Position numbers and translations under genes: made by a program | Origin: Vicinamibacterales bacterium | GTDB taxonomy: Bacteria; Acidobacteriota; Vicinamibacteria; Vicinamibacterales; UBA8438 | Direction of reading: 5' to 3' | Length of the DNA stretch: 64,000 bases | Assembly (NCBI GenBank): GCA_958296065.1 | Contig: CATQHX010000079.1 | Span: 68,417-132,416 of the forward strand | Shown: positions 1-64,000 of the stretch, piece after piece | Layout of the letters: each line of letters opens with the position of its first letter | Position numbering within the stretch: position 1 is the first letter of the stretch | The notes under the pieces: model-generated | What the model saw: only the letters and a program-made list of their open reading frames with translations | Databases searched by the model: none | Told to the model about the DNA's origin: nothing

Positions 1-1
1 C

Positions 2-97
2 GAATCGGCGCGGCACGGGCCGGGCCAGCCAAGGCGACCGCGCACAAGCTTGCGCATCGTGTTCGCGATGCTCGGCGACGACAAGCCGTACCTGTGA
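2..97 (+). mobile_element. Window-truncated 3' end of an IS110-family-like transposase gene
   Basis: Frame 2 reads ...RRPRTSLRIVFAMLGDDKPYL* (stop 95-97). This resembles the conserved C-terminal tail (..ARRxxxVLFAMLRDGxxY) of IS110/IS1111 transposases. Only 31 codons are visible. Confidence 0.3.
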
Positions 98-618
98 TCC
101 GCAGATCGACTACCAAGCGCGAACGGCGATCAAGAACAAGACGCGCTGGCTGAAGATGCTGCGCAAGGCAAACCTACTGCAGGAGGTCGCGCAAGCAGGC
201 CCCCAAGCAGCTGCGTCCAGCGCCAGCCCGGCGTCCGCGCCCGGGCTACCGCCTGGGTTAGGCTCGAGCCGGGGCTGGCGTGAGTCGGAGACGGGCGGGG
301 CGTGCGGGAGAGCTAGCGCGAGCGAACGGGCAAGCACCCGCTCGGCACGCTTGAGGCCCGTCCTCATCTCCGACATGCGGACACGAGCCGGCCTACCGAC
401 GGACAGAGTCGTTGGCCGGAAGGAGTGCGGTGCGCTCTCTTCCTGTCATGGCTTTCGGAGGAACATGGTCGGTACCTGATCCGGACCGCGACGTAGGACT
501 CTTGCGCTGAACTCGCGGTAGGATGAAGGGCATGAACCCCGACACAGTGTGGCTCATCGTCACGATGATTGCGGGTGACCCTGGCGCTCGTCGGATTCCA
601 GTAAGTTGAGGAGTCGCC

Positions 619-1743
619 TTGGCGTTCGAGCTCACGCCCCGCCAGATGCGCACCGTTGCAGCCGCGGTAACCACCGTAGCGGCGGTGATCATCGTTATCG
701 CCGCCGGGTTGCTGGGATGGTTGATCGTGTTGTTCGTCCGGACCTTCTCGGGCGTGTTCCTGCCTCTGGTGGTCGGGGGTGTAGCGGCGCTCGTGTTCCG
801 CCCGTACTACGACTGGCTGCGCGGCCCGGGCCGGATGCCGGTCGCAGGAGCGGTCGCTGCGGTGTTCCTGTCCGCGCTCGTCCCGTTGGCCGCGTTCATC
901 GCGTTCTTCGGGAGTCTGGCGGTTCGTCAGTTGCTCGGCCTTGCCGAGCAGGTCCCCGAGTTGTGGGAGCAGACCCGCACGTTGGCCGAGGCGATGCTGC
1001 CGCGCGTCGGCGTGGTGCTCGATACGTGGGGTGCGGGCGAATTGCTGCGGGAGATCGTGTCGGCGCAGCAGACCACGGTGGTTGAGTGGTTGCGGACTAT
1101 CGGGTCGCAGGCGGTCGCGGCCGGCTTCGGTTTCGCGCGTGGGTTCGGCGCCCTGCTCTCGTGGGCGATCACGCCGATCTACTTCGCCTACTTCCTGACT
1201 GCCACCGGCATTCGATTCGACGCCGATCACCTGCTGCCGTTTCTCAAGCCGGACACACGTAGCGACGTGACGTACTTGCTGCACGAGTTCGTCGACATCC
1301 TCGTCGCGTTCTTTCGCGGGCAGTTGATCATCGCGTCCCTGCAGGGGCTGCTGTTCGCCGTCGGCTTCTCCCTGATCGGTCTGAGCTACGGATTCGTCAT
1401 CGGCATGGCGCTGGGGATGCTCAACATCGTTCCGTACCTCGGCAGCATGGTCGGGCTCGCCGTCGCCCTTCCCATCGCCTTCTTCCAGGCGGACGGCGGC
1501 CTGAGTACCTGTGCGCTCCTGCTGGTGGTGTTCGCCGTCGTGCAGCAGATCGAGGGCTGGTTCCTGACCCCGAGAATCATGGGTGAGCGTACCGGCCTCC
1601 ACTTCATGGCCATCGTCGTGGCGATTCTGTTCTGGGGCACGGTGTTCGACAGCGTCCTGGGACTGGTCCTGGCGATTCCGCTGACCGCCTTCTTGGAGTC
1701 GGTTTGGCACCTGGCGCGCGAGAAGTACATTCCGGTTCGCTAA
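619..1743 (+). CDS. AI-2E family transporter (PerM/UPF0118-like permease)
   Basis: 374-aa ORF with about 8 hydrophobic helices. The C-terminal block LNIVPYLGSMVG...VVQQIEGWFLTPRIMG is typical of the AI-2E/PerM family. The long antisense ORF 364-1935 is a GC shadow. Confidence 0.85.
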   Translation: MAFELTPRQMRTVAAAVTTVAAVIIVIAAGLLGWLIVLFVRTFSGVFLPLVVGGVAALVFRPYYDWLRGPGRMPVAGAVAAVFLSALVPLAAFIAFFGSLAVRQLLGLAEQVPELWEQTRTLAEAMLPRVGVVLDTWGAGELLREIVSAQQTTVVEWLRTIGSQAVAAGFGFARGFGALLSWAITPIYFAYFLTATGIRFDADHLLPFLKPDTRSDVTYLLHEFVDILVAFFRGQLIIASLQGLLFAVGFSLIGLSYGFVIGMALGMLNIVPYLGSMVGLAVALPIAFFQADGGLSTCALLLVVFAVVQQIEGWFLTPRIMGERTGLHFMAIVVAILFWGTVFDSVLGLVLAIPLTAFLESVWHLAREKYIPVR

Positions 1744-2192
1744 CCGGGGCCACCTGCAGCAGCCGGACGTTGGCCCGGTCGGCTTCCGATCTTCGTCAAG
1801 GCGGTGCCGGCGGCGGCAAGGGGATGCGTGCTCGACCGCGTACCACCGTCGCGATCCGTTCGAACGGTGCCAGCAGTGGGGGCGTCCACCGCTTCGACGA
1901 CTCGTGCCCGCAAAGACGGTGTGGTTGGTCGCCACATCCTGACGCAGGTCTGGGCGCTGCCGTCGTCGTGCGGAGGTCGATGGCGGCAGCGCCGCTCACG
2001 GCGGGGCTCGGCGTTGCCGATAAGGCCAGCCGCGTACTGGCGGCATCCCGGGCTACCGAGCCAGTTCCTATGCGCAACCGCGATGATGCGGGGGTGTTCG
2101 AGTGACGCCGTCCACGGACGGCACGTCAGTTGTTCGATTTCACTGCAGGCCCGGCGACCGATGGTCTAGTGTCTAGGTCCAACACAGGGCAC

Positions 2193-3338
2193 TCACCGCC
2201 GACGGCCGAGCAACTTGCCCGCCTTGGATCTGAACTTCGCGAGGAACGAGTCGTCCGTTGCCGTCTTCACACGCTCTCTAAACTCCCGTTCCACAGCATC
2301 GGTGTCCGGTAGCTGCCCATCGGTCCTCGTGAACACGGCAACGAGCGAGGCAATGTAGATCTCACCCAGGACGGTCGTCAGCGTCGTGGCCGTGGCGGCC
2401 GAGACTGCTCCACCAAAGATCGAGCCGCCGCCGGGGATGAATTTCAGAAGATTGGCGACGATGGCGCGTCCGACCACGGTTGTGCTCGCCGTCCCCGTCA
2501 CCGTTGCTACGAGCACGCTGAGGAAGGCTCTCGAGGTATCGAGCCCAAAGACGACAGAGATGCCGGCCAGCATGCTGATCTGGATTGGCACGAGAATCAA
2601 TGCGTCGGCAAATGGGATCGGCACCGCGGCGGCGGCGGCGGCAGTGGTTGCTGCGGATGCAACCACCGCATGCGCTTGCTGCTCCTTTTGCTGTACCGAG
2701 ACCTTCTGCGCCGCGGCGAGTGCGCCTTGGATTCCCTCAGGAACGACCTCGGCTGTCGACGCGACAAGATCGTCCAATCCCATCGGCGGCAGTGAAACAC
2801 CAGGATCGTCGAACTGTTCTGCGATAGCTCGCACGCGGACGACATTCTTCACCTCTGGCAGTAGCCGGTGTACCTCGGCACGGAATCCATCGTCTCTACG
2901 AGCCTTGGTAATCACGCCGAGTACGGGCAGGTGTTGCGCCAAAGAGCGGCACAGCTTCTGTTCCGCGGGTTCGACACGGCGTCCGTCCTCGTTCAGACAC
3001 AGCCACGCGACATGAATGTGGTCCTGTAGGTTGGGCTCACTTGCGCGCTTCTCGACCAAGTTCGTCAACTCGCCGAGCGTCTCGTCGAAGTCGGACATCT
3101 CGAGGCCGCGCGAGTCCCAGATCGCCAGCGGGATGCCGTCCTTCGAGATGAGGTGCGTCGTCTGCGTGACTGGCTCTCCTTGGCCCGTCGCGGCCAGCCT
3201 GCCGTGGAAGACACTGTTGATGAGAGTGCTCTTGCCGACGCCCGTGCGGCCAGCGATGAGCACGTTGACCTTGCCCAGGTCGCGCCTGGCTTCGTCGATC
3301 GCCCTCTTCACAGCCGCAGTCAGGTCCAAAGACTTCAT
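2193..3338 (-). CDS. GTP-binding protein (MMR_HSR1-type GTPase domain) fused to a C-terminal DUF697-like membrane domain
   Basis: P-loop GRTGVGKST, DSRG (G3-like) and TKAR (NKxD-like) motifs in the N-terminal half. The C-terminal half is Ala/Gly/Thr-rich and hydrophobic (AAVPIPFADALILVPIQISMLAGISVVFG), as in YcjF/DUF697 proteins. Confidence 0.8.
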   Translation of the reverse strand: MKSLDLTAAVKRAIDEARRDLGKVNVLIAGRTGVGKSTLINSVFHGRLAATGQGEPVTQTTHLISKDGIPLAIWDSRGLEMSDFDETLGELTNLVEKRASEPNLQDHIHVAWLCLNEDGRRVEPAEQKLCRSLAQHLPVLGVITKARRDDGFRAEVHRLLPEVKNVVRVRAIAEQFDDPGVSLPPMGLDDLVASTAEVVPEGIQGALAAAQKVSVQQKEQQAHAVVASAATTAAAAAAVPIPFADALILVPIQISMLAGISVVFGLDTSRAFLSVLVATVTGTASTTVVGRAIVANLLKFIPGGGSIFGGAVSAATATTLTTVLGEIYIASLVAVFTRTDGQLPDTDAVEREFRERVKTATDDSFLAKFRSKAGKLLGRRR

Positions 3339-3371
3339 CGCAGGGAAGCTTCTTCCAGTTCCGTTCCAGAC

Positions 3372-3965
3372 TCAACGGTCGTCTGCATCCAAGTTGACAG
3401 ACGCCACGTCCGTGACCCGCCTGGCTACAGCGTTGGTACCCTCCCGTACCTGCGGCACCGGCGTCAGTATCCTCGAACGCCACCACCGTTCCCGCCAGAA
3501 CGCCACGCTCGCAAGTAGCAGCAGCACCAGGAAGGCCAGCCAACCAAGGCTTCCGGGGCTATCTCCGCGGTCGTTGGGAATGTTTCGGATTATCTCGTCC
3601 TGACGGATCCGAGTCTGACGTTCGTCTGCGAGCGCCCGCTCCAACTGCTCCGCTGTCGCCGATGCCTCCGCGAAGTCGATCCGCGCCCGGTCACGCTCGC
3701 CTCGCAGCCGCTCGACTTCCACTTCCAGTGGTCCCCGTCTCTCCCCCGCTCTCACGAGTTCGTTCACGCGCTCCCGCAGATTCTCATTGTCTGCCGACAG
3801 GCCCGCATTCTCCTGCACCAAGCGCTCGTTCTCCAAGCGCAGCCGCTGGTTCTCCAGCAGGACATCCGTGGGCGGGTCGGAATCGAATGGCCACCACCAC
3901 TGGGCGGCGAGTCCGGTGGTCGCCAGAATCACGATCAGAGTTGCCGCTGCGAAGAGGAATCTCAT
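3372..3965 (-). CDS. Coiled-coil membrane protein of unknown function (operon partner of the GTPase)
   Basis: Internal ATG at 3965 of ORF 3372-4226. N-terminal TM MRFLFAAATLIVILATTGLAA, heptad-rich ENQRLRLENERLVQEN...RERVNELV...EVERLRGERDRA, C-terminal TM GWLAFLVLLLLASVAFW. Ends 34 nt upstream of the GTPase start on the same strand. Confidence 0.5.
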   Translation of the reverse strand: MRFLFAAATLIVILATTGLAAQWWWPFDSDPPTDVLLENQRLRLENERLVQENAGLSADNENLRERVNELVRAGERRGPLEVEVERLRGERDRARIDFAEASATAEQLERALADERQTRIRQDEIIRNIPNDRGDSPGSLGWLAFLVLLLLASVAFWRERWWRSRILTPVPQVREGTNAVARRVTDVASVNLDADDR

Positions 3966-4802
3966 GGCTGATAACCGCCTTGGCACCGACCGCAATGACC
4001 CTCGGACGGTCCACCAGTCGGCACCACCCGACCCTACCACAGCCGTGTGCCGGCACGATCTCGTCTTGCGGCGCCCGCTCCGCGGATCCTCCACTGCGTC
4101 CGGCCATTCAGGTGACCCACCGCCGGCCGGGGCAGTCCGGGCCCGCAGGTGCCCGTCTCGATGGGCAGGTCGAACTGGCCGCGGGGCAGGACGAGGTCGT
4201 GAGTCTGGCGGTGGAGCGGTGAGCACGCGCCGGCTGCTGGGGAGGTATCTGCCGGTAGCGTCTCCGGAGCGCCGGGGGACGGTGGCCGGCGAGTACCTGG
4301 CTGCAGGACGCCGTTCACCATTGACGTGCGTCTGCCGCTGCCGGCGACGTGCTCAGACTGCCGGGCCGACGTGCTCGCCCGCTCGGACACCCAGGGTCCG
4401 GCCCGGCCGGGCCGCTCGGGGTTCGACACGCTACGGATCCAGAAAGCCACGCATTGACGTTGCGCTCAACCGGCTGGCCGGCCAAGCCTTGGCAGGGGCC
4501 GCTCGGGCAGCCGCGCGCGCGACTTGAAGGCCTCGACGGCCTGGGCGGGCGTGACGGGCAGGCGTACTGGCGCAGCGTGAACTGCACCGAACTCCATGAT
4601 TCTCGCCCGTCGCACGGCAGTCGCCGAGCTGGCTCGACTTCTGGTAGCAGGTCGTGGACCTGAAACGAATCGGTCTGCGGCCGCCGACGCGAACGAGGTG
4701 TGCACGATAATCGCACTCGCGAAGCTGCGCCTCGACTTGCAGTTGCAGCCGGACGACGAGTCCGGCGTTGTAACGGGACGGCCGTACAACGAAGGAGAAC
4801 CC

Positions 4803-5735
4803 ATGCGAACCATTCCCTCCCGGCTTGCACTCATCGTGGTCCTCGCTATCGCGGCTCCCGCGCTTGTCGTGCATGGACAGCAGAATCCGGAGGCGATGCC
4901 CCAGGCCGGCCTCGTCAGGCTGCTCGACGAGGACAAGGTGGCGTTCGGCGTCACGGTCGACGCGCGCGCGGACCCGGTTGCTCTCTCGGCAAACGACGAT
5001 ATCGACTTCGTCTTCTTCGACATGGAGCACGGCCCCTATGACGTCAGCGCGTTGCGGACGTGGATGCAGTGGCTTCTGAATCCTGCCGCGATCGCCGCAA
5101 CGGGCGACGCGCTTGCGGGCAAGGCCGTGATTGTGCGGATTCCCGCGACCGGCCGCGAGCTCGACCAGAACATCTGGATGGTCAAGCAGGTGCTCGACGT
5201 GGGTGCGCACGGCATCATCTTCCCGACGGTCGAGACCCCGGAGCAGGCGCTGATGGCCATCCGCGCCATGCGCTACCCGCAGAGGCTGGGTGCGCCGGAC
5301 TCGGAGCCGGCAGGGTTGCGGGGCACCAATCCCCGGCTCGCGGCGCGCTACTGGGGCCTGTCGGTTCCGGACTACATAGAGCGGGCGGACGTCTGGCGGC
5401 TGGATCCGCCGAACGGCAACCTGCTGCCCTGGCTTCTCATCGAGAGCCCGCTCGGGGTGGCAAACGTGCGCGAGATCGCCCGCCAGCTCAGCGAGCGGAA
5501 CATCGGCGCCGTGCTGTTCGCCGGTTCCGAGACCGGCGGAGACATGCTGAACACGCACGGTGGCAGCCTGGAGGCCGTGGCGCAAGCCATCGATACCGTG
5601 CTCGCCGCCGGGAAGGAGTTCGGCCTCCCCGTGGCCATGACGAGCACGACCGACATGATGGAGCGCATCGAGCAGGGAGCGCGCCTGTTCACGGGTGGTG
5701 TGACGCCCGCGCTGCGGAGGGAAGCGGGCCGTTAG
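4803..5735 (+). CDS. HpcH/HpaI aldolase/citrate-lyase family protein with N-terminal signal peptide
   Basis: ATG 4803 is preceded by GAAGGAGAA. Signal-like MRTIPSRLALIVVLAIAAPALVVHG. Family blocks FVFFDMEHGPYD, VIVRIP, VLDVGAHGIIFPTVETPEQA, AMRYPQ, LIESPLGVANVREIA. Confidence 0.8.
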   Translation: MRTIPSRLALIVVLAIAAPALVVHGQQNPEAMPQAGLVRLLDEDKVAFGVTVDARADPVALSANDDIDFVFFDMEHGPYDVSALRTWMQWLLNPAAIAATGDALAGKAVIVRIPATGRELDQNIWMVKQVLDVGAHGIIFPTVETPEQALMAIRAMRYPQRLGAPDSEPAGLRGTNPRLAARYWGLSVPDYIERADVWRLDPPNGNLLPWLLIESPLGVANVREIARQLSERNIGAVLFAGSETGGDMLNTHGGSLEAVAQAIDTVLAAGKEFGLPVAMTSTTDMMERIEQGARLFTGGVTPALRREAGR

Positions 5736-6374
5736 CGGAGACGTGCTGCGCGTTGACGAGCGCCTGAGCGGCATGTACGAATTCCCGGTGCCGCGCGAGC
5801 AGCGGCGCCGCGGCATGCGGCGGACGATGGCTATCGAAAGCTCCAGCAGCACGGTCCGGTATCGCCGGGTGGCGTTCTCCGATCCGGACGAAACGTTGCT
5901 GCTGCCCGCATCGAGCGAGTCGATGACGATCTGGCGCAACGCGGGCGTCGCGCGGCAGTTCATCACCCACGAGATCTCGAACTACCGGCGGTTCGTGACG
6001 GGCGTGCGCGTGATGGGGGCGCCGCGCCGTCGCTGACCGGCGAAGTGATTGGCGAGACCCGGCGGATGCTGGATCGGGCCGGACTACTCGACGACGGCAA
6101 GCTTCGCTATCGCATTCCGTTCCCGCTCGCCATGGACGAACTGATTCCGGACACCGGTGACCCTACGCGGGAACAGGCCTCCGGTACTGGATCATCGGCC
6201 GGTTGACGGCGGCCATCGACCGTTGATTCGGATCAGGCGCGCAGTGCGCCCACGCGCCGTACGCGGACGCTCCACCGGCCCGCCCGGTCGCCCTCGAGGG
6301 TTGCCGTCCGACGGAGGAAGCAGGCCGGTTTACCCATCCGCAGGCACGCGTGTAGAGTGGGGCGTGGAGGGCGT

Positions 6375-8129
6375 ATGTTTGCGATCCGTTGGGCAGTCGT
6401 AGTGTGTCTCGTGATGACTGCGGGCCAGGCGCCGGCGCAGTCGAGCAGTCGCTTCGCCCCGGTGACGGACGAGGTGCTGCAGGATCCCGACCCCGCCGAC
6501 TGGCTCATGTGGCGGCGGACGCTCGACGGATGGGGCTACAGCCCGCTGGATCAAATCGATCGCGACAACGTGGGCGACCTGCGCATGGTCTGGTCGCGAG
6601 CCCTTGGGCCAGGCCTCCAGCAGGGAACGCCGCTCGTCCATGACGGCGTCCTCTACATGCCCAACCCGCGGGACGTCATCCAGGCGATCGACGGCGCCAG
6701 CGGCGATCTCCTGTGGGAATACCGGCGGACGCTCCCCGAGGACGTGGACGAGTTCCTCATCACCGTCCTCGCCGAGATCAACCGCAATCTCGCCATCTAC
6801 GACAATCTCATCATCGACACCAGCGTCGACGACTACGTCTTCGCCCTCGATGCGGCGACCGGCCGGCTGGCCTGGGAGACGCAGATTCTCGACTACCGGA
6901 CGCATCCTGCCAATCAGACATCCGGACCGATCATCGCCGGGGGCAAGGTGATCTCGGGGCGGAGCTGCACCCCGCAGGGTGGACCGGACGCGTGCGTCAT
7001 CACGGCGCACGACGCCCGGACCGGTGAGGAGCTGTGGCGGACGCGCACCATTCCCGCGCCCGGCGAACCGGGCGACGAGAGCTGGGGCGACGTGCCCTAC
7101 GAGGAGCGCAAGCACGTGGGCGCCTGGATGGTGCCCAGCTACGACCCGGCCTTGAACCTCATCTACATCGGCACGTCGGTGACGTCGCCCGCCCCGAAGT
7201 TCATGCTCGGCGGGGCCGACAAGAAGCACCTGTACCACAACTCGACGCTAGCCCTCGACGCCGATACGGGCGAGATCGCCTGGTACTACCAGCATCTCAA
7301 CGACCATTGGGATCTCGATCACCCGTTCGAACGCCTGTTGCTCGACACGGCCGTCGCACCGGATCCGGCGGTCGTGCCCTGGATCAATCCGCGGCTGCGG
7401 CACGGCGAGGTCCGCAAGGTCGTCACCGGCATACCCGGCAAGACCGGCGTCGTCTACACCCTCGACCGCGAGACCGGCGAGTTCCTGTGGGCGACGCCGA
7501 CGGTCACGCAGAACGTGATCAGCGGCATCGACGGCGCCACCGGCGCGGTCACGGAGAACCCGGAGGTCGTCTTCACGGGCAACGGACAGACGGTGCTGGC
7601 CTGCCCGACGCTGGTGGGCGGCAAGGACTGGGAGGCGGGGGCGTACAGTCCGCAGACTAGGCTGATGTACTTTCCGCTGCGCAACGCCTGTGCGCGGATG
7701 ATGGCCACGGCCGGCAGCGACAGCGTTGCCACTTCGCTCTATGCGCTCGCCGTGCGGAGCGAGCTTGCGCCCGGCACGGACCAGCTCGGCACCGTCCAGG
7801 CGATCTCGCCGGAGACCGGAGCGCTCATCTGGAAATACGAGCAACGGGCCGCCACCACCTCGCTCGTCGCGACCGGCGGCGGCCTCGTGTTCGGCGGCGA
7901 CCTCAACGGCCGGTTCCGCGCTCTGGACGCGGAAACCGGGGACGTGCTGTGGGAGGTGAACCTGGGCTCGCCGATCACCGGGTTTCCCATCACGTTCGCA
8001 GTCGACGGCCGGCAATATGTTGCGGTCAGCACCGGCAGCTCGCGCACCGTCGTGTACTTCGCGCCTCTGACCCCCGAGCTGCGCCCGAGCATGGGCAACA
8101 ACCTGTTTGTCTTCGCCTTGCCCGACTAG
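6375..8129 (+). CDS. PQQ-dependent dehydrogenase, methanol/ethanol-family beta-propeller (paralogue 1 of the close trio)
   Basis: Signal peptide, then WLMWRRTLDGWGYSPLDQIDRDNVGDLR (typical PQQ-ADH N-terminus), repeated W-motif blades, NDHWDLDHPFE active-site region, ends FVFALPD. RBS GGAGGG before ATG 6375. Confidence 0.9.
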   Translation: MFAIRWAVVVCLVMTAGQAPAQSSSRFAPVTDEVLQDPDPADWLMWRRTLDGWGYSPLDQIDRDNVGDLRMVWSRALGPGLQQGTPLVHDGVLYMPNPRDVIQAIDGASGDLLWEYRRTLPEDVDEFLITVLAEINRNLAIYDNLIIDTSVDDYVFALDAATGRLAWETQILDYRTHPANQTSGPIIAGGKVISGRSCTPQGGPDACVITAHDARTGEELWRTRTIPAPGEPGDESWGDVPYEERKHVGAWMVPSYDPALNLIYIGTSVTSPAPKFMLGGADKKHLYHNSTLALDADTGEIAWYYQHLNDHWDLDHPFERLLLDTAVAPDPAVVPWINPRLRHGEVRKVVTGIPGKTGVVYTLDRETGEFLWATPTVTQNVISGIDGATGAVTENPEVVFTGNGQTVLACPTLVGGKDWEAGAYSPQTRLMYFPLRNACARMMATAGSDSVATSLYALAVRSELAPGTDQLGTVQAISPETGALIWKYEQRAATTSLVATGGGLVFGGDLNGRFRALDAETGDVLWEVNLGSPITGFPITFAVDGRQYVAVSTGSSRTVVYFAPLTPELRPSMGNNLFVFALPD

Positions 8130-8320
8130 GCTAATGGTCCGCCGAAGCGGGCTGAAAACCGGCCCACCATCTGCAACGGCGCGGCGAGGACGTCGGCCCC
8201 CTCTTGCCGGCTTCATCCGATGACGCCGTTGAGGCCGGCCGCCGGCCGGTTGTACGCTATCGCGTGACGGGACCGGATTAAGCGGCTTGCTGTCCGGGTT
8301 CGTGCGACGGAGGTCACGAC

Positions 8321-9903
<1,583 letters not shown>

Positions 9904-9907
<4 letters not shown>

Positions 9908-10149
9908 CCGTCAGCGAGCTGATCGAGACGCTCAAGGCCCACCCCGGTGATCTGCGGGTCGTCGTCAACGGGTATGAGGAAGGCTACGACGATCTGTCGC
10001 CCGGCCAGATCTCCGTGCGGCGCATTGCGCTGAACACCGGCGTTGAGGACTGGGAGGGCCAACACGGATACGATTGGGAACCTGCTATCCGCGGCAAAGA
10101 GCCGGCGACCATCGTTGACGCGCTGGTCCTCAACCGCGTATCTCACTGA
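9904..10149 (+). CDS. Small hypothetical protein (81 aa) embedded in the R-M cassette
   Basis: ATG 9904 overlaps the hsdM stop (ATGA). Non-repetitive sequence [31 protein letters not shown].... No recognisable family. Confidence 0.45.
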
Positions 10150-10166
10150 CCGCTGCTCTGGCGAAC

Positions 10167-10619
10167 GTGCATCCTGTCATGAGACTCGACCTGACGCCGC
10201 TCGATGATGCGATCGCCCAGTTGGAGGAAGCGATCGAGTACCACGGCTCCGACCTCGCGTCGCGCGACCCCGCGCTCAAGCTGCACCTTCGAGCCGCCGC
10301 GATCCAGGCGTTCGAGTTCACCTACGAGCTGTCCTTCAAGATGGTGAAGCGGCATCTCGAACAGGTCTCCCCGAATCCCGCCGCGTTCGACGAGATGAGC
10401 TTCAAGGCCATCATGCGTGCAGCCTTCCGCCGCGGGTTGGTGCAGTCCGAAGTGTCCATCTGGGACAAGTACCGGATGCTGCGGGGCACGACCAGTCACA
10501 CCTACAACGCAGTCAAGGCGCAGATGGTTTTCGAGAGCCTGCCGGATTTCCTCCGGGAGGCCAGATTCCTCCGGGATCAGCTCAAGCAGAGGAACGAGTC
10601 CCTTGACGACCCCGATTGA
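10167..10619 (+). CDS. HEPN-domain protein, HI0074-like 'nucleotidyltransferase substrate-binding' family (toxin-like partner of MNT)
   Basis: 150 aa. Helical FEFTYELSFKMVKRHL block and Rx4H motif (RGTTSH) characteristic of HI0074/HEPN proteins. Confidence 0.8.
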   Translation: MHPVMRLDLTPLDDAIAQLEEAIEYHGSDLASRDPALKLHLRAAAIQAFEFTYELSFKMVKRHLEQVSPNPAAFDEMSFKAIMRAAFRRGLVQSEVSIWDKYRMLRGTTSHTYNAVKAQMVFESLPDFLREARFLRDQLKQRNESLDDPD

Positions 10620-12222
10620 CATCCGCGCCGACCAACTGCGCATCGTCCACGACGTGCTGGCTCGACATCTGCCGGACGGCGTGCGGGTCTGGGTCTTCGG
10701 GAGCCGCGCCACGTGGGCGACGAAGGACTCGTCCGACCTCGATCTCGCTCTGGAGGGTGACGGCGAGATCCCGGCATGCAGCCTCGCCGCGCTGGAATCC
10801 GCCTTTGAGGACTCGGACCTTCCGTTCGCGGTGGACGTCGTGGACGCCAAGCGGATCGGTGAGGAGTTCAAAGAGATCGTGGCACAGCAGCGGGTGCGCT
10901 TCCCGGAGAGTGACGCCAGTTCGGGCGCGCGAACGAATCCTGCCCGTCGGGTGTCCTTACGCAATCTGTGCGACGCGATTGTGGATTGTCCTCACTCAAC
11001 GCCCAAGTGGACGCCAGACGGCGTCATCGTTCTCCGAAGCAAGAACATCCGAGACGGTCGACTCGACCTTTCTCAGCCGAGCTATACCTCCGAGAAAGAC
11101 TACGCCCAGCGAGTCAGGCGGGCGACCCCACGTGCAGGTGACCTCGTTATCACGAGGGAGGCCCCGATGGGGGAGGTTTGCATGATTCCCGAAGGGTTGC
11201 GCTGCTGCTTGGGCCAGCGCATGGTGTTGCTTCGACCGAGTCTCGTCGCGGCGGATTCTCGATATCTGCTGTACGCTCTCCAGTCGGAGCCTGTCCAGCA
11301 GGAGATTCGATCGCACGATGGTACGGGTTCAACCGTCAGCAATCTCCGTATTTCCCTACTGGAAGGTCTCCGAATTCCGGGCCATCCGCTTTCCGAACAA
11401 CGTGCGATCGCGCACATCCTCGGCGCACTGGACGACAAGATCGAGCTGAACCGACGAATGAACGCGATGCTGGAGGCGATGGCGCGGGCGCTGTTCCGGT
11501 CCTGGTTCGTCGATTTCGACCCCGTGCGGGCCAAGTTGGAAGGCCGCGACACCGGGCTGCCCAAGGACGTCGCCGACCTGTTCCCGGACCGATTGGTAAA
11601 CTCGGAATTGGGCGAAATACCGGAAGGATGGGAACTGAAGTCGCTCGATGCCGTGGCTCGCTTCCAGAACGGGCTCGCACTTCAGAAGTTCCGGCCGTTG
11701 CAGAACGAAGCCCGCCTGCCCGTTGTCAAGATCGCCCAACTCCGAGCTGGCGAGGTGAACAGCGGCGAGTGGGCAAGCGCTAGCATTCAGCCCGAGTGCG
11801 TCATCGAGGACGGAGACGTTGTGTTCTCTTGGTCAGGGAGTCTGTTGGTTCGGACGTGGTGCGGGGGACGGGCCGCCTTGAACCAGCATCTCTTCAAGGT
11901 GACTTCCGAGAAATATCCCAAGTGGTTCTACTTGCACTGTCTCTTGTCACATTTCCCGGAGTTTCAGCGGATTGCCGCGGACAAGGCCACGACAATGGGT
12001 CACATCAAGCGGCATCACTTGGCGGATGCCGTTTGCGTTGCACCTCCTGACCGCGTGATCACCAGGGTTTCCGCTTTGCTCGGAGGATTGTTGGAGCGGC
12101 GAGTGGCAAACGAGGTGGCAAGTCGCACGCTGATGACCTTGCGCGACGCGCTACTTCCGAAGCTGGTTTCCGGAGAGATGCCAGTGCGCAACGCCGAGAA
12201 GATAGTCGGAGCAATCGCATGA
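10603..12222 (+). CDS. hsdS: In-frame fusion of a minimal nucleotidyltransferase (MNT, HI0073-like) to a type I R-M specificity subunit
   Basis: Probable TTG start at 10603, overlapping the HEPN gene by 17 nt. MNT motif VWVFGSRATWATKDSSDLDLAL. No stop before the HsdS body: TRD1 from ~10950, central conserved LSEQRAIAHILGALDDKIELNRRMNAMLEAMARALFRSWFVDFDP, TRD2, C-terminal LRDALLPKLVSGE. An internal GTG near 10950 cannot be excluded. Confidence 0.7.
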   Translation: MTTPIDIRADQLRIVHDVLARHLPDGVRVWVFGSRATWATKDSSDLDLALEGDGEIPACSLAALESAFEDSDLPFAVDVVDAKRIGEEFKEIVAQQRVRFPESDASSGARTNPARRVSLRNLCDAIVDCPHSTPKWTPDGVIVLRSKNIRDGRLDLSQPSYTSEKDYAQRVRRATPRAGDLVITREAPMGEVCMIPEGLRCCLGQRMVLLRPSLVAADSRYLLYALQSEPVQQEIRSHDGTGSTVSNLRISLLEGLRIPGHPLSEQRAIAHILGALDDKIELNRRMNAMLEAMARALFRSWFVDFDPVRAKLEGRDTGLPKDVADLFPDRLVNSELGEIPEGWELKSLDAVARFQNGLALQKFRPLQNEARLPVVKIAQLRAGEVNSGEWASASIQPECVIEDGDVVFSWSGSLLVRTWCGGRAALNQHLFKVTSEKYPKWFYLHCLLSHFPEFQRIAADKATTMGHIKRHHLADAVCVAPPDRVITRVSALLGGLLERRVANEVASRTLMTLRDALLPKLVSGEMPVRNAEKIVGAIA

Positions 12223-12857
12223 CGGCGACGCTGCTCACCGGCCCAGACCGAAGGAAGGGCTGTCTCTGGCGTACGTCAAGGCCCTGGCGGCGCGCGCGGG
12301 TTTCTCGACGGCGGTGCCGGAGCCCGACCGGGACAGCGTCGACGTGCGGATCATGGCAGGCGGGCCGCGTCGTCCGGCCCTTGACCTGCAACCGAAGGCC
12401 ACGAGCCTGCAACAAGGTCATGAAGAGGTCGTGAGACAGGAGACCGCCACGGTTCGCATTCCGGAGGGCAACGTGTTCGACGTGGCGACGGTCCGGACCC
12501 TCATGGAGCTATCGCGAAAGCGGCGACATCTGATGCGAGTCAGCATTCGCGATCGGGGTGCGCTGTCGGTGGTTTCACCGGCGGCGCTGTCGGCGTACGC
12601 CAGCGCGGCCGGTTGGCGCCGGCACGAGCCGTATCGCGAGCACTCGGACGTCTACGTCGGCGAGTCGCGCCCGGAGATCATCGTTCCGCGCACGGAGCGC
12701 CTGGGCGACTACGCGAGCGTCGTCGCGACGCTGATCGATACCTTCGCCGGTGTCACCGGGCAGGACGAGTTGAGCGTCTATCGCTCGTTGGCGACGACGG
12801 ACCGGGACGTGGTCCGCATCCGCGCCGCGGAAAGCGACGACAGCAGCGTGACGTTGA
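12206..12857 (+). pseudogene. DUF4365-like (restriction-endonuclease-fold) N-terminal segment joined to an unrecognised segment; no canonical start or in-register stop
   Basis: The frame opens at 12206. It reads KEGLSLAYVKALAARAGFSTAVPEPDRDSVDVRI...LDLQPKAT (DUF4365-like), then unrelated ...ALSVVSPAALSAYASAAGWRR.... There is no ATG before GTG 12314, and the frame runs on as a GC shadow to 13378. Confidence 0.3.
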
Positions 12858-13292
12858 AACGCCGGCATCGGCGGCGGCACGACCGGTGTCAGGCTGCCGG
12901 AGGTCGAGCGCCGGCTCTATTTCATCGAACGCTATGCCGCGAGTTCCGCCGAGCGGCTGAGCGCGCTGCGATCGCGGCCGGAATCCTGGTGGGAGGGCGA
13001 GACGCGCTTCTTCGATACGACCCGGTCGCGGGCGTGGGTCGTCGTCCGACGCATCGCGCACACGTCGCACCATCGCGGCCAGCAGATGGCAATGCTGCGG
13101 ATGCTCAACCGCGACCTGCACAGCAACTACGGGCCGACCTTCGATACGGGTGGATTGCCGCAGAACCACGCACCGGTGGTCTACGCCTACCCGGATCTCG
13201 ATGGCGTGCTGGCGGGCGAGCGCGCGGGCGGACGCAAGGCGATGCTCCCCGGCCCGAAAGATCAGCCGCCTACCGAGCGGCCGGGGAGTTGA
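12858..13292 (+). pseudogene. 5'-truncated DinB-family gene (C-terminal half only)
   Basis: The frame opens right after stops at 12849/12855. It reads ...RLYFIERYAASSAERLSALRS...RRIAHTSHHRGQQMAMLRMLNRDL..., the C-terminal helix pair and HxxHxGQ motif of DinB_2 proteins. No N-terminal half and no start codon. Confidence 0.5.
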
Positions 13293-13419
13293 GGCGCCGA
13301 TCCGCGGCGACCGCGGCAAGCACGTTGTTGCGGGCCTTTGCGCCTGCCGCTGGTATCCTACCCGGCAGCCCGGCGTGACGGGCGCTGCACGCCCCTCGAC
13401 GCGCCCGGCCGGAGGATCC

Positions 13420-15498
13420 ATGCAGCGAAGGTTCAGGATCGCGCGCGGCGTCGGCCGGCTGGCGATTCATCTGGCGGTCGCGCTGGCCGCGACCGCGGCC
13501 GGTCCGGCGGCGGCGCAGCACGGGGCGCCCGCCAACGGCGAGTGGCCGACCTACGGGGGCGACCTCGGCAGCACGAAGTACTCGCCCCTGGATCAGATCG
13601 ACCGCGACAACTTCGGCGACCTGGAGATCGCGTGGCGCTGGCGGTCCGCGGACGCCGTGCTGAGCCTTACCATGCCGGACGGCTCGGAGTGGCGCGCCGA
13701 CTCGCGGCTGATCTTCGCCGAGCTGAACCGCCGCGATCCGGAGCGGTGGCGCGACGGCCTGCCCCCCACGATCACGAACTTCAAGGCCACCCCGCTGATG
13801 GTCGGCGACCGGCTCTTCATCAACATGCCGACGTCGGCCGCCGCCGCCATCGACGCGCGGACGGGCGAGACGCTGTGGGTCTACAACCCCAAGAGCTATG
13901 AGGAAGGCACCACGACGATGTCCGCCCGCTGGAACCAGCGCGGCGTGGCGTACTGGTCGAACGGCCCGGACCGGAGCGACGAGCGGATCTTCTTCGGCAC
14001 CGGCAACGGGTATCTCGTCTGCGTCGACGCGAAGAACGGCCGGCCGTGCGCCGACTTCGGGGACGGCGGCCGGCTGGACCTGATGGAGGGCATCCCGCGC
14101 GCGGCGCGCGGCGCGCGCGACTGGCTGAACGCGCTGCTGTACTCCGTGCAGTCTCCGCCCATCGTGTTCGGGGACACGGTGGTGACGCCGATGTCGATCT
14201 CCAGCTACAACATCCGCCGGGAGATGCCGCCGGGCTGGATGCGCGGCTTCGACGCGCGCAGCGGACGCACCCGCTGGACGTTCCACACGATCCCGCAGGG
14301 CGACGAGTTCGGCAACGACACCTGGGGCGGCGATTCCTGGCGCGAGACCGGCAAGGTGGGCGTGTGGACGATGATGAGCATCGATCCCGAACTCGGCTAC
14401 ATCTACCTGCCGCTGAACACGGCCGCGCCCGACTACTACGGCGGACACCGGCCCGGCGCCAACCTGTTCGCCGAGAGCCTCGTCGCCCTCGACCTGGAGA
14501 CCGGCGAGCGGGTGTGGCACTTCCAGGTCGTCCACCACGGACTGTGGGACTACGACCTGCCCGCCGCCCCGAACCTGATCGACATCACCGTCGACGGCCG
14601 GCGGATCGAGGCGGTGGCGCAGATCACCAAGCAGGGCTTCACGTTCGTCTTCGACCGGGCGACGGGCGAGCCGGTCTGGCCGATCGAGGAGCGCCCGGTG
14701 CCGACCGACACCGACATCGAGGGCGAGACGCCGTGGCCGACCCAGCCGTTTCCGACCCGGCCGGCGCCGTTCGACTACCAGGGCGTGGCGATAGACGATC
14801 TCGTCGACTTCACGCCCGAGATTCGGCAGATGGCGATCGAGGCGGTCGCGCCGTACCGCATCGGCCCGCTGTATACGCCGCACAGCCTGCGGGGCACCAT
14901 CGTGCGGCCCGGGTTCAGCGCGGGAAGCTGGGGGGGCGCCGCGGTCGATCCCGAGACCGGCATGCTGTACGTGCCGTCGGGCAACCGCTACACGGTCAAG
15001 CACTTCCGCGCGCCGGCGCCGGGCGAGGACGCCAGCCTCGCGGTGCTCGAGGCGCGCGGCGCCGCGGCCCACCGCCCGCAGTTGCCGCAGGGGCTGCCGT
15101 TGTTCAAGCCGCCCTACTCGCGGATGACGGCCATCGACATGCACACGGGCGAGCACCGGTGGATGCGGCCGCTGGGCGACGGCAACCGGATCCGCAACCT
15201 CCCGCTGCTGCGCGACCTGGATCTACCGCCGCTCGGCGGCGACAGCGGGCGCATCGGCTCGGTGCTGACGAAGACGCTGCTGATTCACGCGCTGACCGCG
15301 GGCGGCACCGGCGACGGCCCGCGCCTGGTCGCCTTCGACAAGGCGACCGGCGAGGAGATAGCGTCCGTCGATCTGCCGGGCGGCGCCATCGGCACGCCCA
15401 TGACCTACCTGTCGGGCGGGCGGCAGTACATCGCGCTGACCGTCGGCGGCGGACGCGTGCCGGAGCTGATCGCCCTGGCGCTGCCGGCCGGCGATTAG
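13420..15498 (+). CDS. PQQ-dependent dehydrogenase, long (~690 aa) soluble clade related to glucose/quinate-type propellers (paralogue A)
   Basis: Internal ATG 13420 preceded by GGAGGA. Signal peptide, WPTYGGDLGSTKYSPLDQIDRDNFGDLEIAWRW, HHGLWDYDLPAAP active-site region, ends GGRQYIALTVGG...ALALPAGD. Confidence 0.9.
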   Translation: MQRRFRIARGVGRLAIHLAVALAATAAGPAAAQHGAPANGEWPTYGGDLGSTKYSPLDQIDRDNFGDLEIAWRWRSADAVLSLTMPDGSEWRADSRLIFAELNRRDPERWRDGLPPTITNFKATPLMVGDRLFINMPTSAAAAIDARTGETLWVYNPKSYEEGTTTMSARWNQRGVAYWSNGPDRSDERIFFGTGNGYLVCVDAKNGRPCADFGDGGRLDLMEGIPRAARGARDWLNALLYSVQSPPIVFGDTVVTPMSISSYNIRREMPPGWMRGFDARSGRTRWTFHTIPQGDEFGNDTWGGDSWRETGKVGVWTMMSIDPELGYIYLPLNTAAPDYYGGHRPGANLFAESLVALDLETGERVWHFQVVHHGLWDYDLPAAPNLIDITVDGRRIEAVAQITKQGFTFVFDRATGEPVWPIEERPVPTDTDIEGETPWPTQPFPTRPAPFDYQGVAIDDLVDFTPEIRQMAIEAVAPYRIGPLYTPHSLRGTIVRPGFSAGSWGGAAVDPETGMLYVPSGNRYTVKHFRAPAPGEDASLAVLEARGAAAHRPQLPQGLPLFKPPYSRMTAIDMHTGEHRWMRPLGDGNRIRNLPLLRDLDLPPLGGDSGRIGSVLTKTLLIHALTAGGTGDGPRLVAFDKATGEEIASVDLPGGAIGTPMTYLSGGRQYIALTVGGGRVPELIALALPAGD

Positions 15499-15599
15499 GA
15501 AGGTTGAGGGCCCGGTCTACAGGACCGCCGGGGGGGAGCGCCGGCCGCCGCGCTGCCGGTGACATAATCGGCTGCAATCGCCAACACCGAGGAGGGGTC

Positions 15600-17384
15600 A
15601 TGCGCGCATTCGACTGGCCGTCGTTCCCGTTTCGCCCGGCGCTCGTCACGTGCGGCCTGGTGGCCGTCTTCCTGGCGGGCGTGTGCGTGCCCGCCGTCCT
15701 CGCGCAGGAGCCGGATCGCATCCGTCCCGTCACCGACGCGGAGCTGCTGGACCCGAGCCCGGACGAGTGGCTGATGTGGCGCCGCACGCTCAACGGCTGG
15801 GGCTACAGCCCGCTCGATCAGGTCAATCGCGACACCGTCGGCAGCCTCCGCCTGGTCTGGAGTCGCGCCCTGGCGACCGACGGCCGCCAGCAGGGGACGC
15901 CGCTGGTCCGCAACGGGGTGATGTTCATGCCGAACCCGCAGGACACCATCCAGGCCATCGACGCGGTGACCGGCGACCTGATCTGGGAGTACCGCCGCGA
16001 CCGGCCGGACGATCTGGGCGACTACATGATCGGCAGCCTGATCGACACCAACCGCAACATCGCGATCCACGGCGAGCTGATCTTCCACACCAGCATGGAC
16101 GATCATCTCGTCGCCCTCCACGCGGAGACGGGCGAGGTGGTGTGGGACACGGAGATCCTCGACTACACGGTGAACCCGGCCAACCAGACCTCGGGGCCGA
16201 TCGTCGCCAACGGCAAGGTGTACTCCGGCCGGAGCTGCGATCCGCGGGGCGGGCCGCACGGCTGCGTCATCACCGCCCACGACGCGGCGACCGGCGAGGA
16301 GCTGTGGCGGCGGCGGCTGATCCCCGGACCGGGCGAGCCGGGCGACGAGACCTGGGGCGACGTCCCGTTCGAGGAGCGCGGACACGTCGGCTCGTGGATG
16401 GTGCCGAGCGTCGACCCCGAGCTGAACCTGGTCTACGTCGGCACGTCGGTCACCTCTCCCGCGCCGAAGTTCATGCTGGGCGGCGCTGACCTGACGCACC
16501 TTTACCACAACTCGACGCTGGCCCTGCACGGCGACACCGGCGAGATCGTGTGGCACTACCAGCACATGAACGACCACTGGGATCTGGACCATCCGTTCGA
16601 GCGGCTCCTGGTCGACACGGCGGTCCGCCCGAACGCAACTGCGGTGAGCTGGATCAACCCGCGCATCGAGCCGGGCGAGGAGCGGCGGGTGCTGACCGGC
16701 ATCCCCGGCAAGACGGGCATCGTCTACACGCTCGACCGCGAGACCGGCGAGTTCCTGTGGGCCACGCCGACCATCACGCAGAACGTGGTGAGCGGCATCG
16801 ACGGCGCCACCGGCCAGGTGACCGAGAACGCCGAGCTCATTTTCACCGCCAGCGGCCAGCAGGTGCTGGCCTGCCCGCACGCCAGCGGTGGCAAGGACTG
16901 GGAGGCGGGCGCCTACTCGCCGCGGACCAACACGATGTACATGCCGCTGCGCAACGTCTGCGCGCGGATGATGGCCGAAGACCCGGACAACCGGACCAAC
17001 CGGCTCTACGCCATCGCGTGGCGGTCGGAGCTCGCCCCCGGCTACGACGACGTGGGCAGCGTGCACGCCATCTCGGCCGAGACCGGCGAGACCATCTGGA
17101 ACTACCAGCAGCGGGCGGCCACCATGGCGCTGGCCGCCACCGGCGGCGGGCTGGTCTTCGGCGGCGACGTCAACGGGCGCTTCCGGGCCTTCGACGACAC
17201 CACGGGAGAGATCCTCTGGGAGATCAATCTCGGCTCGCCGGTGTCGGGCTTCCCGGTCACCTTCGCGGTGGACGGCCGGCAGTACGTGGCGATCAGCGTT
17301 GGCACCGGCCGCTTCCTGGACCTGACGCCGGAGCTGCGCCCGAGTAGCGGCAACAACCTCTTCGTCTTCGCTTTGCCGGAGTAG
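15600..17384 (+). CDS. PQQ-dependent dehydrogenase, methanol/ethanol family (paralogue 2 of the close trio)
   Basis: ATG 15600 preceded by GAGGAGGGG. The first 518 codons of ORF 14046-17384 are out-of-frame read-through of the upstream gene. Near-collinear with 6375 and 19513 (WLMWRRTLNGWGYSPLDQVNRD..., NDHWDLDHPFE, ...FVFALPE). Confidence 0.9.
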   Translation: MRAFDWPSFPFRPALVTCGLVAVFLAGVCVPAVLAQEPDRIRPVTDAELLDPSPDEWLMWRRTLNGWGYSPLDQVNRDTVGSLRLVWSRALATDGRQQGTPLVRNGVMFMPNPQDTIQAIDAVTGDLIWEYRRDRPDDLGDYMIGSLIDTNRNIAIHGELIFHTSMDDHLVALHAETGEVVWDTEILDYTVNPANQTSGPIVANGKVYSGRSCDPRGGPHGCVITAHDAATGEELWRRRLIPGPGEPGDETWGDVPFEERGHVGSWMVPSVDPELNLVYVGTSVTSPAPKFMLGGADLTHLYHNSTLALHGDTGEIVWHYQHMNDHWDLDHPFERLLVDTAVRPNATAVSWINPRIEPGEERRVLTGIPGKTGIVYTLDRETGEFLWATPTITQNVVSGIDGATGQVTENAELIFTASGQQVLACPHASGGKDWEAGAYSPRTNTMYMPLRNVCARMMAEDPDNRTNRLYAIAWRSELAPGYDDVGSVHAISAETGETIWNYQQRAATMALAATGGGLVFGGDVNGRFRAFDDTTGEILWEINLGSPVSGFPVTFAVDGRQYVAISVGTGRFLDLTPELRPSSGNNLFVFALPE

Positions 17385-17385
17385 C

Positions 17386-17409
17386 GGCATAATCGGCCAG
17401 GATCTCTGG
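17386..17409 (+). promoter_or_regulatory. Orphan copy of the leader motif found upstream of PQQ paralogues 2 and 3
   Basis: ggcataatcggccaggatctctgg vs gacataatcagccaggatctcgaa (19472-19495): 19 of 24 match. Partial match gacataatcggctgcaatcg at 15561-15580. No intact gene follows this copy. Confidence 0.4.
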
Positions 17410-17458
17410 TAGCATCGGGCCGCGATGACAACGCACGCCGGAGGAATCGAAGAGCCTG

Positions 17459-17995
17459 TCAGAACCCCATTACGAGTGCCACCTCAGCGGAGCGCGGCAT
17501 TCCCCAGAAACCACTGCGGCTCGACGTTGGAGTAGTACGTGGTGGCGTACAGCTCGTCGAACAGGTTGTTCACCCGCACGTCGATGTCCACGCTCTCGGT
17601 CAGTCGGCGCCGCACGCGGCGTCGACGACCGTATACCCAGGCACGGTCCCGCTGTTGGCGTGATTCCAGAATCGATCGCCCACATGCTGGATGCCGCCCC
17701 TGAACTGCCAATCACCCGGCGCGCTCCAGGTGAACCACAGATTGGCAAGCCGCTCGGGGATGTTCCTCGGTGTGTTGCCGCTGCGCGACACCAGCGTGCC
17801 TCCGACATTCTGCGCGAACTCATCGTAGCGCGCGTCGAGCACCGCAACACTGGCATCGATGCCGACGCCCGCGGGTAGCGCTACGGCGAACGTCGCCTCC
17901 ACGCCACGCGAGGACTGCCGCCCGATTTGCAGGGTCGTCCCGGGGTTAAGCGGATCGGGTGCAAGCAGGTTGTCCTTCACTATCTGATAGCCGGC
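17459..17995 (-). pseudogene. TonB-dependent receptor, C-terminal barrel fragment with frameshifts
   Basis: The pieces GVEATFAVALPAGVGIDASVAVLDARYDEF...SGNTPRNIPERLANLWFTW, VDIDVRVNNLFDELY and a terminal ...VALVMGF* lie in three frames. The plug and most of the barrel are absent. Confidence 0.6.
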
Positions 17996-17999
17996 AACC

Positions 18000-18140
18000 G
18001 ACCAGCGCGGTCGCCGTCAACGTCCCGGCACCGGCACCGTCTGCAACCGCACGCTGACGGGGTCGGCCGAGGCCAGGTCCCGCAACTGGCGGTCGACATC
18101 GGCGATCCGCCTCTTCAGTGCCCGGATCGCGGAATGATCG
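18000..18140 (-). mobile_element. IS110-family transposase internal fragment (remnant)
   Basis: Minus strand reads IRALKRRIADVDRQLRDLASADPVSVRLQTVP. After a frameshift it reads GAGTLTATALVG, matching the coiled-coil/'L.siPGiG..tA..L' junction of IS110 DEDD transposases. No catalytic domain. Confidence 0.45.
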
Positions 18141-18659
18141 CACTATGCACCCTTCTTATCACCTGTATATCGCATGATTTGTGAGAACCTCCATTGGTCT
18201 GATACAACGAACGCATGTTGCGCCTTGGCCGAGCCGGGGTTGCGATTTGAGTCGGGCCCGGCGCCAAGCCGGATCAGTTCGTCGTCAGTGACGTTCACGC
18301 CGGCGGACGAGCACACGCGGCCGGGGATGCGCGACATTCCGGTGCGTGTCCGCTCCCGGAAGTCCGAAGCCTCAGCCCCCGCTCGGCAGATCCAAGGTTC
18401 AGTCGTTCATCCAGGAGATCGCCATCTGGAACCAGCGCCGGGCACCGCAATGACACGCAAGGACTGATGGGTTGGCATTCGGAGTGGGTGGTTCGGTACT
18501 ACGGCTACGAGGTTGGCCGCGGGTCGACGTTCCGGACGGCGTGGCGGACGGCTCGCCGCAAGTACCCGGACCTGCCGAAGGAGGAAACGAGCCCGGACGG
18601 CGGGATCGTCTTCCCGGTCGGGGTGAGCTTCGAGCGCCTGAAGTGGTGAGGTCCTGACT

Positions 18660-18837
18660 GCCCCGCCGGCGCGTGATGCGGACTGTCGGAGTCGTAGGCG
18701 TAGAGCAGCACGTTGGCGTCGAGCAGCGTCATCGCCGCACCGGTCCGTCGAAGAGCTCGATCAGTCCGCCGATGTTGTCGGGCTCCAGACCGGTTCTGAG
18801 ACCCATCGGCTTCATCCAGGCTCAGCGTCGTCCTCAT
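18660..18837 (-). pseudogene. Degraded vapBC-type toxin-antitoxin module
   Basis: MRTTLSLDE (antitoxin-type N-terminus) at 18837, and MTLLDANVLLYAYDSDSPHHAPA (PIN/VapC N-terminus) from 18732. Similarity is lost in both after ~10-25 residues. Confidence 0.45.
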
Positions 18838-19139
18838 GCGGCGATGTTAGGGCTGAGACATCTTGAAGTAAATGCCAAGCATCGTGATGACCCGGCGCAG
18901 AAACGCGTCCGTGTTCGCGCTACCTGAGTAACCAACAGGTTTCAGCGGCTCGTTATCCGCGGGCGACGACGCGGTTCGCTGAGGTTCGGCGGGCGGCTGC
19001 TCGCTGCTGCCCGCCCGCCTTGTATGGACCATACGATGCCTCTTGTGGGATCGTCAGCCAGTGTGTTCTCCAGCAGCAGGGCGGGTACGATGACGGCGTC
19101 GTCCCGCCGGGGGGCATGTGCCGTTACGCTGAAGTCCTT

Positions 19140-19440
19140 CTAGAATTCGAATGCCATGCCGATCTGCGTGCTCACCAGGCGCAGCGGTGAGCGCGCAGGC
19201 TCGAATGTCGCCCCGTGCTCGTCACGGTGGATCGCGCCCTTCGTCAGGTAGCTGACGTCTCCGCCCGTGCGATAGCGGAGGCCGAGGCTGAGGCTCAGCT
19301 CCGCTTCCGAGATGCGTGGTCGACGTCCCGGCGTAGTCGCCCAGAGCGGCCCCGGTGGAGGTATGGGCATAGCTGAATCCCGCCAGCCCCTCGGCGTAGG
19401 GCCGCACGCGGCCGGTCCGCGGTTGGACGCGCATGGGGGC
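19140..19440 (-). pseudogene. Outer-membrane beta-barrel protein, C-terminal remnant
   Basis: Alternating-hydrophobic strands ...AELSLSLGLRYRTGGDVSYL...LRLVSTQIGMAFEF* with a terminal Phe. The upstream part (YAEGLAGFSYAHTSTGAALGDYAG) is in another frame. Confidence 0.35.
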
Positions 19441-19471
19441 GTGCGGCCGGATGCGCCCGTCCAACGCCAGT

Positions 19472-19495
19472 GACATAATCAGCCAGGATCTCGAA
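19472..19495 (+). promoter_or_regulatory. Leader/promoter motif upstream of PQQ paralogue 3
   Basis: gacataatcagccaggatctcgaa, 18 nt before ATG 19513. The CATAAT could be a -10 box. Confidence 0.4.
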
Positions 19496-19512
19496 ACCCG
19501 ACAGGAGGCGTC

Positions 19513-21300
19513 ATGCTCGCATCCGGCTCGCCGTGGTTCCCGTTCCGTTCGGCGTTCATGGCGTGCGGTCTGGTGGCCGTCCTGTGCTTGCTGATCGTCC
19601 CGCCGGCTCTCGCACAGGAAGCGGACCGCATCCGCCCGGTCACCGACGCGGAGCTGGCGAACCCGAGTCCCGACGAGTGGCTGATGTGGCGCCGGACGCT
19701 GGACGGCTGGGGCTACAGCCCCCTCGACCAGATCGATCGCGACAACGTCGGCGAGTTGCGGCTGGTCTGGTCGCGGGCGCTGACCCCCGGCCGCCAGCAG
19801 GGGACCCCGCTGGTCCGCAACGGCGTGCTGTTCATGCCCAATCCGCGGGACATCATCCAGGCCCTCGACGCGGTGACCGGCGACCTCATCTGGGAGCACC
19901 GGCGGGATCGCCCCGACGACCTGGGCGACTACATGATCGGCACCCTGATCGACACGAACCGCAACATCGCCATCCACGGCGAGCTGATCATCGACACGAG
20001 CATGGACGACCATATCTTCGCGCTCGACGCGGAGACGGGCGAGGTGGTCTGGGACACCGAGATCCTCGACTACCGCGTGAACCCGGCCAACCAGACCTCG
20101 GGGCCGATCGTCGCAGGCGGCAAGGTGTACTCCGGGCGGAGCTGCGACCCGCGCGGAGGGCCGAACGGGTGCGTCATCACGGCGCACGACGCGGAGACGG
20201 GCGAGGAGCTGTGGCGGACGCGCCTCATCCCGGCCCCCGGCGAGCCGGGCGACGAGACGTGGGGCGACGTGCCGTTCGAGGAGCGCACGCACGTCGGCTC
20301 GTGGATGGTGCCGAGCTACGACCCCGAGCTGAACATGGTCTACGTCGGCACGTCGGTCACCTCGCCGGCGCCGAAATACATGCTCGGCGGCACCGACCTG
20401 ACGCACCTGTACCACAACTCGACGCTCGCTCTCGACGGCGACACCGGCGAGATCGTCTGGCACTACCAGCACATGAACGACCACTGGGACCTCGACCACC
20501 CGTTCGAGCGCCTGCTGGTCGACACGGCGGTGCGGCCCGACCCGTCCGCGGTGAGCTGGATCAACCCGCGGCTGAACGCGGGCGAGGTGCGCCGGGTGGT
20601 GACCGGCATTCCCGGCAAGACGGGTATCGTCTATACCCTCGACCGCGAGACCGGTGAGTTCCTGTGGGCTACCCCGACCATCGTCCAGAACGTGGTGAGC
20701 GGTATCGACGGGGCCACCGGCGTGGTGACCGAGAACGCGGAGCTCATCTTCACCGCCGCGGGACAGACGGTGCTGGCCTGCCCCCACGCCAGCGGCGGGA
20801 AGGACTGGGAGGCGGGCGCCTACAGTCCGCTGACCAACACGATGTACATGCCGCTGCGCAACGTCTGCTCGCGGATGATGGCCATGGCCGCGCCGGACGA
20901 GCAGGACGAGGCGCGCCGGCTCTACGCCATCGCCTGGCGCCCCGAACTCGCGCCGGGCTACGACGACGTGGGGAGCGTGCAGGCCATCTCGGCCGAGACC
21001 GGCCAGGTGACCTGGAACTACCAGCAGCGGGCCGCCACCATGGCCTTGGCCGCCACCGGGGGCGGGCTGGTGTTCGGCGGCGACGTGAACGGCCGCTTCC
21101 GGGCCTTCGACGACACCACGGGGGAGATCCTGTGGGAGATCAATCTCGGCTCGCCCGTGTCCGGCTTCCCGGTCACCTTCGCGGTCGACGGCCGCCAGTA
21201 CGTGGCCATCAGCACCGGCTACGGCCGCTTTCTGGAACTGACGCCGGAGCTGCGTCCGAGCAGCAACAACAACCTGTTCGTCTTTGCCTTGCCGGAGTAA
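19513..21300 (+). CDS. PQQ-dependent dehydrogenase, methanol/ethanol family (paralogue 3 of the close trio)
   Basis: ATG 19513 preceded by AGGAGG. Signal peptide. Long stretches are identical to the 15600 gene (e.g. the last ~110 residues differ at only a handful of positions). Confidence 0.9.
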   Translation: MLASGSPWFPFRSAFMACGLVAVLCLLIVPPALAQEADRIRPVTDAELANPSPDEWLMWRRTLDGWGYSPLDQIDRDNVGELRLVWSRALTPGRQQGTPLVRNGVLFMPNPRDIIQALDAVTGDLIWEHRRDRPDDLGDYMIGTLIDTNRNIAIHGELIIDTSMDDHIFALDAETGEVVWDTEILDYRVNPANQTSGPIVAGGKVYSGRSCDPRGGPNGCVITAHDAETGEELWRTRLIPAPGEPGDETWGDVPFEERTHVGSWMVPSYDPELNMVYVGTSVTSPAPKYMLGGTDLTHLYHNSTLALDGDTGEIVWHYQHMNDHWDLDHPFERLLVDTAVRPDPSAVSWINPRLNAGEVRRVVTGIPGKTGIVYTLDRETGEFLWATPTIVQNVVSGIDGATGVVTENAELIFTAAGQTVLACPHASGGKDWEAGAYSPLTNTMYMPLRNVCSRMMAMAAPDEQDEARRLYAIAWRPELAPGYDDVGSVQAISAETGQVTWNYQQRAATMALAATGGGLVFGGDVNGRFRAFDDTTGEILWEINLGSPVSGFPVTFAVDGRQYVAISTGYGRFLELTPELRPSSNNNLFVFALPE

Positions 21301-21459
21301 AGGATGTTGACGGAGGCCACCTTGCCGTGTCGCAGGCGTGCCGTGTCGAGAAGCACGGACTGCCCTTGCACAAGTCGGCAAGTCCATATCGCTCGCTGTC
21401 CTGCCGAGCGGGCGACCGGACATGCAGGGAAACCTGAAAACAGAGAAGAGAAGAGACCA

Positions 21460-22473
21460 ATGACCAGATTTGCCATTCTCGGTGCGACCTTCGTCGGTTT
21501 GCTGCTCGCGGGCGCTCCGGCCCCCGCCACGGCTCAGGAGAACTGCGCGCCCGACGGCGATGTCCAGTTCATTTGTGGCCCGGTCAGCCCGGAGGACTTT
21601 GCGCAGGTGCCCGATTCCCCCTGGGTCGTGGTTCCCAACATGGTGGACAACGGGCCGATTCAGGCGGTCGACACCCGCGACAACAGCGTGGTCACCATCT
21701 TCCCGGCCACGGCCGACGCGCGGCACGACCGGGCGACGTACGGCGACTGTCCCGGTCCGGTGACGTCGAATATCCGGCCGCACGGGTTGTACCTCCGTCC
21801 CGGCGACGCCGGCCGTCACACGCTGTTGGTCGTCGGCCACGGCGCGCGCGAATCCATCGAGGTGTTCGAGCTGGACGCGACCGGATCGCAGCCGGCGCTC
21901 ACCTGGGTCGGCTGCGCGGTCGCGCCCGAGGGGATCGGGCTCAACTCGGTCGTCGCGCTTCCCGAGGGCGGCTTCACGGCCACGAGTCCCGCCACGCTCG
22001 ACATCTGGGAGTGGCAGTCCGGCGCGGGCTGGAGCCGGGTCCCCGGCAGCGAGGACATCGGGCCCAACGGCATCGAGATCTCCCGCGACGGCGAGTGGTA
22101 CTACGTCGGCGGCTACGCGGCGCAGGCGCTCATCCGCCTGTCGCGCAACCGCACCCCGCCCGAGCTGCACCCGATATCCGTCGACCACTACATCGACAAC
22201 GTGCGCTGGGGCGCGGGCAACACGCTGCTCGCGGCCGGCCACATCGGCCCGACCCGCGCCTCCATCGGCGAGTGCATCCGCGAGGGCAACTGCGACGGCG
22301 TCAGCTCCCGCGTCACGCGCATCGACCTCGACACCCTGACCGCAGAGGAGGTCGTCAACTACCCGGCGAACGATCTGCTGATTCTCGGCACCGCCGCCAT
22401 CGACGTGGGCGACGAGATCTGGGTCGGGCAAGTCGCCGAGGGGGACCGGATCGGGCGCTTCCCGTCGCAGTAG
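21460..22473 (+). CDS. Secreted six-bladed beta-propeller protein, SMP-30/gluconolactonase/paraoxonase-like
   Basis: Internal ATG 21460. Signal peptide MTRFAILGATFVGLLLAGAPAPATAQ. GPNGIEISRDGEWYYVGG and GLNSVVALPEGGF blade motifs typical of SGL/arylesterase folds. The family call is tentative. Confidence 0.6.
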   Translation: MTRFAILGATFVGLLLAGAPAPATAQENCAPDGDVQFICGPVSPEDFAQVPDSPWVVVPNMVDNGPIQAVDTRDNSVVTIFPATADARHDRATYGDCPGPVTSNIRPHGLYLRPGDAGRHTLLVVGHGARESIEVFELDATGSQPALTWVGCAVAPEGIGLNSVVALPEGGFTATSPATLDIWEWQSGAGWSRVPGSEDIGPNGIEISRDGEWYYVGGYAAQALIRLSRNRTPPELHPISVDHYIDNVRWGAGNTLLAAGHIGPTRASIGECIREGNCDGVSSRVTRIDLDTLTAEEVVNYPANDLLILGTAAIDVGDEIWVGQVAEGDRIGRFPSQ

Positions 22474-22490
22474 CTGCTCTTTCTCTCGAT

Positions 22491-22531
22491 TGTTGCGCCG
22501 GTCCCCGGCATGGGCGATGATGCGAGGGTTC
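22491..22531 (+). promoter_or_regulatory. Conserved ~41-nt upstream element, copy 1 (before the cytochrome c gene)
   Basis: tgttgcgccggtccccggcatgggcgatgatgcgagggttc is nearly identical to 30913-30955. It contains TTGCGC-N17-GATGAT (possible -35/-10). It is out of frame with the downstream CDS. Confidence 0.45.
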
Positions 22532-22574
22532 GGCTGCCCGGGGCCGGAGGCTGAATCGCGAGCGGAGAGGTGGT

Positions 22575-23021
22575 ATGGGAGCGAAGCACAGGAGTCTGAT
22601 TCGCGGGAGGCGCCGCTTCGCGGTCGTCGAGGCGGTGTTGGTGGTCGGGTTGATCTCGGCCGGATGGGTTTCGGCACCCGTCGGCGCGCAGTCGGGCGCC
22701 TCCGTGCTCGACGGGGTCTTCACGGAGGCGCAGGCGACGCGCGGCGAGGCGACGTTCCGGCGGGTCTGTTCCGCCTGCCACGACACCAATGAGTTCTCGG
22801 GCGGCCGGTTCAGGCTGACCTGGGTCGGCCAGAGCGCCGCCGACCTCTACGACACGATCGCGACGCTGATGCCGGAAGGGGATCCGGGGAGCCTCACGCC
22901 CGCGCAGTACGCGGGGGTCGTGGCCTACCTGCTGCAGGTGAACGGCTACCCGGCCGGCGAGTCGGCGCTGCCGACGAGTCTGTCGGCGCTGCGGACCATG
23001 GAGATCGTGGAGGCGCCGTAG
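22575..23021 (+). CDS. Membrane-anchored or secreted mono-haem c-type cytochrome
   Basis: 148 aa with an N-terminal hydrophobic segment, a single CSACH haem-binding motif and a downstream Met-containing LMPEG segment. It resembles the cytochrome domain of quinohaemoproteins. Confidence 0.8.
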   Translation: MGAKHRSLIRGRRRFAVVEAVLVVGLISAGWVSAPVGAQSGASVLDGVFTEAQATRGEATFRRVCSACHDTNEFSGGRFRLTWVGQSAADLYDTIATLMPEGDPGSLTPAQYAGVVAYLLQVNGYPAGESALPTSLSALRTMEIVEAP

Positions 23022-23086
23022 GGGAGCCGGCGGCCCGCGGCCCGCCGGTGGATGTCGCTGCACGGGCCGTTTACCCCCACTTCTGA

Positions 23087-23123
23087 GGCAGGCAATCTCG
23101 TCTCTCGGGCAGGCAATCTCGTC
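23087..23123 (+). promoter_or_regulatory. Perfect 16-bp direct repeat (x2, 21-bp register) upstream of the PQQ dehydrogenase at 23163
   Basis: ggcaggcaatctcgtc at 23087-23102 and again at 23108-23123. A third half-site, gcaggcaa, lies at 23134-23141. This is a candidate transcription-factor operator. Confidence 0.4.
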
Positions 23124-23162
23124 GCCGTCGCTCGCAGGCAACGGAAGGGAAGGACCAGACCC

Positions 23163-25244
23163 ATGCAGGGCTCGATGACACGGTTCGCAATCCGGACCTC
23201 GCTCGGCGCATTCCTTGTGGTCGGGGTCGTGGCAGGCGCCGTCGGCGGCGTCCTGTTGGCTCCCGTTCCGGCCGTCGCCCAGGAGACCGGGACGCCGGCC
23301 GGCGAGTGGCGCTACATCGGCGGCGACGCCGGGCACACGCGCTACTCGGGCCTCGATCAGATCACCGCCGACAACTTCGAGGACCTGGAGCTGGCGTGGG
23401 TCTGGCGCGGCGACAACTTCGGGTCGTCCGCGCTAGGCGTGTCGCGTTCGACGCCGATCTACGTCGACGGCGTGCTCTACACCGTGGCCGGCGAGCGCCG
23501 CACCGTGGTGGCCATGGATCCGGCGACCGGTGAGACGCTCTGGACCTTCCGTGAGGCGCACACCACCCGCTTCGACCGCGGGATGCGCCAGGGCTACGGC
23601 AAGGGCGTGGCCTACGCCGAGATCGACGGCCGCGGCGTCATCTACATCATCAGTCCCGCCTTCTTCCTCCACGCGCTCGACGCCAAGACCGGCCGGCCGC
23701 TGGAGAACTGGGGCAACGCGGTGCCGCTGCCCGGCTTCCCGCAGACCGGCGTGGTCGACATGCTGCCCGACCTGATCGCCGACTGGGGCCCCTGGCAGAG
23801 CTGGGACGGCGCCTACGACCCGGACTTCGGCATCCCCCGCGAACTGGGCTACATCACCAGCTCGTCGCCGCCGATCGTGGTCAACGGCGTGGTCGTGGTC
23901 GGCAACTCGGCCGAGCAGGGCTACAACCAGACCCGCGTCGAGAACGTGCCGGGCGACATCCTCGGCTACGACGCCCGCACCGGCGAGCACAAGTGGAAGT
24001 TCCACGTCATCCCGCGCCCCGGCGAGTTCGGGCACGAGACCTGGGAGAACGACGCCTGGGAGTGGACCGGCGACGTCTCGTCGTGGGCGCCGCTGTCGGC
24101 CGACGCCGAGCGGGGGCTGGTCTACGTGCCGACCAACCCGCCGACCATCGACTTCTACGGCGGGTTCCGGCCCGGCGACGGGCTGTTCGGGACCAGCGTC
24201 ATCGCGCTCGACGTCGAGACCGGCGAGCGGGTCTGGCACTTCCAGACCGTGCACCACGACATCTGGAACTTCGACAACCCGACCGCGCCGGTGGCTCTCG
24301 ACGTCACCGTGGACGGCCGGCCTCGGCAGATCGTCGTTCAGGCGACCAAGCAGGGCTGGGCCTATACCTTCGATCGGGTGACCGGCGAGCCGGTCTGGCC
24401 CATCGAGGAACGGCCGGTGCCGCAGTCCGAGGTGCCGGGCGAGCAGCTCTCGCCGACCCAGCCGATGCCCACCCGGCCGGCCGCCTACGAGATGCAGGGG
24501 CTGACCGAGGACGACCTGATCGACTTCACGCCGGAGCTGCGGGCCGAGGCGCTCGAGATCATCCGGAACTACCGGATTGGACCGATCTTCAATCCCCCGA
24601 TCCAGCGCGGGCACCCGTCGGGGCTGCGCTCGTTCGTGAGCTGCCCGAGCGGCGCCTCGAACATCCACGGTCCGACGTCGGCGGATCCCGAGACCGGCAT
24701 CATCTACGTCGGGACGCGGCGCGGCTGCCGCTCCGAGAACATCGTCCCGGGCGAGCTCATCGATGCCCCTAACGACATCAAGACCACCGGCCGCACCTAC
24801 TCCCAATTCGCGGTCGTGAACCGCGGCGACTTCCGCGGGCCGCAGGGCCTGCCCATCTACAAGCCGCCCTACAGCCGCATCGTCGCCATCGACATGAACA
24901 CCGGCGAGCACCTCTGGGAGACGCCCAACGGCGACACCCCCGAGCGCATCCGCAACCACCCGGCCCTGCAGGGCGTGGAGCTGCCGAACACCGGCGTGCC
25001 GGCGCACCCGGTCACCATGGTCACGAAGACGCTGCTGATCACGGCCGAGGGCACGGCCGGGCTGCCGCGCCTGCACGCGCTCGACAAGCGGACCGGCGAG
25101 CGGCTCGGCACGGTGGCGCTACCCGCCTCGGGGCAGTACGGGATGATGGGCTACCTGCACGAGGATCGGCAGTACATCGTGGTGCAGGTGGCCGGGCCCG
25201 GTCTGCCGGGGTCGCTGGCGGCGCTGCGGTTGCCGACGCCCTGA
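23163..25244 (+). CDS. PQQ-dependent dehydrogenase, long soluble clade (paralogue B of 13420)
   Basis: Internal ATG 23163. Signal peptide, [47 protein letters not shown], ends [12 protein letters not shown]...AALRLPTP. Collinear with 13420-15498. Confidence 0.9.
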
Positions 25245-25472
25245 GCGTGCGAACGCGGGCTCGGCTGGGCCACGGCGGGTTTGCATATTGCCCACACCGT
25301 GGGCGATATGCGCCCGCTTCGTGGTCAATCTGCCGGCGTCACGTCCCAGGCGGTTGCACGGTGCGGTCTGTCGCGGAAATCAAGGAGCGGTCCGTCGTCC
25401 AGGTTGAGGTGCGGCACAGACGCCGCACTTGACATTCGGGGCCGTCCACTGAATCTGGATCCGAGGCGGAAC

Positions 25473-26789
25473 GTGGATTTCCTCTCTACTCGTGAACAGG
25501 CGTCGTCGATCGTACTTGCCGGCTTTCTGACCTGGATCTTGACGAGAAAGGATCTTCGCAGGCACGTTCCGGAATTGCTCAAGCAGTTGCTGTCGCCGGC
25601 CCTCTTGCTGCCGTTCCTGGCGATGTTTTCTCATATGTTCCTGGAGGTCTGGATTGGATTCCAACTTGGCTTCTGGCACGGGGGTCTCGCAACAGCTACC
25701 GTCATCTGGGCGTTCGCATCTGGCGGGGTTCTGCTATTCAAGAGCGCGGGTGAAGCACATGAAAATCCATTCTTCTTTCATGCCACAGCTGCTGCGACCC
25801 TTGCCCCGACTGTCTTCGTGACGTTCTTCATGAACTTGGCCACACTCGGTCTATTGGCGGAGGTTGCCTTGCAGCTCTTGCTCTTCCCCGTGACGATAGG
25901 ATCGGTGGTCGGACATTCTCGTACGGATCGCGAACACCAACGTATCGCGCAGCTGTGTGACACTGTTCTTCTGGCAGTCGTACTCTCTTGGTGCGCGTAC
26001 TCCTTTCTTCACCTGTACGAAACCTGGGATAGCCTGGACCTCCGCCCCTTGATCGAGAAGCTAGTCCTTCCAATGTGGCTCACCGCCGGGTTGTTGCCAT
26101 TTCTTTTTGCCATGAACTTGTATGCGGCTTACGAACGTGCGTTCAGAATTGTCGGCAGCCAGACGACGACGTTCCGGGCACGTCAGCGAGCACGCATCGC
26201 GATCGCTCTGACGCTGCACTTCCGCGCGCGCGACGTAGCTCAACTACAGCACTATTGGACGCGAAGAATTGCTAACGCAGAGACACTCGGAGCTGCTCGA
26301 TCTGTCGTTAGGGAGTTTGAGCGGTCTCTCCGAGGTCGCGAACATGCGATCGTCGAGGAAGTAAGCGGACTCGTGCGGTACGCCGGTGTGGACGGAACTG
26401 ATGCCGAGGGCCGCCGGCTGGATCGGCGAGAGTTCCGGGAGACCATCAAGGCACTACGTTGGCTGGCGACTTGCCACATGGGTCACTATCGCAAGCGCAA
26501 ACGATACGATGACGAGTTGCTTACGCTACTGGGCGACAGTTCTCACACAAGACATGGCCTTCCGAGAGATCCGGGAATCAAGATGAAGGTCGCAGAGGAC
26601 GGGCAGCGATGGTTTGCGTACCGGCGCACGATCAGTGGATGGTGCTTTGCGATCGGCGCGGCCGGCCCTCCGCCGGGCCAGTGGGAATACGACGGCCAGG
26701 ACCCGCCGACCGGTTTTCCTGGTGAAGATCCCGGTTGGGGAGATATTCCATACAGAGAGGCGGTGAGCCGAAACTGGGACTGGGACTGA
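25473..26789 (+). CDS. Polytopic membrane protein with a ~200-aa cytoplasmic C-terminal domain, unknown function
   Basis: ORF 25281-26789; start uncertain (GTG 25473 is the first plausible start before the first TM). About 7 hydrophobic helices, then a charged domain (RARQRARIAIALTLHFRARDVAQLQHYW...). Lower GC than the flanks. Confidence 0.45.
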   Translation: MDFLSTREQASSIVLAGFLTWILTRKDLRRHVPELLKQLLSPALLLPFLAMFSHMFLEVWIGFQLGFWHGGLATATVIWAFASGGVLLFKSAGEAHENPFFFHATAAATLAPTVFVTFFMNLATLGLLAEVALQLLLFPVTIGSVVGHSRTDREHQRIAQLCDTVLLAVVLSWCAYSFLHLYETWDSLDLRPLIEKLVLPMWLTAGLLPFLFAMNLYAAYERAFRIVGSQTTTFRARQRARIAIALTLHFRARDVAQLQHYWTRRIANAETLGAARSVVREFERSLRGREHAIVEEVSGLVRYAGVDGTDAEGRRLDRREFRETIKALRWLATCHMGHYRKRKRYDDELLTLLGDSSHTRHGLPRDPGIKMKVAEDGQRWFAYRRTISGWCFAIGAAGPPPGQWEYDGQDPPTGFPGEDPGWGDIPYREAVSRNWDWD

Positions 26790-26859
26790 AGGGCTGCATG
26801 GCGCGACGGCGTGGAGGCCGGCGCCCCAGATGGTTAGATGTCGCGACTCGACCCGTGGT

Positions 26860-28416
26860 CTACTCCGCGCGCCATTGGAGCAGGGCCGCCTTGAGTCCAT
26901 CCACCAGGGGCTGGATGTCGCTCTCCTTGCGGATAGCCTCCAGTCGCGCAACCACCCGGCCGATGTCGGGCTCGGCCCAACCAAGGGGTTCCGCCAGGCC
27001 ATGGAGCTTCGCCTTGGCGATCGTCCCTGGTCGGTCGTCCGCGGTGTCGTACACGGCATCCAGCTGGTTCATACGCTCGGCCAGTTCGGCGGAGTCTATG
27101 CGGAGTTCGGTGGACGAGCCGGCCGGGTCGCGGCGCAGGGCGTTCCAGATCCAGCTCTCGGGAGCTTCGTTGCCGGGAAGAAACAACACTGGTACGGCGG
27201 TTCCGGCTCTGGCATGTATTGTCTGTTCGAGATCGCTGTCGCGCTTGTCGCCGTCGAGCACGAAGACGAAGTTCTGGATCTGACCGAACTTCCTGAACGC
27301 GGTAGCGTGCATCGGGAACTCGTTCGCTCCGGTGTCGCGACCTACGCGGACGGATTCCCTGTTGATGCGCTCACGCGGCAGGAGGACGTCGAATACACCC
27401 TGCAGGACGCCCTCCGCGGCGGAATCCTCGCAGAGGAGATTGAGCGCGTCGCCCGATCGCCCGTAGAGCGCGTTCTGCACCACGTCCCGATAGGCGGGCC
27501 GCACGGTCACCCGGCCCGTGTCGTCTCGCTCCAGGAAGATGCGCCCGTGGGCGGGCACCGAATCGAGCACGACCGGGCTGTGCGTGGTGACGACGACCTG
27601 CAGGTCGTTGCGAAGCGCGAGCTGCTGCAATTGCAGCATGAGGAGCTGCTGCACCCACGGGTGCAGGCCTGCTTCGACTTCATCGATCAGCACCAGGGCG
27701 CCTTCGAGCTGGGCGATCTCCCGCGCGAGGCGGAGGATGGCCCTTTCGCCGGCGGCCATGTGCAGCTCGGAGTACTCCGCGCCCCGTTCCTGCGCGGCGA
27801 AGAGCAGGTTCTTGGCGCCGTTGCCGCCGGAGAGGTTGACTACCTCGGCGTACCGGGAGGGAAGCATCTGCTGTGCGAACTCGATTTGCGACGCCGTCAA
27901 GGGTGTTTCCCGAGGGGCGGAACTCAGGCGCGACATGCTCAGCACGCCGCGCACCTCGGACGGATTGCTGAGGTTGCTGAGCGTCCGGAGATAGACCGGC
28001 CCCTCGGGCTGGGGGGCGTTCTTGCGGCCGAGGAAGCTGCGATTCCAGCCCTTCGCGCGACGCCAGCGCATGGACCGGCGGCCGTCCGGCGTCGAATAGT
28101 CGAACTCGACGACTATCTCGTGCTTCGGGTCCTCGCGTGCGCCCACCTTGGGGCGGTAGTCGGGAAAGAGCGTCGACGGCACGAAGTCCTTCACGCCTGC
28201 GCCCGGCACCTTGTAGGCGCAGGCCGCCGCGAAGAGCACGGTCGATTTGCCGCTGGCGTTGCCGCCGGCGATGACGCTGACCGGGTAGTCGAACTTGATC
28301 CGGACGTCGTCGATGCCGCGAATGCCCTCCAGGTGGATCTCCGCCAGGAAATGCGGCAGGTGGGGTTTCCTGCCCTGCAGTCGCTCCCAGAGAGCCCTGA
28401 AGCGCCTTTCGATCAT
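26860..28416 (-). CDS. ABC-type (AAA_15/21-like) ATPase fused to a C-terminal Toprim/DUF4435-like module; OLD-family / fused PARIS (AriAB)-like
   Basis: Walker A GGNASGKST, Walker B LVLIDEVEAGLHP, H-loop TTHSP. The C-terminal third carries LLCEDSAAEGVL and FVFVLDGDKRD (acidic Toprim-like motifs). RBS GAGGA before ATG 28416. Confidence 0.75.
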   Translation of the reverse strand: MIERRFRALWERLQGRKPHLPHFLAEIHLEGIRGIDDVRIKFDYPVSVIAGGNASGKSTVLFAAACAYKVPGAGVKDFVPSTLFPDYRPKVGAREDPKHEIVVEFDYSTPDGRRSMRWRRAKGWNRSFLGRKNAPQPEGPVYLRTLSNLSNPSEVRGVLSMSRLSSAPRETPLTASQIEFAQQMLPSRYAEVVNLSGGNGAKNLLFAAQERGAEYSELHMAAGERAILRLAREIAQLEGALVLIDEVEAGLHPWVQQLLMLQLQQLALRNDLQVVVTTHSPVVLDSVPAHGRIFLERDDTGRVTVRPAYRDVVQNALYGRSGDALNLLCEDSAAEGVLQGVFDVLLPRERINRESVRVGRDTGANEFPMHATAFRKFGQIQNFVFVLDGDKRDSDLEQTIHARAGTAVPVLFLPGNEAPESWIWNALRRDPAGSSTELRIDSAELAERMNQLDAVYDTADDRPGTIAKAKLHGLAEPLGWAEPDIGRVVARLEAIRKESDIQPLVDGLKAALLQWRAE

Positions 28417-28457
28417 GATCGGGTGTCCTCGCTGTCGAGTGCTCTACGGCGCGGTCT

Positions 28458-28541
28458 TCACGGCCGGAAGCAGGCGGCGTGGCGCGGTTGGTCGGCGTCG
28501 AGGAAGGCCAGCAGGGCGGACGTGTCGACGAAGAGTGTCAC
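28458..28541 (-). pseudogene. vapC: Truncated PIN-domain toxin (27 codons only)
   Basis: GTG 28541 overlaps the vapB stop. Reads VTLFVDTSALLAFLDADQPRHAACFRP*. The PIN N-terminus with its first acidic residue is present, the rest is absent, and the ATPase gene starts 42 nt downstream. Confidence 0.55.
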
Positions 28542-28786
28542 GAATCGAATGCCTCGTCGAGATACCGGTCGTGGTCCTCGGCCAGATCGCGGCATCCGGA
28601 CCGGAACCGACCGGCCAGGGCCAGCGCGCGACGAGCGAGTTCGCCGTGCTCCACGACATGATGGCGCGCGAGATACTCGGAAACGCTTTCGCGCACGAGA
28701 TCGGCCATCGAGCGTTCCTGCAGGCGCGCCTGTACCCGGAGCGCCTGCGCTTGCGTTTCGGTCAGTTGGATCTGCGTGCGAATCAT
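28538..28786 (-). CDS. vapB: Ribbon-helix-helix (CopG/VapB-type) antitoxin
   Basis: MIRTQIQLTETQAQALRVQARLQERSMADLVRESVSEYL is a classic RHH N-terminus. 82 aa from ATG 28786. Confidence 0.7.
   Translation of the reverse strand: MIRTQIQLTETQAQALRVQARLQERSMADLVRESVSEYLARHHVVEHGELARRALALAGRFRSGCRDLAEDHDRYLDEAFDS
28545..28595 (-). repeat. 51-nt repeat, copy 1 (3' end of vapB)
   Basis: tcgaatgcctcgtcgagataccggtcgtggtcctcggccagatcgcggcat matches 30821-30871 at 44 of 51 positions in the same orientation. Confidence 0.8.
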
Positions 28787-29077
28787 GATGACATGGTAGC
28801 TGTTGTGATGGCATGCGGTCACGGTCTATCGCCGCCGCATCTCATGGTCGCACTACACGGGTCTACGTGCGTCAGACGATAGCGATCCGCGCAGATGCGG
28901 CTCTGCGGGGCGGCATCAATTGCGCGAACCGAGCTGGGCGGTCTTGATGGCATCGTTCACACCCGAAGAAAGCACTCGACGCAAATCCAGCGAGCGCGTA
29001 TCGTAGTGCGTGCAGACAGGCCTCTGCGGCACGTCGCCGGCGAGCGGACACGGGCCATCCGACCGACGGTTCGTCCC

Positions 29078-30820
29078 GTGACCAAGGCCCGTCTCAACCG
29101 GCACATCCGCTACGAGCCGGACGATCCTTGCCCGCCGCTCGTGACGCTCGGCGTCGCCTTTCAGGGCGTCGTCCTCATCCTCGCGAACACGGTCCTGATG
29201 GTGACCATCGTCGTCCGGGCGGCCGGCGAGGGCGAGCTCTACCTGGCGTGGGCGGTCTTCGCGGCGCTCGTCATCGCCGGAATCACCACCGCCCTGCAGG
29301 CGGCGCACGTCGGGCGGGTCGGTGCCGGGCACATCCTGATGACGGGCGCCGGCCCGCACTTCATCGCGATCTCGGTCGTCGCCCTGACGGAGGCGGATCT
29401 GGCGACGTTGGCGAGCCTCATCGTGGTGTCGTCGCTGTTCCAGTTCGCCATGGCGGCATGGCTTCCGTTCCTGCGGCGAATCGTCACGCCGATCGTGGCC
29501 GGCACGGCGCTGATGCTGATCGCAGTCGCGGTGATGCCGATAGCGGTCGGCCGGCTGACGGACGTGCCGGCGGGCGCGGCAGCGGGCGGCGGGCTGATCG
29601 CGGCCGGCGTGACGCTGGCCGTCACCACCGGCATGGTGCTGCGCGCCGCGGGCGTCTGGCGCCTGTGGGCGCCGCTCAGCGGCATCCTGGCCGGCTGCGC
29701 CGCAGCCCTGTTCCTCGGGCTCTACGACTGGCGGCCGCTGGCCGAGGCGTCCTGGTTCGACCTGCCGGACGTCGCCGCCTGGCCGGGGATCGACTTGACC
29801 CCGGACGCGCGGTTCTGGGCGCTGCTGCCGGTGTTCGTGATCGTGTCCGTGGTGGCCGCCATCAAGACCAGCAGCGACGGCGCGGTCATCCAGCAGGCCT
29901 CCGCGCGCAAGCCGCGCGCCACTGATTTCCGCCTGGTGCAGGGCGCCCTGAACGCGAGCGGGGTGGGCATCCTGCTTTCCGGGATCGCGGTGACGCCGCC
30001 CGTCATCATCTACCTGCCGTCCAGCGTGTCGCTCATCAATCTCACCGGCGTGGCGGCGCGCGGCGTCGGGTACGCCATCGGGGGCATCCTGTTCGCGCTG
30101 GCGTTCCTGCCCAAGCTGACGGCCGTCCTGCTCTCGGTGCCGAGCCCCGTCATGGGGGCCTTCCTGCTGATCATCATGGGCCTGCTCTTCGTGGAGGGCA
30201 TCCGGACGGTGTTCCAGGACGGCCTCGATCCGCAGAAGGGCCTCGTGGTGGGCGTGGCCCTGGCGCTCGGCGTGGGACTGGAGAGCGGCAGCGTCTTCGA
30301 GGGCGCGCTGGGAGCGACGTGGAGTGCGTCGCTCGGCAACGGCATGACGATCGGCGTGCTGGCCACGGTCCTGCTGACCGGGTTCCTGGAGCTGACCATC
30401 CCGCGGCGCCGGCGGCTGGAGGCGGAGCTGGACGCCGCGGCTCTGCCGGGTATCGACGCCTTCCTGTGCGAGCTCGCCGACCGCAGCGGCTGGAACGATG
30501 CGTCGAAGGAGCGGCTGCGCGCCGCCGGCCAGGAGGCGCTCGAATGCCTCCTGCAGCTACGCGAACACCCGGAGGCCGGAAAGGCGCCGCGTCTCATCCT
30601 CTTCGCGCGTCCCGGCCGGGCGACCGTGGAGACGGAGTTCCTGGTCGTCTCCGAGAAGGAGAACATCGAGGACCACCTGACCTACCTGAGCGAGCGCGCG
30701 GAGACGCCGGAGGAGAGCGAGCTGTCGTTCCGCCTGCTGCGGCACTACGCCTCGTCCGTGCGTCACCGCCAGTACCACGGCATCGAGATCGTCACCGTGA
30801 GGGTCGCGGGCTCGCGGTAG
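29078..30820 (+). CDS. NCS2/xanthine-uracil permease-family transporter with an extra ~150-aa cytoplasmic C-terminal domain
   Basis: ORF 28895-30820; GTG 29078 is the likeliest start. 12+ hydrophobic helices with permease-like blocks (LVTLGVAFQGVVLILANTVLM, AAIKTSSDGAVIQQAS, LLSGIAVTPPVIIYLPSSVSLINLTGVAAR). The C-terminal soluble domain is of unknown fold. Confidence 0.65.
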   Translation: MTKARLNRHIRYEPDDPCPPLVTLGVAFQGVVLILANTVLMVTIVVRAAGEGELYLAWAVFAALVIAGITTALQAAHVGRVGAGHILMTGAGPHFIAISVVALTEADLATLASLIVVSSLFQFAMAAWLPFLRRIVTPIVAGTALMLIAVAVMPIAVGRLTDVPAGAAAGGGLIAAGVTLAVTTGMVLRAAGVWRLWAPLSGILAGCAAALFLGLYDWRPLAEASWFDLPDVAAWPGIDLTPDARFWALLPVFVIVSVVAAIKTSSDGAVIQQASARKPRATDFRLVQGALNASGVGILLSGIAVTPPVIIYLPSSVSLINLTGVAARGVGYAIGGILFALAFLPKLTAVLLSVPSPVMGAFLLIIMGLLFVEGIRTVFQDGLDPQKGLVVGVALALGVGLESGSVFEGALGATWSASLGNGMTIGVLATVLLTGFLELTIPRRRRLEAELDAAALPGIDAFLCELADRSGWNDASKERLRAAGQEALECLLQLREHPEAGKAPRLILFARPGRATVETEFLVVSEKENIEDHLTYLSERAETPEESELSFRLLRHYASSVRHRQYHGIEIVTVRVAGSR

Positions 30821-30871
30821 TCGAATACTTCGTCGAGGTACTTGTCGTGGTCCTCGGCCAGATTGCCGCAT
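30821..30871 (-). repeat. 51-nt repeat, copy 2 (orphan vapB-like 3' remnant)
   Basis: Minus strand encodes ...CGNLAEDHDKYLDEVFDY, compared with vapB ...CRDLAEDHDRYLDEAFDS*. No RHH N-terminus and no in-register stop. Confidence 0.7.
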
Positions 30872-30912
30872 GTGGGCTTCGGCATCCGGGGCGTCCCGAT
30901 CTTGCATCCGGC

Positions 30913-30955
30913 TGTTGCGCCGCTAGCCGGCATGGGCGATGATGCGCGAGGGTTC
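30913..30955 (+). promoter_or_regulatory. Conserved ~41-nt upstream element, copy 2 (before the PQQ dehydrogenase at 30981)
   Basis: tgttgcgccgctagccggcatgggcgatgatgcgcgagggttc. Same element as 22491-22531, with a 3-nt substitution and a 2-nt insertion. Confidence 0.45.
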
Positions 30956-30980
30956 AGGGATCGAGACGAGGAGACAAGCG

Positions 30981-32708
30981 ATGCGAGACCATAGAAGCGG
31001 CCGATTCGTGCTGGCGTGCCTGACCGTCTTCCTGATGCTGTCGGCCGGCGCCGCGCTCGGACAGTCCGATGACGCCGAGTGGGAGCCGATCACCGAGGAG
31101 CGGCTGCTCGAGCCGCAGGACGGCGACTGGATGAGCTACCGGCGGACCTACGACGTGACCGGGTTCAGCCCCCTCGACCAGATCGACCGCGACAACGTCT
31201 CCGACCTGCGCCTGGCCTGGTCCTGGTCGATGCGCGACAACAGCCGCTGGGTGCCGACGCCGATCGTGGCGAACGGGCTGATGTACGTCTCCGAGGGCAG
31301 CGGCCGCGTGACGGCCTTCGACGTGGTCTCCGGCGACGTCGTCTGGGTGCATACGCGCAGCTACCCCGAGGATATCGAGAAGTCGCAGGCGCTCGGCCGG
31401 CACCGGGGCGTCTCCGTGCTCGGCGACACGGTCTACTTCGGCGCGGCCGACGCCGTGCTGGTCGCCCTCGATGCGCAGACCGGCGAGCAGCGCTGGGAGG
31501 TGAGCACCGGCGACTACACCACCGGCCTCGGCCACAGCCATCCGCCGCTGATCGCCGACGGGAAGGTCGTGCTGGGGTTCGCCGGCGGAGACCGGAGCGG
31601 ACGCGGCACCATCGTGGCGCACGACGCCGAGACAGGCGAGCACATCTGGACCACCTACACGGTGCCGCGGGCCGGCGAGCCGGGCTACGAGACCTGGACC
31701 GAGCGCGAGATCCCGCCGCTGGGCGGGCTGGCCTGGAGCACCATCAGCTACGACCCGGAGCTGGGCCTCGTCTACATGGGCACGGGGCAACCGACCCCGT
31801 GGGCCTCGACCCTGCGCGGCCCGGGCGACGCGCTGTACACCAACTGCATCCTGGCCCTGGACATCGACACCGGCGAGATCGAGTGGTATTTCCAGGTGGT
31901 GCCGGCCGACAACTGGGATCTGGACGCCACGGCCGAGAGCATGCTGGTCGATCTGGTCATCGGCGGCGTCGAGCACAAGGCGCTCATCGAGACCAGCAAG
32001 ATCGGCTGGGGCGTGGTGCTCGACCGCGAGACCGGCCGCTTCATCGACGCGTTCCGGACCGGCTACGACAACATCATCACCGGCTGGACCGACACCGGCA
32101 GCCCCATCTACAACCCGGACCAGATCCCCACGCTGGAGGACGTCGACTCGGACAAGATCTTCGAGGTCTGCCCGCACCTGCACGGTGCGCGCAACCTGAA
32201 CTCCGCGAGCTACAGCCCCGAGACCGGCCTCTATTACGTCGGTATCAACAACGCCTGCATGGACGTCACGTTCGTTTCCGAGGAGTACCGGCCCGGCCGC
32301 GTCTACCGGGGCATGGGCAGCCGCGTGAAGATGGTGCCGGGCTACGAGTACATCGGCGAGTTCGTGGCGTTCAACCCGGTCACCGGCGAGCGGGCCTGGG
32401 AGTACCGTCACGAGAACGGCGCGCCGATGACCGCCGCGGCGCTCGCCACCGGGGGCGGCCTCGTCTTCGGCGGCACCGCCGACCGGCGGCTCTTCGCGCT
32501 CGACGCCGACAACGGCGACCTGCTCTGGGAGACGCGCCTGAACGGCGACATCTCCGGCGCCCCGGTCACCTTCGAGGTCGACGGCCGGCAGTACCTCGCG
32601 GTCGGCGCCGGCGGGCGCATCGGGCAGACCACCTCCTACGCGCGGCTGACCGGCATCACGCTGCCGCAGGGCAGCGGCGTCATTTGGGTCTTCGCGCTCC
32701 CGGAGTAG
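30981..32708 (+). CDS. PQQ-dependent dehydrogenase, divergent methanol/ethanol-family member
   Basis: ATG 30981 preceded by GAGGAGA. Signal peptide. WMSYRRTYDVTGFSPLDQIDRDNVSDLRLAWSW, ADNWDLDATAE active-site region, ends GVIWVFALPE. Confidence 0.88.
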   Translation: MRDHRSGRFVLACLTVFLMLSAGAALGQSDDAEWEPITEERLLEPQDGDWMSYRRTYDVTGFSPLDQIDRDNVSDLRLAWSWSMRDNSRWVPTPIVANGLMYVSEGSGRVTAFDVVSGDVVWVHTRSYPEDIEKSQALGRHRGVSVLGDTVYFGAADAVLVALDAQTGEQRWEVSTGDYTTGLGHSHPPLIADGKVVLGFAGGDRSGRGTIVAHDAETGEHIWTTYTVPRAGEPGYETWTEREIPPLGGLAWSTISYDPELGLVYMGTGQPTPWASTLRGPGDALYTNCILALDIDTGEIEWYFQVVPADNWDLDATAESMLVDLVIGGVEHKALIETSKIGWGVVLDRETGRFIDAFRTGYDNIITGWTDTGSPIYNPDQIPTLEDVDSDKIFEVCPHLHGARNLNSASYSPETGLYYVGINNACMDVTFVSEEYRPGRVYRGMGSRVKMVPGYEYIGEFVAFNPVTGERAWEYRHENGAPMTAAALATGGGLVFGGTADRRLFALDADNGDLLWETRLNGDISGAPVTFEVDGRQYLAVGAGGRIGQTTSYARLTGITLPQGSGVIWVFALPE

Positions 32709-32856
32709 GTGCCGGACGCCGGGAAGCGACCGTGATTCCACCGAACGGCCATCGGCCCGACAAACGGCGTCGATAGTCTGCACGGATCCTGCCGGGGCCG
32801 GTCCACGGCCCCGCTTCATCTCCTCCAACGGGACCAGATTGAGGGAAGGTAAACCG

Positions 32857-35013
32857 ATGCCGTCTTCACGTTCGCGCCGGGTGCTCATAGCGGTCCTCCT
32901 CGTCACGGCCGGTCTCTCCCGGCCGGCGGCACAGGGGCAGGAGGTCACCACGGCGGCCCTCGAGCAGGCAGCGTCGGACACCTCGTCGTGGCTGATGTAC
33001 GGCCGCGACTACCACGGCCAGCGCTTCGTGGAGCTGGACGAAATCACGCCGGAGAACGTGAACCGCCTCCAGCCCGCCTGGGTGTTCGCCACCGGCGGCG
33101 AGAACCGCGGCCTGGAGGCCACGCCGCTGGTGCACGAGGGCGTCATCTACCTGTCGGCCGACGAGTCGCGGGTGTTCGCCCTCGACGCGCGCACCGGGGC
33201 GAAGAAGTGGGGCTTCGAGCCGGAGATGTCGGACGAGGTCGAGCGGGTCTACTGCTGCGGGTCGAACAACCGCGGCGTGGCGCTGTTCGGCGAGCTGGTC
33301 TACGTCGGGACGATGGACGCGCGGCTGATCGCGCTGCACAAGGACACCGGCGCCGTGGTGTGGGAGAGCGTGGTCGTCGACTGGCGGCAGGGCTACAGCA
33401 TCACCGGCGCGCCGCTGGTGGTCAACGGCATGGTCCTGACCGGGGTGGCCGGTGGGGAGTACGGCATCCGCGGCTTCGTCAAGGCCTACGACGCGCTGAC
33501 CGGCGAGCCGCGCTGGACCACCTACACCATCCCGGGTCCGGGGGAGCCGGGCAACGAGACGTGGCCGGGCGATACCTGGAAGAACGGCGGCGCCCCCACG
33601 TGGACGACGGGCGTCTTCGATCCCGAGCTGAACCTGGTCTACTGGAACACCGGCAACGCCGCGCCCTGGAACTGTCACGTCCGCAAGGGCGACAACCAGT
33701 GGTCGGCCGCGACCGTCGCCATCGACGCCGACAACGGCGAGATCCGCTGGGGATTCCAGTACACGCCGTGGGACTGCTGGGACTACGACGCGGTCAGCAC
33801 GCCGGTGCTGGCCGACGTGACCCTGCGCGACCACGGGCCGGTCAAGGCGCTGTTCCACCACGACAAGAACGGCTTCTTCTACGCCCTCGACCGCACCGAC
33901 GGCCGCTTCCTGTACGGCGAACCGATCGTGCCGGGCATCAACTGGGCCTTCGGGCTCGACCCGGAGACCGGGCGCCCGGAGATCAATCCCGACATGCTGG
34001 CGCAGTCGGGCGGCCCCGAGGTGGGGCCCATCATTCCCAGCCTGGAAGGCGCCATCGACTGGCAGCCGCTCGCCTTCAATCCCGGCCTGGGCGCGCTGTA
34101 CTTCATGTCCAACCAGTGGGCGATGGGCTACCGCTTCTGGGCCGAGGACCAGTTCGAGCCGCCGACCAACGGCGAGGCGTATCTCGGCGGCGACTACCAG
34201 CAGTACCTGACCAGCGACAACCCCGGCAACTTCGTCGGCTTCGACGTGGTGAAGCAGGAGGTCATGTGGCGCGTGGTGAGCCCGGCGCCGTTCTGGGCGG
34301 GTGCGGTGGCCACCTCCAGCGGGCTGGTGTTCACCGGCGACATGCGCGGCTACTTCATGGCCCTCGACGCCCGCGGCGGCGACGTGCTGTGGCAGTTCCA
34401 GACCGGCTCGGGCATCATCGGCAGCCCCATCACCTACGAGCTCGACGGGACGCAGTACGTGGCGGTGCCGTCCGGCGGCATCGGCGGGGACATGACGTTC
34501 TATTACACCGAGCCGAAGGCGGGGAACCTCTGGGTCTTCGCGCTCGACGGCGGTCCCCGGGAGGTCCAGGCTGGGACGAACCTGACGCCGCTGCCGGGCG
34601 GCCTGCCGCGGGTCGGCGAGCCGGGCCACACGCTGGGCGGCCGCGTGCTGCCGGGATACGGCTTCGAACCCACGGAAGGGGCCGAGCCCAGCGCGCCGGG
34701 TACGCCGTTCGTGGCGCCCGGATCGTTCGCACCGCCCGTCCCCGACGCGAGCGATGCGGCCAATACCCTGCTGGGCGATGCGACGGCGGTCGCCGCCGGC
34801 GAACGGATCTACCGCGCGCGCTGCGCCGTGTGCCACCGCACCGGCGGCGGCGCTGGTCCGAGCCTGTTCCGGAACAGTCTCCCGCTCGGCCGATTCCTGG
34901 ATACGGTGAACGGAGGACGCGAGGGCACGAACATGCCCGCCTTCCAGGAGCTGCTCTCGCGCGACGAGATCCGGCAAGTGCACGCCTTCCTGATGTCGCG
35001 CGACGCGTTGTAG
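32857..35013 (+). CDS. Quinohaemoprotein alcohol dehydrogenase (PQQ propeller plus C-terminal cytochrome c domain)
   Basis: Signal peptide. WLMYGRDYHGQRFVELDEI. Vicinal disulphide motif YCCGSNNRG typical of PQQ-ADHs. WDCWDYDAVS. C-terminal CAVCH haem motif with downstream NMPAF. Confidence 0.9.
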   Translation: MPSSRSRRVLIAVLLVTAGLSRPAAQGQEVTTAALEQAASDTSSWLMYGRDYHGQRFVELDEITPENVNRLQPAWVFATGGENRGLEATPLVHEGVIYLSADESRVFALDARTGAKKWGFEPEMSDEVERVYCCGSNNRGVALFGELVYVGTMDARLIALHKDTGAVVWESVVVDWRQGYSITGAPLVVNGMVLTGVAGGEYGIRGFVKAYDALTGEPRWTTYTIPGPGEPGNETWPGDTWKNGGAPTWTTGVFDPELNLVYWNTGNAAPWNCHVRKGDNQWSAATVAIDADNGEIRWGFQYTPWDCWDYDAVSTPVLADVTLRDHGPVKALFHHDKNGFFYALDRTDGRFLYGEPIVPGINWAFGLDPETGRPEINPDMLAQSGGPEVGPIIPSLEGAIDWQPLAFNPGLGALYFMSNQWAMGYRFWAEDQFEPPTNGEAYLGGDYQQYLTSDNPGNFVGFDVVKQEVMWRVVSPAPFWAGAVATSSGLVFTGDMRGYFMALDARGGDVLWQFQTGSGIIGSPITYELDGTQYVAVPSGGIGGDMTFYYTEPKAGNLWVFALDGGPREVQAGTNLTPLPGGLPRVGEPGHTLGGRVLPGYGFEPTEGAEPSAPGTPFVAPGSFAPPVPDASDAANTLLGDATAVAAGERIYRARCAVCHRTGGGAGPSLFRNSLPLGRFLDTVNGGREGTNMPAFQELLSRDEIRQVHAFLMSRDAL

Positions 35014-35016
35014 ATC

Positions 35017-36048
35017 TCAGCGCACTTGTCGCCCCGAAGCCCCGACGCGGCGCCAGAAGTCCGCTTCGTCCGCGCAGGCGTAGGCTGCGGCCATCACGGC
35101 GTCCCGCGATACGTCGGTGAGAGCCGCGGCGCGCTCCGGAAACGCCGGTGAGACCGCGACATCGCGAACCTGCAGCAGGCTCTGGGCCGCTGCTGCGAGT
35201 TCCTGCGCACGACCCTCTGAGTGCCCCTCAGCGAGCAGCACGCGTGATAGCGGGTCGTCGGCAGGGCCGGTCCCTTCCCGCGCGCCGAGTGTTCGCCCGA
35301 TGCGCTCCAGGACCCGGTAGGTCGCGTCCGTCGGGGTCGGCTCGGTCATCCCGTCGTAGATCTCCCCTGCCGTCCAGCCGGGAAACGCCCCGCTCGTCGG
35401 CGCCGACCGGTACCTGCCGTCCTCCAGCCGGTGAATCGTCACCCCCGCCGGACGCCGCGGCGAGGCCCCTTCCGGCGGCACGATCACCCACAGCTCCGGA
35501 AACCCCCACGCTTCGTAGAGCAGCAGCTTTCCCGGCCGCACGTCGGTCGTGTAGGCGACTTCGAGCACTACGTCGGGGAAGTCGTTCTCACCGATGACCA
35601 GGGACTTCTTCGGCGTCGCGGAGCGGGTCGGATGGAGGTACAGCGTCTCGTCCGCCTCCATGGCCCGCCGGGGCTCGCCGGCTTCGTCCCGCACGAGCAG
35701 GGTTACCGAGCCGTACGAGACGATGGGCGTACCGCGCACCGAGGCGATCCGCTCGGCCAGGTGCGGCAGCCGCCGCGACGTTCCTTCGTGGACCCCGTAC
35801 TTGTCGGCGACGACCCAGGCGGTCTCCGTACGGGCGTCCCAGTACTCGATCCGGTCGTCGAAGTCCTCGAACTCGGCGCGCGACAGGGAAATGCGGCGGC
35901 AGCCGGGAAAGCGCAACGCCTCGGTGCGCAGAGACTCGCGGAGTGGCGCATCCCGCCCCGCGGTGCCAGCCGCCTTGCCGGCGCCGCGGGCGGCACGTGC
36001 ATGAAAGTGCTCCATCGGGCCATCATACAGCACCGCACGTTCCATCAC
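35017..36048 (-). CDS. Uma2-family (DUF820) PD-(D/E)XK endonuclease-like protein with a C-terminal extension
   Basis: RIEYWDARTETAWVV...PDVVLEVAYTTDVRPGKLLLYEAWGFPELWVIVP is the Uma2 core. The true start may be ATG 36015. Confidence 0.7.
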   Translation of the reverse strand: MMERAVLYDGPMEHFHARAARGAGKAAGTAGRDAPLRESLRTEALRFPGCRRISLSRAEFEDFDDRIEYWDARTETAWVVADKYGVHEGTSRRLPHLAERIASVRGTPIVSYGSVTLLVRDEAGEPRRAMEADETLYLHPTRSATPKKSLVIGENDFPDVVLEVAYTTDVRPGKLLLYEAWGFPELWVIVPPEGASPRRPAGVTIHRLEDGRYRSAPTSGAFPGWTAGEIYDGMTEPTPTDATYRVLERIGRTLGAREGTGPADDPLSRVLLAEGHSEGRAQELAAAAQSLLQVRDVAVSPAFPERAAALTDVSRDAVMAAAYACADEADFWRRVGASGRQVR

Positions 36049-36156
36049 TTCGACACTGAGAAACGAGCCGCTGCGGATACCATGGGGGACAGGCGTCGGG
36101 CCAGCGCCGTCACGAGGGTGTTCATGCTCGAGGTTCCGTCGGATGGAGGTACACCG

Positions 36157-37605
36157 ATGCCGGAAACCGAATCGTCAGCCGGGACACCATGGCGCCTCGC
36201 CCTGCCGGGTTGGCTGGCCCTCTGCGTTCTCGCGGTCGCCAGCGTGGGCTGCGCGGCGAGGGCCTGTTGGGACTGCGACGTCTGCGCGTCCTCGCTGATC
36301 GACGTCGGGTGCGTCTCCGCGCAGGAGCCCGACGCGGCGGAGGATGTCACCTGGTTCGAGGGGGCCCGGCTCATCGACGGCAGCGGCGGCGCGCCCATCG
36401 AGACGTCCGCGTTCCTGGTCGAGGACGGCGCCTTTGCCTGGGTCGGCCGGCAGGGTGAAAGGGAGGCCCCCGCGGGCGCCGCGCGCGTGGATCTGTCCGG
36501 CAAGACGGTGATACCCGCGCTGATCGACGCGCACCAGCACATCGGGCTGACCAACGTGAAGGACGGGACGCACAGCAAGGACAACTACACGCTGGCCAAC
36601 CTGGTCGAGCATCTGGAGCGCTCCGCCTACCACGGCGTCGCGGCCACGATGAGCCTGGGGCTGGAGTTCGACGAGGCGCTGGCTTTCGAGCTGCGGAACG
36701 AAGTGTTTCCCGACGCGGCACGTTTCCTGACCTCCGGGCGGGGCATAGCCGCCACGCCGATGGCCGGGCCGCAGCAGGAGTACCGGTCGGGCATACCGCG
36801 CGGCGCGCGGACCGAGGCGGAGGGTCGCGCGGCGGTCGCGGAGCTGGACGGCCACGGGGTCGACATCATCAAGATCTGGGTCGACGACCGGGGCGGTACG
36901 GTCCCGAAGCTGGAGCCGGAGGTCTACCGGGCGATCATCGACGAGGCGCATGCGCGCGGCATGCGGGTGGCGTCGCACCTCGGCTCGACCAGCGGGCTGG
37001 CCGACGCGAAGGACCTGATCCGGGCGGGCATCGACGGCTTCGCGCACACCGTCCGCGACCGCGACATCGACGAGGAGCACATGGCGCTGGTCCGCGCGAA
37101 TCCCGAAATCTGGACCATCCCGAACCTGCCCGGCTCGCCGGTGACGCTCGACGACCTGCCGTGGCTGAGCGAGACGCTGCCGCCGTTCGAGATCGAGAAC
37201 CTGCGCGCGCAGGCCGAGCGGCTGGCGGAGGAGGGACCGGGGGACTTCTTCGAGCTGCAGTGCCGGAACCTGGCCCGCAACCGCGAGGCCGGCATGGTCA
37301 TCGGCATGGGCACCGACTCGGGCGTCAGCGTCGCCTGGACCACGCACACCGAGATCCGCGACATGGCGGGCTGCGGGCTCACGCCGATGGAGGCGCTCGA
37401 GTCCGCGACGCGGATCAACGCGGAGATCCTGGGTCTGGACAACCTCGGCACGGTGACCGTGGGCAAGAGCGCGTCGTTCGTGGTGCTCGATGCGGACCCG
37501 CTGGACGACATCACCAGCACGCGGCGGATCGACAGCGTCTACCTGCGCGGCGAGCCGGTGGACCGGGAGGCGCTGCGGGCGAAGTTCATGGACGGCGTGC
37601 GGTGA
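36157..37605 (+). CDS. Amidohydrolase-family metallohydrolase, secreted or lipoprotein-like
   Basis: Internal ATG 36157 preceded by GGAGG. Signal-like segment with Cys. Metal motif PALIDAHQHIG, later HLGS..., GFAHT, MGTDSG. Confidence 0.85.
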   Translation: MPETESSAGTPWRLALPGWLALCVLAVASVGCAARACWDCDVCASSLIDVGCVSAQEPDAAEDVTWFEGARLIDGSGGAPIETSAFLVEDGAFAWVGRQGEREAPAGAARVDLSGKTVIPALIDAHQHIGLTNVKDGTHSKDNYTLANLVEHLERSAYHGVAATMSLGLEFDEALAFELRNEVFPDAARFLTSGRGIAATPMAGPQQEYRSGIPRGARTEAEGRAAVAELDGHGVDIIKIWVDDRGGTVPKLEPEVYRAIIDEAHARGMRVASHLGSTSGLADAKDLIRAGIDGFAHTVRDRDIDEEHMALVRANPEIWTIPNLPGSPVTLDDLPWLSETLPPFEIENLRAQAERLAEEGPGDFFELQCRNLARNREAGMVIGMGTDSGVSVAWTTHTEIRDMAGCGLTPMEALESATRINAEILGLDNLGTVTVGKSASFVVLDADPLDDITSTRRIDSVYLRGEPVDREALRAKFMDGVR

Positions 37606-37837
37606 CGGAAGCGGAAGACGATGCAGTGGCGGATCTGATGTGCAACGGGCTGGATCCGTCGCTTACGGGGCCTCGGGCCGACGCCGTCCGGTGGCGCATC
37701 GTCAGCCAGCCGCGAGGGGGGCGACGGGGCATGACTGTAGACGACGTGACACCAGTCGGGCGATGGCCGACGGATGTCCCCGAGACGGAGACACCCGCCA
37801 GCCGCTATCCGACTGGTATAGAGCCGGGCGTTGACTC

Positions 37838-38413
37838 CTACCGGCTCCACGGCGGCACGATTTCGTTCGTGCGCGCGTAGGCGATGAGCTGGCCGAGATG
37901 CTCGTGCATGTCGCCGGCCACGAACAGCATCAGCTCCGGCGAGGACCGCTCCCGCCCGAACAGCGAGCGCGACCCGGTCAGGGTTGACGGGTCGATGGAC
38001 TGGATCGTCGCCTGCGCGTACGCGAAGCCCCTGGTCAGATGGTCGATGACGGCGGCCTTGTCGGTGATCTCCGACAGTCCCTGCGATTCCTCGCGGCTCA
38101 TCGCGGTCGGAGCGCCGAGCGCCATCGGCGCGAAGCCGTAGCCCTCGCTGGCGATCAGCATCAGCACTTCCGAGACCGAACGGACGCCTTCCATCGGGCG
38201 CCACGTGTAGAGATCCTGCGGGAACGCGTCGGCGAGCCCGAGGAACTTCCCGCGCATCACCTCCATGTCGGCGAGGTACGCGGCCTTCACCGCGGCGGCC
38301 GATTCCGGGGTCAGGTCCTGGGCCTGCGCGGCCGGCGCGCCGGCCAGCAGCAGGGCGGCGAGGGCGGCAAGCAGGACGGTGCGTCCGCGGTGGGTCGAAG
38401 AGCGATGCGTCAT
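37838..38413 (-). CDS. DinB-family protein with signal peptide
   Basis: 191 aa. Signal peptide ...LLAGAPAAQAQ. Four-helix-bundle pattern ending in FVAGDMHEHLGQLIAYAR (DinB His motif). Confidence 0.8.
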   Translation of the reverse strand: MTHRSSTHRGRTVLLAALAALLLAGAPAAQAQDLTPESAAAVKAAYLADMEVMRGKFLGLADAFPQDLYTWRPMEGVRSVSEVLMLIASEGYGFAPMALGAPTAMSREESQGLSEITDKAAVIDHLTRGFAYAQATIQSIDPSTLTGSRSLFGRERSSPELMLFVAGDMHEHLGQLIAYARTNEIVPPWSR

Positions 38414-38464
38414 AAGGGTTCCCTCCTTTATGGTGCCGAAGACTCTCGGTGGCGAGGGCGCGTT

Positions 38465-39637
38465 TCACACGTGCGGGCGCGACACCACCGAACGAGGTGC
38501 GCCGATCCGACCAGCCCGTGGCAGGATTCCGCGCGGCAGATCACGCCGAGGACGATCGTGCGGCTCGGCGTGTGCCGGGGTCCGCATGATCTTGGCGACA
38601 AACGGGGAGGTCATGGCGTGCAGCAGCGCGCTGTAGTCGAGCTGGAACCGTATTTCGGCGCCGACCGACAGCCGGTCGTGGCCGGAGTCCGCGACGAGAT
38701 GGTCGCTGCTGGCTCCAAGGATCGCGATGCCCGGCGGCGCGTGGAGCCCCTCGGGGTCGGTGTCCTGACGCCCGAGCGCGAAGATTACCTGGGAGGCGTC
38801 GCCCCGGTCCGCGCTCGGCGGCGGGGTCCCGAATGCCGTCTCCGCGAGCGTGCCCCAGGGCCGCGACGGCTTGGTGCTCGACTCGATCACCTCGGCTACG
38901 AGGCTGATGGCGTCGCAGTGCAGCCCGTCGATGGGGCTGCGTCGCAACGGCTCGCGACCGAGCAGAATCGATTCGCCCAGGCGGAGGTTGTTGATCCGCC
39001 CGGTGTCCGCGGCGCCGAGGGCCCAGTCGAGGTTGGCGGAGTTGCCTCCGGACACGATGCCGACCCGCTGGCCGAGCGCCGCATCGAGCGAGTCCGCGAG
39101 GGCGGACAGCTCCGCCATGTTCCTGGCGTCGGGCGACACGCCGCTACGGCAGGCGAGGTTCGTGCCGATGCCCCGGAGCGCGATGTTCGGGAGGCCCAGC
39201 GTTTCACGCGCGGCGTGTTCGAGGTCGCCGGGCATGATGCCTTCGCGGAGATCGCCGAGCTCGACCATCAGCACGACCCCGTGACGGCGTCCCGAGGCCT
39301 GCGCGGCGGACGAGAGCGCCCGGATGACGTCGATCTCGGTGTTGAAGCTCACGTCCGCGTGCGCGACGACGCGGGTCGCCTGGCTGAGCATCGGCGCGCG
39401 CAGAAGGATCATCGACGCCGGCACCCGCGCGCGGCGCAGCGCCTCGATGTTCTCGATGCGGGAATCGCCAAGCACCTTCACGCCGGCGCTCAGCAGGGCG
39501 CCGGCCACCGCCGGCGAGCCGAGGGTCGCCTTGGTGACGCCGGTCACCCAGATGCCCCGGCCGGCCAGCCGGGCGACCAGGGTGCGCGCGTTGTGGCGAA
39601 TCTTGTCGAGGTCGATCTCGAGTCGCGGCGCGCTCAT
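38465..39637 (-). CDS. Alanine-racemase-fold (PLP fold type III) predicted amino-acid racemase, YhfX/Orr-like
   Basis: Internal ATG 39637 overlaps the upstream gene's stop by 4 nt. IDLDKIRHNARTL..., PLP-lysine context GVTKATLGSP, MVELGDLREG, GGNSANL. Confidence 0.75.
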   Translation of the reverse strand: MSAPRLEIDLDKIRHNARTLVARLAGRGIWVTGVTKATLGSPAVAGALLSAGVKVLGDSRIENIEALRRARVPASMILLRAPMLSQATRVVAHADVSFNTEIDVIRALSSAAQASGRRHGVVLMVELGDLREGIMPGDLEHAARETLGLPNIALRGIGTNLACRSGVSPDARNMAELSALADSLDAALGQRVGIVSGGNSANLDWALGAADTGRINNLRLGESILLGREPLRRSPIDGLHCDAISLVAEVIESSTKPSRPWGTLAETAFGTPPPSADRGDASQVIFALGRQDTDPEGLHAPPGIAILGASSDHLVADSGHDRLSVGAEIRFQLDYSALLHAMTSPFVAKIMRTPAHAEPHDRPRRDLPRGILPRAGRIGAPRSVVSRPHV

Positions 39638-40794
39638 CGCACGCCGGCGACCGGCGTCCCCTCGAGCTGTGGGAACGCCGAGCACACCATGTCCGCCAGG
39701 CGCTCGGGCGACCGGGTCAGCGCATCGGTGGCCGGGATGCCGAGCTCGCGTTCGTAGCTGACGATGGCGGCGGAGACCTCGGCCTCGGTCATGTGCTCGT
39801 GATTGATCGTGAGACCGATGACGGTCGTGTCCGCGAAGGTCTGGATGAGGTTGATCTCGGCGGCGGCGGTAGGCATCGGCATCTGTTCGTAGTCGCAACG
39901 GTGGGGACGTCCCGGGGCGTGCTGCAGCACCACCCCGTGCGGATGGCAGCCGCGGAGGATGAGGCTCGACGTAGAGAACGCGGGGTGCCCGAGCGCGCCC
40001 TGGCCTTCGATGACGATCACGTCGGGCCGCTCGGACTCGAAGGCGTCCACGATCGTGGCCTCCAGCTCACCCGAGCAGAACTGCGAGGGAATCGCGTCGA
40101 GCGCGACACCGTAGCGGGCGCCCTGGATCAGGCAGGTCTGGCCGGTGCCGATCATCACCGCCTTGACGCCCCGCTCGTTGAGGGCGCGGGTCAGAATGGT
40201 GGCCGTGGTCCGTTTGCCGATGGCGCAGTCGGTGCCCAGCACGGCGATGCGCGGGCAGGTCACCTCGGCGAGGCGGCCACTGAAGATGCGCAGGTCCTTC
40301 TTGGCGCGCGGCCGGCGGACGTCGAGGATCGCCACGTTCTTCGCGCGGCTCATCGCGAGGAACTCCGGGTCGTCCTGCAGAAACTCGTGCAGGCCGTTGA
40401 CGACGTTCATCCCCAGCGCCATCGCCTCGAGGACCACCCTGCGCTCGTGCGGCGAGAGCAGACCGGTGGCCGGCGCGATCCCGATGATGAAGTAGTCCGG
40501 CGTGCAGCGGGCATGCGCCAGCGCGTCGGCGAGGTTGCGCCGGATGGGAATGTCGTTCGGTCCGTCGCCGAGCACCACGCCGGCATCGAGACCGGCCTTG
40601 CCGCTGTCGATGACCGCGAGGATCTCGTAGCGTTCCGAGTGCCGGACCAGCCCGTTCGCGGTCTTGCCGTCGGCGTCCCCGAAGTTGCCCTCGCAGTAGA
40701 CGATGGCCGATGCGTCCCGTTCCGTCCCGGCCGGGCGGTGCGTCGTCGGCGAGGTTGGCGGGCTCGGTGGATTCCGGCGATTCGCGACTATCAA
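39634..40794 (-). CDS. DUF1611-domain protein (P-loop-like; family includes DgcN-type N-acetyltransferases)
   Basis: AIVYCEGNFGDADGKTANGLVRHSERYEILAVIDS..., VLGTDCAIGKRTTA, IVIEGQGALGHPAFS. Proposed TTG start at 40794 forms a TTGA overlap with the upstream small ORF; the start is uncertain. Confidence 0.7.
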   Translation of the reverse strand: MIVANRRNPPSPPTSPTTHRPAGTERDASAIVYCEGNFGDADGKTANGLVRHSERYEILAVIDSGKAGLDAGVVLGDGPNDIPIRRNLADALAHARCTPDYFIIGIAPATGLLSPHERRVVLEAMALGMNVVNGLHEFLQDDPEFLAMSRAKNVAILDVRRPRAKKDLRIFSGRLAEVTCPRIAVLGTDCAIGKRTTATILTRALNERGVKAVMIGTGQTCLIQGARYGVALDAIPSQFCSGELEATIVDAFESERPDVIVIEGQGALGHPAFSTSSLILRGCHPHGVVLQHAPGRPHRCDYEQMPMPTAAAEINLIQTFADTTVIGLTINHEHMTEAEVSAAIVSYERELGIPATDALTRSPERLADMVCSAFPQLEGTPVAGVR

Positions 40795-41018
40795 AGGCCC
40801 GTCCGGTCGGTCGCCTCGGACAGCACTAGCGACGTCGTTCCCGTCGGCTGCAGCCGATCGAGATACACGATGAGGGTCACCGCCAGGGCGATGGCCCCGG
40901 CGTTCAGCCCAACCCAGTTTTCGACCGAGACCTGACCGGGTACGAGGAGGATCCAGGCGGTCACCGTCAGCATGAGCCGCGTGGCGAGAGCCATCCGGCA
41001 ACCGGATCGTGTCGACAT
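40791..41018 (-). CDS. Small two-TM membrane protein (75 aa), possible first gene of the DUF1611-racemase operon
   Basis: MALATRLMLTVTAWILLVPG...LNAGAIALAVTLIVYL gives two hydrophobic helices. The stop overlaps the proposed TTG start of the next gene. Confidence 0.4.
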   Translation of the reverse strand: MSTRSGCRMALATRLMLTVTAWILLVPGQVSVENWVGLNAGAIALAVTLIVYLDRLQPTGTTSLVLSEATDRTGL

Positions 41019-41436
41019 GTGGTCCTCCAGACGGCCGCGATCTCCGCGGCCAGAAGATGTGCGGGTCGGTTGACCGGTGACGGACAGATTCCCCGTCTCG
41101 GTCGCCGGACCGACAGCGGCTGCTGCTGCAGTGACGCCGACTCCGCACCGGCGGAACGTGCACTGACACGTTCGCCCACCGAGTTCGGCTTTGGTGAGGG
41201 CTGGGGCTTTCGGCCTCGGCAGAACGCCGACGGCAGATCTCAGAAAAGCAGTGCTCAGGCAGTATACCCCGGATCGCGAGCAGGCCCATCAACTCGAAGT
41301 TGGCGAATCGCCCCTCGAATGCAGCGCGGTTTCCACGGGTTCCCAGGCGGAGCTTGGCGAGCGGGAGGCGGGGAGGGAGAAATGACCCATCGATATCTTG
41401 TGGTGTTCCGTCGGCTCGTGGCGACGTGGATACCGA

Positions 41437-42984
41437 TCAAGCCCGCTCTACGTCGAACGCCGCGAGGTTGCGGGCTTCCTTGCTGAACTCCACCGCGATC
41501 AGGTGGATCGGTTCGCCCCGGTCGCGGTACTTGTCCGCGTAGCCCTTCGCCTTCAACTGCGCCATCGCGGCGCCTTCGGGCGCCAGCTCCACCACCTTGA
41601 ACTCGAACAGGTACACCTGGCCGTTGAAGCGCACCGCCATGTCCAGGCGGCCGTGGCTGCTGCTGTCCTCCACCACGACGTCCAGGCCCAACCCCGCGAA
41701 GTACGAGTAGAACACGCTGGCGTAGAAGCCTTCGTAGCCGGCGATGTCGTTGTTCGTGTACCACTGGTGCGGAATGCTGGCGAAGAACGCCTCGAACAGC
41801 GCCGCCAGACCCGTGAAGTCGTTGACCAGCAGCAGGTCGTAGAGCCGCGCGCTGTGCGCGGCCCGCCGGGACGCGTCCCCCGTCATGCGGTTCAGCAGGC
41901 TCCGGTTCAGGCTCTGCCGCACTTCCCGGTTCGGATACCCCAGCCGGTAGAACATCTCTCCGCCCCGCGGCTCGGGACGCTCGATGGTCAGGTAGCCGGT
42001 CTGGAACAGCAGCGCCTCGGTCGGCATGTCGCCGACGTCGAAGGTGGACAGCAGCTCGGCGCTGCCGAGCATGCCGTCGAGCGCCAGCGAACCGACCCGC
42101 CGCGAAAACAGCGTATCGACCAGAAACGTCGGCGTGCCGGTCTCGAACCAGTGGGCGGCGAACTCGCGGTTGCGAAACAGCAGCAGGATGTCGAACGGGT
42201 TGTAGACTTTCTCGTCGCCGCGCCAACTGTAGCCGTTGTACCAGTCGCGGACCTGATCCCGGTCCAGGCCGCCGAGTTCCGGCGCGAACACGGTGTCGAG
42301 ATCCGCGTCGGTGTAGCCGCAGATGGCCGAGTAGTTCGGCTCCAGGGTGATGTCGGTGAGGTTGTTGAGGCCGGAGAACAGGCTCGCTTTGGAGAACTTG
42401 CTCACGCCGGTGATGAAGCTGAAGCGGATGTGCGCGTCGCTGTCCTTGATGACCGCGTAGAGGCCGCGGAGGAAGTCGCGGTTGGCGCGGGCGACCTCCG
42501 GCGTGTCCAGCGCGTCCAGAATCGGCTTGTCGTACTCGTCCACTAGGACGACGGCCCGCTGCCCGGCCTGCGCGCTCGACGTCCGGACGAGGTGACCGAA
42601 GCGCTCCGGGGCCGTGTCGTAGCGGGAAGCGATGCCGAGCTGCTCTTCCAGGACGTCGAGCTGGGCCATCAGGTTGATGTGCAGGTAGCCCGGTTCCTTG
42701 AAGTTGCCGCTGCCGAAGCTGAGGCGCAGCACGGGATGGCGCACCGACCAGTCCCACCGGTCGTGGATGGCGAGCCCCTCGAACAGCGGCTCGTTGCCCT
42801 CGAACAGCTCCTTGCAGGTGTCCAGGAACAGGCTCTTGCCGAAGCGGCGCGGGCGCGACAGGAAGTAGTGAGTGCCCTCGTCGAGCAACCGCCGAATGTA
42901 GGCGGTCTTGTCCACGTAGTAGCAGTGGTCCTCGCGGACCGTTCGGAAGGTCTGCACGCCGATGGGCAGCTTGCGTCGCGTCAT
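41437..42984 (-). CDS. AAA-ATPase-like (DUF1703) protein with C-terminal PD-(D/E)XK nuclease-like domain
   Basis: LPIGVQTFRTVREDHCYYVDKTAYI..., P-loop-like SRPRRFGKSL, VLVDEYDKP, C-terminal GRLDMAVRFNGQVYLFEFK. Start taken at ATG 42984. Confidence 0.85.
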   Translation of the reverse strand: MTRRKLPIGVQTFRTVREDHCYYVDKTAYIRRLLDEGTHYFLSRPRRFGKSLFLDTCKELFEGNEPLFEGLAIHDRWDWSVRHPVLRLSFGSGNFKEPGYLHINLMAQLDVLEEQLGIASRYDTAPERFGHLVRTSSAQAGQRAVVLVDEYDKPILDALDTPEVARANRDFLRGLYAVIKDSDAHIRFSFITGVSKFSKASLFSGLNNLTDITLEPNYSAICGYTDADLDTVFAPELGGLDRDQVRDWYNGYSWRGDEKVYNPFDILLLFRNREFAAHWFETGTPTFLVDTLFSRRVGSLALDGMLGSAELLSTFDVGDMPTEALLFQTGYLTIERPEPRGGEMFYRLGYPNREVRQSLNRSLLNRMTGDASRRAAHSARLYDLLLVNDFTGLAALFEAFFASIPHQWYTNNDIAGYEGFYASVFYSYFAGLGLDVVVEDSSSHGRLDMAVRFNGQVYLFEFKVVELAPEGAAMAQLKAKGYADKYRDRGEPIHLIAVEFSKEARNLAAFDVERA

Positions 42985-43306
42985 GGAACGCTCACGGATC
43001 GTGGTCGCAACCGGTCTCAATCCCTATTGTCGCATCCGAGATCGGGTGTTCGCGCGTGGCTGCATCGACCGCGCCTGTCGGTGCTACGCAGGTTCCCCAT
43101 GGACTGCTCTGTACGGCGTCGGTCCGGTCGCCGTCCGGGCGGAGTGCCGGGTCGGCGGTGCGGCCGATTGACGCACGACATCGGGGCAGTGCCGGGGTAG
43201 ACTTGCCGAACCGGGCGAGCCGGCGTCTTCCGCGTGATGACCGCCGGCCCGCGCCCTGTTTCGGTAGCCGCGTCTCTCGAGGCACCCGGATCTGAAGGAG
43301 GCAGCG

Positions 43307-45157
43307 ATGGCTGCAACCCGCATCCTCTTCGGTGTGACGTTCCTCATGGCGCTCATGGCGTTCGGCTTCCCGCTCCAGCTTGCCGCGCAGGAGGGCGCCG
43401 GTCCGGCGGCGATGCGCGCCGCGCCGGACTTCCGCACGGTCCGTCCGGTCATCCGCGGGCAGGACTACGCGGTCAGCTCCATGAAGGCGCAGGCGACGGC
43501 CGCGGCGGTCGAGATTCTCGACGCCGGCGGCAACGCCTTCGACGCCGCGGTCGCGGGGCAGGCGGTGCTGGCCCTGGTCGATCCGGCGATGAACGGCATC
43601 GGGGCCGACGCGGTGCTGCTGGTTTACGACGCGGAGGCGAAGCAGGTCTACTCGATCAACGCGGAGGGGATGGCGCCGGAGCTGGCCACCATCGAGTGGT
43701 ACGAGCAGCACAACAACGCCGAGCTGCCGCGCAGCGACGGGCTGCTGGCCGCGTCCACTCCCGGCGTGGTCGACGCCTGGTACATCCTGCTCGACCGCTG
43801 GGGGACGATGACCTTCGAGCAGACGCTGCGGCGGGCGATCTCGGTGGCGGCCGACGGGTTCCCGGTCAGCGAGGGGCTCAGCCGCACGATCGCCAACTCG
43901 TCCAAGATCCGGAAGTACCCGACGACCATGAAGGTCTACTTCCCGGACGGGCGCGCGCCGGTGCCGGGCGAGATCTTCCGCAATCCCGACGCCGCCCGCG
44001 TGCTGGAGAAGATCGTGGAGGCCGAGCGCGAGAACGCCCAGCTCGGCCGCTCGGCGGCGCTGAAGGCGGGCCGCGACCGCTTCTACAAGGGCGACATCGC
44101 GCGGGACATGGGCAAGTTCTTCGAGGAGCACGGCGGCCTCTACCGCTACGAGGACTTCGCCGCCTACAGCGCCAAGGTGGAGACGCCGGTCTCGACCAAC
44201 TACCGCGGCTACGAGGTCTACAAGAACCCGTCGGCCAGCCAGGGGCCGGCCGAGCTGTTCACGCTGAACATCCTGGAGGGCTTCGACCTCGCGGCCATGC
44301 GCCACAACAGCGCCGACTACGTCCACACGAGCGCCGAGGCGCTGAAGCTGGCCTTCGCCGACCGCGACAAGTACCTCGGCGACCAGGACGTGGTCCCCAT
44401 TCCCTACGAGGGGCTGCTGTCGAAGGACTACGCGGCCGAGCGCCGCGCGCTGGTCGACCCGGCCAAAGCGTCGCTGGAGTTCCGGCCAGGCGCTCCCGAG
44501 CGGTTCATGCAGAACCCGCCGCCGACCCCGGCCCACCCGCGCGTCACCTTCGCGGGGGACGCCGATCACGAGGGCGACACCAGCTACATCGCGGTGGTCG
44601 ACGGCGACCGCAACATGGTGAGCTTCGAGCCGAGCCTGCACAGCGGCTTCGGGACCGGCGTGGTCGTCGGCGATCTGGGGTTCAGCTTCACGTGCCGGGG
44701 CGACTACTACTCGCTGGTCCACGGCGAGGCCAACGCCCTGGCGCCGGGCAAGCGCCCGCGCAGCACGCTGCAGAGCACCCTGGTCATGAAGGACGGCGCG
44801 CCGTGGGGCATCCTGGGCAGCCCCGGCGGCGACGACCAGATCATGCGGACGATGCAGACCTTGCTGAACATGGTGGAGTTCAACATGAACGTGCAGCAGG
44901 CGATAGAGGCGCCGCGCTGGTCGACGCGCAGCTTCCCGGCCTCGCCGTTCCCGCACACCATGTATCCGGGCGACCTGTCGGTGGAGCGGGGCATCTCGGC
45001 CGAGGTGCGCGCGGTGCTGGAGGCGAAGGGCCACGCGCTGCGGGTGCGTCCGGAATGGTCGATGGGCTCGAACGCCGCGATCGTCGTGGACCACCAGCAC
45101 GGCGTGCTGGCGGCCGGCGTCGATCCCCGGACGGAGGGGGTCGCCTGGGCGAAGTGA
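43307..45157 (+). CDS. ggt: Gamma-glutamyltransferase family protein, secreted
   Basis: Signal peptide. GGNAFDAAVA, autoprocessing nucleophile context EGDTSYIAVVDGDRNMVSFEPS, LGSPGGDDQI. Confidence 0.88.
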   Translation: MAATRILFGVTFLMALMAFGFPLQLAAQEGAGPAAMRAAPDFRTVRPVIRGQDYAVSSMKAQATAAAVEILDAGGNAFDAAVAGQAVLALVDPAMNGIGADAVLLVYDAEAKQVYSINAEGMAPELATIEWYEQHNNAELPRSDGLLAASTPGVVDAWYILLDRWGTMTFEQTLRRAISVAADGFPVSEGLSRTIANSSKIRKYPTTMKVYFPDGRAPVPGEIFRNPDAARVLEKIVEAERENAQLGRSAALKAGRDRFYKGDIARDMGKFFEEHGGLYRYEDFAAYSAKVETPVSTNYRGYEVYKNPSASQGPAELFTLNILEGFDLAAMRHNSADYVHTSAEALKLAFADRDKYLGDQDVVPIPYEGLLSKDYAAERRALVDPAKASLEFRPGAPERFMQNPPPTPAHPRVTFAGDADHEGDTSYIAVVDGDRNMVSFEPSLHSGFGTGVVVGDLGFSFTCRGDYYSLVHGEANALAPGKRPRSTLQSTLVMKDGAPWGILGSPGGDDQIMRTMQTLLNMVEFNMNVQQAIEAPRWSTRSFPASPFPHTMYPGDLSVERGISAEVRAVLEAKGHALRVRPEWSMGSNAAIVVDHQHGVLAAGVDPRTEGVAWAK

Positions 45158-45335
45158 ACCGCCGCGGCACTTGGATGTGATGCGCCTCGGCACGCGCGTC
45201 GAGGCGGGCGAAGCGCCGTTCGTGGCGGATCGCGATGCCGCACTCTACGAGCGGTATCGCAAGTAGCGGCCAGAACTGAACGACGGCGGATGGGAGTCCG
45301 CGGGCAGGGCTCCCGCAACGGGACGGGAGGTTGAC

Positions 45336-46589
45336 ATGAGACGACGCGTGCTGGAACTGTTCGGCGTGGCGGCGGCGGTCGCCGGCGTGACGGTGCTGCT
45401 GCAGTTGGCGCCGGTGCCGGTCGTGGGGCAGGCGCAGGAGACGCCCGCCGGGTCGGACGCCGCGCCGGCCGCCCCCACTCCGTGGGGCGAGCCGGACCTG
45501 CAGGGCATCTGGACCACCCAATACGAGATCCCGCTGGAGCGGCCTGCCCGCTTCGCCGACCAGGAGTTCCTGACCGACGAGCAGCGGGCCGAGCTGGACC
45601 AGGAGCGGGCGCGCATCATTTACGAGGACACCCGGTACGCCGACCGTGGCAGCGAGCAGGACGTGGGCGGCGCCTACAGCGCCGCGATCTACCTGTCGCA
45701 CAAGTACATGGGCCGGCGGACGTCGCTGATCATCGATCCGCCCGACGGCCGCATTCCGCCGCTGACGCCCGAGGCGCAGGCGCGCCGCGACGCCATCCGG
45801 GAGTACCAGCTCGCGCTGCTGCAGGCCACCGCGGTCTGCCGCGACAACCTGCCGTCCTGCGCGGGCGGCCAGTACGGGCCGCCGTCGCCGCGCCGCAACG
45901 AGCCGCCGCCGTTCTATCCGGCGACGGGCGCCGCGGCGGGCGGGTCGTTCAACCGCTCCGACGGCCCGGAGGATCGCGGCCTCGGCGAGCGCTGCATGTC
46001 GGCCAGGCTGCCCGACTTCGGGGGCGCGGCCGGCTACTTCCTGCAGGTGGTGCAGTCGCCGCAGACCGTGTCGATCTTCTACGACACCGGGCAGGGCCAG
46101 GGCTGGCAGCGGGTCATCCCCGTGACCGACCGCCCGCACCTGCCGCCGCACGTCCGGCAGTGGTGGGGCGATTCGCGCGGCCGCTGGGAGGGCGACACGC
46201 TGGTGGTCGACGTCACCAACTTCAGCCCCAAGACCGACTACCAGGGCTCGCGCGAGAACCTGCACCTGGTGGAGCGCTGGCGCCGCGTCGACGCCGAGAC
46301 GCTGGAGTACGTCGTCACGATGAACGACCCGACGACGTGGACCGCGCCCTGGACCGTCGCGCTGGAGCTGAGCCGGCAGAGCGACCAGCTCAACCGCATC
46401 TACAAGGAGCCCCGTTGCCACGAGGGCAACTACGGCATGCCCGCCCTGCTGCGAGGCTCGCGCGCCGAAGAGCAGGCGTTCGCCGACGGCACCGGCCCCG
46501 ATCCGGCCACGCTGTGCAGCGCCGGGTGCGGGGGCTTCGCCGCGGGCTTTGCCGACTCGGGCGACGAGGTCAATCCGCTGCGGCGGTGA
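45336..46589 (+). CDS. Secreted protein of unknown function (paralogue pair, member 1)
   Basis: Signal peptide. Shares PD(L/F)(Q/S)GIW, DGRIP(P/Y)TPEA and GRWEGDTLVVDVT(N/E)F blocks with 46704-47684. Confidence 0.6.
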   Translation: MRRRVLELFGVAAAVAGVTVLLQLAPVPVVGQAQETPAGSDAAPAAPTPWGEPDLQGIWTTQYEIPLERPARFADQEFLTDEQRAELDQERARIIYEDTRYADRGSEQDVGGAYSAAIYLSHKYMGRRTSLIIDPPDGRIPPLTPEAQARRDAIREYQLALLQATAVCRDNLPSCAGGQYGPPSPRRNEPPPFYPATGAAAGGSFNRSDGPEDRGLGERCMSARLPDFGGAAGYFLQVVQSPQTVSIFYDTGQGQGWQRVIPVTDRPHLPPHVRQWWGDSRGRWEGDTLVVDVTNFSPKTDYQGSRENLHLVERWRRVDAETLEYVVTMNDPTTWTAPWTVALELSRQSDQLNRIYKEPRCHEGNYGMPALLRGSRAEEQAFADGTGPDPATLCSAGCGGFAAGFADSGDEVNPLRR

Positions 46590-46703
46590 CCGGCGGGTGA
46601 CCGGCGGCCGGGGGTTTTTGCCGTGGAACGGTGCAGACCGCCGGCGAGGGTTGGTTGAGCGGCAAGCGGGGCCGCGGGCGACGAATGACGCAGGGGGTTC
46701 AAC

Positions 46704-47684
46704 GTGCGAAACCGAATGATATACGGCGGCTCGATAGTCACCGCGGTGCTCGTGACGGCGGCCGTCACCGCCGTCATCACCGCGTCGATGACCGGCGCGG
46801 CCGGTCAGGGGCAGGAGGCGGCGGACGCGGTCCGCACCGTCGACGGCCGGCCCGACTTCAGCGGCATCTGGCAGGCGAACAACGAGGCGCACTGGGACCT
46901 GGAGGCCCACGCCGCGCGTGCGGGCATGGTGACCCAGCAGGGTGCGTATCCGTTCGACTTCGTTCAGGTCCCGGCGGCCCCGGTGCTCGCGCTGGGCGCG
47001 GCCGGCGGCGTCCCCGCCTCGCTCGGCGTCGTCGAGGGCGACGGCCGGATCCCGTACACGCCGGAGGCGCGGGCCATCAAGGACGAGAACGCGGCCAACT
47101 GGATCGACCGCGACCCCGAGCTCAAGTGCTACCTGCCGGGGATCCCGCGGGCGATGTACATGCCCTACCCGTTCCAGATCGTGCAGAGCACGAACAAGAT
47201 CCAGATGGCGTTCGCGTTCACCAGCACGGCGCGGACCATTCACCTGGACGACGTCGAGCTGCCGCCCGACTGGACCTACATGGGGCACTCGGTGGGCCGC
47301 TGGGAGGGCGACACGCTGGTGGTCGACGTCACCGAGTTCAACGGCAAGAACTGGTTCGACCGAGCCGGCAACTTCCACAGCGAGGCGCTGCGGCTGGAGG
47401 AGCGCTTCACGCCGATCTCGCCCGACGCCATCCACTACGAGGTGACGATTACGGATCCGAACACCTTCACCGAGCCCTGGACCATCTCCATGCCGCTCTA
47501 CCGCCGCCTGGAGGACAACATGCAGCTGCTGGAGTACCGCTGCATCGAGTTCGTCGAGGAGTTCCTCTACGGGCACGTGCGCAAGGAGCAGCTCGTCACG
47601 ACCTGGGAGGGGGAGACCATCATCGTGGACATCCGGCGCAAGGTGCCGCCGGGGGACGCCTTCTACGACTGGTATCGCAAGTGA
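46704..47684 (+). CDS. Secreted protein of unknown function (paralogue pair, member 2)
   Basis: N-terminal TM/signal. PDFSGIWQANNEAHWDLEAH, CYLPGIPRAMYMPYPFQIVQ, GRWEGDTLVVDVTEFNGKNWFDRAGNFHS, ends FYDWYRK*. Confidence 0.6.
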   Translation: MRNRMIYGGSIVTAVLVTAAVTAVITASMTGAAGQGQEAADAVRTVDGRPDFSGIWQANNEAHWDLEAHAARAGMVTQQGAYPFDFVQVPAAPVLALGAAGGVPASLGVVEGDGRIPYTPEARAIKDENAANWIDRDPELKCYLPGIPRAMYMPYPFQIVQSTNKIQMAFAFTSTARTIHLDDVELPPDWTYMGHSVGRWEGDTLVVDVTEFNGKNWFDRAGNFHSEALRLEERFTPISPDAIHYEVTITDPNTFTEPWTISMPLYRRLEDNMQLLEYRCIEFVEEFLYGHVRKEQLVTTWEGETIIVDIRRKVPPGDAFYDWYRK

Positions 47685-47804
47685 GCCCCGGTTGCGGCGG
47701 CGCGCCGGCCAGCGCCGGTCGACACGCGGGCGGTGCGCGGCCGGACCAGCCCGGCCGGTAGCCCGGGTTGCCGCAACGGCTGACGGGAGGGCAGACTGTC
47801 CGTC

Positions 47805-49391
47805 GTGGGACGCGCAATCTCCCTCTCGCCGGCCGGCGCCTTCGGGGCGGCGCTGGTTCCCGCGTTCGCCCTGGCGGCGTTCGTTCTCGTCGACCGCGTC
47901 CACGACAACCCGACGCTCTTCCGGGCGTTTCTCGGCGCCGCGCTAGCGCTCGGCGCGTGGAACGTCGTGCTGCTCGTTCTGTCGCAGCGCGGCGGCCGGC
48001 GCCGGACGCTGGAGATAGCTCTCCGGCCGCAGCACTACGTCCAGGCTTGCGCGCAGGCGTCCGTCCTCCTCTACTGGGGCTGGCACTGGGCCCCCGTCTA
48101 CGACACGATTCCCCTCATCGCCGGCCAGCTCGTCTTCGCCTACGGGTTCGACCTGCTGCTCGGCTGGTCCCGGCGCGACACGCACCGGCTCGGCTTCGGT
48201 CCCGTCCCCGTCATCTTCAGCATCAACCTGTTCCTCTGGTTCACCGACGACTGGTTCCACTTCCAGTTCCTGCTGGTGGCAATCGGCTTCGCGGCCAAGG
48301 AGCTGATCCGCTGGGAGCGGGACGGCCGCCTCGTCCACATCTTCAACCCCGCGTCGTTCCCGCTCGCCGTCTTCGCGCTCGCGCTCATCGTCACCGGGAT
48401 GAGCGACGTCACACGGGCGCAGGACATCGCCATCTCGCAGTTCTATCCGCCGCAGATGTACCTGTGGATATTTCTGATCGCGCTGCCCGGCCAGTACCTG
48501 TTCGGCGTGACGACGATGACGATGGCCGCGGTGGTCTCGACGTATCTGTTCGGGCTGCTCTACTTCGCGGCGACGGGGGTCTACTTCTTCTACGACTCGT
48601 ACATCCCGATCGCCGTGTTTCTCGGGATGCACCTGCTGTTCACGGATCCTTCCACGTCGCCGCGGACGGAGCTGGGGCGTATCGTGTTCGGGGTGCTCTA
48701 CGGGTTGAGCACGGTCGTGCTGTACGTGGTGCTGGGCCGGGTCGGGGCGCCGACGTTCTACGACAAGCTGTTGCAGGTGCCGTTGTTGAACCTGTCGGTG
48801 ATTCTGATCGACCGGGCGGCGCGGTCGGAGGTCCTGCGGCGGTTCGATCCGGTGGCGCTCGGGCGCGCGCTGGCGCCGCGGCGGCGGCATCTGGCGTACA
48901 TGGGGGTGTGGGCTGTCGTGTTCGTGGCGATGAGCGCGGCCGGCGGGGTCGGGGACCGGCATCCCGGGCAGTGGGTGCCGTTCTGGCAGCAAGCCTGCGA
49001 GGAAGGGCGGCCGCACGCGTGCGGATTCCTGGCCGCGAAACAGTCGGGGCTGTGCAACATGGGTTCGGGTTGGGCGTGCAACGAGGCGGGGGTGTTGCAG
49101 GCGGCGCTCGGCGGGGGTGGGGCGGTTGGGGAGGGTCGTGATGGTGGCCGCCAAGTCGAGGCGTTGTTCGCGTTCCAGCGGGGGTGCGAGCTGGGGTTCG
49201 ATCCGGCGTGCGGGAACTACCGGGCGATGCTCGACGGCGACAGGACGTTCGAGCGCGCGGCGCCGACGGTGGAGGAATACCCGATAGTGCTCCGGGGCAG
49301 CAAGGGGGAGATCACGGACCGGCAGCCAGCGACGCTGTACGTCCAGGCTTGTCGGCAGGGATGGGCGGGCGCCTGCGGACCGGTCAAATGA
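47805..49391 (+). CDS. Polytopic membrane protein with a Cys-rich soluble C-terminal domain, unknown function
   Basis: GTG start. About 10 hydrophobic helices (…IFNPASFPLAVFALALIV…). The C-terminus has repeated C-x-motifs (ACEEGRPHACGFLA..., GLCNMGSGWACNEAG, GCELGFDPACGNY, ACRQGWAGACG). Confidence 0.6.
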   Translation: MGRAISLSPAGAFGAALVPAFALAAFVLVDRVHDNPTLFRAFLGAALALGAWNVVLLVLSQRGGRRRTLEIALRPQHYVQACAQASVLLYWGWHWAPVYDTIPLIAGQLVFAYGFDLLLGWSRRDTHRLGFGPVPVIFSINLFLWFTDDWFHFQFLLVAIGFAAKELIRWERDGRLVHIFNPASFPLAVFALALIVTGMSDVTRAQDIAISQFYPPQMYLWIFLIALPGQYLFGVTTMTMAAVVSTYLFGLLYFAATGVYFFYDSYIPIAVFLGMHLLFTDPSTSPRTELGRIVFGVLYGLSTVVLYVVLGRVGAPTFYDKLLQVPLLNLSVILIDRAARSEVLRRFDPVALGRALAPRRRHLAYMGVWAVVFVAMSAAGGVGDRHPGQWVPFWQQACEEGRPHACGFLAAKQSGLCNMGSGWACNEAGVLQAALGGGGAVGEGRDGGRQVEALFAFQRGCELGFDPACGNYRAMLDGDRTFERAAPTVEEYPIVLRGSKGEITDRQPATLYVQACRQGWAGACGPVK

Positions 49392-49533
49392 CTTCGGTAC
49401 AGGGATCAGCCAGCCCTCGCTTCCAAGTCCCGCTCCGAGAAATTCATCACCCGAGAAGCCGCACTGCGCACCGTCGCTGCCCCACGACTCGACTCCACTG
49501 CTAAGATCACGCGCGACAACTACAGGAAACTGC

Positions 49534-51801
49534 ATGCCTGACAACCACTACACTCTACGGCCGGAAGCCGGACCTGTCCGGCGCCGGTCGCTCAATCGCA
49601 GTCAGTTCGAGGCGCTGAGGAAAACTGTCGCGGCTCTGTCTGAAGCCGTGAAGGATGCGGCAGACTCGAGCCGGTCAAGCGATGTGGACCACGCGACCGA
49701 AACGGACCGCGTGAGCCGGCTTTTTTTCGTTTCTGGTCAACCAGGTAGTGGAAAGAGTAGCCTCTATGTCACCCTTCGCGCCCTTCTCGGCAAAGATCGC
49801 CGGCACGATGACATCCGCCAGGAATACTGCGAAAGGCCTCCGACCATTCCTTTTTCAGCCTTGAAGGGCAAGATTCGTTGGCTTGAGCCCCTTGACCTCG
49901 AAGTCGCCGTGGACGACGGAGAGAATCTTCTTGCGGCCGTTCTCGTTCGAATTGCCGAGGCGATTGACCATTCGTCCCCGTCTGCCTCGAAGGATTGTCG
50001 AGATGCGATGGAGCAATTGGAGGAATTAGCCAACGACATCGGAATCGCCTGGGACGGCAACCTGAAGGCTCGGGCGGGATCTCTTGATCCGGACAGCTAT
50101 TCCCAGGAAACCATGAGGGCTCAACGGACGAGGCTCCAGACCAATAGTCGTCTGCGTACCGCTCTTGACGCCCTATTGAAGAACGAGTGCTACGCCCTTG
50201 CCGGCGAAGAACTCTTCGTGCTTCCCATTGATGACTTCTACTTGAAACCCAAGGCGTCCTTGGAGCTGCTTCGGCTTCTCAGAATGATCTCTGTTCCGCG
50301 GTTGTTCTTTCTGATCATGGGAGACATCAAGACCGTGGAAGCACTCTTCTTCGAGATGGCTCTTGCCGACTGGACGGCTGTCGCGGGACCTCAGGTTTTT
50401 GCGACACTACGAGAGCGGACGAAGCAAGAGGTCCTGCCGCGGGTTAGGGAGATGAGGGCGCGGTATCTTCGCAAACTAATCCCGGCGGGCCAGCGTGCCA
50501 TCATCGACTGGACGGAATGGGATGAAGGGCTCCGGTTCAGCCCACCCCCGGCGACGTGGGGCTCTGGTCGAGCGGAGTCGTTGTGTAAGCTGTTGTCCAC
50601 AATTCGCTGGAGGAATAGGCCAGACGAACAAGAATGCAATCTTCTCGATTACCTCGTATCTCCGCTGCTCGACAAAGATGCTCTCTGCGAAACGACAGGC
50701 GACTTGGCCCTTCCGAAGTTGGACGATGGCAATCGGAACATGGTCAATAGATTCCGAGAGGCGTATTCGGGTCTTCAAGTCCTTGATGCCACGCCCAGGG
50801 AGCTTCTCGACCTGTGGATGTGCTTGCCCAAGCCCGGGACGAGTGAGGAAGTCTGCGCGAAGGCTGCGCAGACGGATTGTGGTGGAGACAGTCACTTGCG
50901 AATGGTCGTGGAGCGTACGCTCGTCGCAATCGAAGAACAGGATTTTCTGACGGAGGAAGATCAGGAAATTCTCCGGTTTGTTTTTCCGACTAGCAGCCGT
51001 GACGATTTGCAGCTTCGTTCGAATAGGTTGGGTCTGAAACAGAAGACCGGGCCGTGGCGAGGCAATTCAAACCAGGACGTTCTCGTGCGCCCGCATCGCG
51101 ATTGGAGACTCGGCATTCTTGGCCCTAAACCTCAAGGGTCCAAGTGCCGGAATCGTGAGAACAGTCATGAACCGCAAGAAACCAGAGGCCAAGATGTTCA
51201 GCATGACGAAAATGGGAAATCGCACCTCCCACCGCGAGTGGCGGCGTGGATTATTCTGTTGCACGACTTGGCGTGGAACCGGGGCTGCGATAGCGTTCTA
51301 CTAGAGAATCTAGTTCAGAGATTGCGCAAGGAAATCAGGGACCACTCCAACTCGATTGAGTCGACGAGGGAATTAGGTACAATGCAGCCTGGATGGGCGT
51401 GGTATAGGGATAAAGGTAAGGATCACTGGGTCCATTTTCCGCTTCCAGAAGTCGACACCTTTCGAGAGTTGGACCGGTTTCTGGCAATTTGGAGCTACAA
51501 GCCGGGCACGGAACGGCGTGAACCTCCCGTGGATCCCAAGGCGGCCGTCCAAAAATGGGCGATGGCTGCTTGGATAACGAAAGAGGGCTCGGAAAATCTC
51601 TACGAAGAGTACGTAAAATCGCAGGACGACAACCAGGACAAGGGCGATAGCGCCAAATGGTACGAGGAATGCGCCTCGTCGTTGGACAAGAGCGGGAATG
51701 CAGATGGTAGTGGTGGAGCGAGGAAGTTCGCGGACTTTAGGAAAAAGCTCTTCAATGGCCGTCAAGTTCTCTTGGATTGGGCGGGCGAAGGAGGAAAGTA
51801 G
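49534..51801 (+). CDS. Large P-loop NTPase (755 aa), RdrA-like by position and architecture
   Basis: Walker A FFVSGQPGSGKSS (nt 49735-49761). Walker B-like ELFVLPIDDF (aa 226-235). A long helical C-terminal region and a low-GC, charged insert around 51100-51250. The family call rests mainly on the adjacent deaminase gene. Confidence 0.65.
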   Translation: MPDNHYTLRPEAGPVRRRSLNRSQFEALRKTVAALSEAVKDAADSSRSSDVDHATETDRVSRLFFVSGQPGSGKSSLYVTLRALLGKDRRHDDIRQEYCERPPTIPFSALKGKIRWLEPLDLEVAVDDGENLLAAVLVRIAEAIDHSSPSASKDCRDAMEQLEELANDIGIAWDGNLKARAGSLDPDSYSQETMRAQRTRLQTNSRLRTALDALLKNECYALAGEELFVLPIDDFYLKPKASLELLRLLRMISVPRLFFLIMGDIKTVEALFFEMALADWTAVAGPQVFATLRERTKQEVLPRVREMRARYLRKLIPAGQRAIIDWTEWDEGLRFSPPPATWGSGRAESLCKLLSTIRWRNRPDEQECNLLDYLVSPLLDKDALCETTGDLALPKLDDGNRNMVNRFREAYSGLQVLDATPRELLDLWMCLPKPGTSEEVCAKAAQTDCGGDSHLRMVVERTLVAIEEQDFLTEEDQEILRFVFPTSSRDDLQLRSNRLGLKQKTGPWRGNSNQDVLVRPHRDWRLGILGPKPQGSKCRNRENSHEPQETRGQDVQHDENGKSHLPPRVAAWIILLHDLAWNRGCDSVLLENLVQRLRKEIRDHSNSIESTRELGTMQPGWAWYRDKGKDHWVHFPLPEVDTFRELDRFLAIWSYKPGTERREPPVDPKAAVQKWAMAAWITKEGSENLYEEYVKSQDDNQDKGDSAKWYEECASSLDKSGNADGSGGARKFADFRKKLFNGRQVLLDWAGEGGK

Positions 51802-54585
51802 GTGTCGCCCACGCGATTGGCCCGAATACCGTTCGAGCATGTGGAAGCGGAGCTGGCAGCGTTTCCCATCGCGTCGGAAGCCAGCTTCCGGTCAGGGCTT
51901 GTCTGTCTAGAACCGGTAGCCTCCCGTGTCTCGATGCATAGGAACCTGTGGCCTGCCCCGGAGGGCGGCATTCGTACTGCCCGTCAATTGAACTTGGCGC
52001 GCGTCGCGGAGCGTGACATTCTTCTTTCGGTACCATCCGTTCCTCTGGACGAGTTCGTCGCGATTCGGGATCGCGTGTGGTTCGGGAATAGTGCCGAGCG
52101 AGTCGACATGCATACGCCGATTCCACTTGTTCGCTACCTGCGGCGGCTATCGGAACAGTACCTGGATGAGTCCGGTCGGCCGGTGGACCCGCCGTCGTCG
52201 CGAAACGGGAACGAGGATGCGTCATCGCGGGCACGGCTGCGTTGGAGCTGGCTGTGTCGGGCACTCCCGGCAGACTTGCTTCGGGCCGGGCGCGGCGTCG
52301 CGCCGGCCGACGAGTCGCCTTTTTCGTTGAGCCCAAACATCGATCGTCTTCTTCGAGAAATCGGTTATGCGGAGACACACCTCCACCTCGGAGCGGCCAC
52401 GGACTTTTCGTTGCTCTGGGCAAACTTCATGCGCGCTCTGGCGGAGGAAGAAATCCCAGAGGATTCTTTGGAAAGCAGTGGCGCTTGCTTCGACGAAGGG
52501 AGGGAGTTTGCCAAGTGGATTGCGTGGGCGGCCGTTGTTCGCTTGGTCCTTGCCGAGTGGTTGTTTGACGTTGCCCGGGTCCGACAGAACGCGGGGCTGG
52601 CGGAGTTCACGACGGGTACATGGCACAGGCGGATGAAGGGCGGGACGACGAACGACCTGCTCCGTTTGGTTTCGGAGTTCGAGTGGGGCCACCCGGGCAC
52701 GCGTCCGTTGAGCTTTGCTCGAGGGCGGGCGATATATCGGTTGCTGAGGCGCCCGTTGCCGTTCGGTCGGGGCCGCGGGTCGGAGGGGCGTCGGCGGCGT
52801 ACCCGCAACAAATCGGGCCGCGAGAGAATATTCGAGAACGACCCGCTTGCGCGCGTTGTCGGCTGGCAGTGGGGCTCGGGGTCTAGTCCTGAGATGCGTT
52901 TCGTCGAAGAATCACTTAGGCATTTGGAGCGCAACGAAGGGGACAGCGACTTCGCTCGTCTTTTTTGGCAGGTTGTCCGCGTTCGCTGTCTCCTCTACCG
53001 GCACTTGGCGCAACGCCCGATGACGCCTGGCCTGCAGTGGTTCGTGCGCTTTTTCTCTCGCATCAAGCCTGTCCGCGGGCAGCTGCCGAAGGCGGTCAGG
53101 ATGCAGGCTGCGATTCGTTCGGGCGGCGGCGGATGCGGCTTGCGGTCGCTGGAAGTTCGCGTCGGTACGGAGGCTGGGCAGTCGGATTGCCTGGACATCT
53201 TGCAGAAGGTGAACGAGGCCGGGCGTGGCGCCGGGCGGCTTGAAACAGGCGCGGTATTTCATTTCTCACGGGATCGCGGCGGCGGTTGGAGGCAGGGTGT
53301 TCCGAATGCGCACGGACTGGATCACTCATATCCCGGTGTGCCAGCGGACAGTAGGCTGAGGACCAGCAGAGAGGTGGGGAACCCGAGCGGCTTGCGGTTT
53401 GCGCGTTTCTATCTTGAGAAACGTGGTCACGCCCAGGCGCTAGTCAGCGTGCTCCGCGGGTTCCCGCGTGCGCTTCGGACGCTTCGTGGCGTCGACCTGT
53501 GCACGGACGAAGCCGGAGTCCCGGTGTGGGTCATGGCTCCCTTGGTGCGATGGGTGCGGGAATCCGGCCGGACCGCCGCCGCCGTATTGCGGGATCGGGG
53601 GATCACGGACATTCCGCCGCTACGAGCCACGATCCATGCGGGAGAAGACTTCGTGCATCTTTTGTCTGGCCTCAGGCGCCTCGACGACGCGATTCGACAT
53701 CTGGGTCTCGAAGAAGGCGACCGGATCGGGCACGGAATGGCCCTCGGCCTCGACCCGACGACGTGGTTCGAGCGCGTTGGACGAATCGTCCAATCGCGAG
53801 AGGAACGGCTCCTCGATCTAGTCTGGGAGTGGGACTTCTACGCCACTCGAGGTGTGGCGGTCGGGGGCCCGGGCCGTCTCGCCTACCTGACGGGCGCTAT
53901 CACCCGGCTCGCGCGGGAGATGTTCGAAGAAACCTGCGCTCCGGAAGAACTCGTGCGTTTCGTTCGGCTGTTGCACTGCGAACGAGAACTGCGAGCGGCA
54001 GGTTTCCCGGACCGGCCGGGACGCTGCAGCCCGGCCGCCGCACGCTTCCGCGACGACGAAGACCGCCCGCGGACACTGCTGCGGGAGTACTTGGGGAGCA
54101 CGGAAGTCTGGCGGAAGGGACGCGTCCTGGAAACGATCACGCTTCGTGAGCTGCCCCACGAGTTGGATGCGCTTCGCACTGTGCAGGGCGCGCTGCGGAG
54201 GGAGGTGGGCACGCGCGGATTGACGGTCGAGGTCAATCCGTCGTCCAACCTGCTGATCGGCGACCTCGGTCGCATCGACGAGCATCCGATCTGGCGGCTG
54301 CGGCCCGTGCGATTCATCGACGACATTCCGCCTCTGTCGGTCTGTATCGGCAGCGACGATCCGTTGACCTTCGCGACCACTCTTCCCCATGAATACCAAT
54401 TGCTCTTCGACACGATCGTTCTCTCGGACGGATCACACGAGGAGGCGCTGGACTGGCTCGAGCATGCCCGGGCGGCCGGGATGCGCGCGCGCTTCACGCT
54501 TCCGCGGCGTGTGACCCGGACCCCTGAGAGGCTGCTGCCGGCGCTGCTGCGCGGTCGCCGGCCGTCGCCGGTGCAGCCGCCATGA
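51802..54585 (+). CDS. Giant adenosine-deaminase-fold protein (927 aa), RdrB-like
   Basis: GTG 51802 directly follows TAG 51799-51801, with GGAGGAAAG upstream. ADA motifs occur in canonical order: ETHLHLG (H193/H195), TIHAGEDF (H612/E615), RIGHG (H644), VNPSSN, IGSDDP (D852/D853), separated by large insertions. Confidence 0.8.
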   Translation: MSPTRLARIPFEHVEAELAAFPIASEASFRSGLVCLEPVASRVSMHRNLWPAPEGGIRTARQLNLARVAERDILLSVPSVPLDEFVAIRDRVWFGNSAERVDMHTPIPLVRYLRRLSEQYLDESGRPVDPPSSRNGNEDASSRARLRWSWLCRALPADLLRAGRGVAPADESPFSLSPNIDRLLREIGYAETHLHLGAATDFSLLWANFMRALAEEEIPEDSLESSGACFDEGREFAKWIAWAAVVRLVLAEWLFDVARVRQNAGLAEFTTGTWHRRMKGGTTNDLLRLVSEFEWGHPGTRPLSFARGRAIYRLLRRPLPFGRGRGSEGRRRRTRNKSGRERIFENDPLARVVGWQWGSGSSPEMRFVEESLRHLERNEGDSDFARLFWQVVRVRCLLYRHLAQRPMTPGLQWFVRFFSRIKPVRGQLPKAVRMQAAIRSGGGGCGLRSLEVRVGTEAGQSDCLDILQKVNEAGRGAGRLETGAVFHFSRDRGGGWRQGVPNAHGLDHSYPGVPADSRLRTSREVGNPSGLRFARFYLEKRGHAQALVSVLRGFPRALRTLRGVDLCTDEAGVPVWVMAPLVRWVRESGRTAAAVLRDRGITDIPPLRATIHAGEDFVHLLSGLRRLDDAIRHLGLEEGDRIGHGMALGLDPTTWFERVGRIVQSREERLLDLVWEWDFYATRGVAVGGPGRLAYLTGAITRLAREMFEETCAPEELVRFVRLLHCERELRAAGFPDRPGRCSPAAARFRDDEDRPRTLLREYLGSTEVWRKGRVLETITLRELPHELDALRTVQGALRREVGTRGLTVEVNPSSNLLIGDLGRIDEHPIWRLRPVRFIDDIPPLSVCIGSDDPLTFATTLPHEYQLLFDTIVLSDGSHEEALDWLEHARAAGMRARFTLPRRVTRTPERLLPALLRGRRPSPVQPP

Positions 54586-55409
54586 CGCCGAAGATTGCGG
54601 CGGGCGAGTGCGGCGCGGATGTATGGGCGGAGCAGGTCGTCGCAAGTCTGCGCGCTTGCGGGTATTTCTACGACCCAGATTTTTCGTCGAGTGTCGATAG
54701 TGCCGCTGTTCTGGTGCGGGCCGCTGGCGCTCTTGGATCGGTGCTGATTCAGCCCGGGACGGAGGGCCAGCGGCCCGTGCTGTTGACCCGTCCTTCGCAG
54801 CGCGCACCGAAATGGCGGCCGTTCGACCGCCGAGCGTCGATCGGCTGGCACAGTGATTTCTCGACGTGGTCCGATCGGCCGGTACTTAGTCTGTCGTGGA
54901 TTCGCCGCCAGGATCCTGCGGGGCCGGACGCCGGCGCTTGGCGGGTGGCTTCGGTCCGGGCCGTGCTGGCCGAGCTCGCTGGCAGCGCCGAGGGCCGGAC
55001 CCTGGTCGGCCAGTTGTTCCGAGATACCCACCCTTTCGGCTACCTGGATGCCGGTCGGCCCCGGTTCTTTCGCCTACTCAGCCGGAGGGGCCTGCGCTTC
55101 TACGGTCGCGCGCTCGCCGAAGGCGCTCGCCTTGCCTTCGACAAGGTCCCGCCTCGGACCCGCGAAACCATCGCGCTGATCGAACGGGCCGCGGATGCGG
55201 TCGGGGAGACGCTTCCGGCTTCAACCGGCTCGCTGCTGGTTGTTCACAACTGGTTCAGTTTGCATGACCGGACCGAGCAGACGGTGGCCGGAGCCGGAAC
55301 CGGAGCGAGACGGCAGGCGTGGCTCTGTTTCGTCAAGAGCCTCCATCGGCCGCTCTCCGGATCCGATTGCTCATTCGTTACGGGCGCCGCGCAAGCAGAA
55401 ACACGTTGA
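54582..55409 (+). CDS. TauD/TfdA-like Fe(II)/2-oxoglutarate dioxygenase (275 aa), third gene of the RADAR-like operon
   Basis: ATG overlaps the upstream stop (ATGA). HxD motif IGWHSDFS (H90/D92). Distal LLVVHNWFSLHDRTE (H228, R230). Size and motif spacing fit the clavaminate-synthase-like fold. Confidence 0.65.
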   Translation: MTPKIAAGECGADVWAEQVVASLRACGYFYDPDFSSSVDSAAVLVRAAGALGSVLIQPGTEGQRPVLLTRPSQRAPKWRPFDRRASIGWHSDFSTWSDRPVLSLSWIRRQDPAGPDAGAWRVASVRAVLAELAGSAEGRTLVGQLFRDTHPFGYLDAGRPRFFRLLSRRGLRFYGRALAEGARLAFDKVPPRTRETIALIERAADAVGETLPASTGSLLVVHNWFSLHDRTEQTVAGAGTGARRQAWLCFVKSLHRPLSGSDCSFVTGAAQAETR

Positions 55410-56106
55410 ACGCGTTTCGAAAGGGCTCGCCTCGCCACGAATCCAGCAGTTCGATACTCTCGAACCCGACTCTGGAGGCCAGCGCAGCCACCTCGTTGAC
55501 GTCGGCCGCGCCGAGCCGATGTTCTTCGCAGAAGAGTTCGTTCCTGCTCTTGCAGCCGTACACGTAGTGCGCCTGCAATGTGTCCGGACGGTCCGGTGCC
55601 GGCGCGAAGCGGTAGAAAAAAACGATATCGTCTTCTTTGCCGTCAGGCCCCGGCTCGCGGTCTTCTTCAAGCACGCCGGTTGCATTGGGCGCGTGAGCGA
55701 TCTGTAAGATCAGTTGTCCTCCCGGACGTAGCGCACGCAACAGACGGGCCAGTACATCGTGGGCCTCCGCAAACGAGCTGACGTAGTTGAAGGACCAGCT
55801 CAGCGCAACGATGCCGTCATAGGCGTTTCTCTCCCGAAGCTGCTGCATCTGTTCGACACTAACGCGTTCCTTGCCGACTCGCCGCGCCGCGATGGCGACC
55901 ATTTCCGGCGCGGCGTCGATGCCGACCGCGTCGAAGCCGGCGGCCACCGCCTTCCGCAGGAACACACCCGTGCCGCAGCCGATGTCGAGGATACGGGCGG
56001 GTTCGCCGAGCCGTTCCAATACGAAAGCATGGTCGTCCTGGTAGTGGTGCGGCGGCGTGTGCCAGTCGAACCGATCGGCGAAACGCCCGAACAATGCGTA
56101 GGTCAT
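55378..56106 (-). CDS. Class I SAM-dependent methyltransferase (242 aa)
   Basis: Motif I ILDIGCGTGVF, motif II-like AVGIDAAPEMV, post-I acidic residues, LRPGGQLIL. Small-molecule type (no DPPY/NPPY). The 3' end overlaps the convergent dioxygenase gene by 32 nt. Confidence 0.8.
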   Translation of the reverse strand: MTYALFGRFADRFDWHTPPHHYQDDHAFVLERLGEPARILDIGCGTGVFLRKAVAAGFDAVGIDAAPEMVAIAARRVGKERVSVEQMQQLRERNAYDGIVALSWSFNYVSSFAEAHDVLARLLRALRPGGQLILQIAHAPNATGVLEEDREPGPDGKEDDIVFFYRFAPAPDRPDTLQAHYVYGCKSRNELFCEEHRLGAADVNEVAALASRVGFESIELLDSWRGEPFRNAFNVFLLARRP

Positions 56107-56109
56107 CGG

Positions 56110-59100
56110 TCAGTTCAGCACTCGGAGTTGAGTCATGCTGTGAACCGCCCGCTCGAACACGGCACGCAACAGGGCCGGATCCTGAATCGGTTCCCGCAGT
56201 GGGGCCTGCGGAACCGTACGGGTCAGGGGCTCCAGGCAGTGCAGGATTCGCTGCTTCATCCGCTCGCTTCGCCGACTGGGCGGCCTTGCCTGCATGATAG
56301 CCTTGGCCAGCGCCCCGACGGACCCGGCGCGAACCCACTCGAACCAGGAACGCTGGCCGAGCCGGATCGCGCGGCTGTGCACTTGCAGTCCGGTCCCCCG
56401 GCACCGCGGACAGTCGACCGAGCGCGTCGAGCTGCTCAGTCGTTTGCGCCATTCCGGGTGCTTGCTGCGTTCTGATTCTCCAAGGACGGCGCGCACGAGA
56501 CCGTCCCAGCGCAACCATGAACGAACGTCTTCAGGTTTGGCGCGCGGATTCTTCAGGAAGCTGCCGTGGCCCGGACGACACCAGAACCCGTGCATCAGGA
56601 TGGATCGGTCTTCAGGATCGAGCCGCGAGAACGATCTGCCCCGCGCCCACAGACCCTCGGCGATCATCCGCTTGAAAAACGGCAACCACGTGTTGCGGCG
56701 GACGCCTCGGAGCACGCCAAGTGCTTCGGCGCGGAGGAATCCGTTGTCGGACGGATCGGCCGCGGGACGGGCGATCAGGAGGTCCTCCTCCACCGTCTGA
56801 ACCGAGCCGGCGCCCGCACAGCAAGGGCATCGTCCGGCGGCGTGGAACCGCGACAGGCTCGACGATTCCGGCGACAGCGGCGCGACAGCCGGCGACTCGA
56901 ACTCTATATTGAGGTGACGGATTTGGATCGTCTTCAGGACACGTTGTCGACCGTCTACGAGCTCGACGTACCCTCCACCGATCGCGAGCGCATCGCGCAA
57001 GCTCCGCATGCGTTCGCCGGAAGTTCCGCGATGCGACCCGAAGCGCTTTCCCGTGGCGCGGACCGCCGCTAGGTTCGATGGGACCGACATGTCGAGAGGG
57101 CTATCCAATCCCATGTGACGGAGGCGGTCCCGCACCGTCCGCAACACGGAAGCGGGGAGCCGAGCGCCCCATACTCGCAACTCCTCCAGCAGCGGGTGGA
57201 CTTGAAGGTGCGCGTCAGGCTTCGCGGCCCAGATCTCGCCCAGACGTGCGAGTTCGCCGACGCGATCGTCCTGCCGATCCAGTAGCAAGCGCGCGATCTC
57301 GATATCGAGCCCGCCGATCTCGTATGGACGGGCCACCGCTGCCGCCTCGTCGATCACAACCGCCAGCGCGTCGAAGTCGACGGGATCCAGTGCGTCGGCC
57401 GGTACATCCTCACCAATCAGACGCTTGAGCCACTGTCTGGCGCTGCGGAAGGAGACGACCGGCTCGGCGTGCCGTGCCTTGGACGCAGGGCTGGCGACAG
57501 TGCCAGCGACGGGTCCCGAGTGCGCCTGCTTTCCTTCCAGCGCGCGCCCCGTCGCAGTGTCGCAAGCGACGATCTCAGCCGGAGGACCCTCCCCTACGAC
57601 GCGGCCGCCAGCCGGTCCCCCACCGGGGCCGAAGTCGATAATCCAATCGGAAGTACGAATCAGATCGGTATTGTGCTCGACCAGGAGCACCGTGTTGGCG
57701 CCACCGGCGACCACGCGGTCGAGGACCCGCAACAACCGCGCCACGTCCTGGGGATGGAGGCCAGCCGACGGCTCGTCCAGCACGAGGAGCAGTCCTTCCG
57801 TACGCCGATTGGCCAGAGTCTGGGCGATCCGAAGGCGCTGGTGCTCGCCTCCGCTGATTCGGTCGAGGCGGCGCCCGAGCGTCAGGTAGCCGAGGTCCAG
57901 TGTGACCAACTGCTCCAGCAGCGACCGCCAGCCGGCTTCATTGGTGATCGAATGGGCCAGCAGTTCGTCTATGGGCAGTTCCAGAATGTCCGCCACGCTG
58001 TGGCCGTCGAGACGGACGCTGAGAGCCTCTTCTCCGAATCGGCGGCCGCCGCAGTGCGGACACACCACCGAGTCCCCGGAATCTTCGATCTCACCCAACC
58101 CGAGGCAAGTCTGACAGCGGCCCCCGCCCGCGTTCCAGCCGAAATCGGTGGCCTTGAGATCCAGGCGGCGAGCTTCCGGGCGGCGAGCGAAGATCCTCCG
58201 CAGGTCGTTGGCCATCCCAAGCAGTGTCCCCACGGCGCTTCGTCGCTGGGAGCTCGGCGTCCGAGGTTCGAGCGCCAGGACGGACGAGATGCAGGACGCA
58301 CCTGTGACGCGGTCCCAGGATCCGCCGTCCCATACAAAGCCTTCAGCGTCGACCCGGCCCGGCAGCTCCTGCGCCAGGGCCGGGACGAGAATGCCACGGA
58401 CGAAACTCGACTTTCCCGACCCGGACACGCCCGTGACGGATACGAGTCTCCCGATCGGGATGTCGCACGTGACGTTCGACAGCGTGTGGATGTGCGCGCC
58501 GGAGACCGTGATCCGTATGTCGTTCGAGTCTACGGTGAGATGGCGGCGGTGCTCCGCGCTCTGAGATATCTTCTCAAGCATTTGCTGCGGCGGTCCCTGG
58601 CCGACGATCCGGCCGCCGTCGCCGCCGGCGCCAGGGCCAATTTCCAAAACCTGATCGACGAACCGAGCCAGTGAAATCCGGTGCTCGTTTATGACCAGCG
58701 TGTGCCGGCGCTTCAAGCTTTCCAGAGCACCGGAGAGCCGCGCCACATCCTCTTCGTGGAGACCCCGCGCGGGCTCGTCCAGCATCAGCGCCAAGCCTTC
58801 CCCGCGCGTGCGGAGAAGGGCTGCCAGCCGGGATCGTCGGCTCTCTCCCTCGCTCAGGGTGAGCATTCCGCGTTCGGCCGAAATGTGCCCGAGACCCGTC
58901 GCGACGAAAGCGGATGCCGCTATATGCAGGGCGCTCGCAAGCGGTCGGGACGGACCGGCCAGGGCCTGCTCCATGGCGCCACCTGGCTTCGACAGTTCCC
59001 GAAGTTCGTCGAACGAGAGCCCGAGGAGTTCATGCATTCCCCAGTGCCCCAGGCGTAGGGCCTGAGCTTCCCTCGACCAGCGTGTGCCGCAGCATTCCTT

Positions 59101-60369
59101 GCACGGGCCATCCGTCACCAGAGTCGCGAGTCGCGAGGCGGAAGCCCTTCCGTCGGCCCGACGTAGAATCTCCGGCACGAAGCCCCGGAAAGGCCGTGGC
59201 GAGCTCACCTTCCGCCCGGTTCGCCGATCGATGTCCGCTACGATCTCGCTGCCCGAACCGAAGAGAACAAGATTTTTCGCATCCGAACTGAGGCGCCCCC
59301 ATGGTATGTCCGGAGAAAAACCGCGAAGTCCACGCAACCCCTCGATCGTCTCGTGCTGGATATTAACGTAGCGATAGTTCTTCTCGGTCCAGAGGGTGAA
59401 CGCTCCCTCGTGCATGCTCCTTTCCGGATGAGCCGCAAGCGCCTCTACGCGCACCGATCTGGCCGTGCCGAGTCCTTCGCAAGCCCTGCAGGCGCCGCTA
59501 TCAGGATTCGAGAAGGAGTTGAATGAAAGGAGCGCTTCGCTGGGGCAGAAGAATGGCGCCAGGACTTCGGGATGAACCCGATGCGCGGCACTGTCGAGCT
59601 GTAAGCCACGCTCGGTCCGAAGTTGTCTCGGCAGGGGCGCGCCGCCCTCGAACTCGACGATGACGTCGCCGCCGACGGCGAAGGCGCGCTCGAGCATGGC
59701 CATCAAGCTCGCGCATCTACCCGAAACTTGTGTTCGTCCGATTTCCGCCTCGATCAAGTGGCGAGTATTCTCGGCGAGAGGGCGGAACTTGGCGAGATCG
59801 ATCTCCCGGCCTCGGCGAGCCGGGGAATCCGTTTCGCTAGAGAGCATCGCAACGTTGAGCCCGTGCTGTCGTAAACGGGCCACGGCGCTTGTGCCATCGG
59901 TGCGCCGCCACCGTTCAGCGACGACCCATACGATCAGCGAGCCGGTGTAGTGTCGCTCTATCCATGCGGCGTAGCTGTGCGCCGATGCTAGTGGAACGAC
60001 ACTTGCGGCCTCTTCCGCCCATGGTGCCGAGTATCGGCTGAAGTAGCGCCGCAGCAGCGCCAGAAGGCCCGTGGATGTGCCGACGGTCGTCCGCCGTGAC
60101 GCGCGAAAAGCGGCTTGAGCGAAATGTATGCCCGGCGGCAGGGGGCCCAGGAAGGCTGCAACGTCCCTGTCGTCGAGGTGCGGCTGCTGGACACGCAGGA
60201 ATCGCCGCATGCGCGAGTTGATCTCGGTCGCCAGCGTGTCGGCGAGCAACGAACTCTTGCCCGAGCCGGATACCCCGACCAACATAGTGGCCTTCCGGAG
60301 CGGCAAAACCACGTCGACCGACTTCAGATTGTTCGTCCGCGCGCCGACAATCTCGATTCCTTCACTCAT
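56110..60369 (-). CDS. UvrA-like double-ABC ATPase with a ~470-aa C-terminal extension (1,419 aa)
   Basis: MSEGIEIVGARTNNLKSVDV start. Walker A GVSGSGKSS twice (aa 32-40, 647-655). Signatures LSEGESRR and ISGGEHQR. Walker B LMLDEPARGLH and LVLDEPSAGLH. Zn modules GACRACEGLG, CKECCGTR, CQTC...CPHCGG. VEHNTDLIRTSDWIIDFGPGGG. The extension carries CPCCAGAG and CPRCRGTG. Confidence 0.85.
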   Translation of the reverse strand: MSEGIEIVGARTNNLKSVDVVLPLRKATMLVGVSGSGKSSLLADTLATEINSRMRRFLRVQQPHLDDRDVAAFLGPLPPGIHFAQAAFRASRRTTVGTSTGLLALLRRYFSRYSAPWAEEAASVVPLASAHSYAAWIERHYTGSLIVWVVAERWRRTDGTSAVARLRQHGLNVAMLSSETDSPARRGREIDLAKFRPLAENTRHLIEAEIGRTQVSGRCASLMAMLERAFAVGGDVIVEFEGGAPLPRQLRTERGLQLDSAAHRVHPEVLAPFFCPSEALLSFNSFSNPDSGACRACEGLGTARSVRVEALAAHPERSMHEGAFTLWTEKNYRYVNIQHETIEGLRGLRGFSPDIPWGRLSSDAKNLVLFGSGSEIVADIDRRTGRKVSSPRPFRGFVPEILRRADGRASASRLATLVTDGPCKECCGTRWSREAQALRLGHWGMHELLGLSFDELRELSKPGGAMEQALAGPSRPLASALHIAASAFVATGLGHISAERGMLTLSEGESRRSRLAALLRTRGEGLALMLDEPARGLHEEDVARLSGALESLKRRHTLVINEHRISLARFVDQVLEIGPGAGGDGGRIVGQGPPQQMLEKISQSAEHRRHLTVDSNDIRITVSGAHIHTLSNVTCDIPIGRLVSVTGVSGSGKSSFVRGILVPALAQELPGRVDAEGFVWDGGSWDRVTGASCISSVLALEPRTPSSQRRSAVGTLLGMANDLRRIFARRPEARRLDLKATDFGWNAGGGRCQTCLGLGEIEDSGDSVVCPHCGGRRFGEEALSVRLDGHSVADILELPIDELLAHSITNEAGWRSLLEQLVTLDLGYLTLGRRLDRISGGEHQRLRIAQTLANRRTEGLLLVLDEPSAGLHPQDVARLLRVLDRVVAGGANTVLLVEHNTDLIRTSDWIIDFGPGGGPAGGRVVGEGPPAEIVACDTATGRALEGKQAHSGPVAGTVASPASKARHAEPVVSFRSARQWLKRLIGEDVPADALDPVDFDALAVVIDEAAAVARPYEIGGLDIEIARLLLDRQDDRVGELARLGEIWAAKPDAHLQVHPLLEELRVWGARLPASVLRTVRDRLRHMGLDSPLDMSVPSNLAAVRATGKRFGSHRGTSGERMRSLRDALAIGGGYVELVDGRQRVLKTIQIRHLNIEFESPAVAPLSPESSSLSRFHAAGRCPCCAGAGSVQTVEEDLLIARPAADPSDNGFLRAEALGVLRGVRRNTWLPFFKRMIAEGLWARGRSFSRLDPEDRSILMHGFWCRPGHGSFLKNPRAKPEDVRSWLRWDGLVRAVLGESERSKHPEWRKRLSSSTRSVDCPRCRGTGLQVHSRAIRLGQRSWFEWVRAGSVGALAKAIMQARPPSRRSERMKQRILHCLEPLTRTVPQAPLREPIQDPALLRAVFERAVHSMTQLRVLN

Positions 60370-61249
60370 AGAGGCTTCCGCGTTCTCTGTGAGCGTGGAG
60401 AACGGCGACGCGTCTCGAATCGAAAACCGTCGGAAAGTCACGGAAGACAACCGAGCAAGGGCCTCTGGAATGCAAAGTCCTGCAGTTGGAAAGCAGAAGC
60501 AAGTCACCGCGTTCCAGCGTAAACGACGTCGCGATGGATGTCGCGGCATCCTCCACGCCGGCGATATCTTCCTCGACCGCATGAACCGCACCACCCGATC
60601 GTCGTGCGGCCGCTCTGATCGTGTCCGGGTGATAGCGAATGGTGCCGGCGTCGACCATTCTTCCGGACCATTGCACCGCCGAACGATCGTTCAGCATGGC
60701 GACAGTATCCTGTACAAGGAAACGTCGCGTGCGTTCGTTGTACTCTCGGTTGACGAAGTCCAGCAGATTCCGGAGGCGCGCGATGCTGGTGACTCCATAG
60801 CGCGGACTCCCTGGGTCCGGCTCCAGACACTGTATCGCAGTAATCGCCGGAGGATGTGGCTCGGTGTTTAGATCCGTATGGAACTCCCCAGCCCGTGTCG
60901 TATGCGACAGATCCGTCGTCCATGGCGACATCTTGAAATGCTTGATCACCTTGCCGTTACGGTAGGTTCTCAGCGCTTCCCCTACCGTCAACGTGGCCAC
61001 GAGCAATGCTGCGCCGTCCTGGACCGAGGGAAACCCCCGAAGGACGGCGTAGTCGTTGTCTCGAAAAACTCGACGAACCTCATCCTGAAAGTGCCGCCAC
61101 GACTCGGTGTGAAACAAGAGGAGGTCGTCGATTCGATCCGAGACAACCATTTCCTCAAGACGGCATGCTGCGTCCGGGGCCGCGCACGTCTTTGCAACGG
61201 CAGCAGCCACCGGGCCAGGCGTCACGAGCTGCGCCACACAGTCCTTCAT
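60362..61249 (-). CDS. TauD/TfdA-like Fe(II)/2-oxoglutarate dioxygenase (295 aa), second copy
   Basis: HxD motif AGEFHTDLN (H124/D126). Distal GDLLLLSNCRTLHSRG. Its ATG overlaps the upstream methyltransferase stop by 4 nt, and its 3' end overlaps the UvrA-like start by 8 nt. Confidence 0.7.
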   Translation of the reverse strand: MKDCVAQLVTPGPVAAAVAKTCAAPDAACRLEEMVVSDRIDDLLLFHTESWRHFQDEVRRVFRDNDYAVLRGFPSVQDGAALLVATLTVGEALRTYRNGKVIKHFKMSPWTTDLSHTTRAGEFHTDLNTEPHPPAITAIQCLEPDPGSPRYGVTSIARLRNLLDFVNREYNERTRRFLVQDTVAMLNDRSAVQWSGRMVDAGTIRYHPDTIRAAARRSGGAVHAVEEDIAGVEDAATSIATSFTLERGDLLLLSNCRTLHSRGPCSVVFRDFPTVFDSRRVAVLHAHRERGSLYE

Positions 61250-61950
61250 GACGGCTTCATGAAGCGAAACACCAGCTTGCGCCGGTACTGGTGGTCCAAG
61301 AGGTCGTGGACAGAAGGGTATTTGAAGAGCGCGTCATCAGGGTCATAGACGATCCAACCGTCACGCCTCAAGGGCCGGAGCGCGCCGCGGAGTCCCGCGC
61401 CGGTTCCGGCACGAAGGATGTCGAATGGCGCCCGGTCGAAGACCGTCTGTCCTGACTCTCGCAGCTTGGCGCTCCAGGCTTCCCAGACGGGATTCTCCGT
61501 GTGGCACCCTGCCACGATGAACGCTCTACCCGTGCCGCGAAGGACACGAGCGATGTTTGCGAACAGGCTGGGAAGGTCCTCAAGCAGATGCAAGACTTCG
61601 TGGCATGTCACGAGATCGACGCTACCCGTCGGCACTTCCGCCCAACGTTCAGGGGGCAGGAGCGTCACCGTGGTGGCAAGCGCTCGCAGGCGGAAAAGGG
61701 CACGTTCGCGGCAGCGGCCGACCGGCTCGATACCGGTCAATCGCTCGGGGCGAAAAGCGTAGGCAAGCTTTGCCAGCAGGCCGCCGTGGTGACATCCCAC
61801 GTCGAGAACGCCAGGTATGGGGACACCGCCGGAGTCTCGCTGGATATGGCCAAGCAGACTCTGCCAGAAAACCTCGTTGGCCTGTTCGAGGAACGGATCG
61901 TCCTCGGGCAGTGGTACCTGAAGCATGGGCGAGAACAGGACATCCGGCAT
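61246..61950 (-). CDS. Class I SAM-dependent methyltransferase (234 aa)
   Basis: Internal ATG 61950 of ORF 61246-62394. Motif I VLDVGCHHGGL, GIEPV, VDLVTCHEVLHLLEDL, LRGTGRAFI. The start shares one nt with the upstream stop (TGATG). Confidence 0.75.
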   Translation of the reverse strand: MPDVLFSPMLQVPLPEDDPFLEQANEVFWQSLLGHIQRDSGGVPIPGVLDVGCHHGGLLAKLAYAFRPERLTGIEPVGRCRERALFRLRALATTVTLLPPERWAEVPTGSVDLVTCHEVLHLLEDLPSLFANIARVLRGTGRAFIVAGCHTENPVWEAWSAKLRESGQTVFDRAPFDILRAGTGAGLRGALRPLRRDGWIVYDPDDALFKYPSVHDLLDHQYRRKLVFRFMKPS

Positions 61951-62435
61951 CAGGGGCAGCGCTGAGGCGAGCAACCGCGCGCCTGAGTCTCGCCACCGCA
62001 GGGGTCGATGCCGAAGTGCCGGATGAAGAGCTCCCTGCTCTGTTCGAACGCCGCCGTGAGGTCCGCCCGGTCGGCCGGACCACGCATGCCGAAGTAGGGA
62101 AAGTGATGGAGGTACTCTCCGTACAGCTCGCGGCAATCCTTCTCGTACGCCCTCGTGTCCAGGATGTGGGCATGCCAGAAGTCGTCGATCGGCCCGGTCG
62201 GGCAGATCTTCCGGTCTCGGTACACGACGTTGAGAGCGAGAAACCGACGATACAGATCCTCGACCTCGTCCTGGTACTCGGGCGACCATCCTTTTTCTTC
62301 GCCAAGCTTTCGCTTGAGCATGCTGAAATCCAGCCGCGCCACGCGGTTGAGGGACGCCGCTACCTGAGCGTCGTTCTCCAGGAGGTTCTGACATTCATCC
62401 CAGTCGAGGGGTTGAGCGGCACTCGCGTTACTCAC
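61950..62435 (-). CDS. Small GRDP/DUF1399-like protein (161 aa), first gene of the UvrA-like operon
   Basis: PIDDFWHAHILDTRAYEKDCRELYGEYLHHFPY matches the 'D.(W)H.H.L.T..Y...C' core of glycine-rich-domain-protein-like (DUF1399) domains. Cys-rich tail CGGETQARGCSPQRCP. Confidence 0.55.
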   Translation of the reverse strand: MSNASAAQPLDWDECQNLLENDAQVAASLNRVARLDFSMLKRKLGEEKGWSPEYQDEVEDLYRRFLALNVVYRDRKICPTGPIDDFWHAHILDTRAYEKDCRELYGEYLHHFPYFGMRGPADRADLTAAFEQSRELFIRHFGIDPCGGETQARGCSPQRCP

Positions 62436-63107
62436 AGTTCATCCTCCGGTTCTGCAGAATCTCAAGAGTCGAAGATCATGGACGTCTGCCTCGCGTGCCG
62501 TCAGGTCTGGCGAAGCCCCATCCAGAACGCTGGGCGAATCTTGGTACACGGTGAAGCACGGCACCCGTGCTCCCGAAGCCGCCTGCGGCAGAGCGTTGTG
62601 AGCTCCCGGGCGGGCCTCCAAGCCCGAAGGCGCCAAAATCGTCGCGAACGCGCGGCCGCCACCCGCCCTTCGCGGACGAGGGGCGGCGAGAGCCCGCCTC
62701 CCTCGCCACGCGGGAGGTCGACGAGCGATCCTGGCTCTCCGCGGCGGAAAGACGAAGGCTCTGCGCGACCCTCGGCGACGACTGCATGCCTAGGTAGAAC
62801 ATGGACTTGTAAGCGTACTACGGCCTTGCGCCCAGGCACCAAACGCGCCAGCACTTCGGCGCTGTGGACTCGCTCGAACCACGGCGTCGCGACGCGGGCG
62901 GAAGGGACATCACGAGCATCCGCTCTCGGGACGTGGACTAGAATTCCGGCCGGAGGTCGTTGCGGGCGCGACGGGGGCTCCGCTGCGCGCTGGAACTGTC
63001 GGAGAGCTGGTGACCTCCGCGCCGGCGAGCCCGTTCGGAGTCGCTGCGCACCCGGAACTCCGGCGAAGGAGCGGGCCACGGGCTCAGCGAGCTTAACCTG
63101 ACGCAAG

Positions 63108-64000
63108 ATGGATCCGAGATTCTTCGAGCAACCGATCCTGAACTCCCCGTACGAGTACCCGTCTCGCCACTGGGAGCTCGACCCGAGCGGCCAGCCGACG
63201 AACCGGATCCTTCCCGAGCGCCGCAAGGTCGCGTTCATCACGCCGATCCCGAAGCCGAAGAAGCAGACGGGCATCCAGCAGGAGAAGATCCTCTTCGACG
63301 CGGCCGCGCAGGCGCTCGGGACCGAGGCGCAGCAGTACGACCTGTCCGCTTTCATCGGCGGCGTCCGCCAGCGCGTGGATCGCTGGCGCGAGCTGCCGGA
63401 TCCGAACGCCTGGGGCGTGACGCCGGAGACTGCGCGGCTCCTGACGCACTGGCGCAGCCATCGGTTCGGCGACATTCGGCCGTTCTTCTGCCAGGTCGAG
63501 GCGGTGGAGACCGCGATCTGGCTGACCGAGGTGGCGCCGACCCTCGGCAAGGAGGGCCGCCGGTTTCTCGATCAGATCGACGCCGCCAGCGAAGGGGCCA
63601 ATCCAGGCCTCGCGCGGCTGGCGCTGAAGCTCGCCACCGGCGCCGGGAAGACCACCGTGATGGCGATGATCATCGCCTGGCAGACCATCAACGCGGTGCG
63701 CCGGCCGGGCAGCCGGCGGTTCACGCGCGGCTTTCTGGTGGTGACCCCGGGCGTGACGATCCGCGACCGGCTGCGGGTGCTCCAGCCGAACGATCCGGAC
63801 AGCTACTACGCGAGCCGCGAGCTGGTGCCGAACGACATGCTCCGCGACCTGGAACGGGCGAAGATCGTCGTCACCAACTACCACGCGTTCCTGCGGCGGG
63901 AGACGCTGCCGCTGTCGAAGGGCGGCCGCGCCCTGCTGCAGGGGTCGGGCCCGGAACTGCGGACGAAGGAGACCGAGGGTCAGATGCTGCAACGCGTCAT
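63108..64000 (+). CDS. Type III restriction Res-like / DEAD-box helicase-family restriction enzyme subunit (N-terminal part, runs off the window)
   Basis: MDPRFFEQPILNSPYEYPSRHWELD is a characteristic N-terminus of this family. Helicase motif I KLATGAGKTTVMA (nt 63633-63653). VVTPGVTIRDRL. The frame is open to the window end; antisense ORF 63093-63992 is a shadow. Confidence 0.8.
   Translation, partial: MDPRFFEQPILNSPYEYPSRHWELDPSGQPTNRILPERRKVAFITPIPKPKKQTGIQQEKILFDAAAQALGTEAQQYDLSAFIGGVRQRVDRWRELPDPNAWGVTPETARLLTHWRSHRFGDIRPFFCQVEAVETAIWLTEVAPTLGKEGRRFLDQIDAASEGANPGLARLALKLATGAGKTTVMAMIIAWQTINAVRRPGSRRFTRGFLVVTPGVTIRDRLRVLQPNDPDSYYASRELVPNDMLRDLERAKIVVTNYHAFLRRETLPLSKGGRALLQGSGPELRTKETEGQMLQRV

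Follow-up and report, generated by a model that had tools for sequence, protein, structure and literature searches.

An open reading frame in a Vicinamibacterales bacterium appears to run from a minimal nucleotidyltransferase (MNT) domain directly into the specificity subunit (HsdS) of a type I restriction-modification (R-M) system, behind a gene for a HEPN protein. This raises the question of whether the fusion is genuine, and of what an MNT domain might do on a specificity subunit. The window analysed here is the whole 64,000-nucleotide stretch of DNA that holds the locus. The initial annotation, made from the letters of this stretch, had described hsdM, an 81-aa ORF, a HEPN gene and the fused ORF, and domain profiles confirm the cassette in that order on the + strand.

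The fused reading frame and its neighbours

The features of the locus are as follows.

8321..9907, + strand: hsdM, encoding the 528-aa N6-adenine DNA methyltransferase subunit of a type I system, which has the NPPF motif
9904..10149, + strand: 81-aa ORF, function unassigned; its ATG overlaps the hsdM stop as ATGA
10167..10619, + strand: HEPN gene, HI0074/HepT-like predicted RNase toxin (PF08780, TIGR01987, PDB 1jog)
10305..10316, + strand: QAFE (QxFE) motif in HEPN, located in the sequence
10482..10505, + strand: RGTTSHTY, the Rx4HxY motif of HEPN, residues 106-113, located in the sequence
10589..10593, + strand: GAGGA Shine-Dalgarno (SD) in the coding region of HEPN, separated from the TTG by 9 nt (junction DNA, 84 loci)
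10603..10605, + strand: TTG with which MNT::HsdS begins, at the start of its 17-nt overlap with the HEPN gene
10603..10902, + strand: MNT domain, residues 1-100, HI0073/MntA-type, without the C-terminal alpha4 helix (Pfam Polbeta 2.3e-07)
10699..10743, + strand: GSRATWATKDSSDLD, the GSx10DxD nucleotidyltransferase catalytic motif, residues 33-47, located in the sequence
10903..10944, + strand: linker, residues about 101-114, predicted disordered (AF2 pLDDT)
10945..12222, + strand: HsdS part (residues from about 115 to 539), with a conserved central helix between TRD1 and TRD2 and a further helix at the C-terminus (PADLOC, Pfam, AF2, Foldseek)
12219..12517, + strand: DUF4365/PDC-M02A gene remnant; its ATG overlaps the hsdS stop, followed by a frameshift and an internal deletion
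12533..12859, + strand: first 109 codons of PDC-M02B, then truncated (tblastn, PADLOC)
12858..13292, + strand: DinB-family gene of which the C-terminal half remains, in a different reading frame, on the far side of the hsdR deletion (Pfam DinB)

The HsdM protein has the N6-adenine methyltransferase domain and the HsdM_N domain expected of a type I modification subunit (N6_Mtase 1.1e-104 and HsdM_N 2.9e-28 in Pfam; MTase_I 3e-213 in PADLOC), and is 93.7% identical to the hsdM of a related locus, L004. The 81-aa ORF has no match in Pfam, NCBIfam or PADLOC; it occurs in 7 of 80 related loci, with 81-84% identity in L003 and L002 and an identical copy in L091.

The HEPN gene probably starts at ATG 10179, giving 146 aa, as it is called in the near-identical L091, GTG 10167 being the mechanical ORF start. 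The protein of 146-150 aa is covered by a single domain, PF08780 (residues 8-141, 5.9e-29), scores 80.5 bits against TIGR01987, the HI0074 family (cut-off 55.8), and matches PDB 1jog at 5.5e-25 and the Legionella HEPN toxin 8xdj at 8e-07. The Rx4H motif RGTTSH noted initially is present, but belongs to the fuller motif Rx4HxY, which is kept in 68 of the 71 upstream HEPNs of related loci. In characterised pairs Rx4HxY comprises the RNase motif and the tyrosine that is AMPylated by MNT (PMC11586414, PMC7641770). The QxFE motif is kept in 65 of these 71 proteins, and fits the pattern of Legionella HEPN Q44/E47, the proposed Mg2+ site (PMC11586414), a likeness by pattern and not by residue alignment.

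The frame of the fused gene is open from 10399 to 12222, and the in-frame TTG at 10603 gives a 539-aa product in which an HI0073-type MNT (residues 1-100) is joined through a disordered linker of about 14 residues to a complete two-TRD HsdS. Pfam places Polbeta/MNT at residues 28-95, together with Methylase_S. Profile searches of the MNT domain against PDB return HI0073 (1no5, 3.7e-36), the Legionella MNT (8xeh, 1e-13) and 5yep (4e-09), and its AF2 model (pLDDT >90) superimposes on 1no5 with TMt 0.87 and an rmsd of 1.7 A, and on 8xeo with TMt 0.85 (Foldseek). The motif GSx10-11DxD is found in 76/76 fused proteins, and residues G33, S34, D45 and D47 are invariant among 36 diverse fused MNT domains. 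The domain scores 34.4 bits with the curated MntA model of NCBIfam (NF047752 MntA_antitoxin), below the cut-off of 60; it is nearer to HI0073.

In the linker, pLDDT falls to 58 at residues 101-110 and below 50 at 106-110, and homologues differ here in both length and sequence. The remainder of the protein matches nearly the whole PADLOC profile Specificity_I (4e-121; residues 124-536 against positions 21-454 of 458), and its AF2 model shows two TRDs and long helices at 263-303 and 483-523, the conserved helical spacers expected of a type I specificity subunit; Foldseek matches it to 1yf2 (1e-20) and to the EcoKI M2S1 complex (2y7c). The model of the whole protein (pLDDT 91.7) consists of two folded modules and the disordered linker. 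The initial annotation was thus right that the MNT runs without a stop into a complete two-TRD HsdS: this is a genuine fusion in a single ORF.

Recurrence of the fusion in relatives

The database search for MNT-HsdS fusions that had been proposed at the outset was run, and the fused layout recurs in more than 100 uncultured species and a few cultured ones. Our survey covered 80 species genomes holding this MNT clade, with sets of 84 loci for start codons and 73 loci for linkers and SD sequences. HsdS lies within the MNT ORF in 76/80 species-genome loci; the HEPN gene is directly upstream of MNT in 71/80, with overlaps of 17, 8 or 1 nt; hsdM is present in 70/80, and hsdR in 67/80, downstream and on the same strand. 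The HsdR proteins of relatives carry the typical domains HSDR_N, ResIII, SWI2_SNF2 and T1RH-like_C. Homologues of the fused protein reach E=1e-151 and beyond, with the N-terminal MNT motif in 90 of the best 120, and the fused architecture is far beyond chance. When the MNT domain alone was the query, 84 of the best 150 cluster representatives were at least 480 aa long and 18 were shorter than 160 aa. The same gene order is found in three other MNT subclades, and TRD1 types differ among close relatives while the MNT stays. These comparisons show that the fusion is no singular event: a large family found in about 11 phyla normally has it. In this operon variant hsdM is followed by HEPN, MNT::hsdS and hsdR in that order, with small ORFs as optional additions after hsdM and accessory genes as optional additions before hsdR.

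A missing stop codon or an indel could also have merged two genes falsely. Some related long-read metagenome assemblies contain frameshifts (L046, L081 and L021 among the loci surveyed), and one frameshift creates a false 'HEPN-MNT-HsdS' product, P0007. For the window this explanation is almost certainly wrong. An independent assembly from another sample, L091, is 99.14% identical (0.86% nucleotide divergence); in it the 539-aa ORF is likewise intact and the scars recur, so the stop or frameshift that would have separated the two genes is absent there too. Together with the 76/80 species and a RefSeq plasmid of a cultured strain, pZMOB01, this effectively refutes an artefact.

The start of the fused gene is conserved too, as is the GAGGA ahead of it. 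Across the 84 loci the homologous codon is invariably a start codon (TTG in 61, ATG in 19, GTG in 4), an SD core precedes it in 59/73 loci, and many loci have an in-frame stop just 9 codons upstream. The TTG at 10603 and the 17-nt overlap with HEPN (10603-10619) had already been proposed, and this conservation of start codon and SD bears them out, although the conservation of TTG may come in part from the overlapping HEPN codons (CTT GAC). That the overlap classes and the surroundings of the start codon are conserved is a sign of selection on co-expression.

It had also been suggested, as an alternative, that translation of HsdS begins within the frame, at GTG 10951 or nearby, which would give a free MNT-containing product and a normal HsdS of about 420 aa. 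GTG 10951 exists and is in frame, and there are three in-frame GTGs in this region, at residues 98, 117 and 127. Among relatives, the rate of start codons with an SD is somewhat higher per codon across the linker window (0.0098) than across the gene body (0.0058), and 33/73 loci have at least one such site in the linker window. None of the three GTGs of the window has an SD before it, however, ATG with an SD occurs in just 6/73 linkers, and no start is conserved in position. Moreover, no stop interrupts the full-length ORF, and the conserved TTG would yield the fused protein even if internal initiation took place. The comparative data favour the fused protein, and we consider a separate HsdS from an internal start improbable.

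Cultured carriers come in both forms, fused on Zymomonas mobilis pZMOB01 and unfused on Acetobacter plasmids, and both share the gene order and Pfam families of the window. On pZMOB01 of Z. mobilis ATCC 10988 (NC_017180.1) the fused protein of 527 aa (WP_014466389.1; Polbeta + Methylase_S) is followed by hsdR. On the Acetobacter plasmids NZ_CP015170.1 and NZ_CP023190.1 the order is hsdM-HEPN-MNT-hsdS-hsdR, and 2-12 nt separate the gene for MNT (100 aa) from that for HsdS, in contrast to the single ORF of the window. The annotation of the proteins of these operons goes no further than 'restriction endonuclease subunit S' or 'nucleotidyltransferase domain-containing protein', and we found no functional study of the Acetobacter and Zymomonas loci. 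These natural unfused loci, with their shared gene order, show that the module can do without covalent tethering, and that fusion is dispensable for whatever the module does.

The unfused loci bear on whether the fusion has any consequence at all. The HEPN-MNT pair could be a selfish hitch-hiker, inserted in the hsdM-hsdS gap, which would be a frequent landing site for accessory genes; the MNT stop would then have been lost, the pair would have spread horizontally with the R-M cassette, and MNT would work in cis or in trans like any MntA, with no functional coupling to R-M. As the gap in the unfused loci is just 2-12 nt, loss of a single stop codon would be enough for fusion; the linker is short, disordered and unconserved, and true stand-alone MNTs (103-111 aa, 43-56% identity) are interspersed with the fused ones. 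However, the fusion has been retained in 76/80 species, about 11 phyla and at least five MNT subclades despite repeated replacement of TRD1, the exceptions are frameshifted or decayed loci rather than clean fissions, and the overlaps and start-codon context described above point to selection on co-expression. We regard a neutral fusion of this kind as possible but somewhat unlikely.

Loss of hsdR from the window

The window has no tblastn match at E<=1e-3 to three HsdR proteins from related loci, and no HSDR_N, ResIII or SWI2_SNF2 domain in its nine largest ORFs. The initial annotation was therefore correct that hsdR is absent from the window; the absence is not a feature of the design, however, given its presence in most relatives. 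While a type I R-M system encodes HsdR with M and S, this copy is an M+S remnant.

The DNA downstream of hsdS shows how this came about. Residues 9-161 of the DUF4365 protein of L004 map to just 276 nt of the first remnant (tblastn), in which Pfam recognises positions 3-57 of 139 alone and PADLOC only fragments of PDC-M02A. The second remnant matches residues 1-109 of the L004 M02B at 91% identity and nothing beyond (tblastn), or positions 8-112 of 389 in the PADLOC profile. The DinB fragment covers profile positions 79-145 of 165 (E=3e-4, 21.1 bits, slightly below the 23-bit cut-off). The PADLOC candidate defence pair PDC-M02, which consists of an intact M02A of about 165 aa and an intact M02B of about 380 aa, is thus broken here; it occurs in 14/80 related loci, and in L004 it lies intact between hsdS and hsdR. 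A local deletion took hsdR out of the window, along with the greater part of an inserted PDC-M02 pair; it left the scars at 12219-13292 and kept M, HEPN and MNT::S intact.

Loci without R in which M-HEPN-S is intact number 8 of the 72 that have room downstream, in addition to L085 and L086. R-less M+S remnants are common among type I systems generally, and that they recur here therefore says little in favour of addiction.

Taken together, we think it fairly probable, as one joint reading, that the locus represents, in a partly decayed form without R, a widespread variant of the type I R-M operon, and that a type VII (HepT/MntA-like) toxin-antitoxin (TA) pair is built into this variant, with its AMP-transferase antitoxin carried on HsdS.

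Candidate roles of the HEPN-MNT pair

This preferred reading would work as follows. A TA pair of the HI0074/HI0073 family would lie between hsdM and hsdS, and the antitoxin enzyme would form the N-terminal domain of the specificity subunit. By analogy with characterised homologues, ribosomes that finish HEPN would re-initiate on MNT::HsdS, a translational coupling that would yield a small amount of catalytic antitoxin, and MNT would AMPylate the tyrosine of the HEPN Rx4HxY motif and so hold the RNase silent. The antitoxin would belong to HsdS, and hence to the M2S1 and R2M2S1 complexes. Because it is part of HsdS, HEPN would stay silent only while an intact S subunit keeps being produced; the hsdM-HEPN-hsdS core would then be hard to lose, a form of addiction, and the RNase could further act as a back-up once the R-M complex is disabled. 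HEPN toxicity, AMPylation by MNT and the link to R-M are what we infer for the fused members by analogy. A simple addiction logic that protects hsdS is weakened, since the N-terminal MNT survives nonsense and frameshift mutations in hsdS, and the score of the MNT below the NCBIfam MntA cut-off (34 vs 60 bits) would count against a type VII assignment.

The closest solved structures by sequence are those of Haemophilus influenzae HI0073/HI0074 (1no5, 1jog), with 37-38% identity between the MNT and 1no5. In H. influenzae the MNT gene HI0073 presumably precedes the HEPN gene HI0074, going by the locus numbering, and we take both to be free proteins. HI0073/HI0074 has been described as a two-subunit nucleotidyltransferase and not as part of an R-M operon, in contrast to the pair in the window. 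This opens the alternative that HEPN and MNT are not a TA pair, and together form a two-subunit nucleotidyltransferase with some other target, such as HsdM, HsdR, DNA ends or a small molecule; HsdS would bring the enzyme to DNA. The PDB entry title 'two protein nucleotidyltransferase' and the name of the HEPN's Pfam family, 'NTase substrate binding protein', are in line with such a role, and a tether to a DNA-binding subunit fits a DNA-directed activity. Conversely, substrate-binding HEPN domains usually lose their catalytic residues (Anantharaman et al.), while the Rx4HxY RNase/AMPylation motif is kept in almost all HEPNs of the family, and in the nearest characterised pair, from Legionella, an RNase toxin is AMPylated by its MNT (PMC11586414). 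We consider this alternative highly improbable.

That pair, Legionella pneumophila lpg2920/lpg2921, is the closest studied one. It is a type VII TA system (PDB 8xdj, 8xeh, 8xeo) in which the HEPN gene precedes, and overlaps by 8 bp, the gene for a short MNT that lacks alpha4, and in which Y105 is AMPylated (PMC11586414). It shares with the window the HEPN-first order, the overlapping frames, the short MNT without alpha4 and an RX4HXY HEPN, and its overlap has the same length as in 29 related loci; the similarity is detectable by profile and structure (HEPN 8e-07, MNT 1e-13, Foldseek TMt 0.85), with an MNT identity of only about 22%. The Legionella MNT is a free 108-aa protein and no R-M context is reported for the pair, whereas the MNT of the window is the N-terminal domain of HsdS inside a type I operon. 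The founding type VII systems, Shewanella oneidensis HepT/MntA (SO_3166/SO_3165) and Aphanizomenon HEPN/MNT, share the GSX10DXD nucleotidyltransferase and the RX4HXY HEPN RNase, and their antitoxin neutralises through tyrosine AMPylation (PMC7641770; PDB 5yep, 6m6u, 7ae9). They differ in having the antitoxin gene ahead of the toxin gene, a further C-terminal helix on MntA that serves to bind HepT, and no R-M linkage. The window thus carries the HEPN toxin motif and the MNT antitoxin motif of type VII systems, but not their two small adjacent co-transcribed genes with the antitoxin usually upstream: the pair is adjacent and overlapping, yet its toxin gene precedes the antitoxin, which is no small free protein but one domain of the 539-aa HsdS. 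The initial proposal of a TA pair within a type I cassette is borne out to the extent that HEPN lies between hsdM and hsdS with its motif intact.

The locus has HsdM in common with EcoKI and EcoR124I (HsdS structures 1yf2, 2y7c, 7bst), and likewise an HsdS with two TRDs and conserved helices in the centre and at the C-terminus; in contrast to these canonical systems, its HsdS bears an extra enzymatic N-terminal domain of 100 aa, its hsdS has a toxin gene presumably coupled to it in translation, and hsdR is absent. We found no description of an MNT-HsdS fusion in the literature searched.

A HEPN RNase gene inside an hsd operon is also the hallmark of PrrC-EcoprrI and RloC, anticodon nucleases of type I R-M loci, and the HEPN gene is so embedded both here and in the 71 relatives. 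In the PrrC paradigm, R-M proteins restrain a latent RNase that is freed when a phage inhibits restriction, and this has been proposed as general for R-M-linked HEPNs (PMC3710099). PrrC and RloC are large, with an N-terminal ABC-ATPase and without an enzymatic antitoxin, whereas the HEPN of the window is a 146-aa single-domain protein with no ABC-ATPase fused to it. Its proposed control would be a covalently tethered AMP-transferase, with the association to the complex suggested by the gene fusion, unlike in PrrC.

By this analogy, abortive infection and not addiction could be the main role, with the R-M complex carrying its own AMPylating antitoxin. An anti-restriction protein (an Ocr/ArdA-type DNA mimic or a Stp-like peptide) would bind or distort M2S1 or R2M2S1, or host shut-off would halt synthesis of S; MNT would no longer re-silence newly made HEPN, and the RNase would arrest translation. 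An antitoxin tethered to HsdS would be an obvious means of sensing what condition the complex is in; in most loci the R-M system is complete, often with further defence genes such as PDC-M02, and the toxin-first order and weak TTG start of the antitoxin suit a system poised to fire. However, the HEPN lacks the ABC-ATPase sensor domain of PrrC and RloC, AMPylation is covalent, so that release would require de-AMPylation or new synthesis, unfused Acetobacter versions exist, and R-less copies including the window retain the module, which would be needless for a pure restriction back-up. We regard this guard-like role, taken as a whole, as unlikely.

A stronger claim, which we hold to be decidedly doubtful, is that MNT::HsdS makes the type I R-M complex the physical keeper of the HEPN RNase, so that whatever destroys or sequesters the S-containing complex, or halts its synthesis, would release an abortive-infection RNase. 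Were this so, the candidate triggers would be phage inhibitors of the Ocr/ArdA type, host shut-off and loss of the locus, and the operon would be an enzymatically controlled hybrid of R-M and abortive infection, distinct in mechanism from PrrC and widespread in Acidobacteriota, Chloroflexota and other mostly uncultured phyla.

The operon and the fused protein

The fusion of the minimal nucleotidyltransferase (MNT) domain to the type I restriction-modification (R-M) specificity subunit HsdS is real, and in the window it is encoded at the end of a single, tightly packed operon, directly after the HEPN gene.

Features of the operon in the window
8321-12222, + strand: operon
8321-9907, + strand: hsdM (Pfam N6_Mtase, 1e-104, and HsdM_N)
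9904-10149, + strand: 81-aa ORF, start overlapping the hsdM stop as ATGA
10167 (GTG, mechanical ORF) or 10179 (ATG, called in a near-identical locus; 146 aa), + strand: HEPN
10482-10505, + strand: RGTTSHTY, the full Rx4HxY motif of HEPN (motif scan)
10399-12222, + strand: open frame of MNT::HsdS to its stop; 539 aa from TTG 10603
Residues 1-100 of the 539-aa product: MNT domain (Pfam Polbeta; profile match to HI0073, 1no5, 3.7e-36)
10699-10743, + strand: catalytic motif of the MNT domain, GSRATWATKDSSDLD
Residues ~115-539: complete HsdS part (PADLOC Specificity_I, 4e-121, almost end-to-end match)

The HEPN protein matches PF08780 (5.9e-29), NCBIfam TIGR01987 'HI0074 family' above its cut-off and the HI0074 crystal structure 1jog (5.5e-25), with the Legionella HEPN toxin 8xdj among the weaker matches. 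The motif RGTTSH named in the initial annotation is present, but is only part of the full Rx4HxY signature, the tyrosine of which is the site of AMPylation in characterized HEPN toxins (PMC11586414). The same annotation had the MNT domain overlapping the HEPN gene by 17 nt and running without a stop into a full HsdS; we find the same overlap, and the open frame carries both the Polbeta and the Specificity_I matches. An AlphaFold2 model built with 120 homologues (mean pLDDT 91.7) has two modules that are each well folded; the linker between them is of low confidence, its pLDDT falling below 60 at about residues 101-110. Foldseek matches the N-terminal part to HI0073 (TMt 0.87, rmsd 1.7 Å) and the Legionella MNT 8xeo (TMt 0.85), and the C-terminal part to the HsdS structures 1yf2 (1e-20) and EcoKI 2y7c.

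The 81-aa ORF has no Pfam, NCBIfam or PADLOC match. It occurs in 7 of 80 related loci, with 81-84% identity in L003 and L002 and an identical copy in L091; in other loci a HicB-like antitoxin gene replaces it at the same position.

The R-M cassette is placed between members of an array of PQQ-dependent dehydrogenases, with at least four paralogues around the island (6357-8129, 13150-17384, 23052-25244 and 32839-35013); those at about 6.4-8.1 kb and 15.7-17.4 kb share ~76% DNA identity. A 755-aa protein that matches AAA_16 weakly (49534-51801, + strand) lies some 37 kb away from the R-M cassette and is directly followed by a 927-aa protein (51802-54585, + strand) with a C-terminal Pfam A_deaminase domain at residues 800-874 and a partial PADLOC RdrB match (3.4e-37) confined to profile positions 499-616 of 914; judged by these domains, the pair at 49534-54585 looks like a divergent RADAR-like ATPase and deaminase defence pair. 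A 1494-aa ORF (56110-60594, - strand) has UvrA DNA-binding and ABC_tran domains and is far longer than canonical UvrA.

Conservation and distribution of the fusion

The exact fused protein of the window is present in public collections (P0001), and a homology search with it returned 8000 significant matches. The motif GSx10-11DxD stands N-terminal to HsdS in 90 of the best 120 homologues, at identities down to about 43-50%, and the linkers of the fused homologues vary in both length and sequence. Close relatives combine nearly identical MNT domains with unrelated types of the first target-recognition domain (TRD1), which implies that the MNT domain is a constant N-terminal module through TRD shuffling. 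The locus L091, from a second assembly of another sample, is 99.14% identical across 11.3 kb and shares both the intact 539-aa ORF and its flanks; the fusion thus survives the resequencing test proposed in the initial annotation. Against L091, the HEPN and MNT::HsdS segment (10179-12222) has 3 mismatches in ~2.0 kb, the upstream PQQ gene 13 in 1.8 kb (11 synonymous), hsdM 9 in 1.6 kb (4 synonymous, 5 non-synonymous) and the region downstream of hsdS, a deletion scar, 12 in 1.07 kb. The toxin/antitoxin::S segment therefore appears unusually uniform, although these are small counts and selection, recent exchange or chance may account for them.

Scanning the GTDB set, one genome per species, with a 10-sequence alignment of the window's MNT subclade gave 110 confirmed loci, of which 80 were analyzed; the statistics on these 80 describe one MNT subclade, drawn mostly from MAGs and including some long-read assemblies with indel errors. 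HsdS homology lies within the MNT ORF in 76 of the 80 loci, 72 of these ORFs being at least 480 aa long, and 71 loci have a HEPN gene on the same strand that runs right up to the MNT start. The hsdM gene is found upstream in 70 and hsdR downstream in 67, on the same strand throughout. The exceptions are frameshifted or decayed loci (L046, L081, L021, L014) or a solitary remnant (L078). The arrangement is kept in more than 100 species of about 11 phyla, nearly all of them represented by MAGs; the taxa include Vicinamibacterales, other Acidobacteriota, Bryobacterales, Dehalococcoidia, Anaerolineae and Caldilineaceae, and further Gemmatimonadota, Spirochaetia, Gammaproteobacteria, Opitutales, Thermodesulfobacteriota, Dadabacteria, Latescibacterota and one Nitrosopumilaceae archaeon. 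The order hsdM-HEPN-MNT::hsdS also occurs in three other MNT subclades, by a single look-up each. Many of the MAGs with the fused operon (L024-L026, L031, L035, L037, L043, L053, L071, L076, L079, L082) carry isolate labels such as RHO1_bin, RHO3_bin, APA_bin, IRC4_bin and SB066x_bin, which look like names of marine-sponge metagenome bins; the module may be enriched in sponge symbionts.

The MNT domain alone, searched against 1.84 billion cluster representatives at the 50% identity level, gave 831 matches with E<=1e-10. Among the best 150 of these, most of which are full-length fusions, 84 are at least 480 aa long, 48 are 160-479 aa and 18 are shorter than 160 aa. Judged by length, with three sequences inspected, the 48 are probably contig-truncated or broken fusions. 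Of the short matches, P0127, P0182, P0150, P0156 and P0215 are broken fusions whose ends consist of out-of-frame sequence, and eight proteins of 103-111 aa (P0155, P0186, P0187, P0190, P0222, P0239, P0269, P0270) are apparently genuine free MNTs.

Two variant architectures were also seen. Seven of the 80 loci (L010, L021, L051, L060, L067, L071, L083) have two tandem MNT domains before HsdS; such proteins include P0087 and P0120, and the second MNT of P0087 is degenerate (GDR...SDLNI). P0044 (685 aa, on the 5.67-Mb MAG contig OZ242039.1) joins HEPN, MNT and HsdS in one frame; this triple fusion was seen once, in a long-read MAG, and a sequencing indel may have caused it. Its HEPN keeps Rx4H with histidine at the position of the AMPylated tyrosine, and an internal methionine still marks the old MNT start. 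A second candidate triple fusion, P0007 (630 aa), was rejected as a frameshift product that holds an alternative-frame peptide of the HEPN 3' end.

The fusion is also found in a cultured organism. Plasmid pZMOB01 of Zymomonas mobilis ATCC 10988 encodes a HEPN, a 527-aa MNT::HsdS (Polbeta and Methylase_S) and HsdR, with the fusion annotated merely as 'restriction endonuclease subunit S'. Positions 2-97 of the PADLOC Specificity_I profile PDLC03138 align to the MNT domain, which implies that MNT::HsdS proteins already stand, unremarked, in S-subunit profile sets.

Loss of hsdR and translation of MNT::HsdS

Searches of the 64-kb window by tblastn with three HsdR proteins found nothing, and its nine largest ORFs contain no HsdR domains. 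The initial annotation was thus right that hsdR is absent; this is not the layout of the system, since 67 of the 80 relatives have the gene and here it was lost by deletion. The sequence after hsdS holds three fragments.

Gene fragments downstream of hsdS in the window
12219 to about 12517: DUF4365/PDC-M02A remnant, its ATG overlapping the hsdS stop, with a frameshift and an internal deletion
12533-12859: first 109 codons of PDC-M02B, 91% identical to L004
About 12858-13292: C-terminal half of a DinB-family gene, joined abruptly in a different frame

A relative with 94% hsdM identity, the locus L004, retains the order hsdM - HicB-like - HEPN/MNT::hsdS - DUF4365 - M02B - hsdR. Comparison of the scars with this intact order indicates that a deletion ran from within M02B through hsdR and ended midway in the DinB gene. 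Copies lacking hsdR are a minority: they make up 8 of the 72 loci whose downstream sequence reaches 6 kb or more, and L085 and L086 are two further cases. In 14 of the 80 loci hsdS is separated from hsdR by the PDC-M02 pair, a PADLOC defence candidate (in L004 at 11890-13523), of which fragments remain in the window (12219-13292).

The start of MNT::HsdS is well marked. Each of 84 related loci has a start codon at the position that corresponds to 10603, namely TTG in 61, ATG in 19 and GTG in 4, and a GAGGA sequence (10589-10593 in the window) is conserved ~9 nt 5' of the MNT start, within the HEPN coding sequence. The upstream GTG at 10417, which would give 601 aa, was rejected as the start: the first 62 residues of that product are HEPN sequence read in another frame, and many loci have an in-frame stop just nine codons ahead of the MNT start, so the extension is not real. 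The HEPN/MNT overlap falls into classes of 17 nt (35 loci), 8 nt (29) and 1 nt (5); the Legionella pair lpg2920/lpg2921 likewise has HEPN first, with an 8-bp overlap. This pattern of overlaps and starts suggests that the toxin gene would be translationally coupled into a weakly initiated antitoxin::S gene, an arrangement that would fit both a catalytic antitoxin and the low dosage of S in an M2S1 complex.

Alternatively, HsdS could be made separately from an internal start, placed by the initial annotation at a GTG near 10950. Such a start is no conserved feature. The three in-frame GTGs of the window (residues 98, 117 and 127) are not preceded by a Shine-Dalgarno (SD) sequence, and the proposed GTG has no conserved counterpart among 73 linkers; an ATG with an SD occurs in 6 of these, while an SD precedes the MNT start in 59 of the 73 loci. 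Per codon, a start codon with an SD is only 1.7-fold commoner in the linker than in the gene body.

Probable function of the integrated HEPN-MNT pair

The motif GSx10-11DxD is kept in 76 of 76 fused proteins and Rx4HxY in 68 of 71 HEPNs. A QxFE motif in 65 of the 71 HEPNs resembles in its pattern the Q44/E47 of the Legionella HEPN, the proposed Mg2+ site of that protein (PMC11586414). In studied homologues the MNT AMPylates the motif tyrosine, so that the HEPN RNase is blocked (PMC7641770; PMC11586414). Given these catalytic signatures and the AMPylation in the homologues, the best-supported interpretation is a type VII-like toxin-antitoxin pair that is integrated into a type I R-M operon and whose antitoxin enzyme is made as a part of HsdS.

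We consider two readings of the purpose of this integration, which need not exclude each other. The pair may stabilize the M-HEPN-S core by addiction; the recurrent R-less, otherwise intact copies, including that of the window, are consistent with this, without proving it. It may also provide a PrrC-like back-up, in which the RNase would be freed once the R-M complex is disabled, an analogy that Anantharaman et al. proposed for R-M-linked HEPNs (PMC3710099). A strong claim that tethering is functionally needed meets two objections: on Acetobacter plasmids the genes follow this same order while MNT and HsdS are encoded separately, with 2-12 nt between them, and an N-terminal antitoxin domain would outlast most mutations that inactivate hsdS. 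A neutral origin, in which loss of a stop codon made the fusion and horizontal transfer spread it, is a serious rival.

Much work has been done on type I R-M systems and on HEPN-MNT toxin-antitoxin pairs, and to our knowledge the wiring of accessory toxins to the machinery within R-M operons is described in mechanistic detail for PrrC alone. The parts of the present system are known, namely type I R-M, the HI0073/HI0074 pair, type VII toxin-antitoxin systems and HEPN genes in R-M loci. What is apparently undescribed is their combination, in which a HEPN-MNT pair with the toxin gene in first place stands between hsdM and hsdS, and the MNT is joined covalently to HsdS and probably coupled in translation. 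We found no description of an MNT-HsdS fusion in the literature searched, which included key HEPN, toxin-antitoxin and BREX papers, with incomplete coverage; Anantharaman et al. report R-M-associated HEPN domains fused to nucleases, helicases and ATPases and make no mention of an MNT-specificity-subunit fusion (PMC3710099). The MNT profile also hits, at 3e-09, a solved structure named 'Cmr1-MntA' (PDB 9z7q, 9z7v, 9z7x). The PDB therefore already contains a fusion of an MntA-type domain with a subunit of a different defence complex (type III CRISPR), a possible parallel to MNT::HsdS for which the literature searched gave no paper.

The window contains one decayed copy from a large family that has gone unremarked and whose MNT domain present annotation pipelines hide under the label 'restriction endonuclease subunit S'. 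Deletion of the plasmid hsdS zmop32x028 of Z. mobilis ZM4 is viable, with a near-normal doubling time (PMC8432527); an MNT fusion or HEPN neighbour is not stated there, and pZM32 of ZM4 is not among the plasmid matches to the module. Where hsdS does belong to the family, removing or engineering it for transformability could set a toxin free. As far as gene content and order suggest, the wiring in this family would be one of protein architecture, in which the specificity subunit contains the antitoxin enzyme and translation of the toxin gene leads into that of the fusion. The fused pZMOB01 operon, the unfused Acetobacter plasmids and R-less remnants like that of the window offer a testable model of R-M and toxin-antitoxin integration.

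Follow-up and report, generated by a model that had tools for sequence, protein, structure and literature searches.

HEC-04 is a validated single-gene defence in which an ABC ATPase is joined to a TOPRIM domain; its Walker A mutant (K62) and its E/D/D mutant (E319, D375, D377) both lose defence, and the protein is toxic when over-expressed (10.1101/2024.01.29.577857). IbfA, a homologue of the same length that PADLOC assigns to HEC-04, interferes with phages (PMC12111858). Both HEC-04 (Payne et al. 2024) and IbfA are, like the protein analysed here, single chains of ~500-520 aa in which the ABC ATPase is N-terminal and the Toprim C-terminal. Class 1 OLD nucleases (P2 Old; Thermus scotoductus OLD, PDB 6p74) likewise carry an ABC ATPase with inserts followed by a Toprim, and act as single-gene systems. 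PARIS, built from AriA and AriB or from a fused AriAB, follows the same logic of an ABC ATPase sensor and a Toprim-type nuclease, while PrrC, encoded within the EcoprrI type I restriction-modification (R-M) operon, combines an N-terminal ABC-type NTPase domain with a C-terminal nuclease domain.

The window examined here is a stretch of 64,000 nucleotides of contig CATQHX010000079.1 from a Vicinamibacterales bacterium. An earlier note on this DNA had pointed to four ORFs, several motifs and a dip in GC, all of which are present in the window. Judged by profile, motifs and predicted structure, its 518-aa gene is an intact member of the known single-protein anti-phage family HEC-04/OLD-like. It probably constitutes a stand-alone HEC-04-type defence gene resident in its lineage, beside which vapC decayed separately and a membrane protein gene inserted later, as an independent event. 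This places in a validated single-gene defence type a widespread family that until now bore no annotation beyond 'AAA family ATPase'; current understanding is not overturned by these results. The features are listed in Table 1.

Table 1. Positions of the annotated features in the window and the evidence for each
Feature	Position	Strand	Basis
Membrane protein, 438 aa, uncharacterised family, convergent with the ATPase gene	25473..26789	+	Homologue alignment, hydropathy
HEC-04-type (OLD-like) ABC ATPase and Toprim nuclease domain fusion, intact, 518 aa	26860..28416	-	ORF, motifs, profile
Predicted C-terminal all-helical extension, residues ~416-518	26863..27171	-	AF2 model
Predicted Toprim domain, residues ~320-415	27172..27459	-	Model topology, motifs, defence profiles
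ABC ATPase domain, residues ~1-300	27517..28416	-	Pfam, motifs, structural matches
vapC (PIN toxin) pseudogene	28444..28541	-	Alignment and junction against intact L013 vapC
vapB-type RHH antitoxin gene, intact, now orphan	28538..28786	-	Pfam, identity to L013
Relic of the 3' end of a second vapB copy, 51 nt, abutting the permease stop codon	30821..30871	-	86% identity to 28545-28595

Composition and neighbourhood of the locus

The ATPase gene is flanked in the window by vapB, a xanthine/uracil-type permease gene, the membrane protein gene and PQQ dehydrogenase genes, the families to which the ORFs of the 24.5-31.5 kb region are assigned. GC content is 0.56-0.60 over 25250-26750 and 0.64-0.68 over the ATPase gene, compared with about 0.70 in the flanks. 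GC3 rises from 0.64 in the membrane gene through 0.73 in vapB and 0.85 in the ATPase gene to 0.94-0.95 in the PQQ dehydrogenase and permease genes, and the stretch is therefore compositionally atypical, as had been proposed.

The same surroundings recur in relatives (loci numbered with the prefix L). The ATPase gene lies between PQQ-dehydrogenase genes in L001-L004, L007 and L013, with such genes flanking it at 18 Vicinamibacterales-type loci and directly abutting it in L003 and L004. Downstream of it, close relatives carry an Eco57I-type R-M gene, transposases, an AAA-ATPase/PDDEXK gene and a Cas gene. Among the metabolic genes of this lineage its inheritance looks vertical, and it is probably a long-standing resident between PQQ-dehydrogenase genes, positioned at the edge of a variable hot-spot.

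Family assignment and predicted structure of the 518-aa protein

The PADLOC check of the ATPase returned a defence match, the best and most specific being the HEC-04 profile PDLC04149 (E 4.6e-40, 136 bits), which covers residues 17-451, or 84% of the protein, and profile positions 20-428 of 494. This profile matches 40 of 40 diverse relatives (25-91% identity), giving the best E-value by far (2.4e-58). Hundreds of homologues, down to E = 0, rule out a chance ORF.

The ATPase domain is recognised in Pfam (AAA_15, E 2e-15; AAA_21, E 4e-15) and matches PtuA, AriA and OLD ATPase in both sequence and structure. It comprises a Walker A motif at G51-T59 with K57 (GGNASGKST, 51-59), a signature-like HMAAGER at 219-225, a Walker B LVLIDE at 241-246 within LIDEVEAGLHP (243-253), and H-loop H279 within TTHSP (277-281); these motif residues are invariant in an alignment of 30 homologues. 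Two further motifs, LCEDSAAEG (328-336) and VLDGDKRD (386-393), lie in the C-terminal part. K57, D245, E246, H279, E330, D388 and D390 are invariant or nearly so across homologues. Among them K57, E330, D388 and D390 are invariant in the 30 homologues, and across 40 relatives down to 25% identity K57 and D388 stay invariant, with E330 and D390 at least 90% conserved. By motif position, E330, D388 and D390 correspond to E319, D375 and D377 of HEC-04. The Walker A lysine and the Toprim E...DxD of that system are both conserved in the window protein.

The AF2 model (pLDDT 88, pTM 0.71) places the ABC core at residues 1-300 and a four-strand beta/alpha Toprim-like unit at 325-412, running as beta325-329/alpha/beta356-360/alpha/beta383-387/alpha/beta410-412. 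E330 follows strand 1 and D388-G-D390 follows strand 3. Helices at 419-517, modelled with pLDDT of about 90 or higher, form the C-terminal extension. Foldseek ranks the full-length Thermus OLD nuclease 6p74 first (E 4e-13, 526 columns), followed by PtuA and retron ATPases, with low whole-model TM-scores of about 0.31-0.39. Profiles, model and Foldseek thus agree with the earlier reading of the protein as an ABC-type ATPase with a C-terminal Toprim, following the OLD/Gabija/PARIS logic of a defence family.

At E<=1 the window protein has no match to a Pfam Toprim or OLD-Toprim model, nor do such models figure among the families most frequently matched in 40 relatives, and the C-terminal domain taken alone as a profile gives only sub-threshold DnaG-primase Toprim matches (E 0.07-0.19). 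The domain is assigned as Toprim from alignments to defence profiles, from the predicted topology and from its motifs. The PADLOC retron I-B ATPase-Toprim profile covers residues 212-398 and GajA PDLC04168 covers 237-451, so both the Gabija GajA and the retron type I-B (Eco8) effector profiles reach across this region; the PADLOC Old profile is confined to residues 237-323 (E 1e-13).

Comparison with described systems

Several differences separate the window protein from its nearest described counterparts. It is distant in sequence from HEC-04 and IbfA, as seen in the 136-bit score and in the tblastn search against plasmids, which gave nothing above 30% identity and left the IbfA-bearing IncI1 plasmids unmatched. 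Its last ~65 residues (452-518) extend beyond the HEC-04 profile match, its subfamily is known only from uncultured MAGs, and the window copy is solitary, outside any Hma or R-M system. Relative to OLD 6p74, the aligned identity is 15% and the TM-score 0.31, with a differing domain arrangement or inserts; both are alike in being single-gene systems, the window gene having no conserved partner gene across 59 loci.

The likeness to PARIS lies in the ATPase part, which AriA profiles match at E 6e-18; AriAB PDLC02981 aligns to residues 209-287 only. The C-terminal module had been taken as PARIS-like with DUF4435 similarity, a view that did not hold: at E<=1 the window protein matches neither DUF4435 nor a Pfam Toprim, no AriB-type Toprim is detected, and there is no second gene. 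PARIS identity is rejected on the lack of DUF4435 in the window protein at that threshold and among the families listed for 40 relatives. Gabija is rejected because the flanking genes include no GajB/UvrD-like helicase gene. The retron type I-B effector falls with the lack of an RT candidate among the 24.5-31.5 kb ORFs, of an Rfam match and of msr/msd. Septu is likewise set aside, since PtuA models match only ~60-70 residues around Walker B and the H-loop and no HNH gene (PtuB) lies nearby.

Proposed mechanism

That the window copy is active in defence, what triggers it and which nucleic acid it attacks are inferred, and the mechanism proposed is drawn from HEC-04, IbfA, OLD, Gabija and PARIS. 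Detecting an infection cue would fall to the ATPase as sensor or switch; ABC-ATPase defences often respond to a phage anti-defence protein or a DNA end. ATP binding or hydrolysis would license the putative metal-dependent Toprim (E330, D388, D390) to cut nucleic acid. Cutting would then stop phage replication, possibly with some cost to the cell.

Distribution of relatives and association with restriction-modification

The ATPase family comprises 156 clusters at 50% identity (E<=1e-30), and close homologues with 63-92% identity occur in MAGs of >10 phyla, which points to horizontal spread. Of 59 ATPase loci, 14 have type I R-M (hsd) genes no more than 5 kb away. At about nine of these 14 the gene is nested in a same-strand hsdM-hsdS-hsdR operon, the position that prrC holds in its own operon, and stop and start codons overlap in some of them. 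Relatives of the window gene thus resemble HEC-04 in being embedded in other defence operons, and the family's spread across many phyla, often in type I R-M operons, carries the 'guilt-by-embedding' picture over to bacteria that are uncultured and probably host-associated.

The nesting suggests a testable, PrrC-like coupling to restriction systems. Held between hsdS (or hsdM) and hsdR, the gene product would be kept inactive by the R-M complex until a phage anti-restriction protein disables it, whereupon the Toprim nuclease would fire; this highly conserved HEC-04 subfamily would then be a PrrC/PARIS-like guardian of type I R-M that moved horizontally among microbes sharing a host-associated community (the MAGs are mostly of sponge-symbiont type), and the window copy a solitary derivative. 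The membrane protein family could, separately, have an undescribed single-gene defence or mobile-element function. We regard this account as unlikely. The window flanks contain no hsd genes, the nesting being seen in relatives only, and the C-terminal domain is Toprim rather than the anticodon-nuclease domain of PrrC.

Decay of the upstream toxin gene

The intact RHH antitoxin gene, which would reach 28822 from an alternative upstream GTG start, matches Pfam RHH_1 and PSK_trans_fac (E 4e-4 to 8e-4, below the gathering score) and is 98% identical to the antitoxin that precedes an intact vapC in L013. The GTG of the PIN remnant overlaps with the TGA that ends the antitoxin gene. The remnant has a weak Pfam PIN match, and its frameshifted reading frame (28458-28541, minus strand) holds 27 codons and a stop, against 138 aa for L013 vapC. 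The window contains a complete antitoxin gene beside an incomplete toxin gene. The ATPase gene does follow closely downstream of the remnant, as the earlier note stated, the gap from the remnant stop to the ATPase ATG being 41 nt rather than 42.

The pseudogene keeps 67 nt from the start of vapC and ~31 nt from its end, including the original TAG (28446-28444), and has lost 319 internal bp at a junction between 28475 and 28474. Aligned with L013 vapC, it shows an identical 67-nt prefix, a 319-nt length difference and CCG microhomology at the junction. From the original vapC stop to the ATPase ATG there are 27 nt, a spacer found alike in L013, L007 and the window, and in L013 and L007 an intact 138-aa vapC occupies the same position upstream of the same ATPase gene. 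Since vapC is intact there and both its ends are kept in the window, the proposal that a mobile cassette displaced it is refuted: the toxin gene was lost to an internal deletion. The evolutionary story is accordingly corrected from a cassette-displaced toxin to ordinary toxin-antitoxin (TA) decay beside a resident defence gene; some relatives have a vapBC pair directly upstream, and in the window the toxin gene of that pair decayed through the 319-bp deletion.

The shared strand and the 27-nt spacing in these three arrangements, together with the toxicity of over-expressed HEC-04, could suit a vapB-vapC-ATPase unit in which the TA pair regulates or stabilises a potentially toxic ATPase-nuclease and the loss of vapC rewired or silenced the system. 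Such a unit is improbable, because vapBC stands directly upstream at only 2 of 59 genome loci (L013, L007) and in the window. In L002 it lies 5 kb away, and L004 has a divergent RHH gene only. The loci closest by ATPase identity (L001, L186 and L187; 91-92%) have no vapBC between permease and ATPase, in L002 and L188 it is found on the far side of the permease gene, and TA modules commonly gather in variable regions. In L002 a complete vapBC occupies exactly the position of the window's 51-nt vapB relic.

Defence versus housekeeping function

The PQQ-dehydrogenase flanks at the 18 Vicinamibacterales-type loci, the apparently vertical inheritance there, and weak N-terminal matches to RecF and SMC_N would fit a role other than defence, whether as an ABC ATPase for housekeeping or DNA repair (RecF/RecN/SbcC/Rad50 type) or as part of the PQQ-dehydrogenase cluster. 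This is very improbable: matches to RecF, RecN and Rad50 are limited to P-loop/Walker B segments and far below curated cut-offs, and in other phyla the gene has type I R-M genes beside it rather than PQQ genes. Damage or alteration is seen in several copies, with frameshifts in L034, L053 and L057 and an in-frame 42-codon deletion in L013, and the identity of 63-92% across >10 phyla also argues against a housekeeping role. The stand-alone defence gene is thus the preferred reading of the ATPase.

The convergent membrane protein

The mechanical ORF of the membrane gene spans 25281-26789 (502 aa from TTG). Its homologues, of 431-439 aa, align from the GTG at 25473, giving 438 aa and bearing out the earlier estimate of ~440 aa; the predicted 7 or so transmembrane helices appear as 6-7 hydrophobic segments confined to residues 1-220, while the C-terminal half is soluble and conserved. 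With hundreds of homologues (down to E = 0), the ORF is not due to chance. The protein belongs to no recognisable family, as previously remarked, and none of 337 homologues has a Pfam domain on record.

Of the 59 ATPase loci, 3 have the membrane gene nearby; of the 83 membrane-protein loci, 1 has the ATPase, and it is syntenic with the window. The co-occurrence is confined to one Vicinamibacterales lineage. Within that lineage, L001, L003, L004, L186 and L187 carry the ATPase without the membrane gene. None of the three genome loci with the membrane gene has an unbroken copy: it is interrupted in L029 and L013, and L002 retains a 3' remnant only. Given the different GC3 and the restriction to one lineage, the two genes do not form one cassette, contrary to what had been suggested; the low-GC membrane gene is a separate, more recent insertion, outside the defence system. 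Of the two roles previously offered for its product, effector or passenger, the data favour an unrelated passenger, there being neither linkage to the ATPase nor a recurrent neighbour family among its loci.

A two-gene mobile defence cassette of ATPase-Toprim and membrane effector, whose insertion into vapC would have eliminated most of that gene, is the least probable explanation and can be set aside. In its favour, the two genes are adjacent and converge with 70 nt between them, both fall below the flanks in GC, a membrane-gene homologue also adjoins the ATPase in L062, and L002, L013 and L029 have fragments no more than 8 kb from the ATPase. Against it, the ATPase stands without the membrane gene at 56 of 59 genome loci, in addition to the GC3 difference, the broken copies and the vapC evidence above. 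The analysis also flags the membrane protein as representing an uncharacterised family that lives in variable regions.

Gene layout and composition of the locus

All elements that the earlier note had described at the locus were present in the ORF list and the raw sequence, and the stretch has the atypical composition claimed for it, with lower GC and GC3 than its flanks. The RHH antitoxin gene, vapB, and a PIN-like reading frame, the remnant of the toxin gene vapC, overlap at the TGA stop of the former and the GTG of the latter. The PIN-like frame stops after 27 codons, at 28458, and 41 nt separate the stop from the ATG of the ATPase gene. GC is 0.56-0.60 across the membrane gene and 0.64-0.68 across the ATPase gene, with flanks at ~0.70. 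GC3 is 0.64 in the membrane gene, 0.73 in vapB and 0.85 in the ATPase gene, compared with 0.94-0.95 in the flanking PQQ-dehydrogenase and xanthine/uracil-type permease genes. Promoter/terminator scanning gave signals at background level only, no Rfam family was found in the 7 kb around the locus, and no tRNA was found in the window.

Coordinates of features in the window and, where a locus is named, in loci of relatives
Feature	Position	Strand	Remarks
Nucleotidyltransferase substrate-binding protein gene	10167-10619	+	
PQQ-dependent dehydrogenase paralogues, among others	19513-21300, 23052-25244, 30939-32708, 32839-35013		
Membrane ORF, as mechanically listed	25281-26789	+	convergent, 70 nt from the ATPase gene stop
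ATPase ORF, 518 aa	26860-28416	-	GGNASGKST, LIDEVEAGLHP, TTHSP, LCEDSAAEG, VLDGDKRD
RHH gene (vapB)	28538-28786	-	upstream of the ATPase gene, same strand
Relic of a second vapB 3' end, 51 nt	30821-30871		86% identical to 28545-28595; abuts permease stop codon
AAA-ATPase_like + PDDEXK_9 protein gene	41437-43020	-	
Low-GC patch	49534-54585	+	GC 0.56-0.63
UvrA-like gene	56110-60594	-	
Flanks of the UvrA-like gene	54582-55409, 60362-61249, 61246-62394		two TauD-family dioxygenase genes and a methyltransferase gene
AAA-ATPase_like + PDDEXK_9 protein gene, L062 (metagenomic)	8960-10591		
Altered ATPase gene region, L007	6668-8000		
Shortened ATPase gene, L013	8001-9422		

Identity of the ATPase

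The ATPase is concluded to be an OLD-like ATPase-Toprim enzyme of the HEC-04 type. HEC-04 is its clear top PADLOC profile (E 4.6e-40, residues 17-451, 83% of the profile); the same profile is matched by all 40 of 40 diverse relatives, with an E-value by far the best among families. Pfam matches comprise ABC/SMC-type families only (AAA_15, AAA_21, AAA_23, SMC_N, DUF2813), and NCBIfam matches to PtuA, MADS3 and RecF are all far sub-threshold. Two alignments, one with 30 close homologues and one with 40 that are more diverse, show K57, D245/E246, H279, E330, D388 and D390 to be invariant or at least 90% conserved.

The single-sequence AF2 model was unusable (pLDDT 36), and prediction with a 40-sequence alignment reached pLDDT 88 and pTM 0.71. 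Besides an ABC core and a helical tail, this latter model has a beta-alpha-beta-alpha-beta-alpha-beta unit at residues 325-412. Within the unit E330 follows the first strand and DGD the third, which is the classical Toprim layout, reportedly that of Aravind et al. 1998. In a Foldseek search of the PDB the full-length OLD nuclease of Thermus scotoductus ranked first (6p74, E 4e-13, 526 aligned columns), followed by PtuA and retron ATPases; whole-chain TM-scores are low. No Toprim, OLD-Toprim or DUF4435 Pfam domain was detected at E<=1 in the window protein, and the families that Pfam listed for 40 relatives include none. Searched against PDB sequences, a profile built from the C-terminal 220 residues gave sub-threshold matches only, two of them DnaG primases aligned at the DxD motif (E 0.07 and 0.19), an alignment that is suggestive only.

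The HEC-04 profile, the conserved motifs and the AF2 model with OLD as top structural match uphold the ATPase-Toprim defence logic first proposed for this gene. The data show that an ABC ATPase, intact and with every nucleotide-binding motif, is joined to a Toprim-like domain bearing an acidic metal-binding triad, and place the protein in a family with validated defence activity.

Other defence systems also appear among the PADLOC matches. The retron type I-B ATPase-Toprim effector ranks second (residues 212-398), and many PtuA, AriA, GajA, MADS3 and Old models follow, most spanning the Walker B/H-loop only. A retron effector is ruled out because RT and ncRNA are missing. One GajA model extends to residue 451, and Gabija is rejected because the helicase neighbour is missing. 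The PARIS/DUF4435 label of the earlier note is withdrawn because DUF4435 was not found and the AriAB model is confined to the ATPase part. Septu is excluded because its HNH partner is missing.

Known relatives and proposed mechanism

In E. coli, HEC-04 confers protection from several phages, and its induction is toxic; its activity is lost in the Walker A mutant K62A, and the metal-site mutant E319A/D375A/D377A is also inactive (10.1101/2024.01.29.577857). The equivalents of these mutated residues in the ATPase (K57; E330, D388, D390) are conserved. IbfA, a 518-aa plasmid protein, is a reported HEC-04 homologue by PADLOC (PMC12111858). By analogy with HEC-04, IbfA, OLD, Gabija, PARIS and PrrC, the ATPase domain would sense a signal of infection, which may be a phage factor directed against restriction or defence. 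Sensing would license the Toprim nuclease to cut DNA or RNA, and such cutting would limit phage replication at the risk of self-toxicity.

Distribution of the ATPase family

The most interesting by-products of the analysis are the cross-phylum spread of the family and its PrrC-like nesting in type I R-M operons. A genome scan with one genome per species gave 59 loci with close ATPase homologues (L001-L059), all at 63-92% protein identity except the partial copy L059 at 55%, in MAGs of more than 10 phyla. Hosts include Acidobacteriota (Vicinamibacterales, Bryobacterales), Chloroflexota (Dehalococcoidia, Caldilineaceae, Tepidiformaceae), Ca. Entotheonella, Binatia, Latescibacterota, Gammaproteobacteria, Spirochaetia, Rhodothermales, Poribacteria, Longimicrobiales and Gemmatimonadetes, and Acidimicrobiales. 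Horizontal transfer is implied by so high an identity between phyla. Several of the host groups are chiefly known as symbionts of sponges or corals, and many (Poribacteria, Entotheonella, Dehalococcoidia, Spirochaetia and others) typically belong to sponge and coral microbiomes, which suggests recent inter-phylum transfer in a habitat that is probably shared.

An exhaustive search of 1.84 billion representatives returned 156 clusters at E<=1e-30, a number that rises to 760 at E<=1e-10. A related phage family is phrog_3940 (E 9e-41), and the phage GenBank collection gave no match. Plasmids and IMG/VR each contain only distant relatives, at 24-30% identity, and the plasmid search did not match the IncI1 ibfA. 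Decay is seen in some copies: L034, L053 and L057 carry frameshifts, and the L013 gene has lost 42 codons in frame, leaving 474 aa. Additionally, L007 carries a duplicated 110-nt 5' fragment of the ATPase gene followed by ~1.2 kb of inserted DNA, and its 570-aa ATPase copy contains an extra ~160 nt.

Nesting in type I R-M operons

In 14 of the 59 loci the ATPase gene has type I R-M genes no more than 5 kb away. Pfam confirms HsdM, HsdS and HsdR near the homologues, together with a YgjP-like peptidase, whose gene is often downstream in the nested loci. In about nine of the 14 (L012, L017, L021, L032, L048, L050, L054, L057, L058) the ATPase gene is enclosed by hsdM or hsdS on one side and hsdR on the other, all co-directional, in the order hsdM-hsdS-[ATPase]-hsdR or hsdM-[ATPase]-hsdS-hsdR; the hsd context is partial in L018, L020, L036, L046 and L049. 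In L058 the start and stop codons of the ATPase gene overlap the neighbouring genes. The nested position is that of prrC in the EcoprrI operon, and these loci fit the 'embedded defence gene' pattern of Payne et al. The genomic contexts of the family are of defence type.

Decay of vapC

The earlier note had supposed that a mobile cassette displaced most of vapC. The same RHH antitoxin and PIN-gene start occur in 3 of the 59 ATPase loci, and in two Vicinamibacterales MAGs (L013 and L007) vapC is intact, at 138 aa, and is followed by a 27-nt spacer, as in the window, and then by the same ATPase start, MIERRF... Base-by-base comparison showed the first 67 nt of vapC to be identical in the window and L013. 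Beyond the junction the window sequence picks up at ...CTGCTTCCGGCCGTGAAGACCGCGCCGTAG, the last nine codons and stop of vapC, so that 319 bp are missing relative to L013, with a CCG microhomology at the junction. The length of the loss, 319 bp, cannot be divided by three, so the remnant reads into its new stop. The gene decayed via an internal deletion, and nothing displaced it, since its two ends remain where they were, as does the spacer that precedes the ATPase gene.

The window antitoxin, 98% identical to that of L013, is now an orphan. Additionally, at the position of the second vapB relic a complete vapBC is found in L002 and in L188, a further relative's locus. The vapC deletion and this relic, where L002 and L188 keep vapBC, therefore represent two losses of TA toxins at the window locus. 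The surroundings are those of ordinary toxin-antitoxin decay and island turnover.

Neighbourhood of the ATPase gene

Nucleotide synteny identifies the ATPase gene as resident in the Vicinamibacterales lineage. Its position in L003 and L004 is directly between the two PQQ-dehydrogenase genes bordering this region in the window, with neither membrane gene nor permease gene at the locus; L003 has no TA genes and L004 only a divergent RHH gene upstream. Nucleotide identity is 83-90% for the ATPase gene and 85-95% for flanking genes, divergence being roughly in step. In L001, L186 and L187 (ATPase 91-92% identical) the gene adjoins the permease gene without vapBC, and downstream lie a GSDH-type dehydrogenase gene and then an Eco57I-type R-M or transposase gene. 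In L062 the membrane gene is present, and on the other side the ATPase homologue adjoins an AAA-ATPase_like + PDDEXK_9 protein, followed by a DUF4143 ATPase gene and a Cas gene (Cas_GSU0053). These differing neighbours make the flanks of the ATPase gene a variable hot-spot gathering defence and mobile genes.

A protein with the same AAA-ATPase_like and PDDEXK_9 domains is encoded in the window, 13 kb from the ATPase locus there. At least four genes of the window encode paralogous PQQ-dependent dehydrogenases; cytochrome c and permease genes lie in between, and variable defence and TA genes are scattered among these paralogues, which may themselves promote rearrangement.

The membrane protein

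Homologues of the membrane protein are 431-439 aa long and align from the GTG at 25473, and the real product is therefore 438 aa. It has 6-7 hydrophobic segments in residues 1-220, followed by a strongly conserved soluble C-terminal half. With 337 matches and a 30-sequence alignment rich in invariant residues (stretches including GRRLDRREF, GWCFAIGAAGPPP and DGxxPPxGFPG), it is a member of a real, conserved family. That it has no recognisable family name, as first noted, stands, since nothing significant emerged in any library searched: Pfam, PADLOC and PHROGs gave no match, NCBIfam gave a chance-level match only (E 0.037), and its profile gave chance-level matches only among PDB sequences (E>0.5). 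IMG/VR viral contigs held no copies.

Clustering of neighbours at 83 membrane-family loci gave no recurrent partner, the largest cluster being six near-identical contigs. When 122 neighbours were scanned with Pfam and PADLOC, no family had more than two members, and there were scattered matches to a CBASS cyclase, Shedu, AbiE, HEC-09, a TnpB-like protein, an integrase and an AriA-like ATPase; contexts in L060 and L061 are similarly variable. The data go no further than describing the membrane gene as solitary and at home in regions that are variable, mobile or rich in defence genes; in the window genome it is a recent foreign arrival.

A two-gene cassette of ATPase and membrane protein would account for their convergent adjacency. 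Co-occurrence argues against it: of the 59 genome loci, only three carry the membrane gene at a distance of up to 8 kb from the ATPase gene, all of them Vicinamibacterales, and in each it is broken or only a remnant; the ATPase gene occurs at only 1 of the 83 membrane-family loci, L062, which is syntenic with the window. This rarity and the very different GC3 (0.64 vs 0.85) show two independent genes, not a two-gene system.

Other candidate defence loci in the window

The low-GC patch encodes a 755-aa AAA_16-type ATPase and then a 927-aa protein with a C-terminal adenosine-deaminase domain and a PADLOC RdrB match (E 3.4e-37), so the gene pair looks like a RADAR system; the ATPase partner had no PADLOC match as RdrA. 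The UvrA-like gene encodes a 1494-aa double ABC ATPase with a UvrA DNA-binding domain that matches PADLOC mad3 (E 1.5e-48) and mad8, and with its flanks it could form a MADS-like or resistance-type module. In another GC dip, at 10-12 kb, the nucleotidyltransferase substrate-binding protein (Pfam NTase_sub_bind, E 6e-29) is the HEPN-like partner in a typical MNT/HEPN toxin-antitoxin pair.

Follow-up and report, generated by a model that had tools for sequence, protein, structure and literature searches.

A conserved UvrA-like gene module with two TauD-type dioxygenases adjoins a divergent RADAR-like pair in a Vicinamibacterales bacterium

Introduction

Two convergent operons in the genome of a Vicinamibacterales bacterium each contain a dioxygenase of the same unusual type, and their last genes overlap at the 3' ends. 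This arrangement raises the question of whether the two arms belong together and, if so, what joins them. In an initial annotation of the 64,000-nucleotide stretch of DNA analysed here (the window) it was proposed that the arms may form one functional unit, that they may derive from duplication and recombination, and that overlapping transcription could couple their expression. The plus-strand arm resembles RADAR, a system composed of the AAA+ ATPase RdrA and the adenosine deaminase RdrB (Gao et al. 2020; structures in PMC9994260).

This article describes the comparison of both arms with related loci. The two dioxygenases are parts of one conserved module of six genes, encoding a GRDP-like protein, the methyltransferase MT2, the dioxygenase TauD2, a UvrA-like ATPase (UvrAL), the methyltransferase MT1 and the dioxygenase TauD1. 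No description of this module was found in PADLOC or in the searched literature.

The Two Dioxygenases

TauD1 (54582-55409, plus strand, 275 aa) and TauD2 (60362-61249, minus strand, 295 aa) were both assigned from their open reading frames and Pfam matches, complemented for TauD1 by profile comparison, to the TauD/clavaminate synthase (CAS)-like Fe(II)/2-oxoglutarate (2OG) dioxygenases, which agrees with the earlier view that the arms carry the same dioxygenase type. TauD2 scores 56.8 bits against Pfam TauD (PF02668), above the gathering threshold of 27, and the divergent TauD1 falls marginally under this cut-off with 26.8 bits. TauD1 was assigned to the TauD/TfdA family by way of TauD2, since profile-profile alignment (hhalign) of the two gave 96.7% probability and an E-value of 4e-10 over 239 columns, nearly the full length. 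The pairwise alignment suggested with the initial annotation gave 24% identity over 142 aa (BLASTP, E 6e-6).

The motifs listed at that time are real and are invariant within each of the two families. Among 18 TauD1 sequences these are W89-H90-x-D92-F93-x-T95, D111-P112, L227-H228-D229-R230 and R243-R244, and among 15 TauD2 sequences F123-H124-T125-D126, D145-P146-G147, H260-x-R262 and R279. Both families thereby contain an invariant 2-His-1-carboxylate triad and 2OG-binding arginine, represented by H90, D92, H228 and R243/R244 in TauD1 and by H124, D126, H260 and R262/R279 in TauD2.

The TauD1 profile had just 88 matches at E<=1e-3 among 1.84 billion representative proteins, which makes this a small family of 88 representative clusters. 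When 11 longer, low-scoring matches were compared with the window proteins, ten belonged to the TauD2 family (39-46% identical to TauD2) or to a related group of 270-305 aa that resembles TauD2 more closely than TauD1, and the remaining one, P0323, is a divergent relative of TauD1. Beyond the TauD1 family itself, TauD2-type proteins and their relatives made up all significant matches. As judged from these sequence comparisons, the likeness between TauD1 and TauD2 exceeds both chance and generic family membership.

The closest solved sequences to both proteins are CAS1, CAS3 and AsnO (E 4e-4 to 8e-3), with clavaminate synthase 1 as the nearest solved structure to TauD2. The HxD...H...R iron/2-oxoglutarate pattern is common to this CAS-like branch of TauD/TfdA and to the window proteins; however, TauD1 and TauD2 are very distant from CAS and AsnO and constitute a private sub-branch, with members located in radical-SAM clusters or UvrA-like modules. 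For judging the double-stranded beta-helix fold, the AF2 model of TauD1 (mean pLDDT 43) is unusable.

Of the proposed origin by duplication and recombination, an ancient duplication is all that survives these data. If a single dioxygenase operon had recently been duplicated and recombined, leaving the overlap as a recombination scar, this would account for the shared family, similar size and same motif layout of TauD1 and TauD2, but it is contradicted by their identity of just 24% and by the existence of two separately conserved orthologous groups, each with members at 33-93% identity in several phyla. Furthermore, the dioxygenase is the only gene with a copy in each arm; MT1 and MT2 form separate orthologous groups and gave no cross-matches in tblastn scans. 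This scenario is considered highly improbable, and the sequences identify TauD1 and TauD2 as ancient paralogs (sister copies) rather than products of a recent event.

The Minus-Strand Operon

The GRDP-like, MT2, TauD2, UvrAL and MT1 genes make up a minus-strand operon that is translationally coupled through start/stop overlaps. The first gene (61950-62435), overlooked in the initial annotation, encodes a GRDP-like, or 'UCP032817-like', protein of 161 aa and has a GTG start preceded by GGAGG. This protein is 74% identical to the product of a gene in another module locus (L019:2545-3021) annotated as PF27765 by its source, and its Azospirillum ortholog scores 23.9 bits against Pfam GRDP-like (PF07173). 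It has the highest mean identity (73%) among the aligned module proteins, with W87-H88-x-H90, H110-H111, C155 and C160 as invariant residues.

MT2 proper (61246-61950, 234 aa) is a class I SAM methyltransferase whose ATG start shares bases with the stop codon of the GRDP-like gene upstream (TGATG), and its orthologs are separate genes of 228-250 aa in L014, L018 and L073. The open reading frame 61246-62394 was considered as a single methyltransferase of 382 aa and rejected in favor of these two genes. MT1, the last gene of the operon (55378-56106, minus strand, 242 aa), is likewise a class I SAM-dependent methyltransferase (Pfam Methyltransf_23/25/11/12) and has orthologs in all module loci at 41-78% identity. 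Pfam and NCBIfam scans of the methyltransferases gave no significant match to DNA-methyltransferase families, and the sole match to a PADLOC type II methyltransferase is marginal (E 0.0099). A role in DNA modification is thus a weak reading: the methyltransferases belong to the generic class I SAM type, and the closest relatives of TauD1 and TauD2 with a solved structure use small molecules or amino acids as substrates.

UvrAL (56110-60369, minus strand, 1419 aa) is a UvrA-like double ABC ATPase identified from TIGR00630 and PDB UvrA matches; its true start is the ATG at 60369, which overlaps the TauD2 stop by 8 bp. It has the features of UvrA, namely two ABC domains, zinc modules and a DNA-binding insertion domain (Pfam UvrA_DNA-bind), with two copies of the Walker A motif GVSGSGKSS, Walker B and signature motifs and CxxC pairs. 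Residues 1-945 match the Mycobacterium tuberculosis UvrA in the PDB with an E-value of 1e-113, and the protein matches the UvrA model TIGR00630 end-to-end with 541 bits, below the equivalog cut-off of 729.8. Compared with canonical UvrA (about 940 aa) it has an additional C-terminal region of 485 aa, for which the AF2 model (pLDDT 78.7) has UvrA structures as top Foldseek matches (3uwx, E 8e-11); in the model this region resembles part of UvrA. UvrAL also differs from UvrA in that no UvrB-interaction domain was reported by Pfam and the UvrB-binding region, which aligns with few identities, is poorly conserved, as well as in sharing an operon, within defence islands, with genes for methyltransferases and 2OG oxygenases.

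UvrA-like proteins confer self-resistance in intercalator gene clusters, and UvrAL shares the two ABC domains, zinc modules and DNA-binding insertion with such class II UvrA proteins (UvrA2, Ecm16, DrrC). The module could accordingly be read as a tailoring pathway for a DNA-binding or DNA-damaging metabolite or a nucleotide analogue, with UvrAL providing self-resistance in the manner of Ecm16 and DrrC and RADAR as a mere neighbour. The two or three methyltransferases and two 2OG oxygenases do resemble tailoring enzymes, with clavaminate synthase and asparagine oxygenase as closest solved structures; a CmcI-family O-methyltransferase is an additional module gene in Gammaproteobacteria and Myxococcota, related TauD proteins occur in radical-SAM, RiPP-like clusters, and UvrAL matches Ecm16 (7sh1) with an E-value of 1e-91. 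However, a class II UvrA of this kind would be expected in a cluster with scaffold-forming enzymes, and in the examined loci the module has no conserved NRPS, PKS, cyclase or other enzyme that forms a scaffold, nor a conserved exporter or protease; the GRDP-like gene, the two or three methyltransferases and the two oxygenases are all that is conserved with UvrAL. The neighbours are defence genes rather than biosynthetic ones and the flanks differ between loci, UvrAL matches UvrA end-to-end and carries its extra UvrA-like region while Ecm16 has 812 aa, and tight linkage to the RdrA-RdrB pair (RdrAB) recurs across rearrangements. On balance, a tailoring pathway appears unlikely. CmcJ and CmcI are a hydroxylase and O-methyltransferase pair responsible for cephamycin 7-methoxylation; the module has the same pairing of 2OG oxygenase and SAM methyltransferase, without a beta-lactam or other biosynthetic context, and the analogy is limited to chemistry.

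The RADAR-Like Arm

The plus-strand arm begins with an RdrA-like AAA ATPase gene (49534-51801, 755 aa), assigned from its position and from weak Pfam and NCBIfam scores: 28.8 bits against AAA_16 (cut-off 32.6) and 24 bits, E 1e-5, against RdrA (cut-off 600). No match was found among PADLOC or PDB sequences, solved RdrA included; its size and its location directly upstream of RdrB fit RdrA. Relatives at 26-56% identity (tblastn) lie upstream of RdrB in other loci, and the ATPases that precede RdrB relatives in stand-alone loci share 26-34% identity with the window protein. The gene has the lowest GC of the island (0.54-0.59).

The RdrB-like adenosine deaminase (51802-54585, plus strand, 927 aa; Pfam A_deaminase) matches RdrB in PADLOC (E 3.4e-37) and NCBIfam (E 5.6e-49, 167 bits versus a cut-off of 800), and its profile matches RdrB in the PDB (8fnw, E 5.8e-42). 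Its HxH, HAGE(D) and SDDP motifs are all preserved (H193-x-H195, H612-A-G-E615-D616 and S851-D-D-P854 are invariant), and the score below the NCBIfam cut-off marks it as a divergent RdrB. The arm has the ATPase-then-deaminase order of RADAR, but it scores far under the equivalog cut-offs, and the clade to which it belongs is joined to the six-gene UvrA-like module wherever the flank suffices. RADAR activity proper would mean phage-triggered deamination of (d)ATP, or RNA editing, with abortive infection as the outcome. A dioxygenase, methyltransferase or UvrA-like partner was looked for in the RADAR literature and none was found; to our knowledge the sole described accessory genes of RADAR encode small membrane proteins (RdrC/Csx27 and RdrD/SLATT).

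In the window the TauD1 start overlaps the RdrB stop (ATGA), and the arm had been described as a RADAR-like operon ending in a dioxygenase. That description misleads, for TauD1 is part of the UvrA-like module. It is co-directional with the module in Gammaproteobacteria, and its position is taken by a PhyH 2OG oxygenase (106.7 bits), a non-orthologous replacement, on an Azospirillum plasmid (NZ_CP029836.1).

Occurrence and Gene Order of the Module

TauD1 lies beside the module in 17 species-level genome loci from Acidobacteriota, Thermodesulfobacteriota, Myxococcota, Methylococcaceae, Alteromonadaceae and Cloacimonadota, as well as in about 20 metagenome loci for which RdrB served as an independent anchor, and the TauD1 and TauD2 homolog lists have at least 25 contigs of equal size in common. 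This linkage is kept whether or not RADAR genes are present, and the gene order takes at least five forms. RdrA>RdrB>TauD1> <MT1... is the order in the window and most loci; <RdrB<RdrA TauD1> <MT1... occurs in three (L005, L057, L059); in Myxococcota (L010-12) RdrAB stands between module genes, as UvrAL>MT1>MT3> <RdrB<RdrA TauD1>; other genes occupy the place of RdrAB in L007-9; and L013, L014 and L016 have MT2>TauD2>UvrAL>MT1>(MT3>)TauD1> and no RdrAB, MT3 not being found in L016. Three loci (L018, L019, L020) contain the module without TauD1, which is therefore dispensable in some lineages. More distant variant clusters combine GRDP-like, methyltransferase, TauD, methyltransferase and UvrA-like genes, the UvrA-like protein being 31-32% identical. 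Identities of the components, including RdrB against MT1 and UvrAL, co-vary across loci (Spearman rho 0.66-0.86; 0.86 for TauD1-TauD2, 0.83 for TauD1-UvrAL).

The idea of one functional unit is supported for TauD1 and the minus-strand operon, since TauD1 stands beside MT1, UvrAL, TauD2 and MT2 in every such locus with enough flank, even where RdrAB is missing or has another orientation. Coupling of the RADAR arm is supported within one clade: at RdrB identities of at least 47% the module is always present where the flank suffices. This coupling is not universal, as RdrAB occurs alone at 34-46% identity and the module occurs without RdrAB (L007-9, L013, L014, L016, L018, L019, L073).

RADAR and the module could instead be two independent defence systems side by side, in which case the shared dioxygenase type and the overlap would have no meaning for RADAR. 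The separate occurrence of each, including at least nine stand-alone RdrAB loci without module (34-43% identity, each with at least 3.7 kb downstream), is in line with this possibility, as is the presence of other defence genes at or beside the same junction, a typical behaviour of islands. Against it stand the linkage in the clade just described, which survives at least three relative orientations, the location of RdrAB between module genes in Myxococcota, the co-variation of RdrB identity with module identity (rho 0.66-0.76) and the start/stop coupling of TauD1 to RdrB. Independence is a serious but doubtful alternative. The eight-gene cassette of the window (49534-62435), with a GC content below that of its flanks, is passed on, by descent and by transfer, as one block.

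The 3' Junction

The reported 32-bp tail-to-tail overlap of the coding ends was exact: it spans 55378-55409 and codes on both strands. TauD1 ends with the stop TGA at 55407-55409, and MT1 ends with TAA, read on the reverse complement, at 55378-55380. The repeat search around the arms extended over 55200-55700.

A selected antisense or transcriptional-interference switch, by which the arms would be expressed in a mutually exclusive manner, might be suspected from the fact that no terminator-like site was found at the junction, from the tight stop-to-stop spacing (-35 to +36 bp) in every uninterrupted convergent locus and from the high conservation of the overlap DNA across four loci. This conservation is explained by dual coding, however, and the hairpin at this site lacks both significance and conservation. 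The overlap has the same length of 32 bp in L001 and L002 but varies among loci (32, 32, 32, 21, 4, 16 and 36 bp), and others have gaps of 22-35 bp; five loci carry insertions of 1.2-5 kb at the junction, sometimes of defence genes, and the gammaproteobacterial and plasmid versions are co-directional. A switch is accordingly rated as quite unlikely, and the comparison across loci argues against antisense coupling being essential. The overlap is probably a packing consequence of the TauD1 inversion and not a conserved regulatory device.

Discussion

In several bacterial phyla the module is located within islands of anti-phage defence genes. Where RdrAB is missing, its neighbours are a type I restriction-modification system (L014), SIR2-STAND-TPR and HipA (L008), QatABC and SIR2 (L019), AbiEii and toxin-antitoxin genes (L018), or a 5mC methyltransferase, Vsr and DUF2357 (L073); SIR2-TPR and an ATPase with TIR-WD40 are inserted at or beside the TauD1/MT1 junction elsewhere. 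This gene neighbourhood suggests a defence role.

The general layout, in which a defence island pairs several modification enzymes with a large ATPase associated with DNA, is common to Dnd/Ssp, Dpd, BREX and MADS. Unlike these modification-plus-sensor systems, the module has no conserved nuclease or helicase, and its methyltransferases are of the generic class I SAM kind. MT1, MT2 and UvrAL match mad2, mad3 and mad8 of PADLOC at the domain level only. The MADS model makes MAD6, MAD7 and MAD8 mandatory, together with a DNA methyltransferase having a recognition motif; no equivalents of MAD6 or MAD7 were present among nine scanned proteins, and membership in MADS was rejected.

The explanation that we consider probable is a conserved UvrA-like module acting against phages or mobile elements and joined here to a divergent RADAR pair. 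The catalytic residues of TauD1, TauD2, RdrB and the UvrAL ATPase are intact. In the lineage of the window, TauD1 would have turned tail-to-tail toward the minus-strand operon, so that it now ends the divergent RADAR pair. By analogy with the hydroxylase-then-O-methyltransferase logic of CmcJ/CmcI, TauD1, TauD2 and the two methyltransferases (three in some other loci) probably carry out successive hydroxylation and methylation of a common cellular substrate, which may be a nucleotide, DNA-associated, or a protein or peptide. UvrAL, with its ATPase motifs and zinc modules intact, probably scans DNA. The coupling of the module to RdrAB could reflect persistent co-transfer rather than biochemical interaction, given that each exists without the other. 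The interchangeable neighbours (RdrAB, SIR2-TPR, or the ATPase with TIR-WD40) probably supply or add an abortive-infection effector, and RdrB in this role would deaminate (d)ATP.

Ancestry of the dioxygenase pair

The cassette (49534-62435) comprises eight genes, in which a plus-strand arm with an RdrA-like ATPase (49534-51801), an RdrB-like deaminase (51802-54585; together RdrAB, the RADAR pair) and the dioxygenase TauD1 (plus strand, 54582-55409, an ORF of 275 aa) converges on a minus-strand operon that carries a second dioxygenase, TauD2 (minus strand, 60362-61249, an ORF of 295 aa). The initial annotation held that the two arms share one dioxygenase type, and this was borne out at several levels: TauD2 matches Pfam TauD with 56.8 bits and TauD1 with 26.8 bits, just under the cut-off of 27, BLASTP aligns the two proteins with 24% identity across 142 residues (E 6e-6), and profiles built from the orthologs of each pair up across 239 columns (probability 96.7%, E 4e-10). 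For both enzymes the closest solved structures are clavaminate synthases and asparagine oxygenase, with weak E-values. The motifs noticed initially correspond to the predicted iron and 2-oxoglutarate ligands, invariant as H90, D92, H228 and R243/244 in the TauD1 family and as H124, D126, H260 and R262/R279 in the TauD2 family. An AF2 model of TauD1 built on an 18-sequence alignment had a pLDDT of 43.

A search of 1.84 billion representative proteins with the TauD1 profile returned just 88 matches at E<=1e-3, and ordinary TauD-family enzymes, numerous as they are, gave no significant match. Eleven longer, low-scoring matches were compared with the window proteins; three of them (P0341, P0343 and P0345) belong to the TauD2 family (39-46% identity to TauD2), seven make up a third group (270-305 aa), nearer to TauD2 than to TauD1, and one (P0323) is a divergent relative of TauD1. 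Since the search finds TauD2-type proteins and no ordinary TauD enzymes, TauD1 and TauD2 are mutual nearest relatives on a private branch of the family, and the 24% identity, together with a distinct series of orthologs for each across several phyla, places their duplication far back. The duplication proposed earlier therefore stands as ancient paralogy, and a recent event was rejected on the same identity and the separate ortholog groups. The closest TauD2 relatives outside the module, on L072 and on the contig of P0326, are clustered with a pair of radical-SAM genes and an upstream ORF of 74-75 aa, an arrangement that looks RiPP-like and hints that this dioxygenase branch perhaps acts on peptides.

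Gene content of the minus-strand operon

An apparent 382-aa methyltransferase ORF (61246-62394) was rejected as a single gene, as it represents two genes, one of them concealed in a different frame of the long ORF. The first is a GRDP-like (UCP032817-like) gene (minus strand, 61950-62435, 161 aa) with a GTG start and GGAGG just before it, and the second is the methyltransferase MT2 proper (minus strand, 61246-61950, 234 aa), whose ATG overlaps the stop codon of the upstream gene. The UvrA-like ATPase UvrAL (1419 aa) starts at the ATG at 60369, with an 8-bp overlap with the TauD2 stop. With these corrections the operon order is GRDP-like, MT2, TauD2, UvrAL and the methyltransferase MT1 (minus strand, 55378-56106, an ORF of 242 aa); start and stop codons overlap at the first three junctions, and 3 bp separate UvrAL from MT1.

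The GRDP-like protein of the window has no match in the local copy of Pfam, NCBIfam or PDB. It shows 74% identity to a gene product of L019 annotated as PF27765 'UCP032817-like', its Azospirillum ortholog reaches Pfam GRDP-like, and a homologue precedes MT2 in almost every locus. Its mean identity (73%) is the highest among the module proteins aligned, and the invariant residues W87-H88-x-H90, H110-H111, C155 and C160 form a WHxH...HH...C...C pattern that suggests metal binding.

Residues 1-945 of UvrAL match UvrA structures (E 1e-113) and retain the two Walker A motifs, signature and Walker B motifs, and zinc modules of the CxxC type; the score of the protein does not reach the UvrA equivalog cut-off, and no nuclease domain was found in it. 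The 485 additional C-terminal residues have no Pfam domain and, among 20 matches, are confined to this protein family. Their AF2 model (pLDDT 78.7) has UvrA structures as its best Foldseek matches (E 8e-11, TM 0.38), and on this basis the region is read as a putative degenerate partial repeat of UvrA accessory domains.

A conserved module and its linkage to RADAR

Scanning the TauD1 alignment against one genome per species gave 17 loci, which were annotated by tblastn with the window proteins; wherever the flank allows, TauD1 adjoins MT1, UvrAL, TauD2 and MT2. At least 25 contigs, matched by length, are apparently common to the TauD1 and TauD2 homologue lists. TauD1 is a component of the UvrA-like module, and the gene order varies around this core: RdrA, RdrB and TauD1 converge on MT1, UvrAL, TauD2 and MT2 in the window, L001-4, L006 and L015, RdrAB is divergent from TauD1 in L005, L057 and L059, and in Myxococcota (L010-12) RdrAB is reversed and lies between the module and TauD1. 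Unrelated genes occupy the place of RdrAB in L007-9, and in the Gammaproteobacteria L013, L014 and L016 the order MT2, TauD2, UvrAL, MT1, TauD1 is fully co-directional, without RdrAB. The window lacks a third, CmcI-like methyltransferase (PF04989) that the Methylococcaceae and myxobacterial versions possess, located between MT1 and TauD1 in L013 (9130-9990) and L014 (9100-9963), though not in L016, and between MT1 and RdrB in L010-L012 (about 3100-4960).

On the mobilizable plasmid NZ_CP029836.1 of Azospirillum ramasamyi (L073) an otherwise orthologous co-directional operon ends in a PhyH-family dioxygenase (15858-16709, 106.7 bits) without similarity to TauD1. This non-orthologous replacement of TauD1 points to a requirement of the module for a second 2-oxoglutarate oxygenase in that place. 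More distant variant clusters contain a small protein, a methyltransferase, a TauD protein, a methyltransferase and a UvrA-like protein with 31-32% identity to the UvrAL of the window. A megablast of 49000-63000 against plasmids and a tblastn of TauD2 against phages gave no match. Signs of decay were seen in L002 (7119-9905), where RdrB has two in-frame stops, in L006 (13260-17538), where the UvrAL matches are split or overlapping, in L018 (15169-15663), where MT1 is truncated with an IS1595 transposase nearby, and in L020, which has lost TauD1.

RADAR is regarded as a system of two proteins that is complete in itself. The RdrB of the cassette is a clear though divergent relative, and its RdrA is weakly recognisable. 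The RdrB alignment was scanned against metagenome contigs, giving 48 loci. At 47% RdrB identity or more, TauD1 and/or the module follows in every locus with usable flank (L020 without TauD1), while at 34-43% identity RdrAB stands alone, at least nine such pairs having 3.7-10 kb of downstream flank and L049 being the exception. Identities co-vary across loci (rho 0.76 for RdrB-MT1, 0.66 for RdrB-UvrAL and 0.86 for TauD1-TauD2), and this co-variation and the linkage argue that the eight genes were inherited together in this clade. In one RdrAB clade the fusion with the module is stable. Simple co-residence of two systems, one of the two main rival explanations, draws on the fact that module and RdrAB also occur apart, and the linkage within this clade speaks against it. 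The earlier interpretation of the two arms as one functional unit is partly supported: RdrAB and the module keep together in loci with usable flank and RdrB identity of at least 47%, and in L007-9, L013, L014 and L016 the module occurs without RdrAB.

The conserved block is bounded at about 49534 and 62435. Its GC content (0.54-0.67) is below that of its flanks (0.69-0.73), in a window of about 0.66-0.72. The region of the RdrA-like gene (49400-51800) has a GC content of 0.54-0.59, markedly under the rest of the cassette (0.59-0.68). The flanks (42992-49544 and 62476-63992) contain long overlapping ORFs on both strands without Pfam match, except for a weak RnfD-like one in orf47805 (47805-49391); neither this ORF nor orf62501 and orf63093 has a counterpart in related loci, and the window contains no tRNA genes.

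The convergent junction

The 32-bp overlap reported at the 3' ends was confirmed, the stop codon of TauD1 occupying 55407-55409 and that of MT1 55378-55380. Among the uninterrupted convergent loci it measures 32 bp in the window, L001 and L002, four others have overlaps of 21, 4, 16 and 36 bp and three have gaps of 22, 25 and 35 bp; the junction is tight throughout, but overlapping as such is not a conserved trait. Dual coding accounts for the strong conservation of the overlapping DNA, and the extended TauD1 tail is restricted to closer relatives. Scanning 49-63 kb for terminators and promoters yielded as many sites as expected from shuffled sequence and none at the junction, folding of the junction was not significant on either strand (z-scores -1.7 and -0.8), and a small hairpin (55399-55419) has no conserved counterpart in L001, L002 or L021. 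Convergent read-through is likely here and could matter for the two arms; in view of the junction insertions and co-directional versions found elsewhere, it is not a required feature.

Five RdrAB-bearing loci carry extra defence-type genes exactly between TauD1 and MT1: SIR2-TPR in L006 (10846-12495), L024 (6461-8107) and L055 (13880-15523), its TPR-only remnant in L026 (10878-11510), and an AAA_21 ATPase with a TIR-WD40-Ras-DUF4365 protein in L030 (13804-18843). The latter pair also occurs in L007, upstream of TauD1 and in place of RdrAB.

Defence context and proposed function

Loci without RdrAB have defence-type neighbours as well, including type I restriction-modification (L014), SIR2-STAND-TPR and HipA (L008), the AAA_21 ATPase and TIR-WD40-Ras-DUF4365 protein (L007), QatABC and SIR2 (L019), AbiEii and toxin-antitoxin genes (L018), and a 5mC methyltransferase, Vsr and DUF2357 (L073). 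Conserved across phyla, the module has its place in defence islands. Neither dioxygenase is covered by a PADLOC model, and the other proteins have domain-level PADLOC matches alone; membership in MADS was rejected, since the matches to it are likewise at the level of domains and the mandatory MAD6-8 are absent. The literature searched (RADAR accessory genes, UvrA-like defence, UvrA with TauD and methyltransferase, UCP032817/PF27765) does not describe the module.

In the proposed mechanism the module would be a defence system in which UvrAL may scan DNA, the oxygenases and methyltransferases would carry out stepwise hydroxylation and methylation of one substrate, and RdrAB or other neighbouring genes would act as effectors. 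The other main rival, a metabolite pathway with UvrA-type self-resistance, would be compatible with the same oxygenases and methyltransferases and has the location in defence islands against it. In the boldest reading, which is less likely than not, the six genes (for the GRDP-like protein, two methyltransferases, two 2-oxoglutarate dioxygenases and the enlarged UvrA-like ATPase) would constitute an immune system new to description that combines oxidative and methylating chemistry with UvrA-type DNA surveillance; in one clade they would form a single eight-gene system with RADAR and would feed, gate or complement deamination by RdrB. The locus can best be regarded as a new and larger cassette associated with RADAR, its basis being an undescribed module of UvrA-like, oxygenase and methyltransferase genes.

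Cultured sources of the genes include Azospirillum ramasamyi (NZ_CP029836.1), Methylovulum psychrotolerans Sph1, Corallococcus aberystwythensis AB050A and Chondromyces apiculatus DSM 436. A whole RdrAB clade has a permanent link to a conserved set of enzymes absent from defence catalogues, and this module brings a repair-type DNA scanner and hydroxylation and methylation chemistry into defence islands, features that to our knowledge, and in the literature searched, belong to no well-understood anti-phage mechanism. Should the module prove functional, it would offer a new kind of defence chemistry and might be a partner that works upstream of RADAR or in parallel with it.
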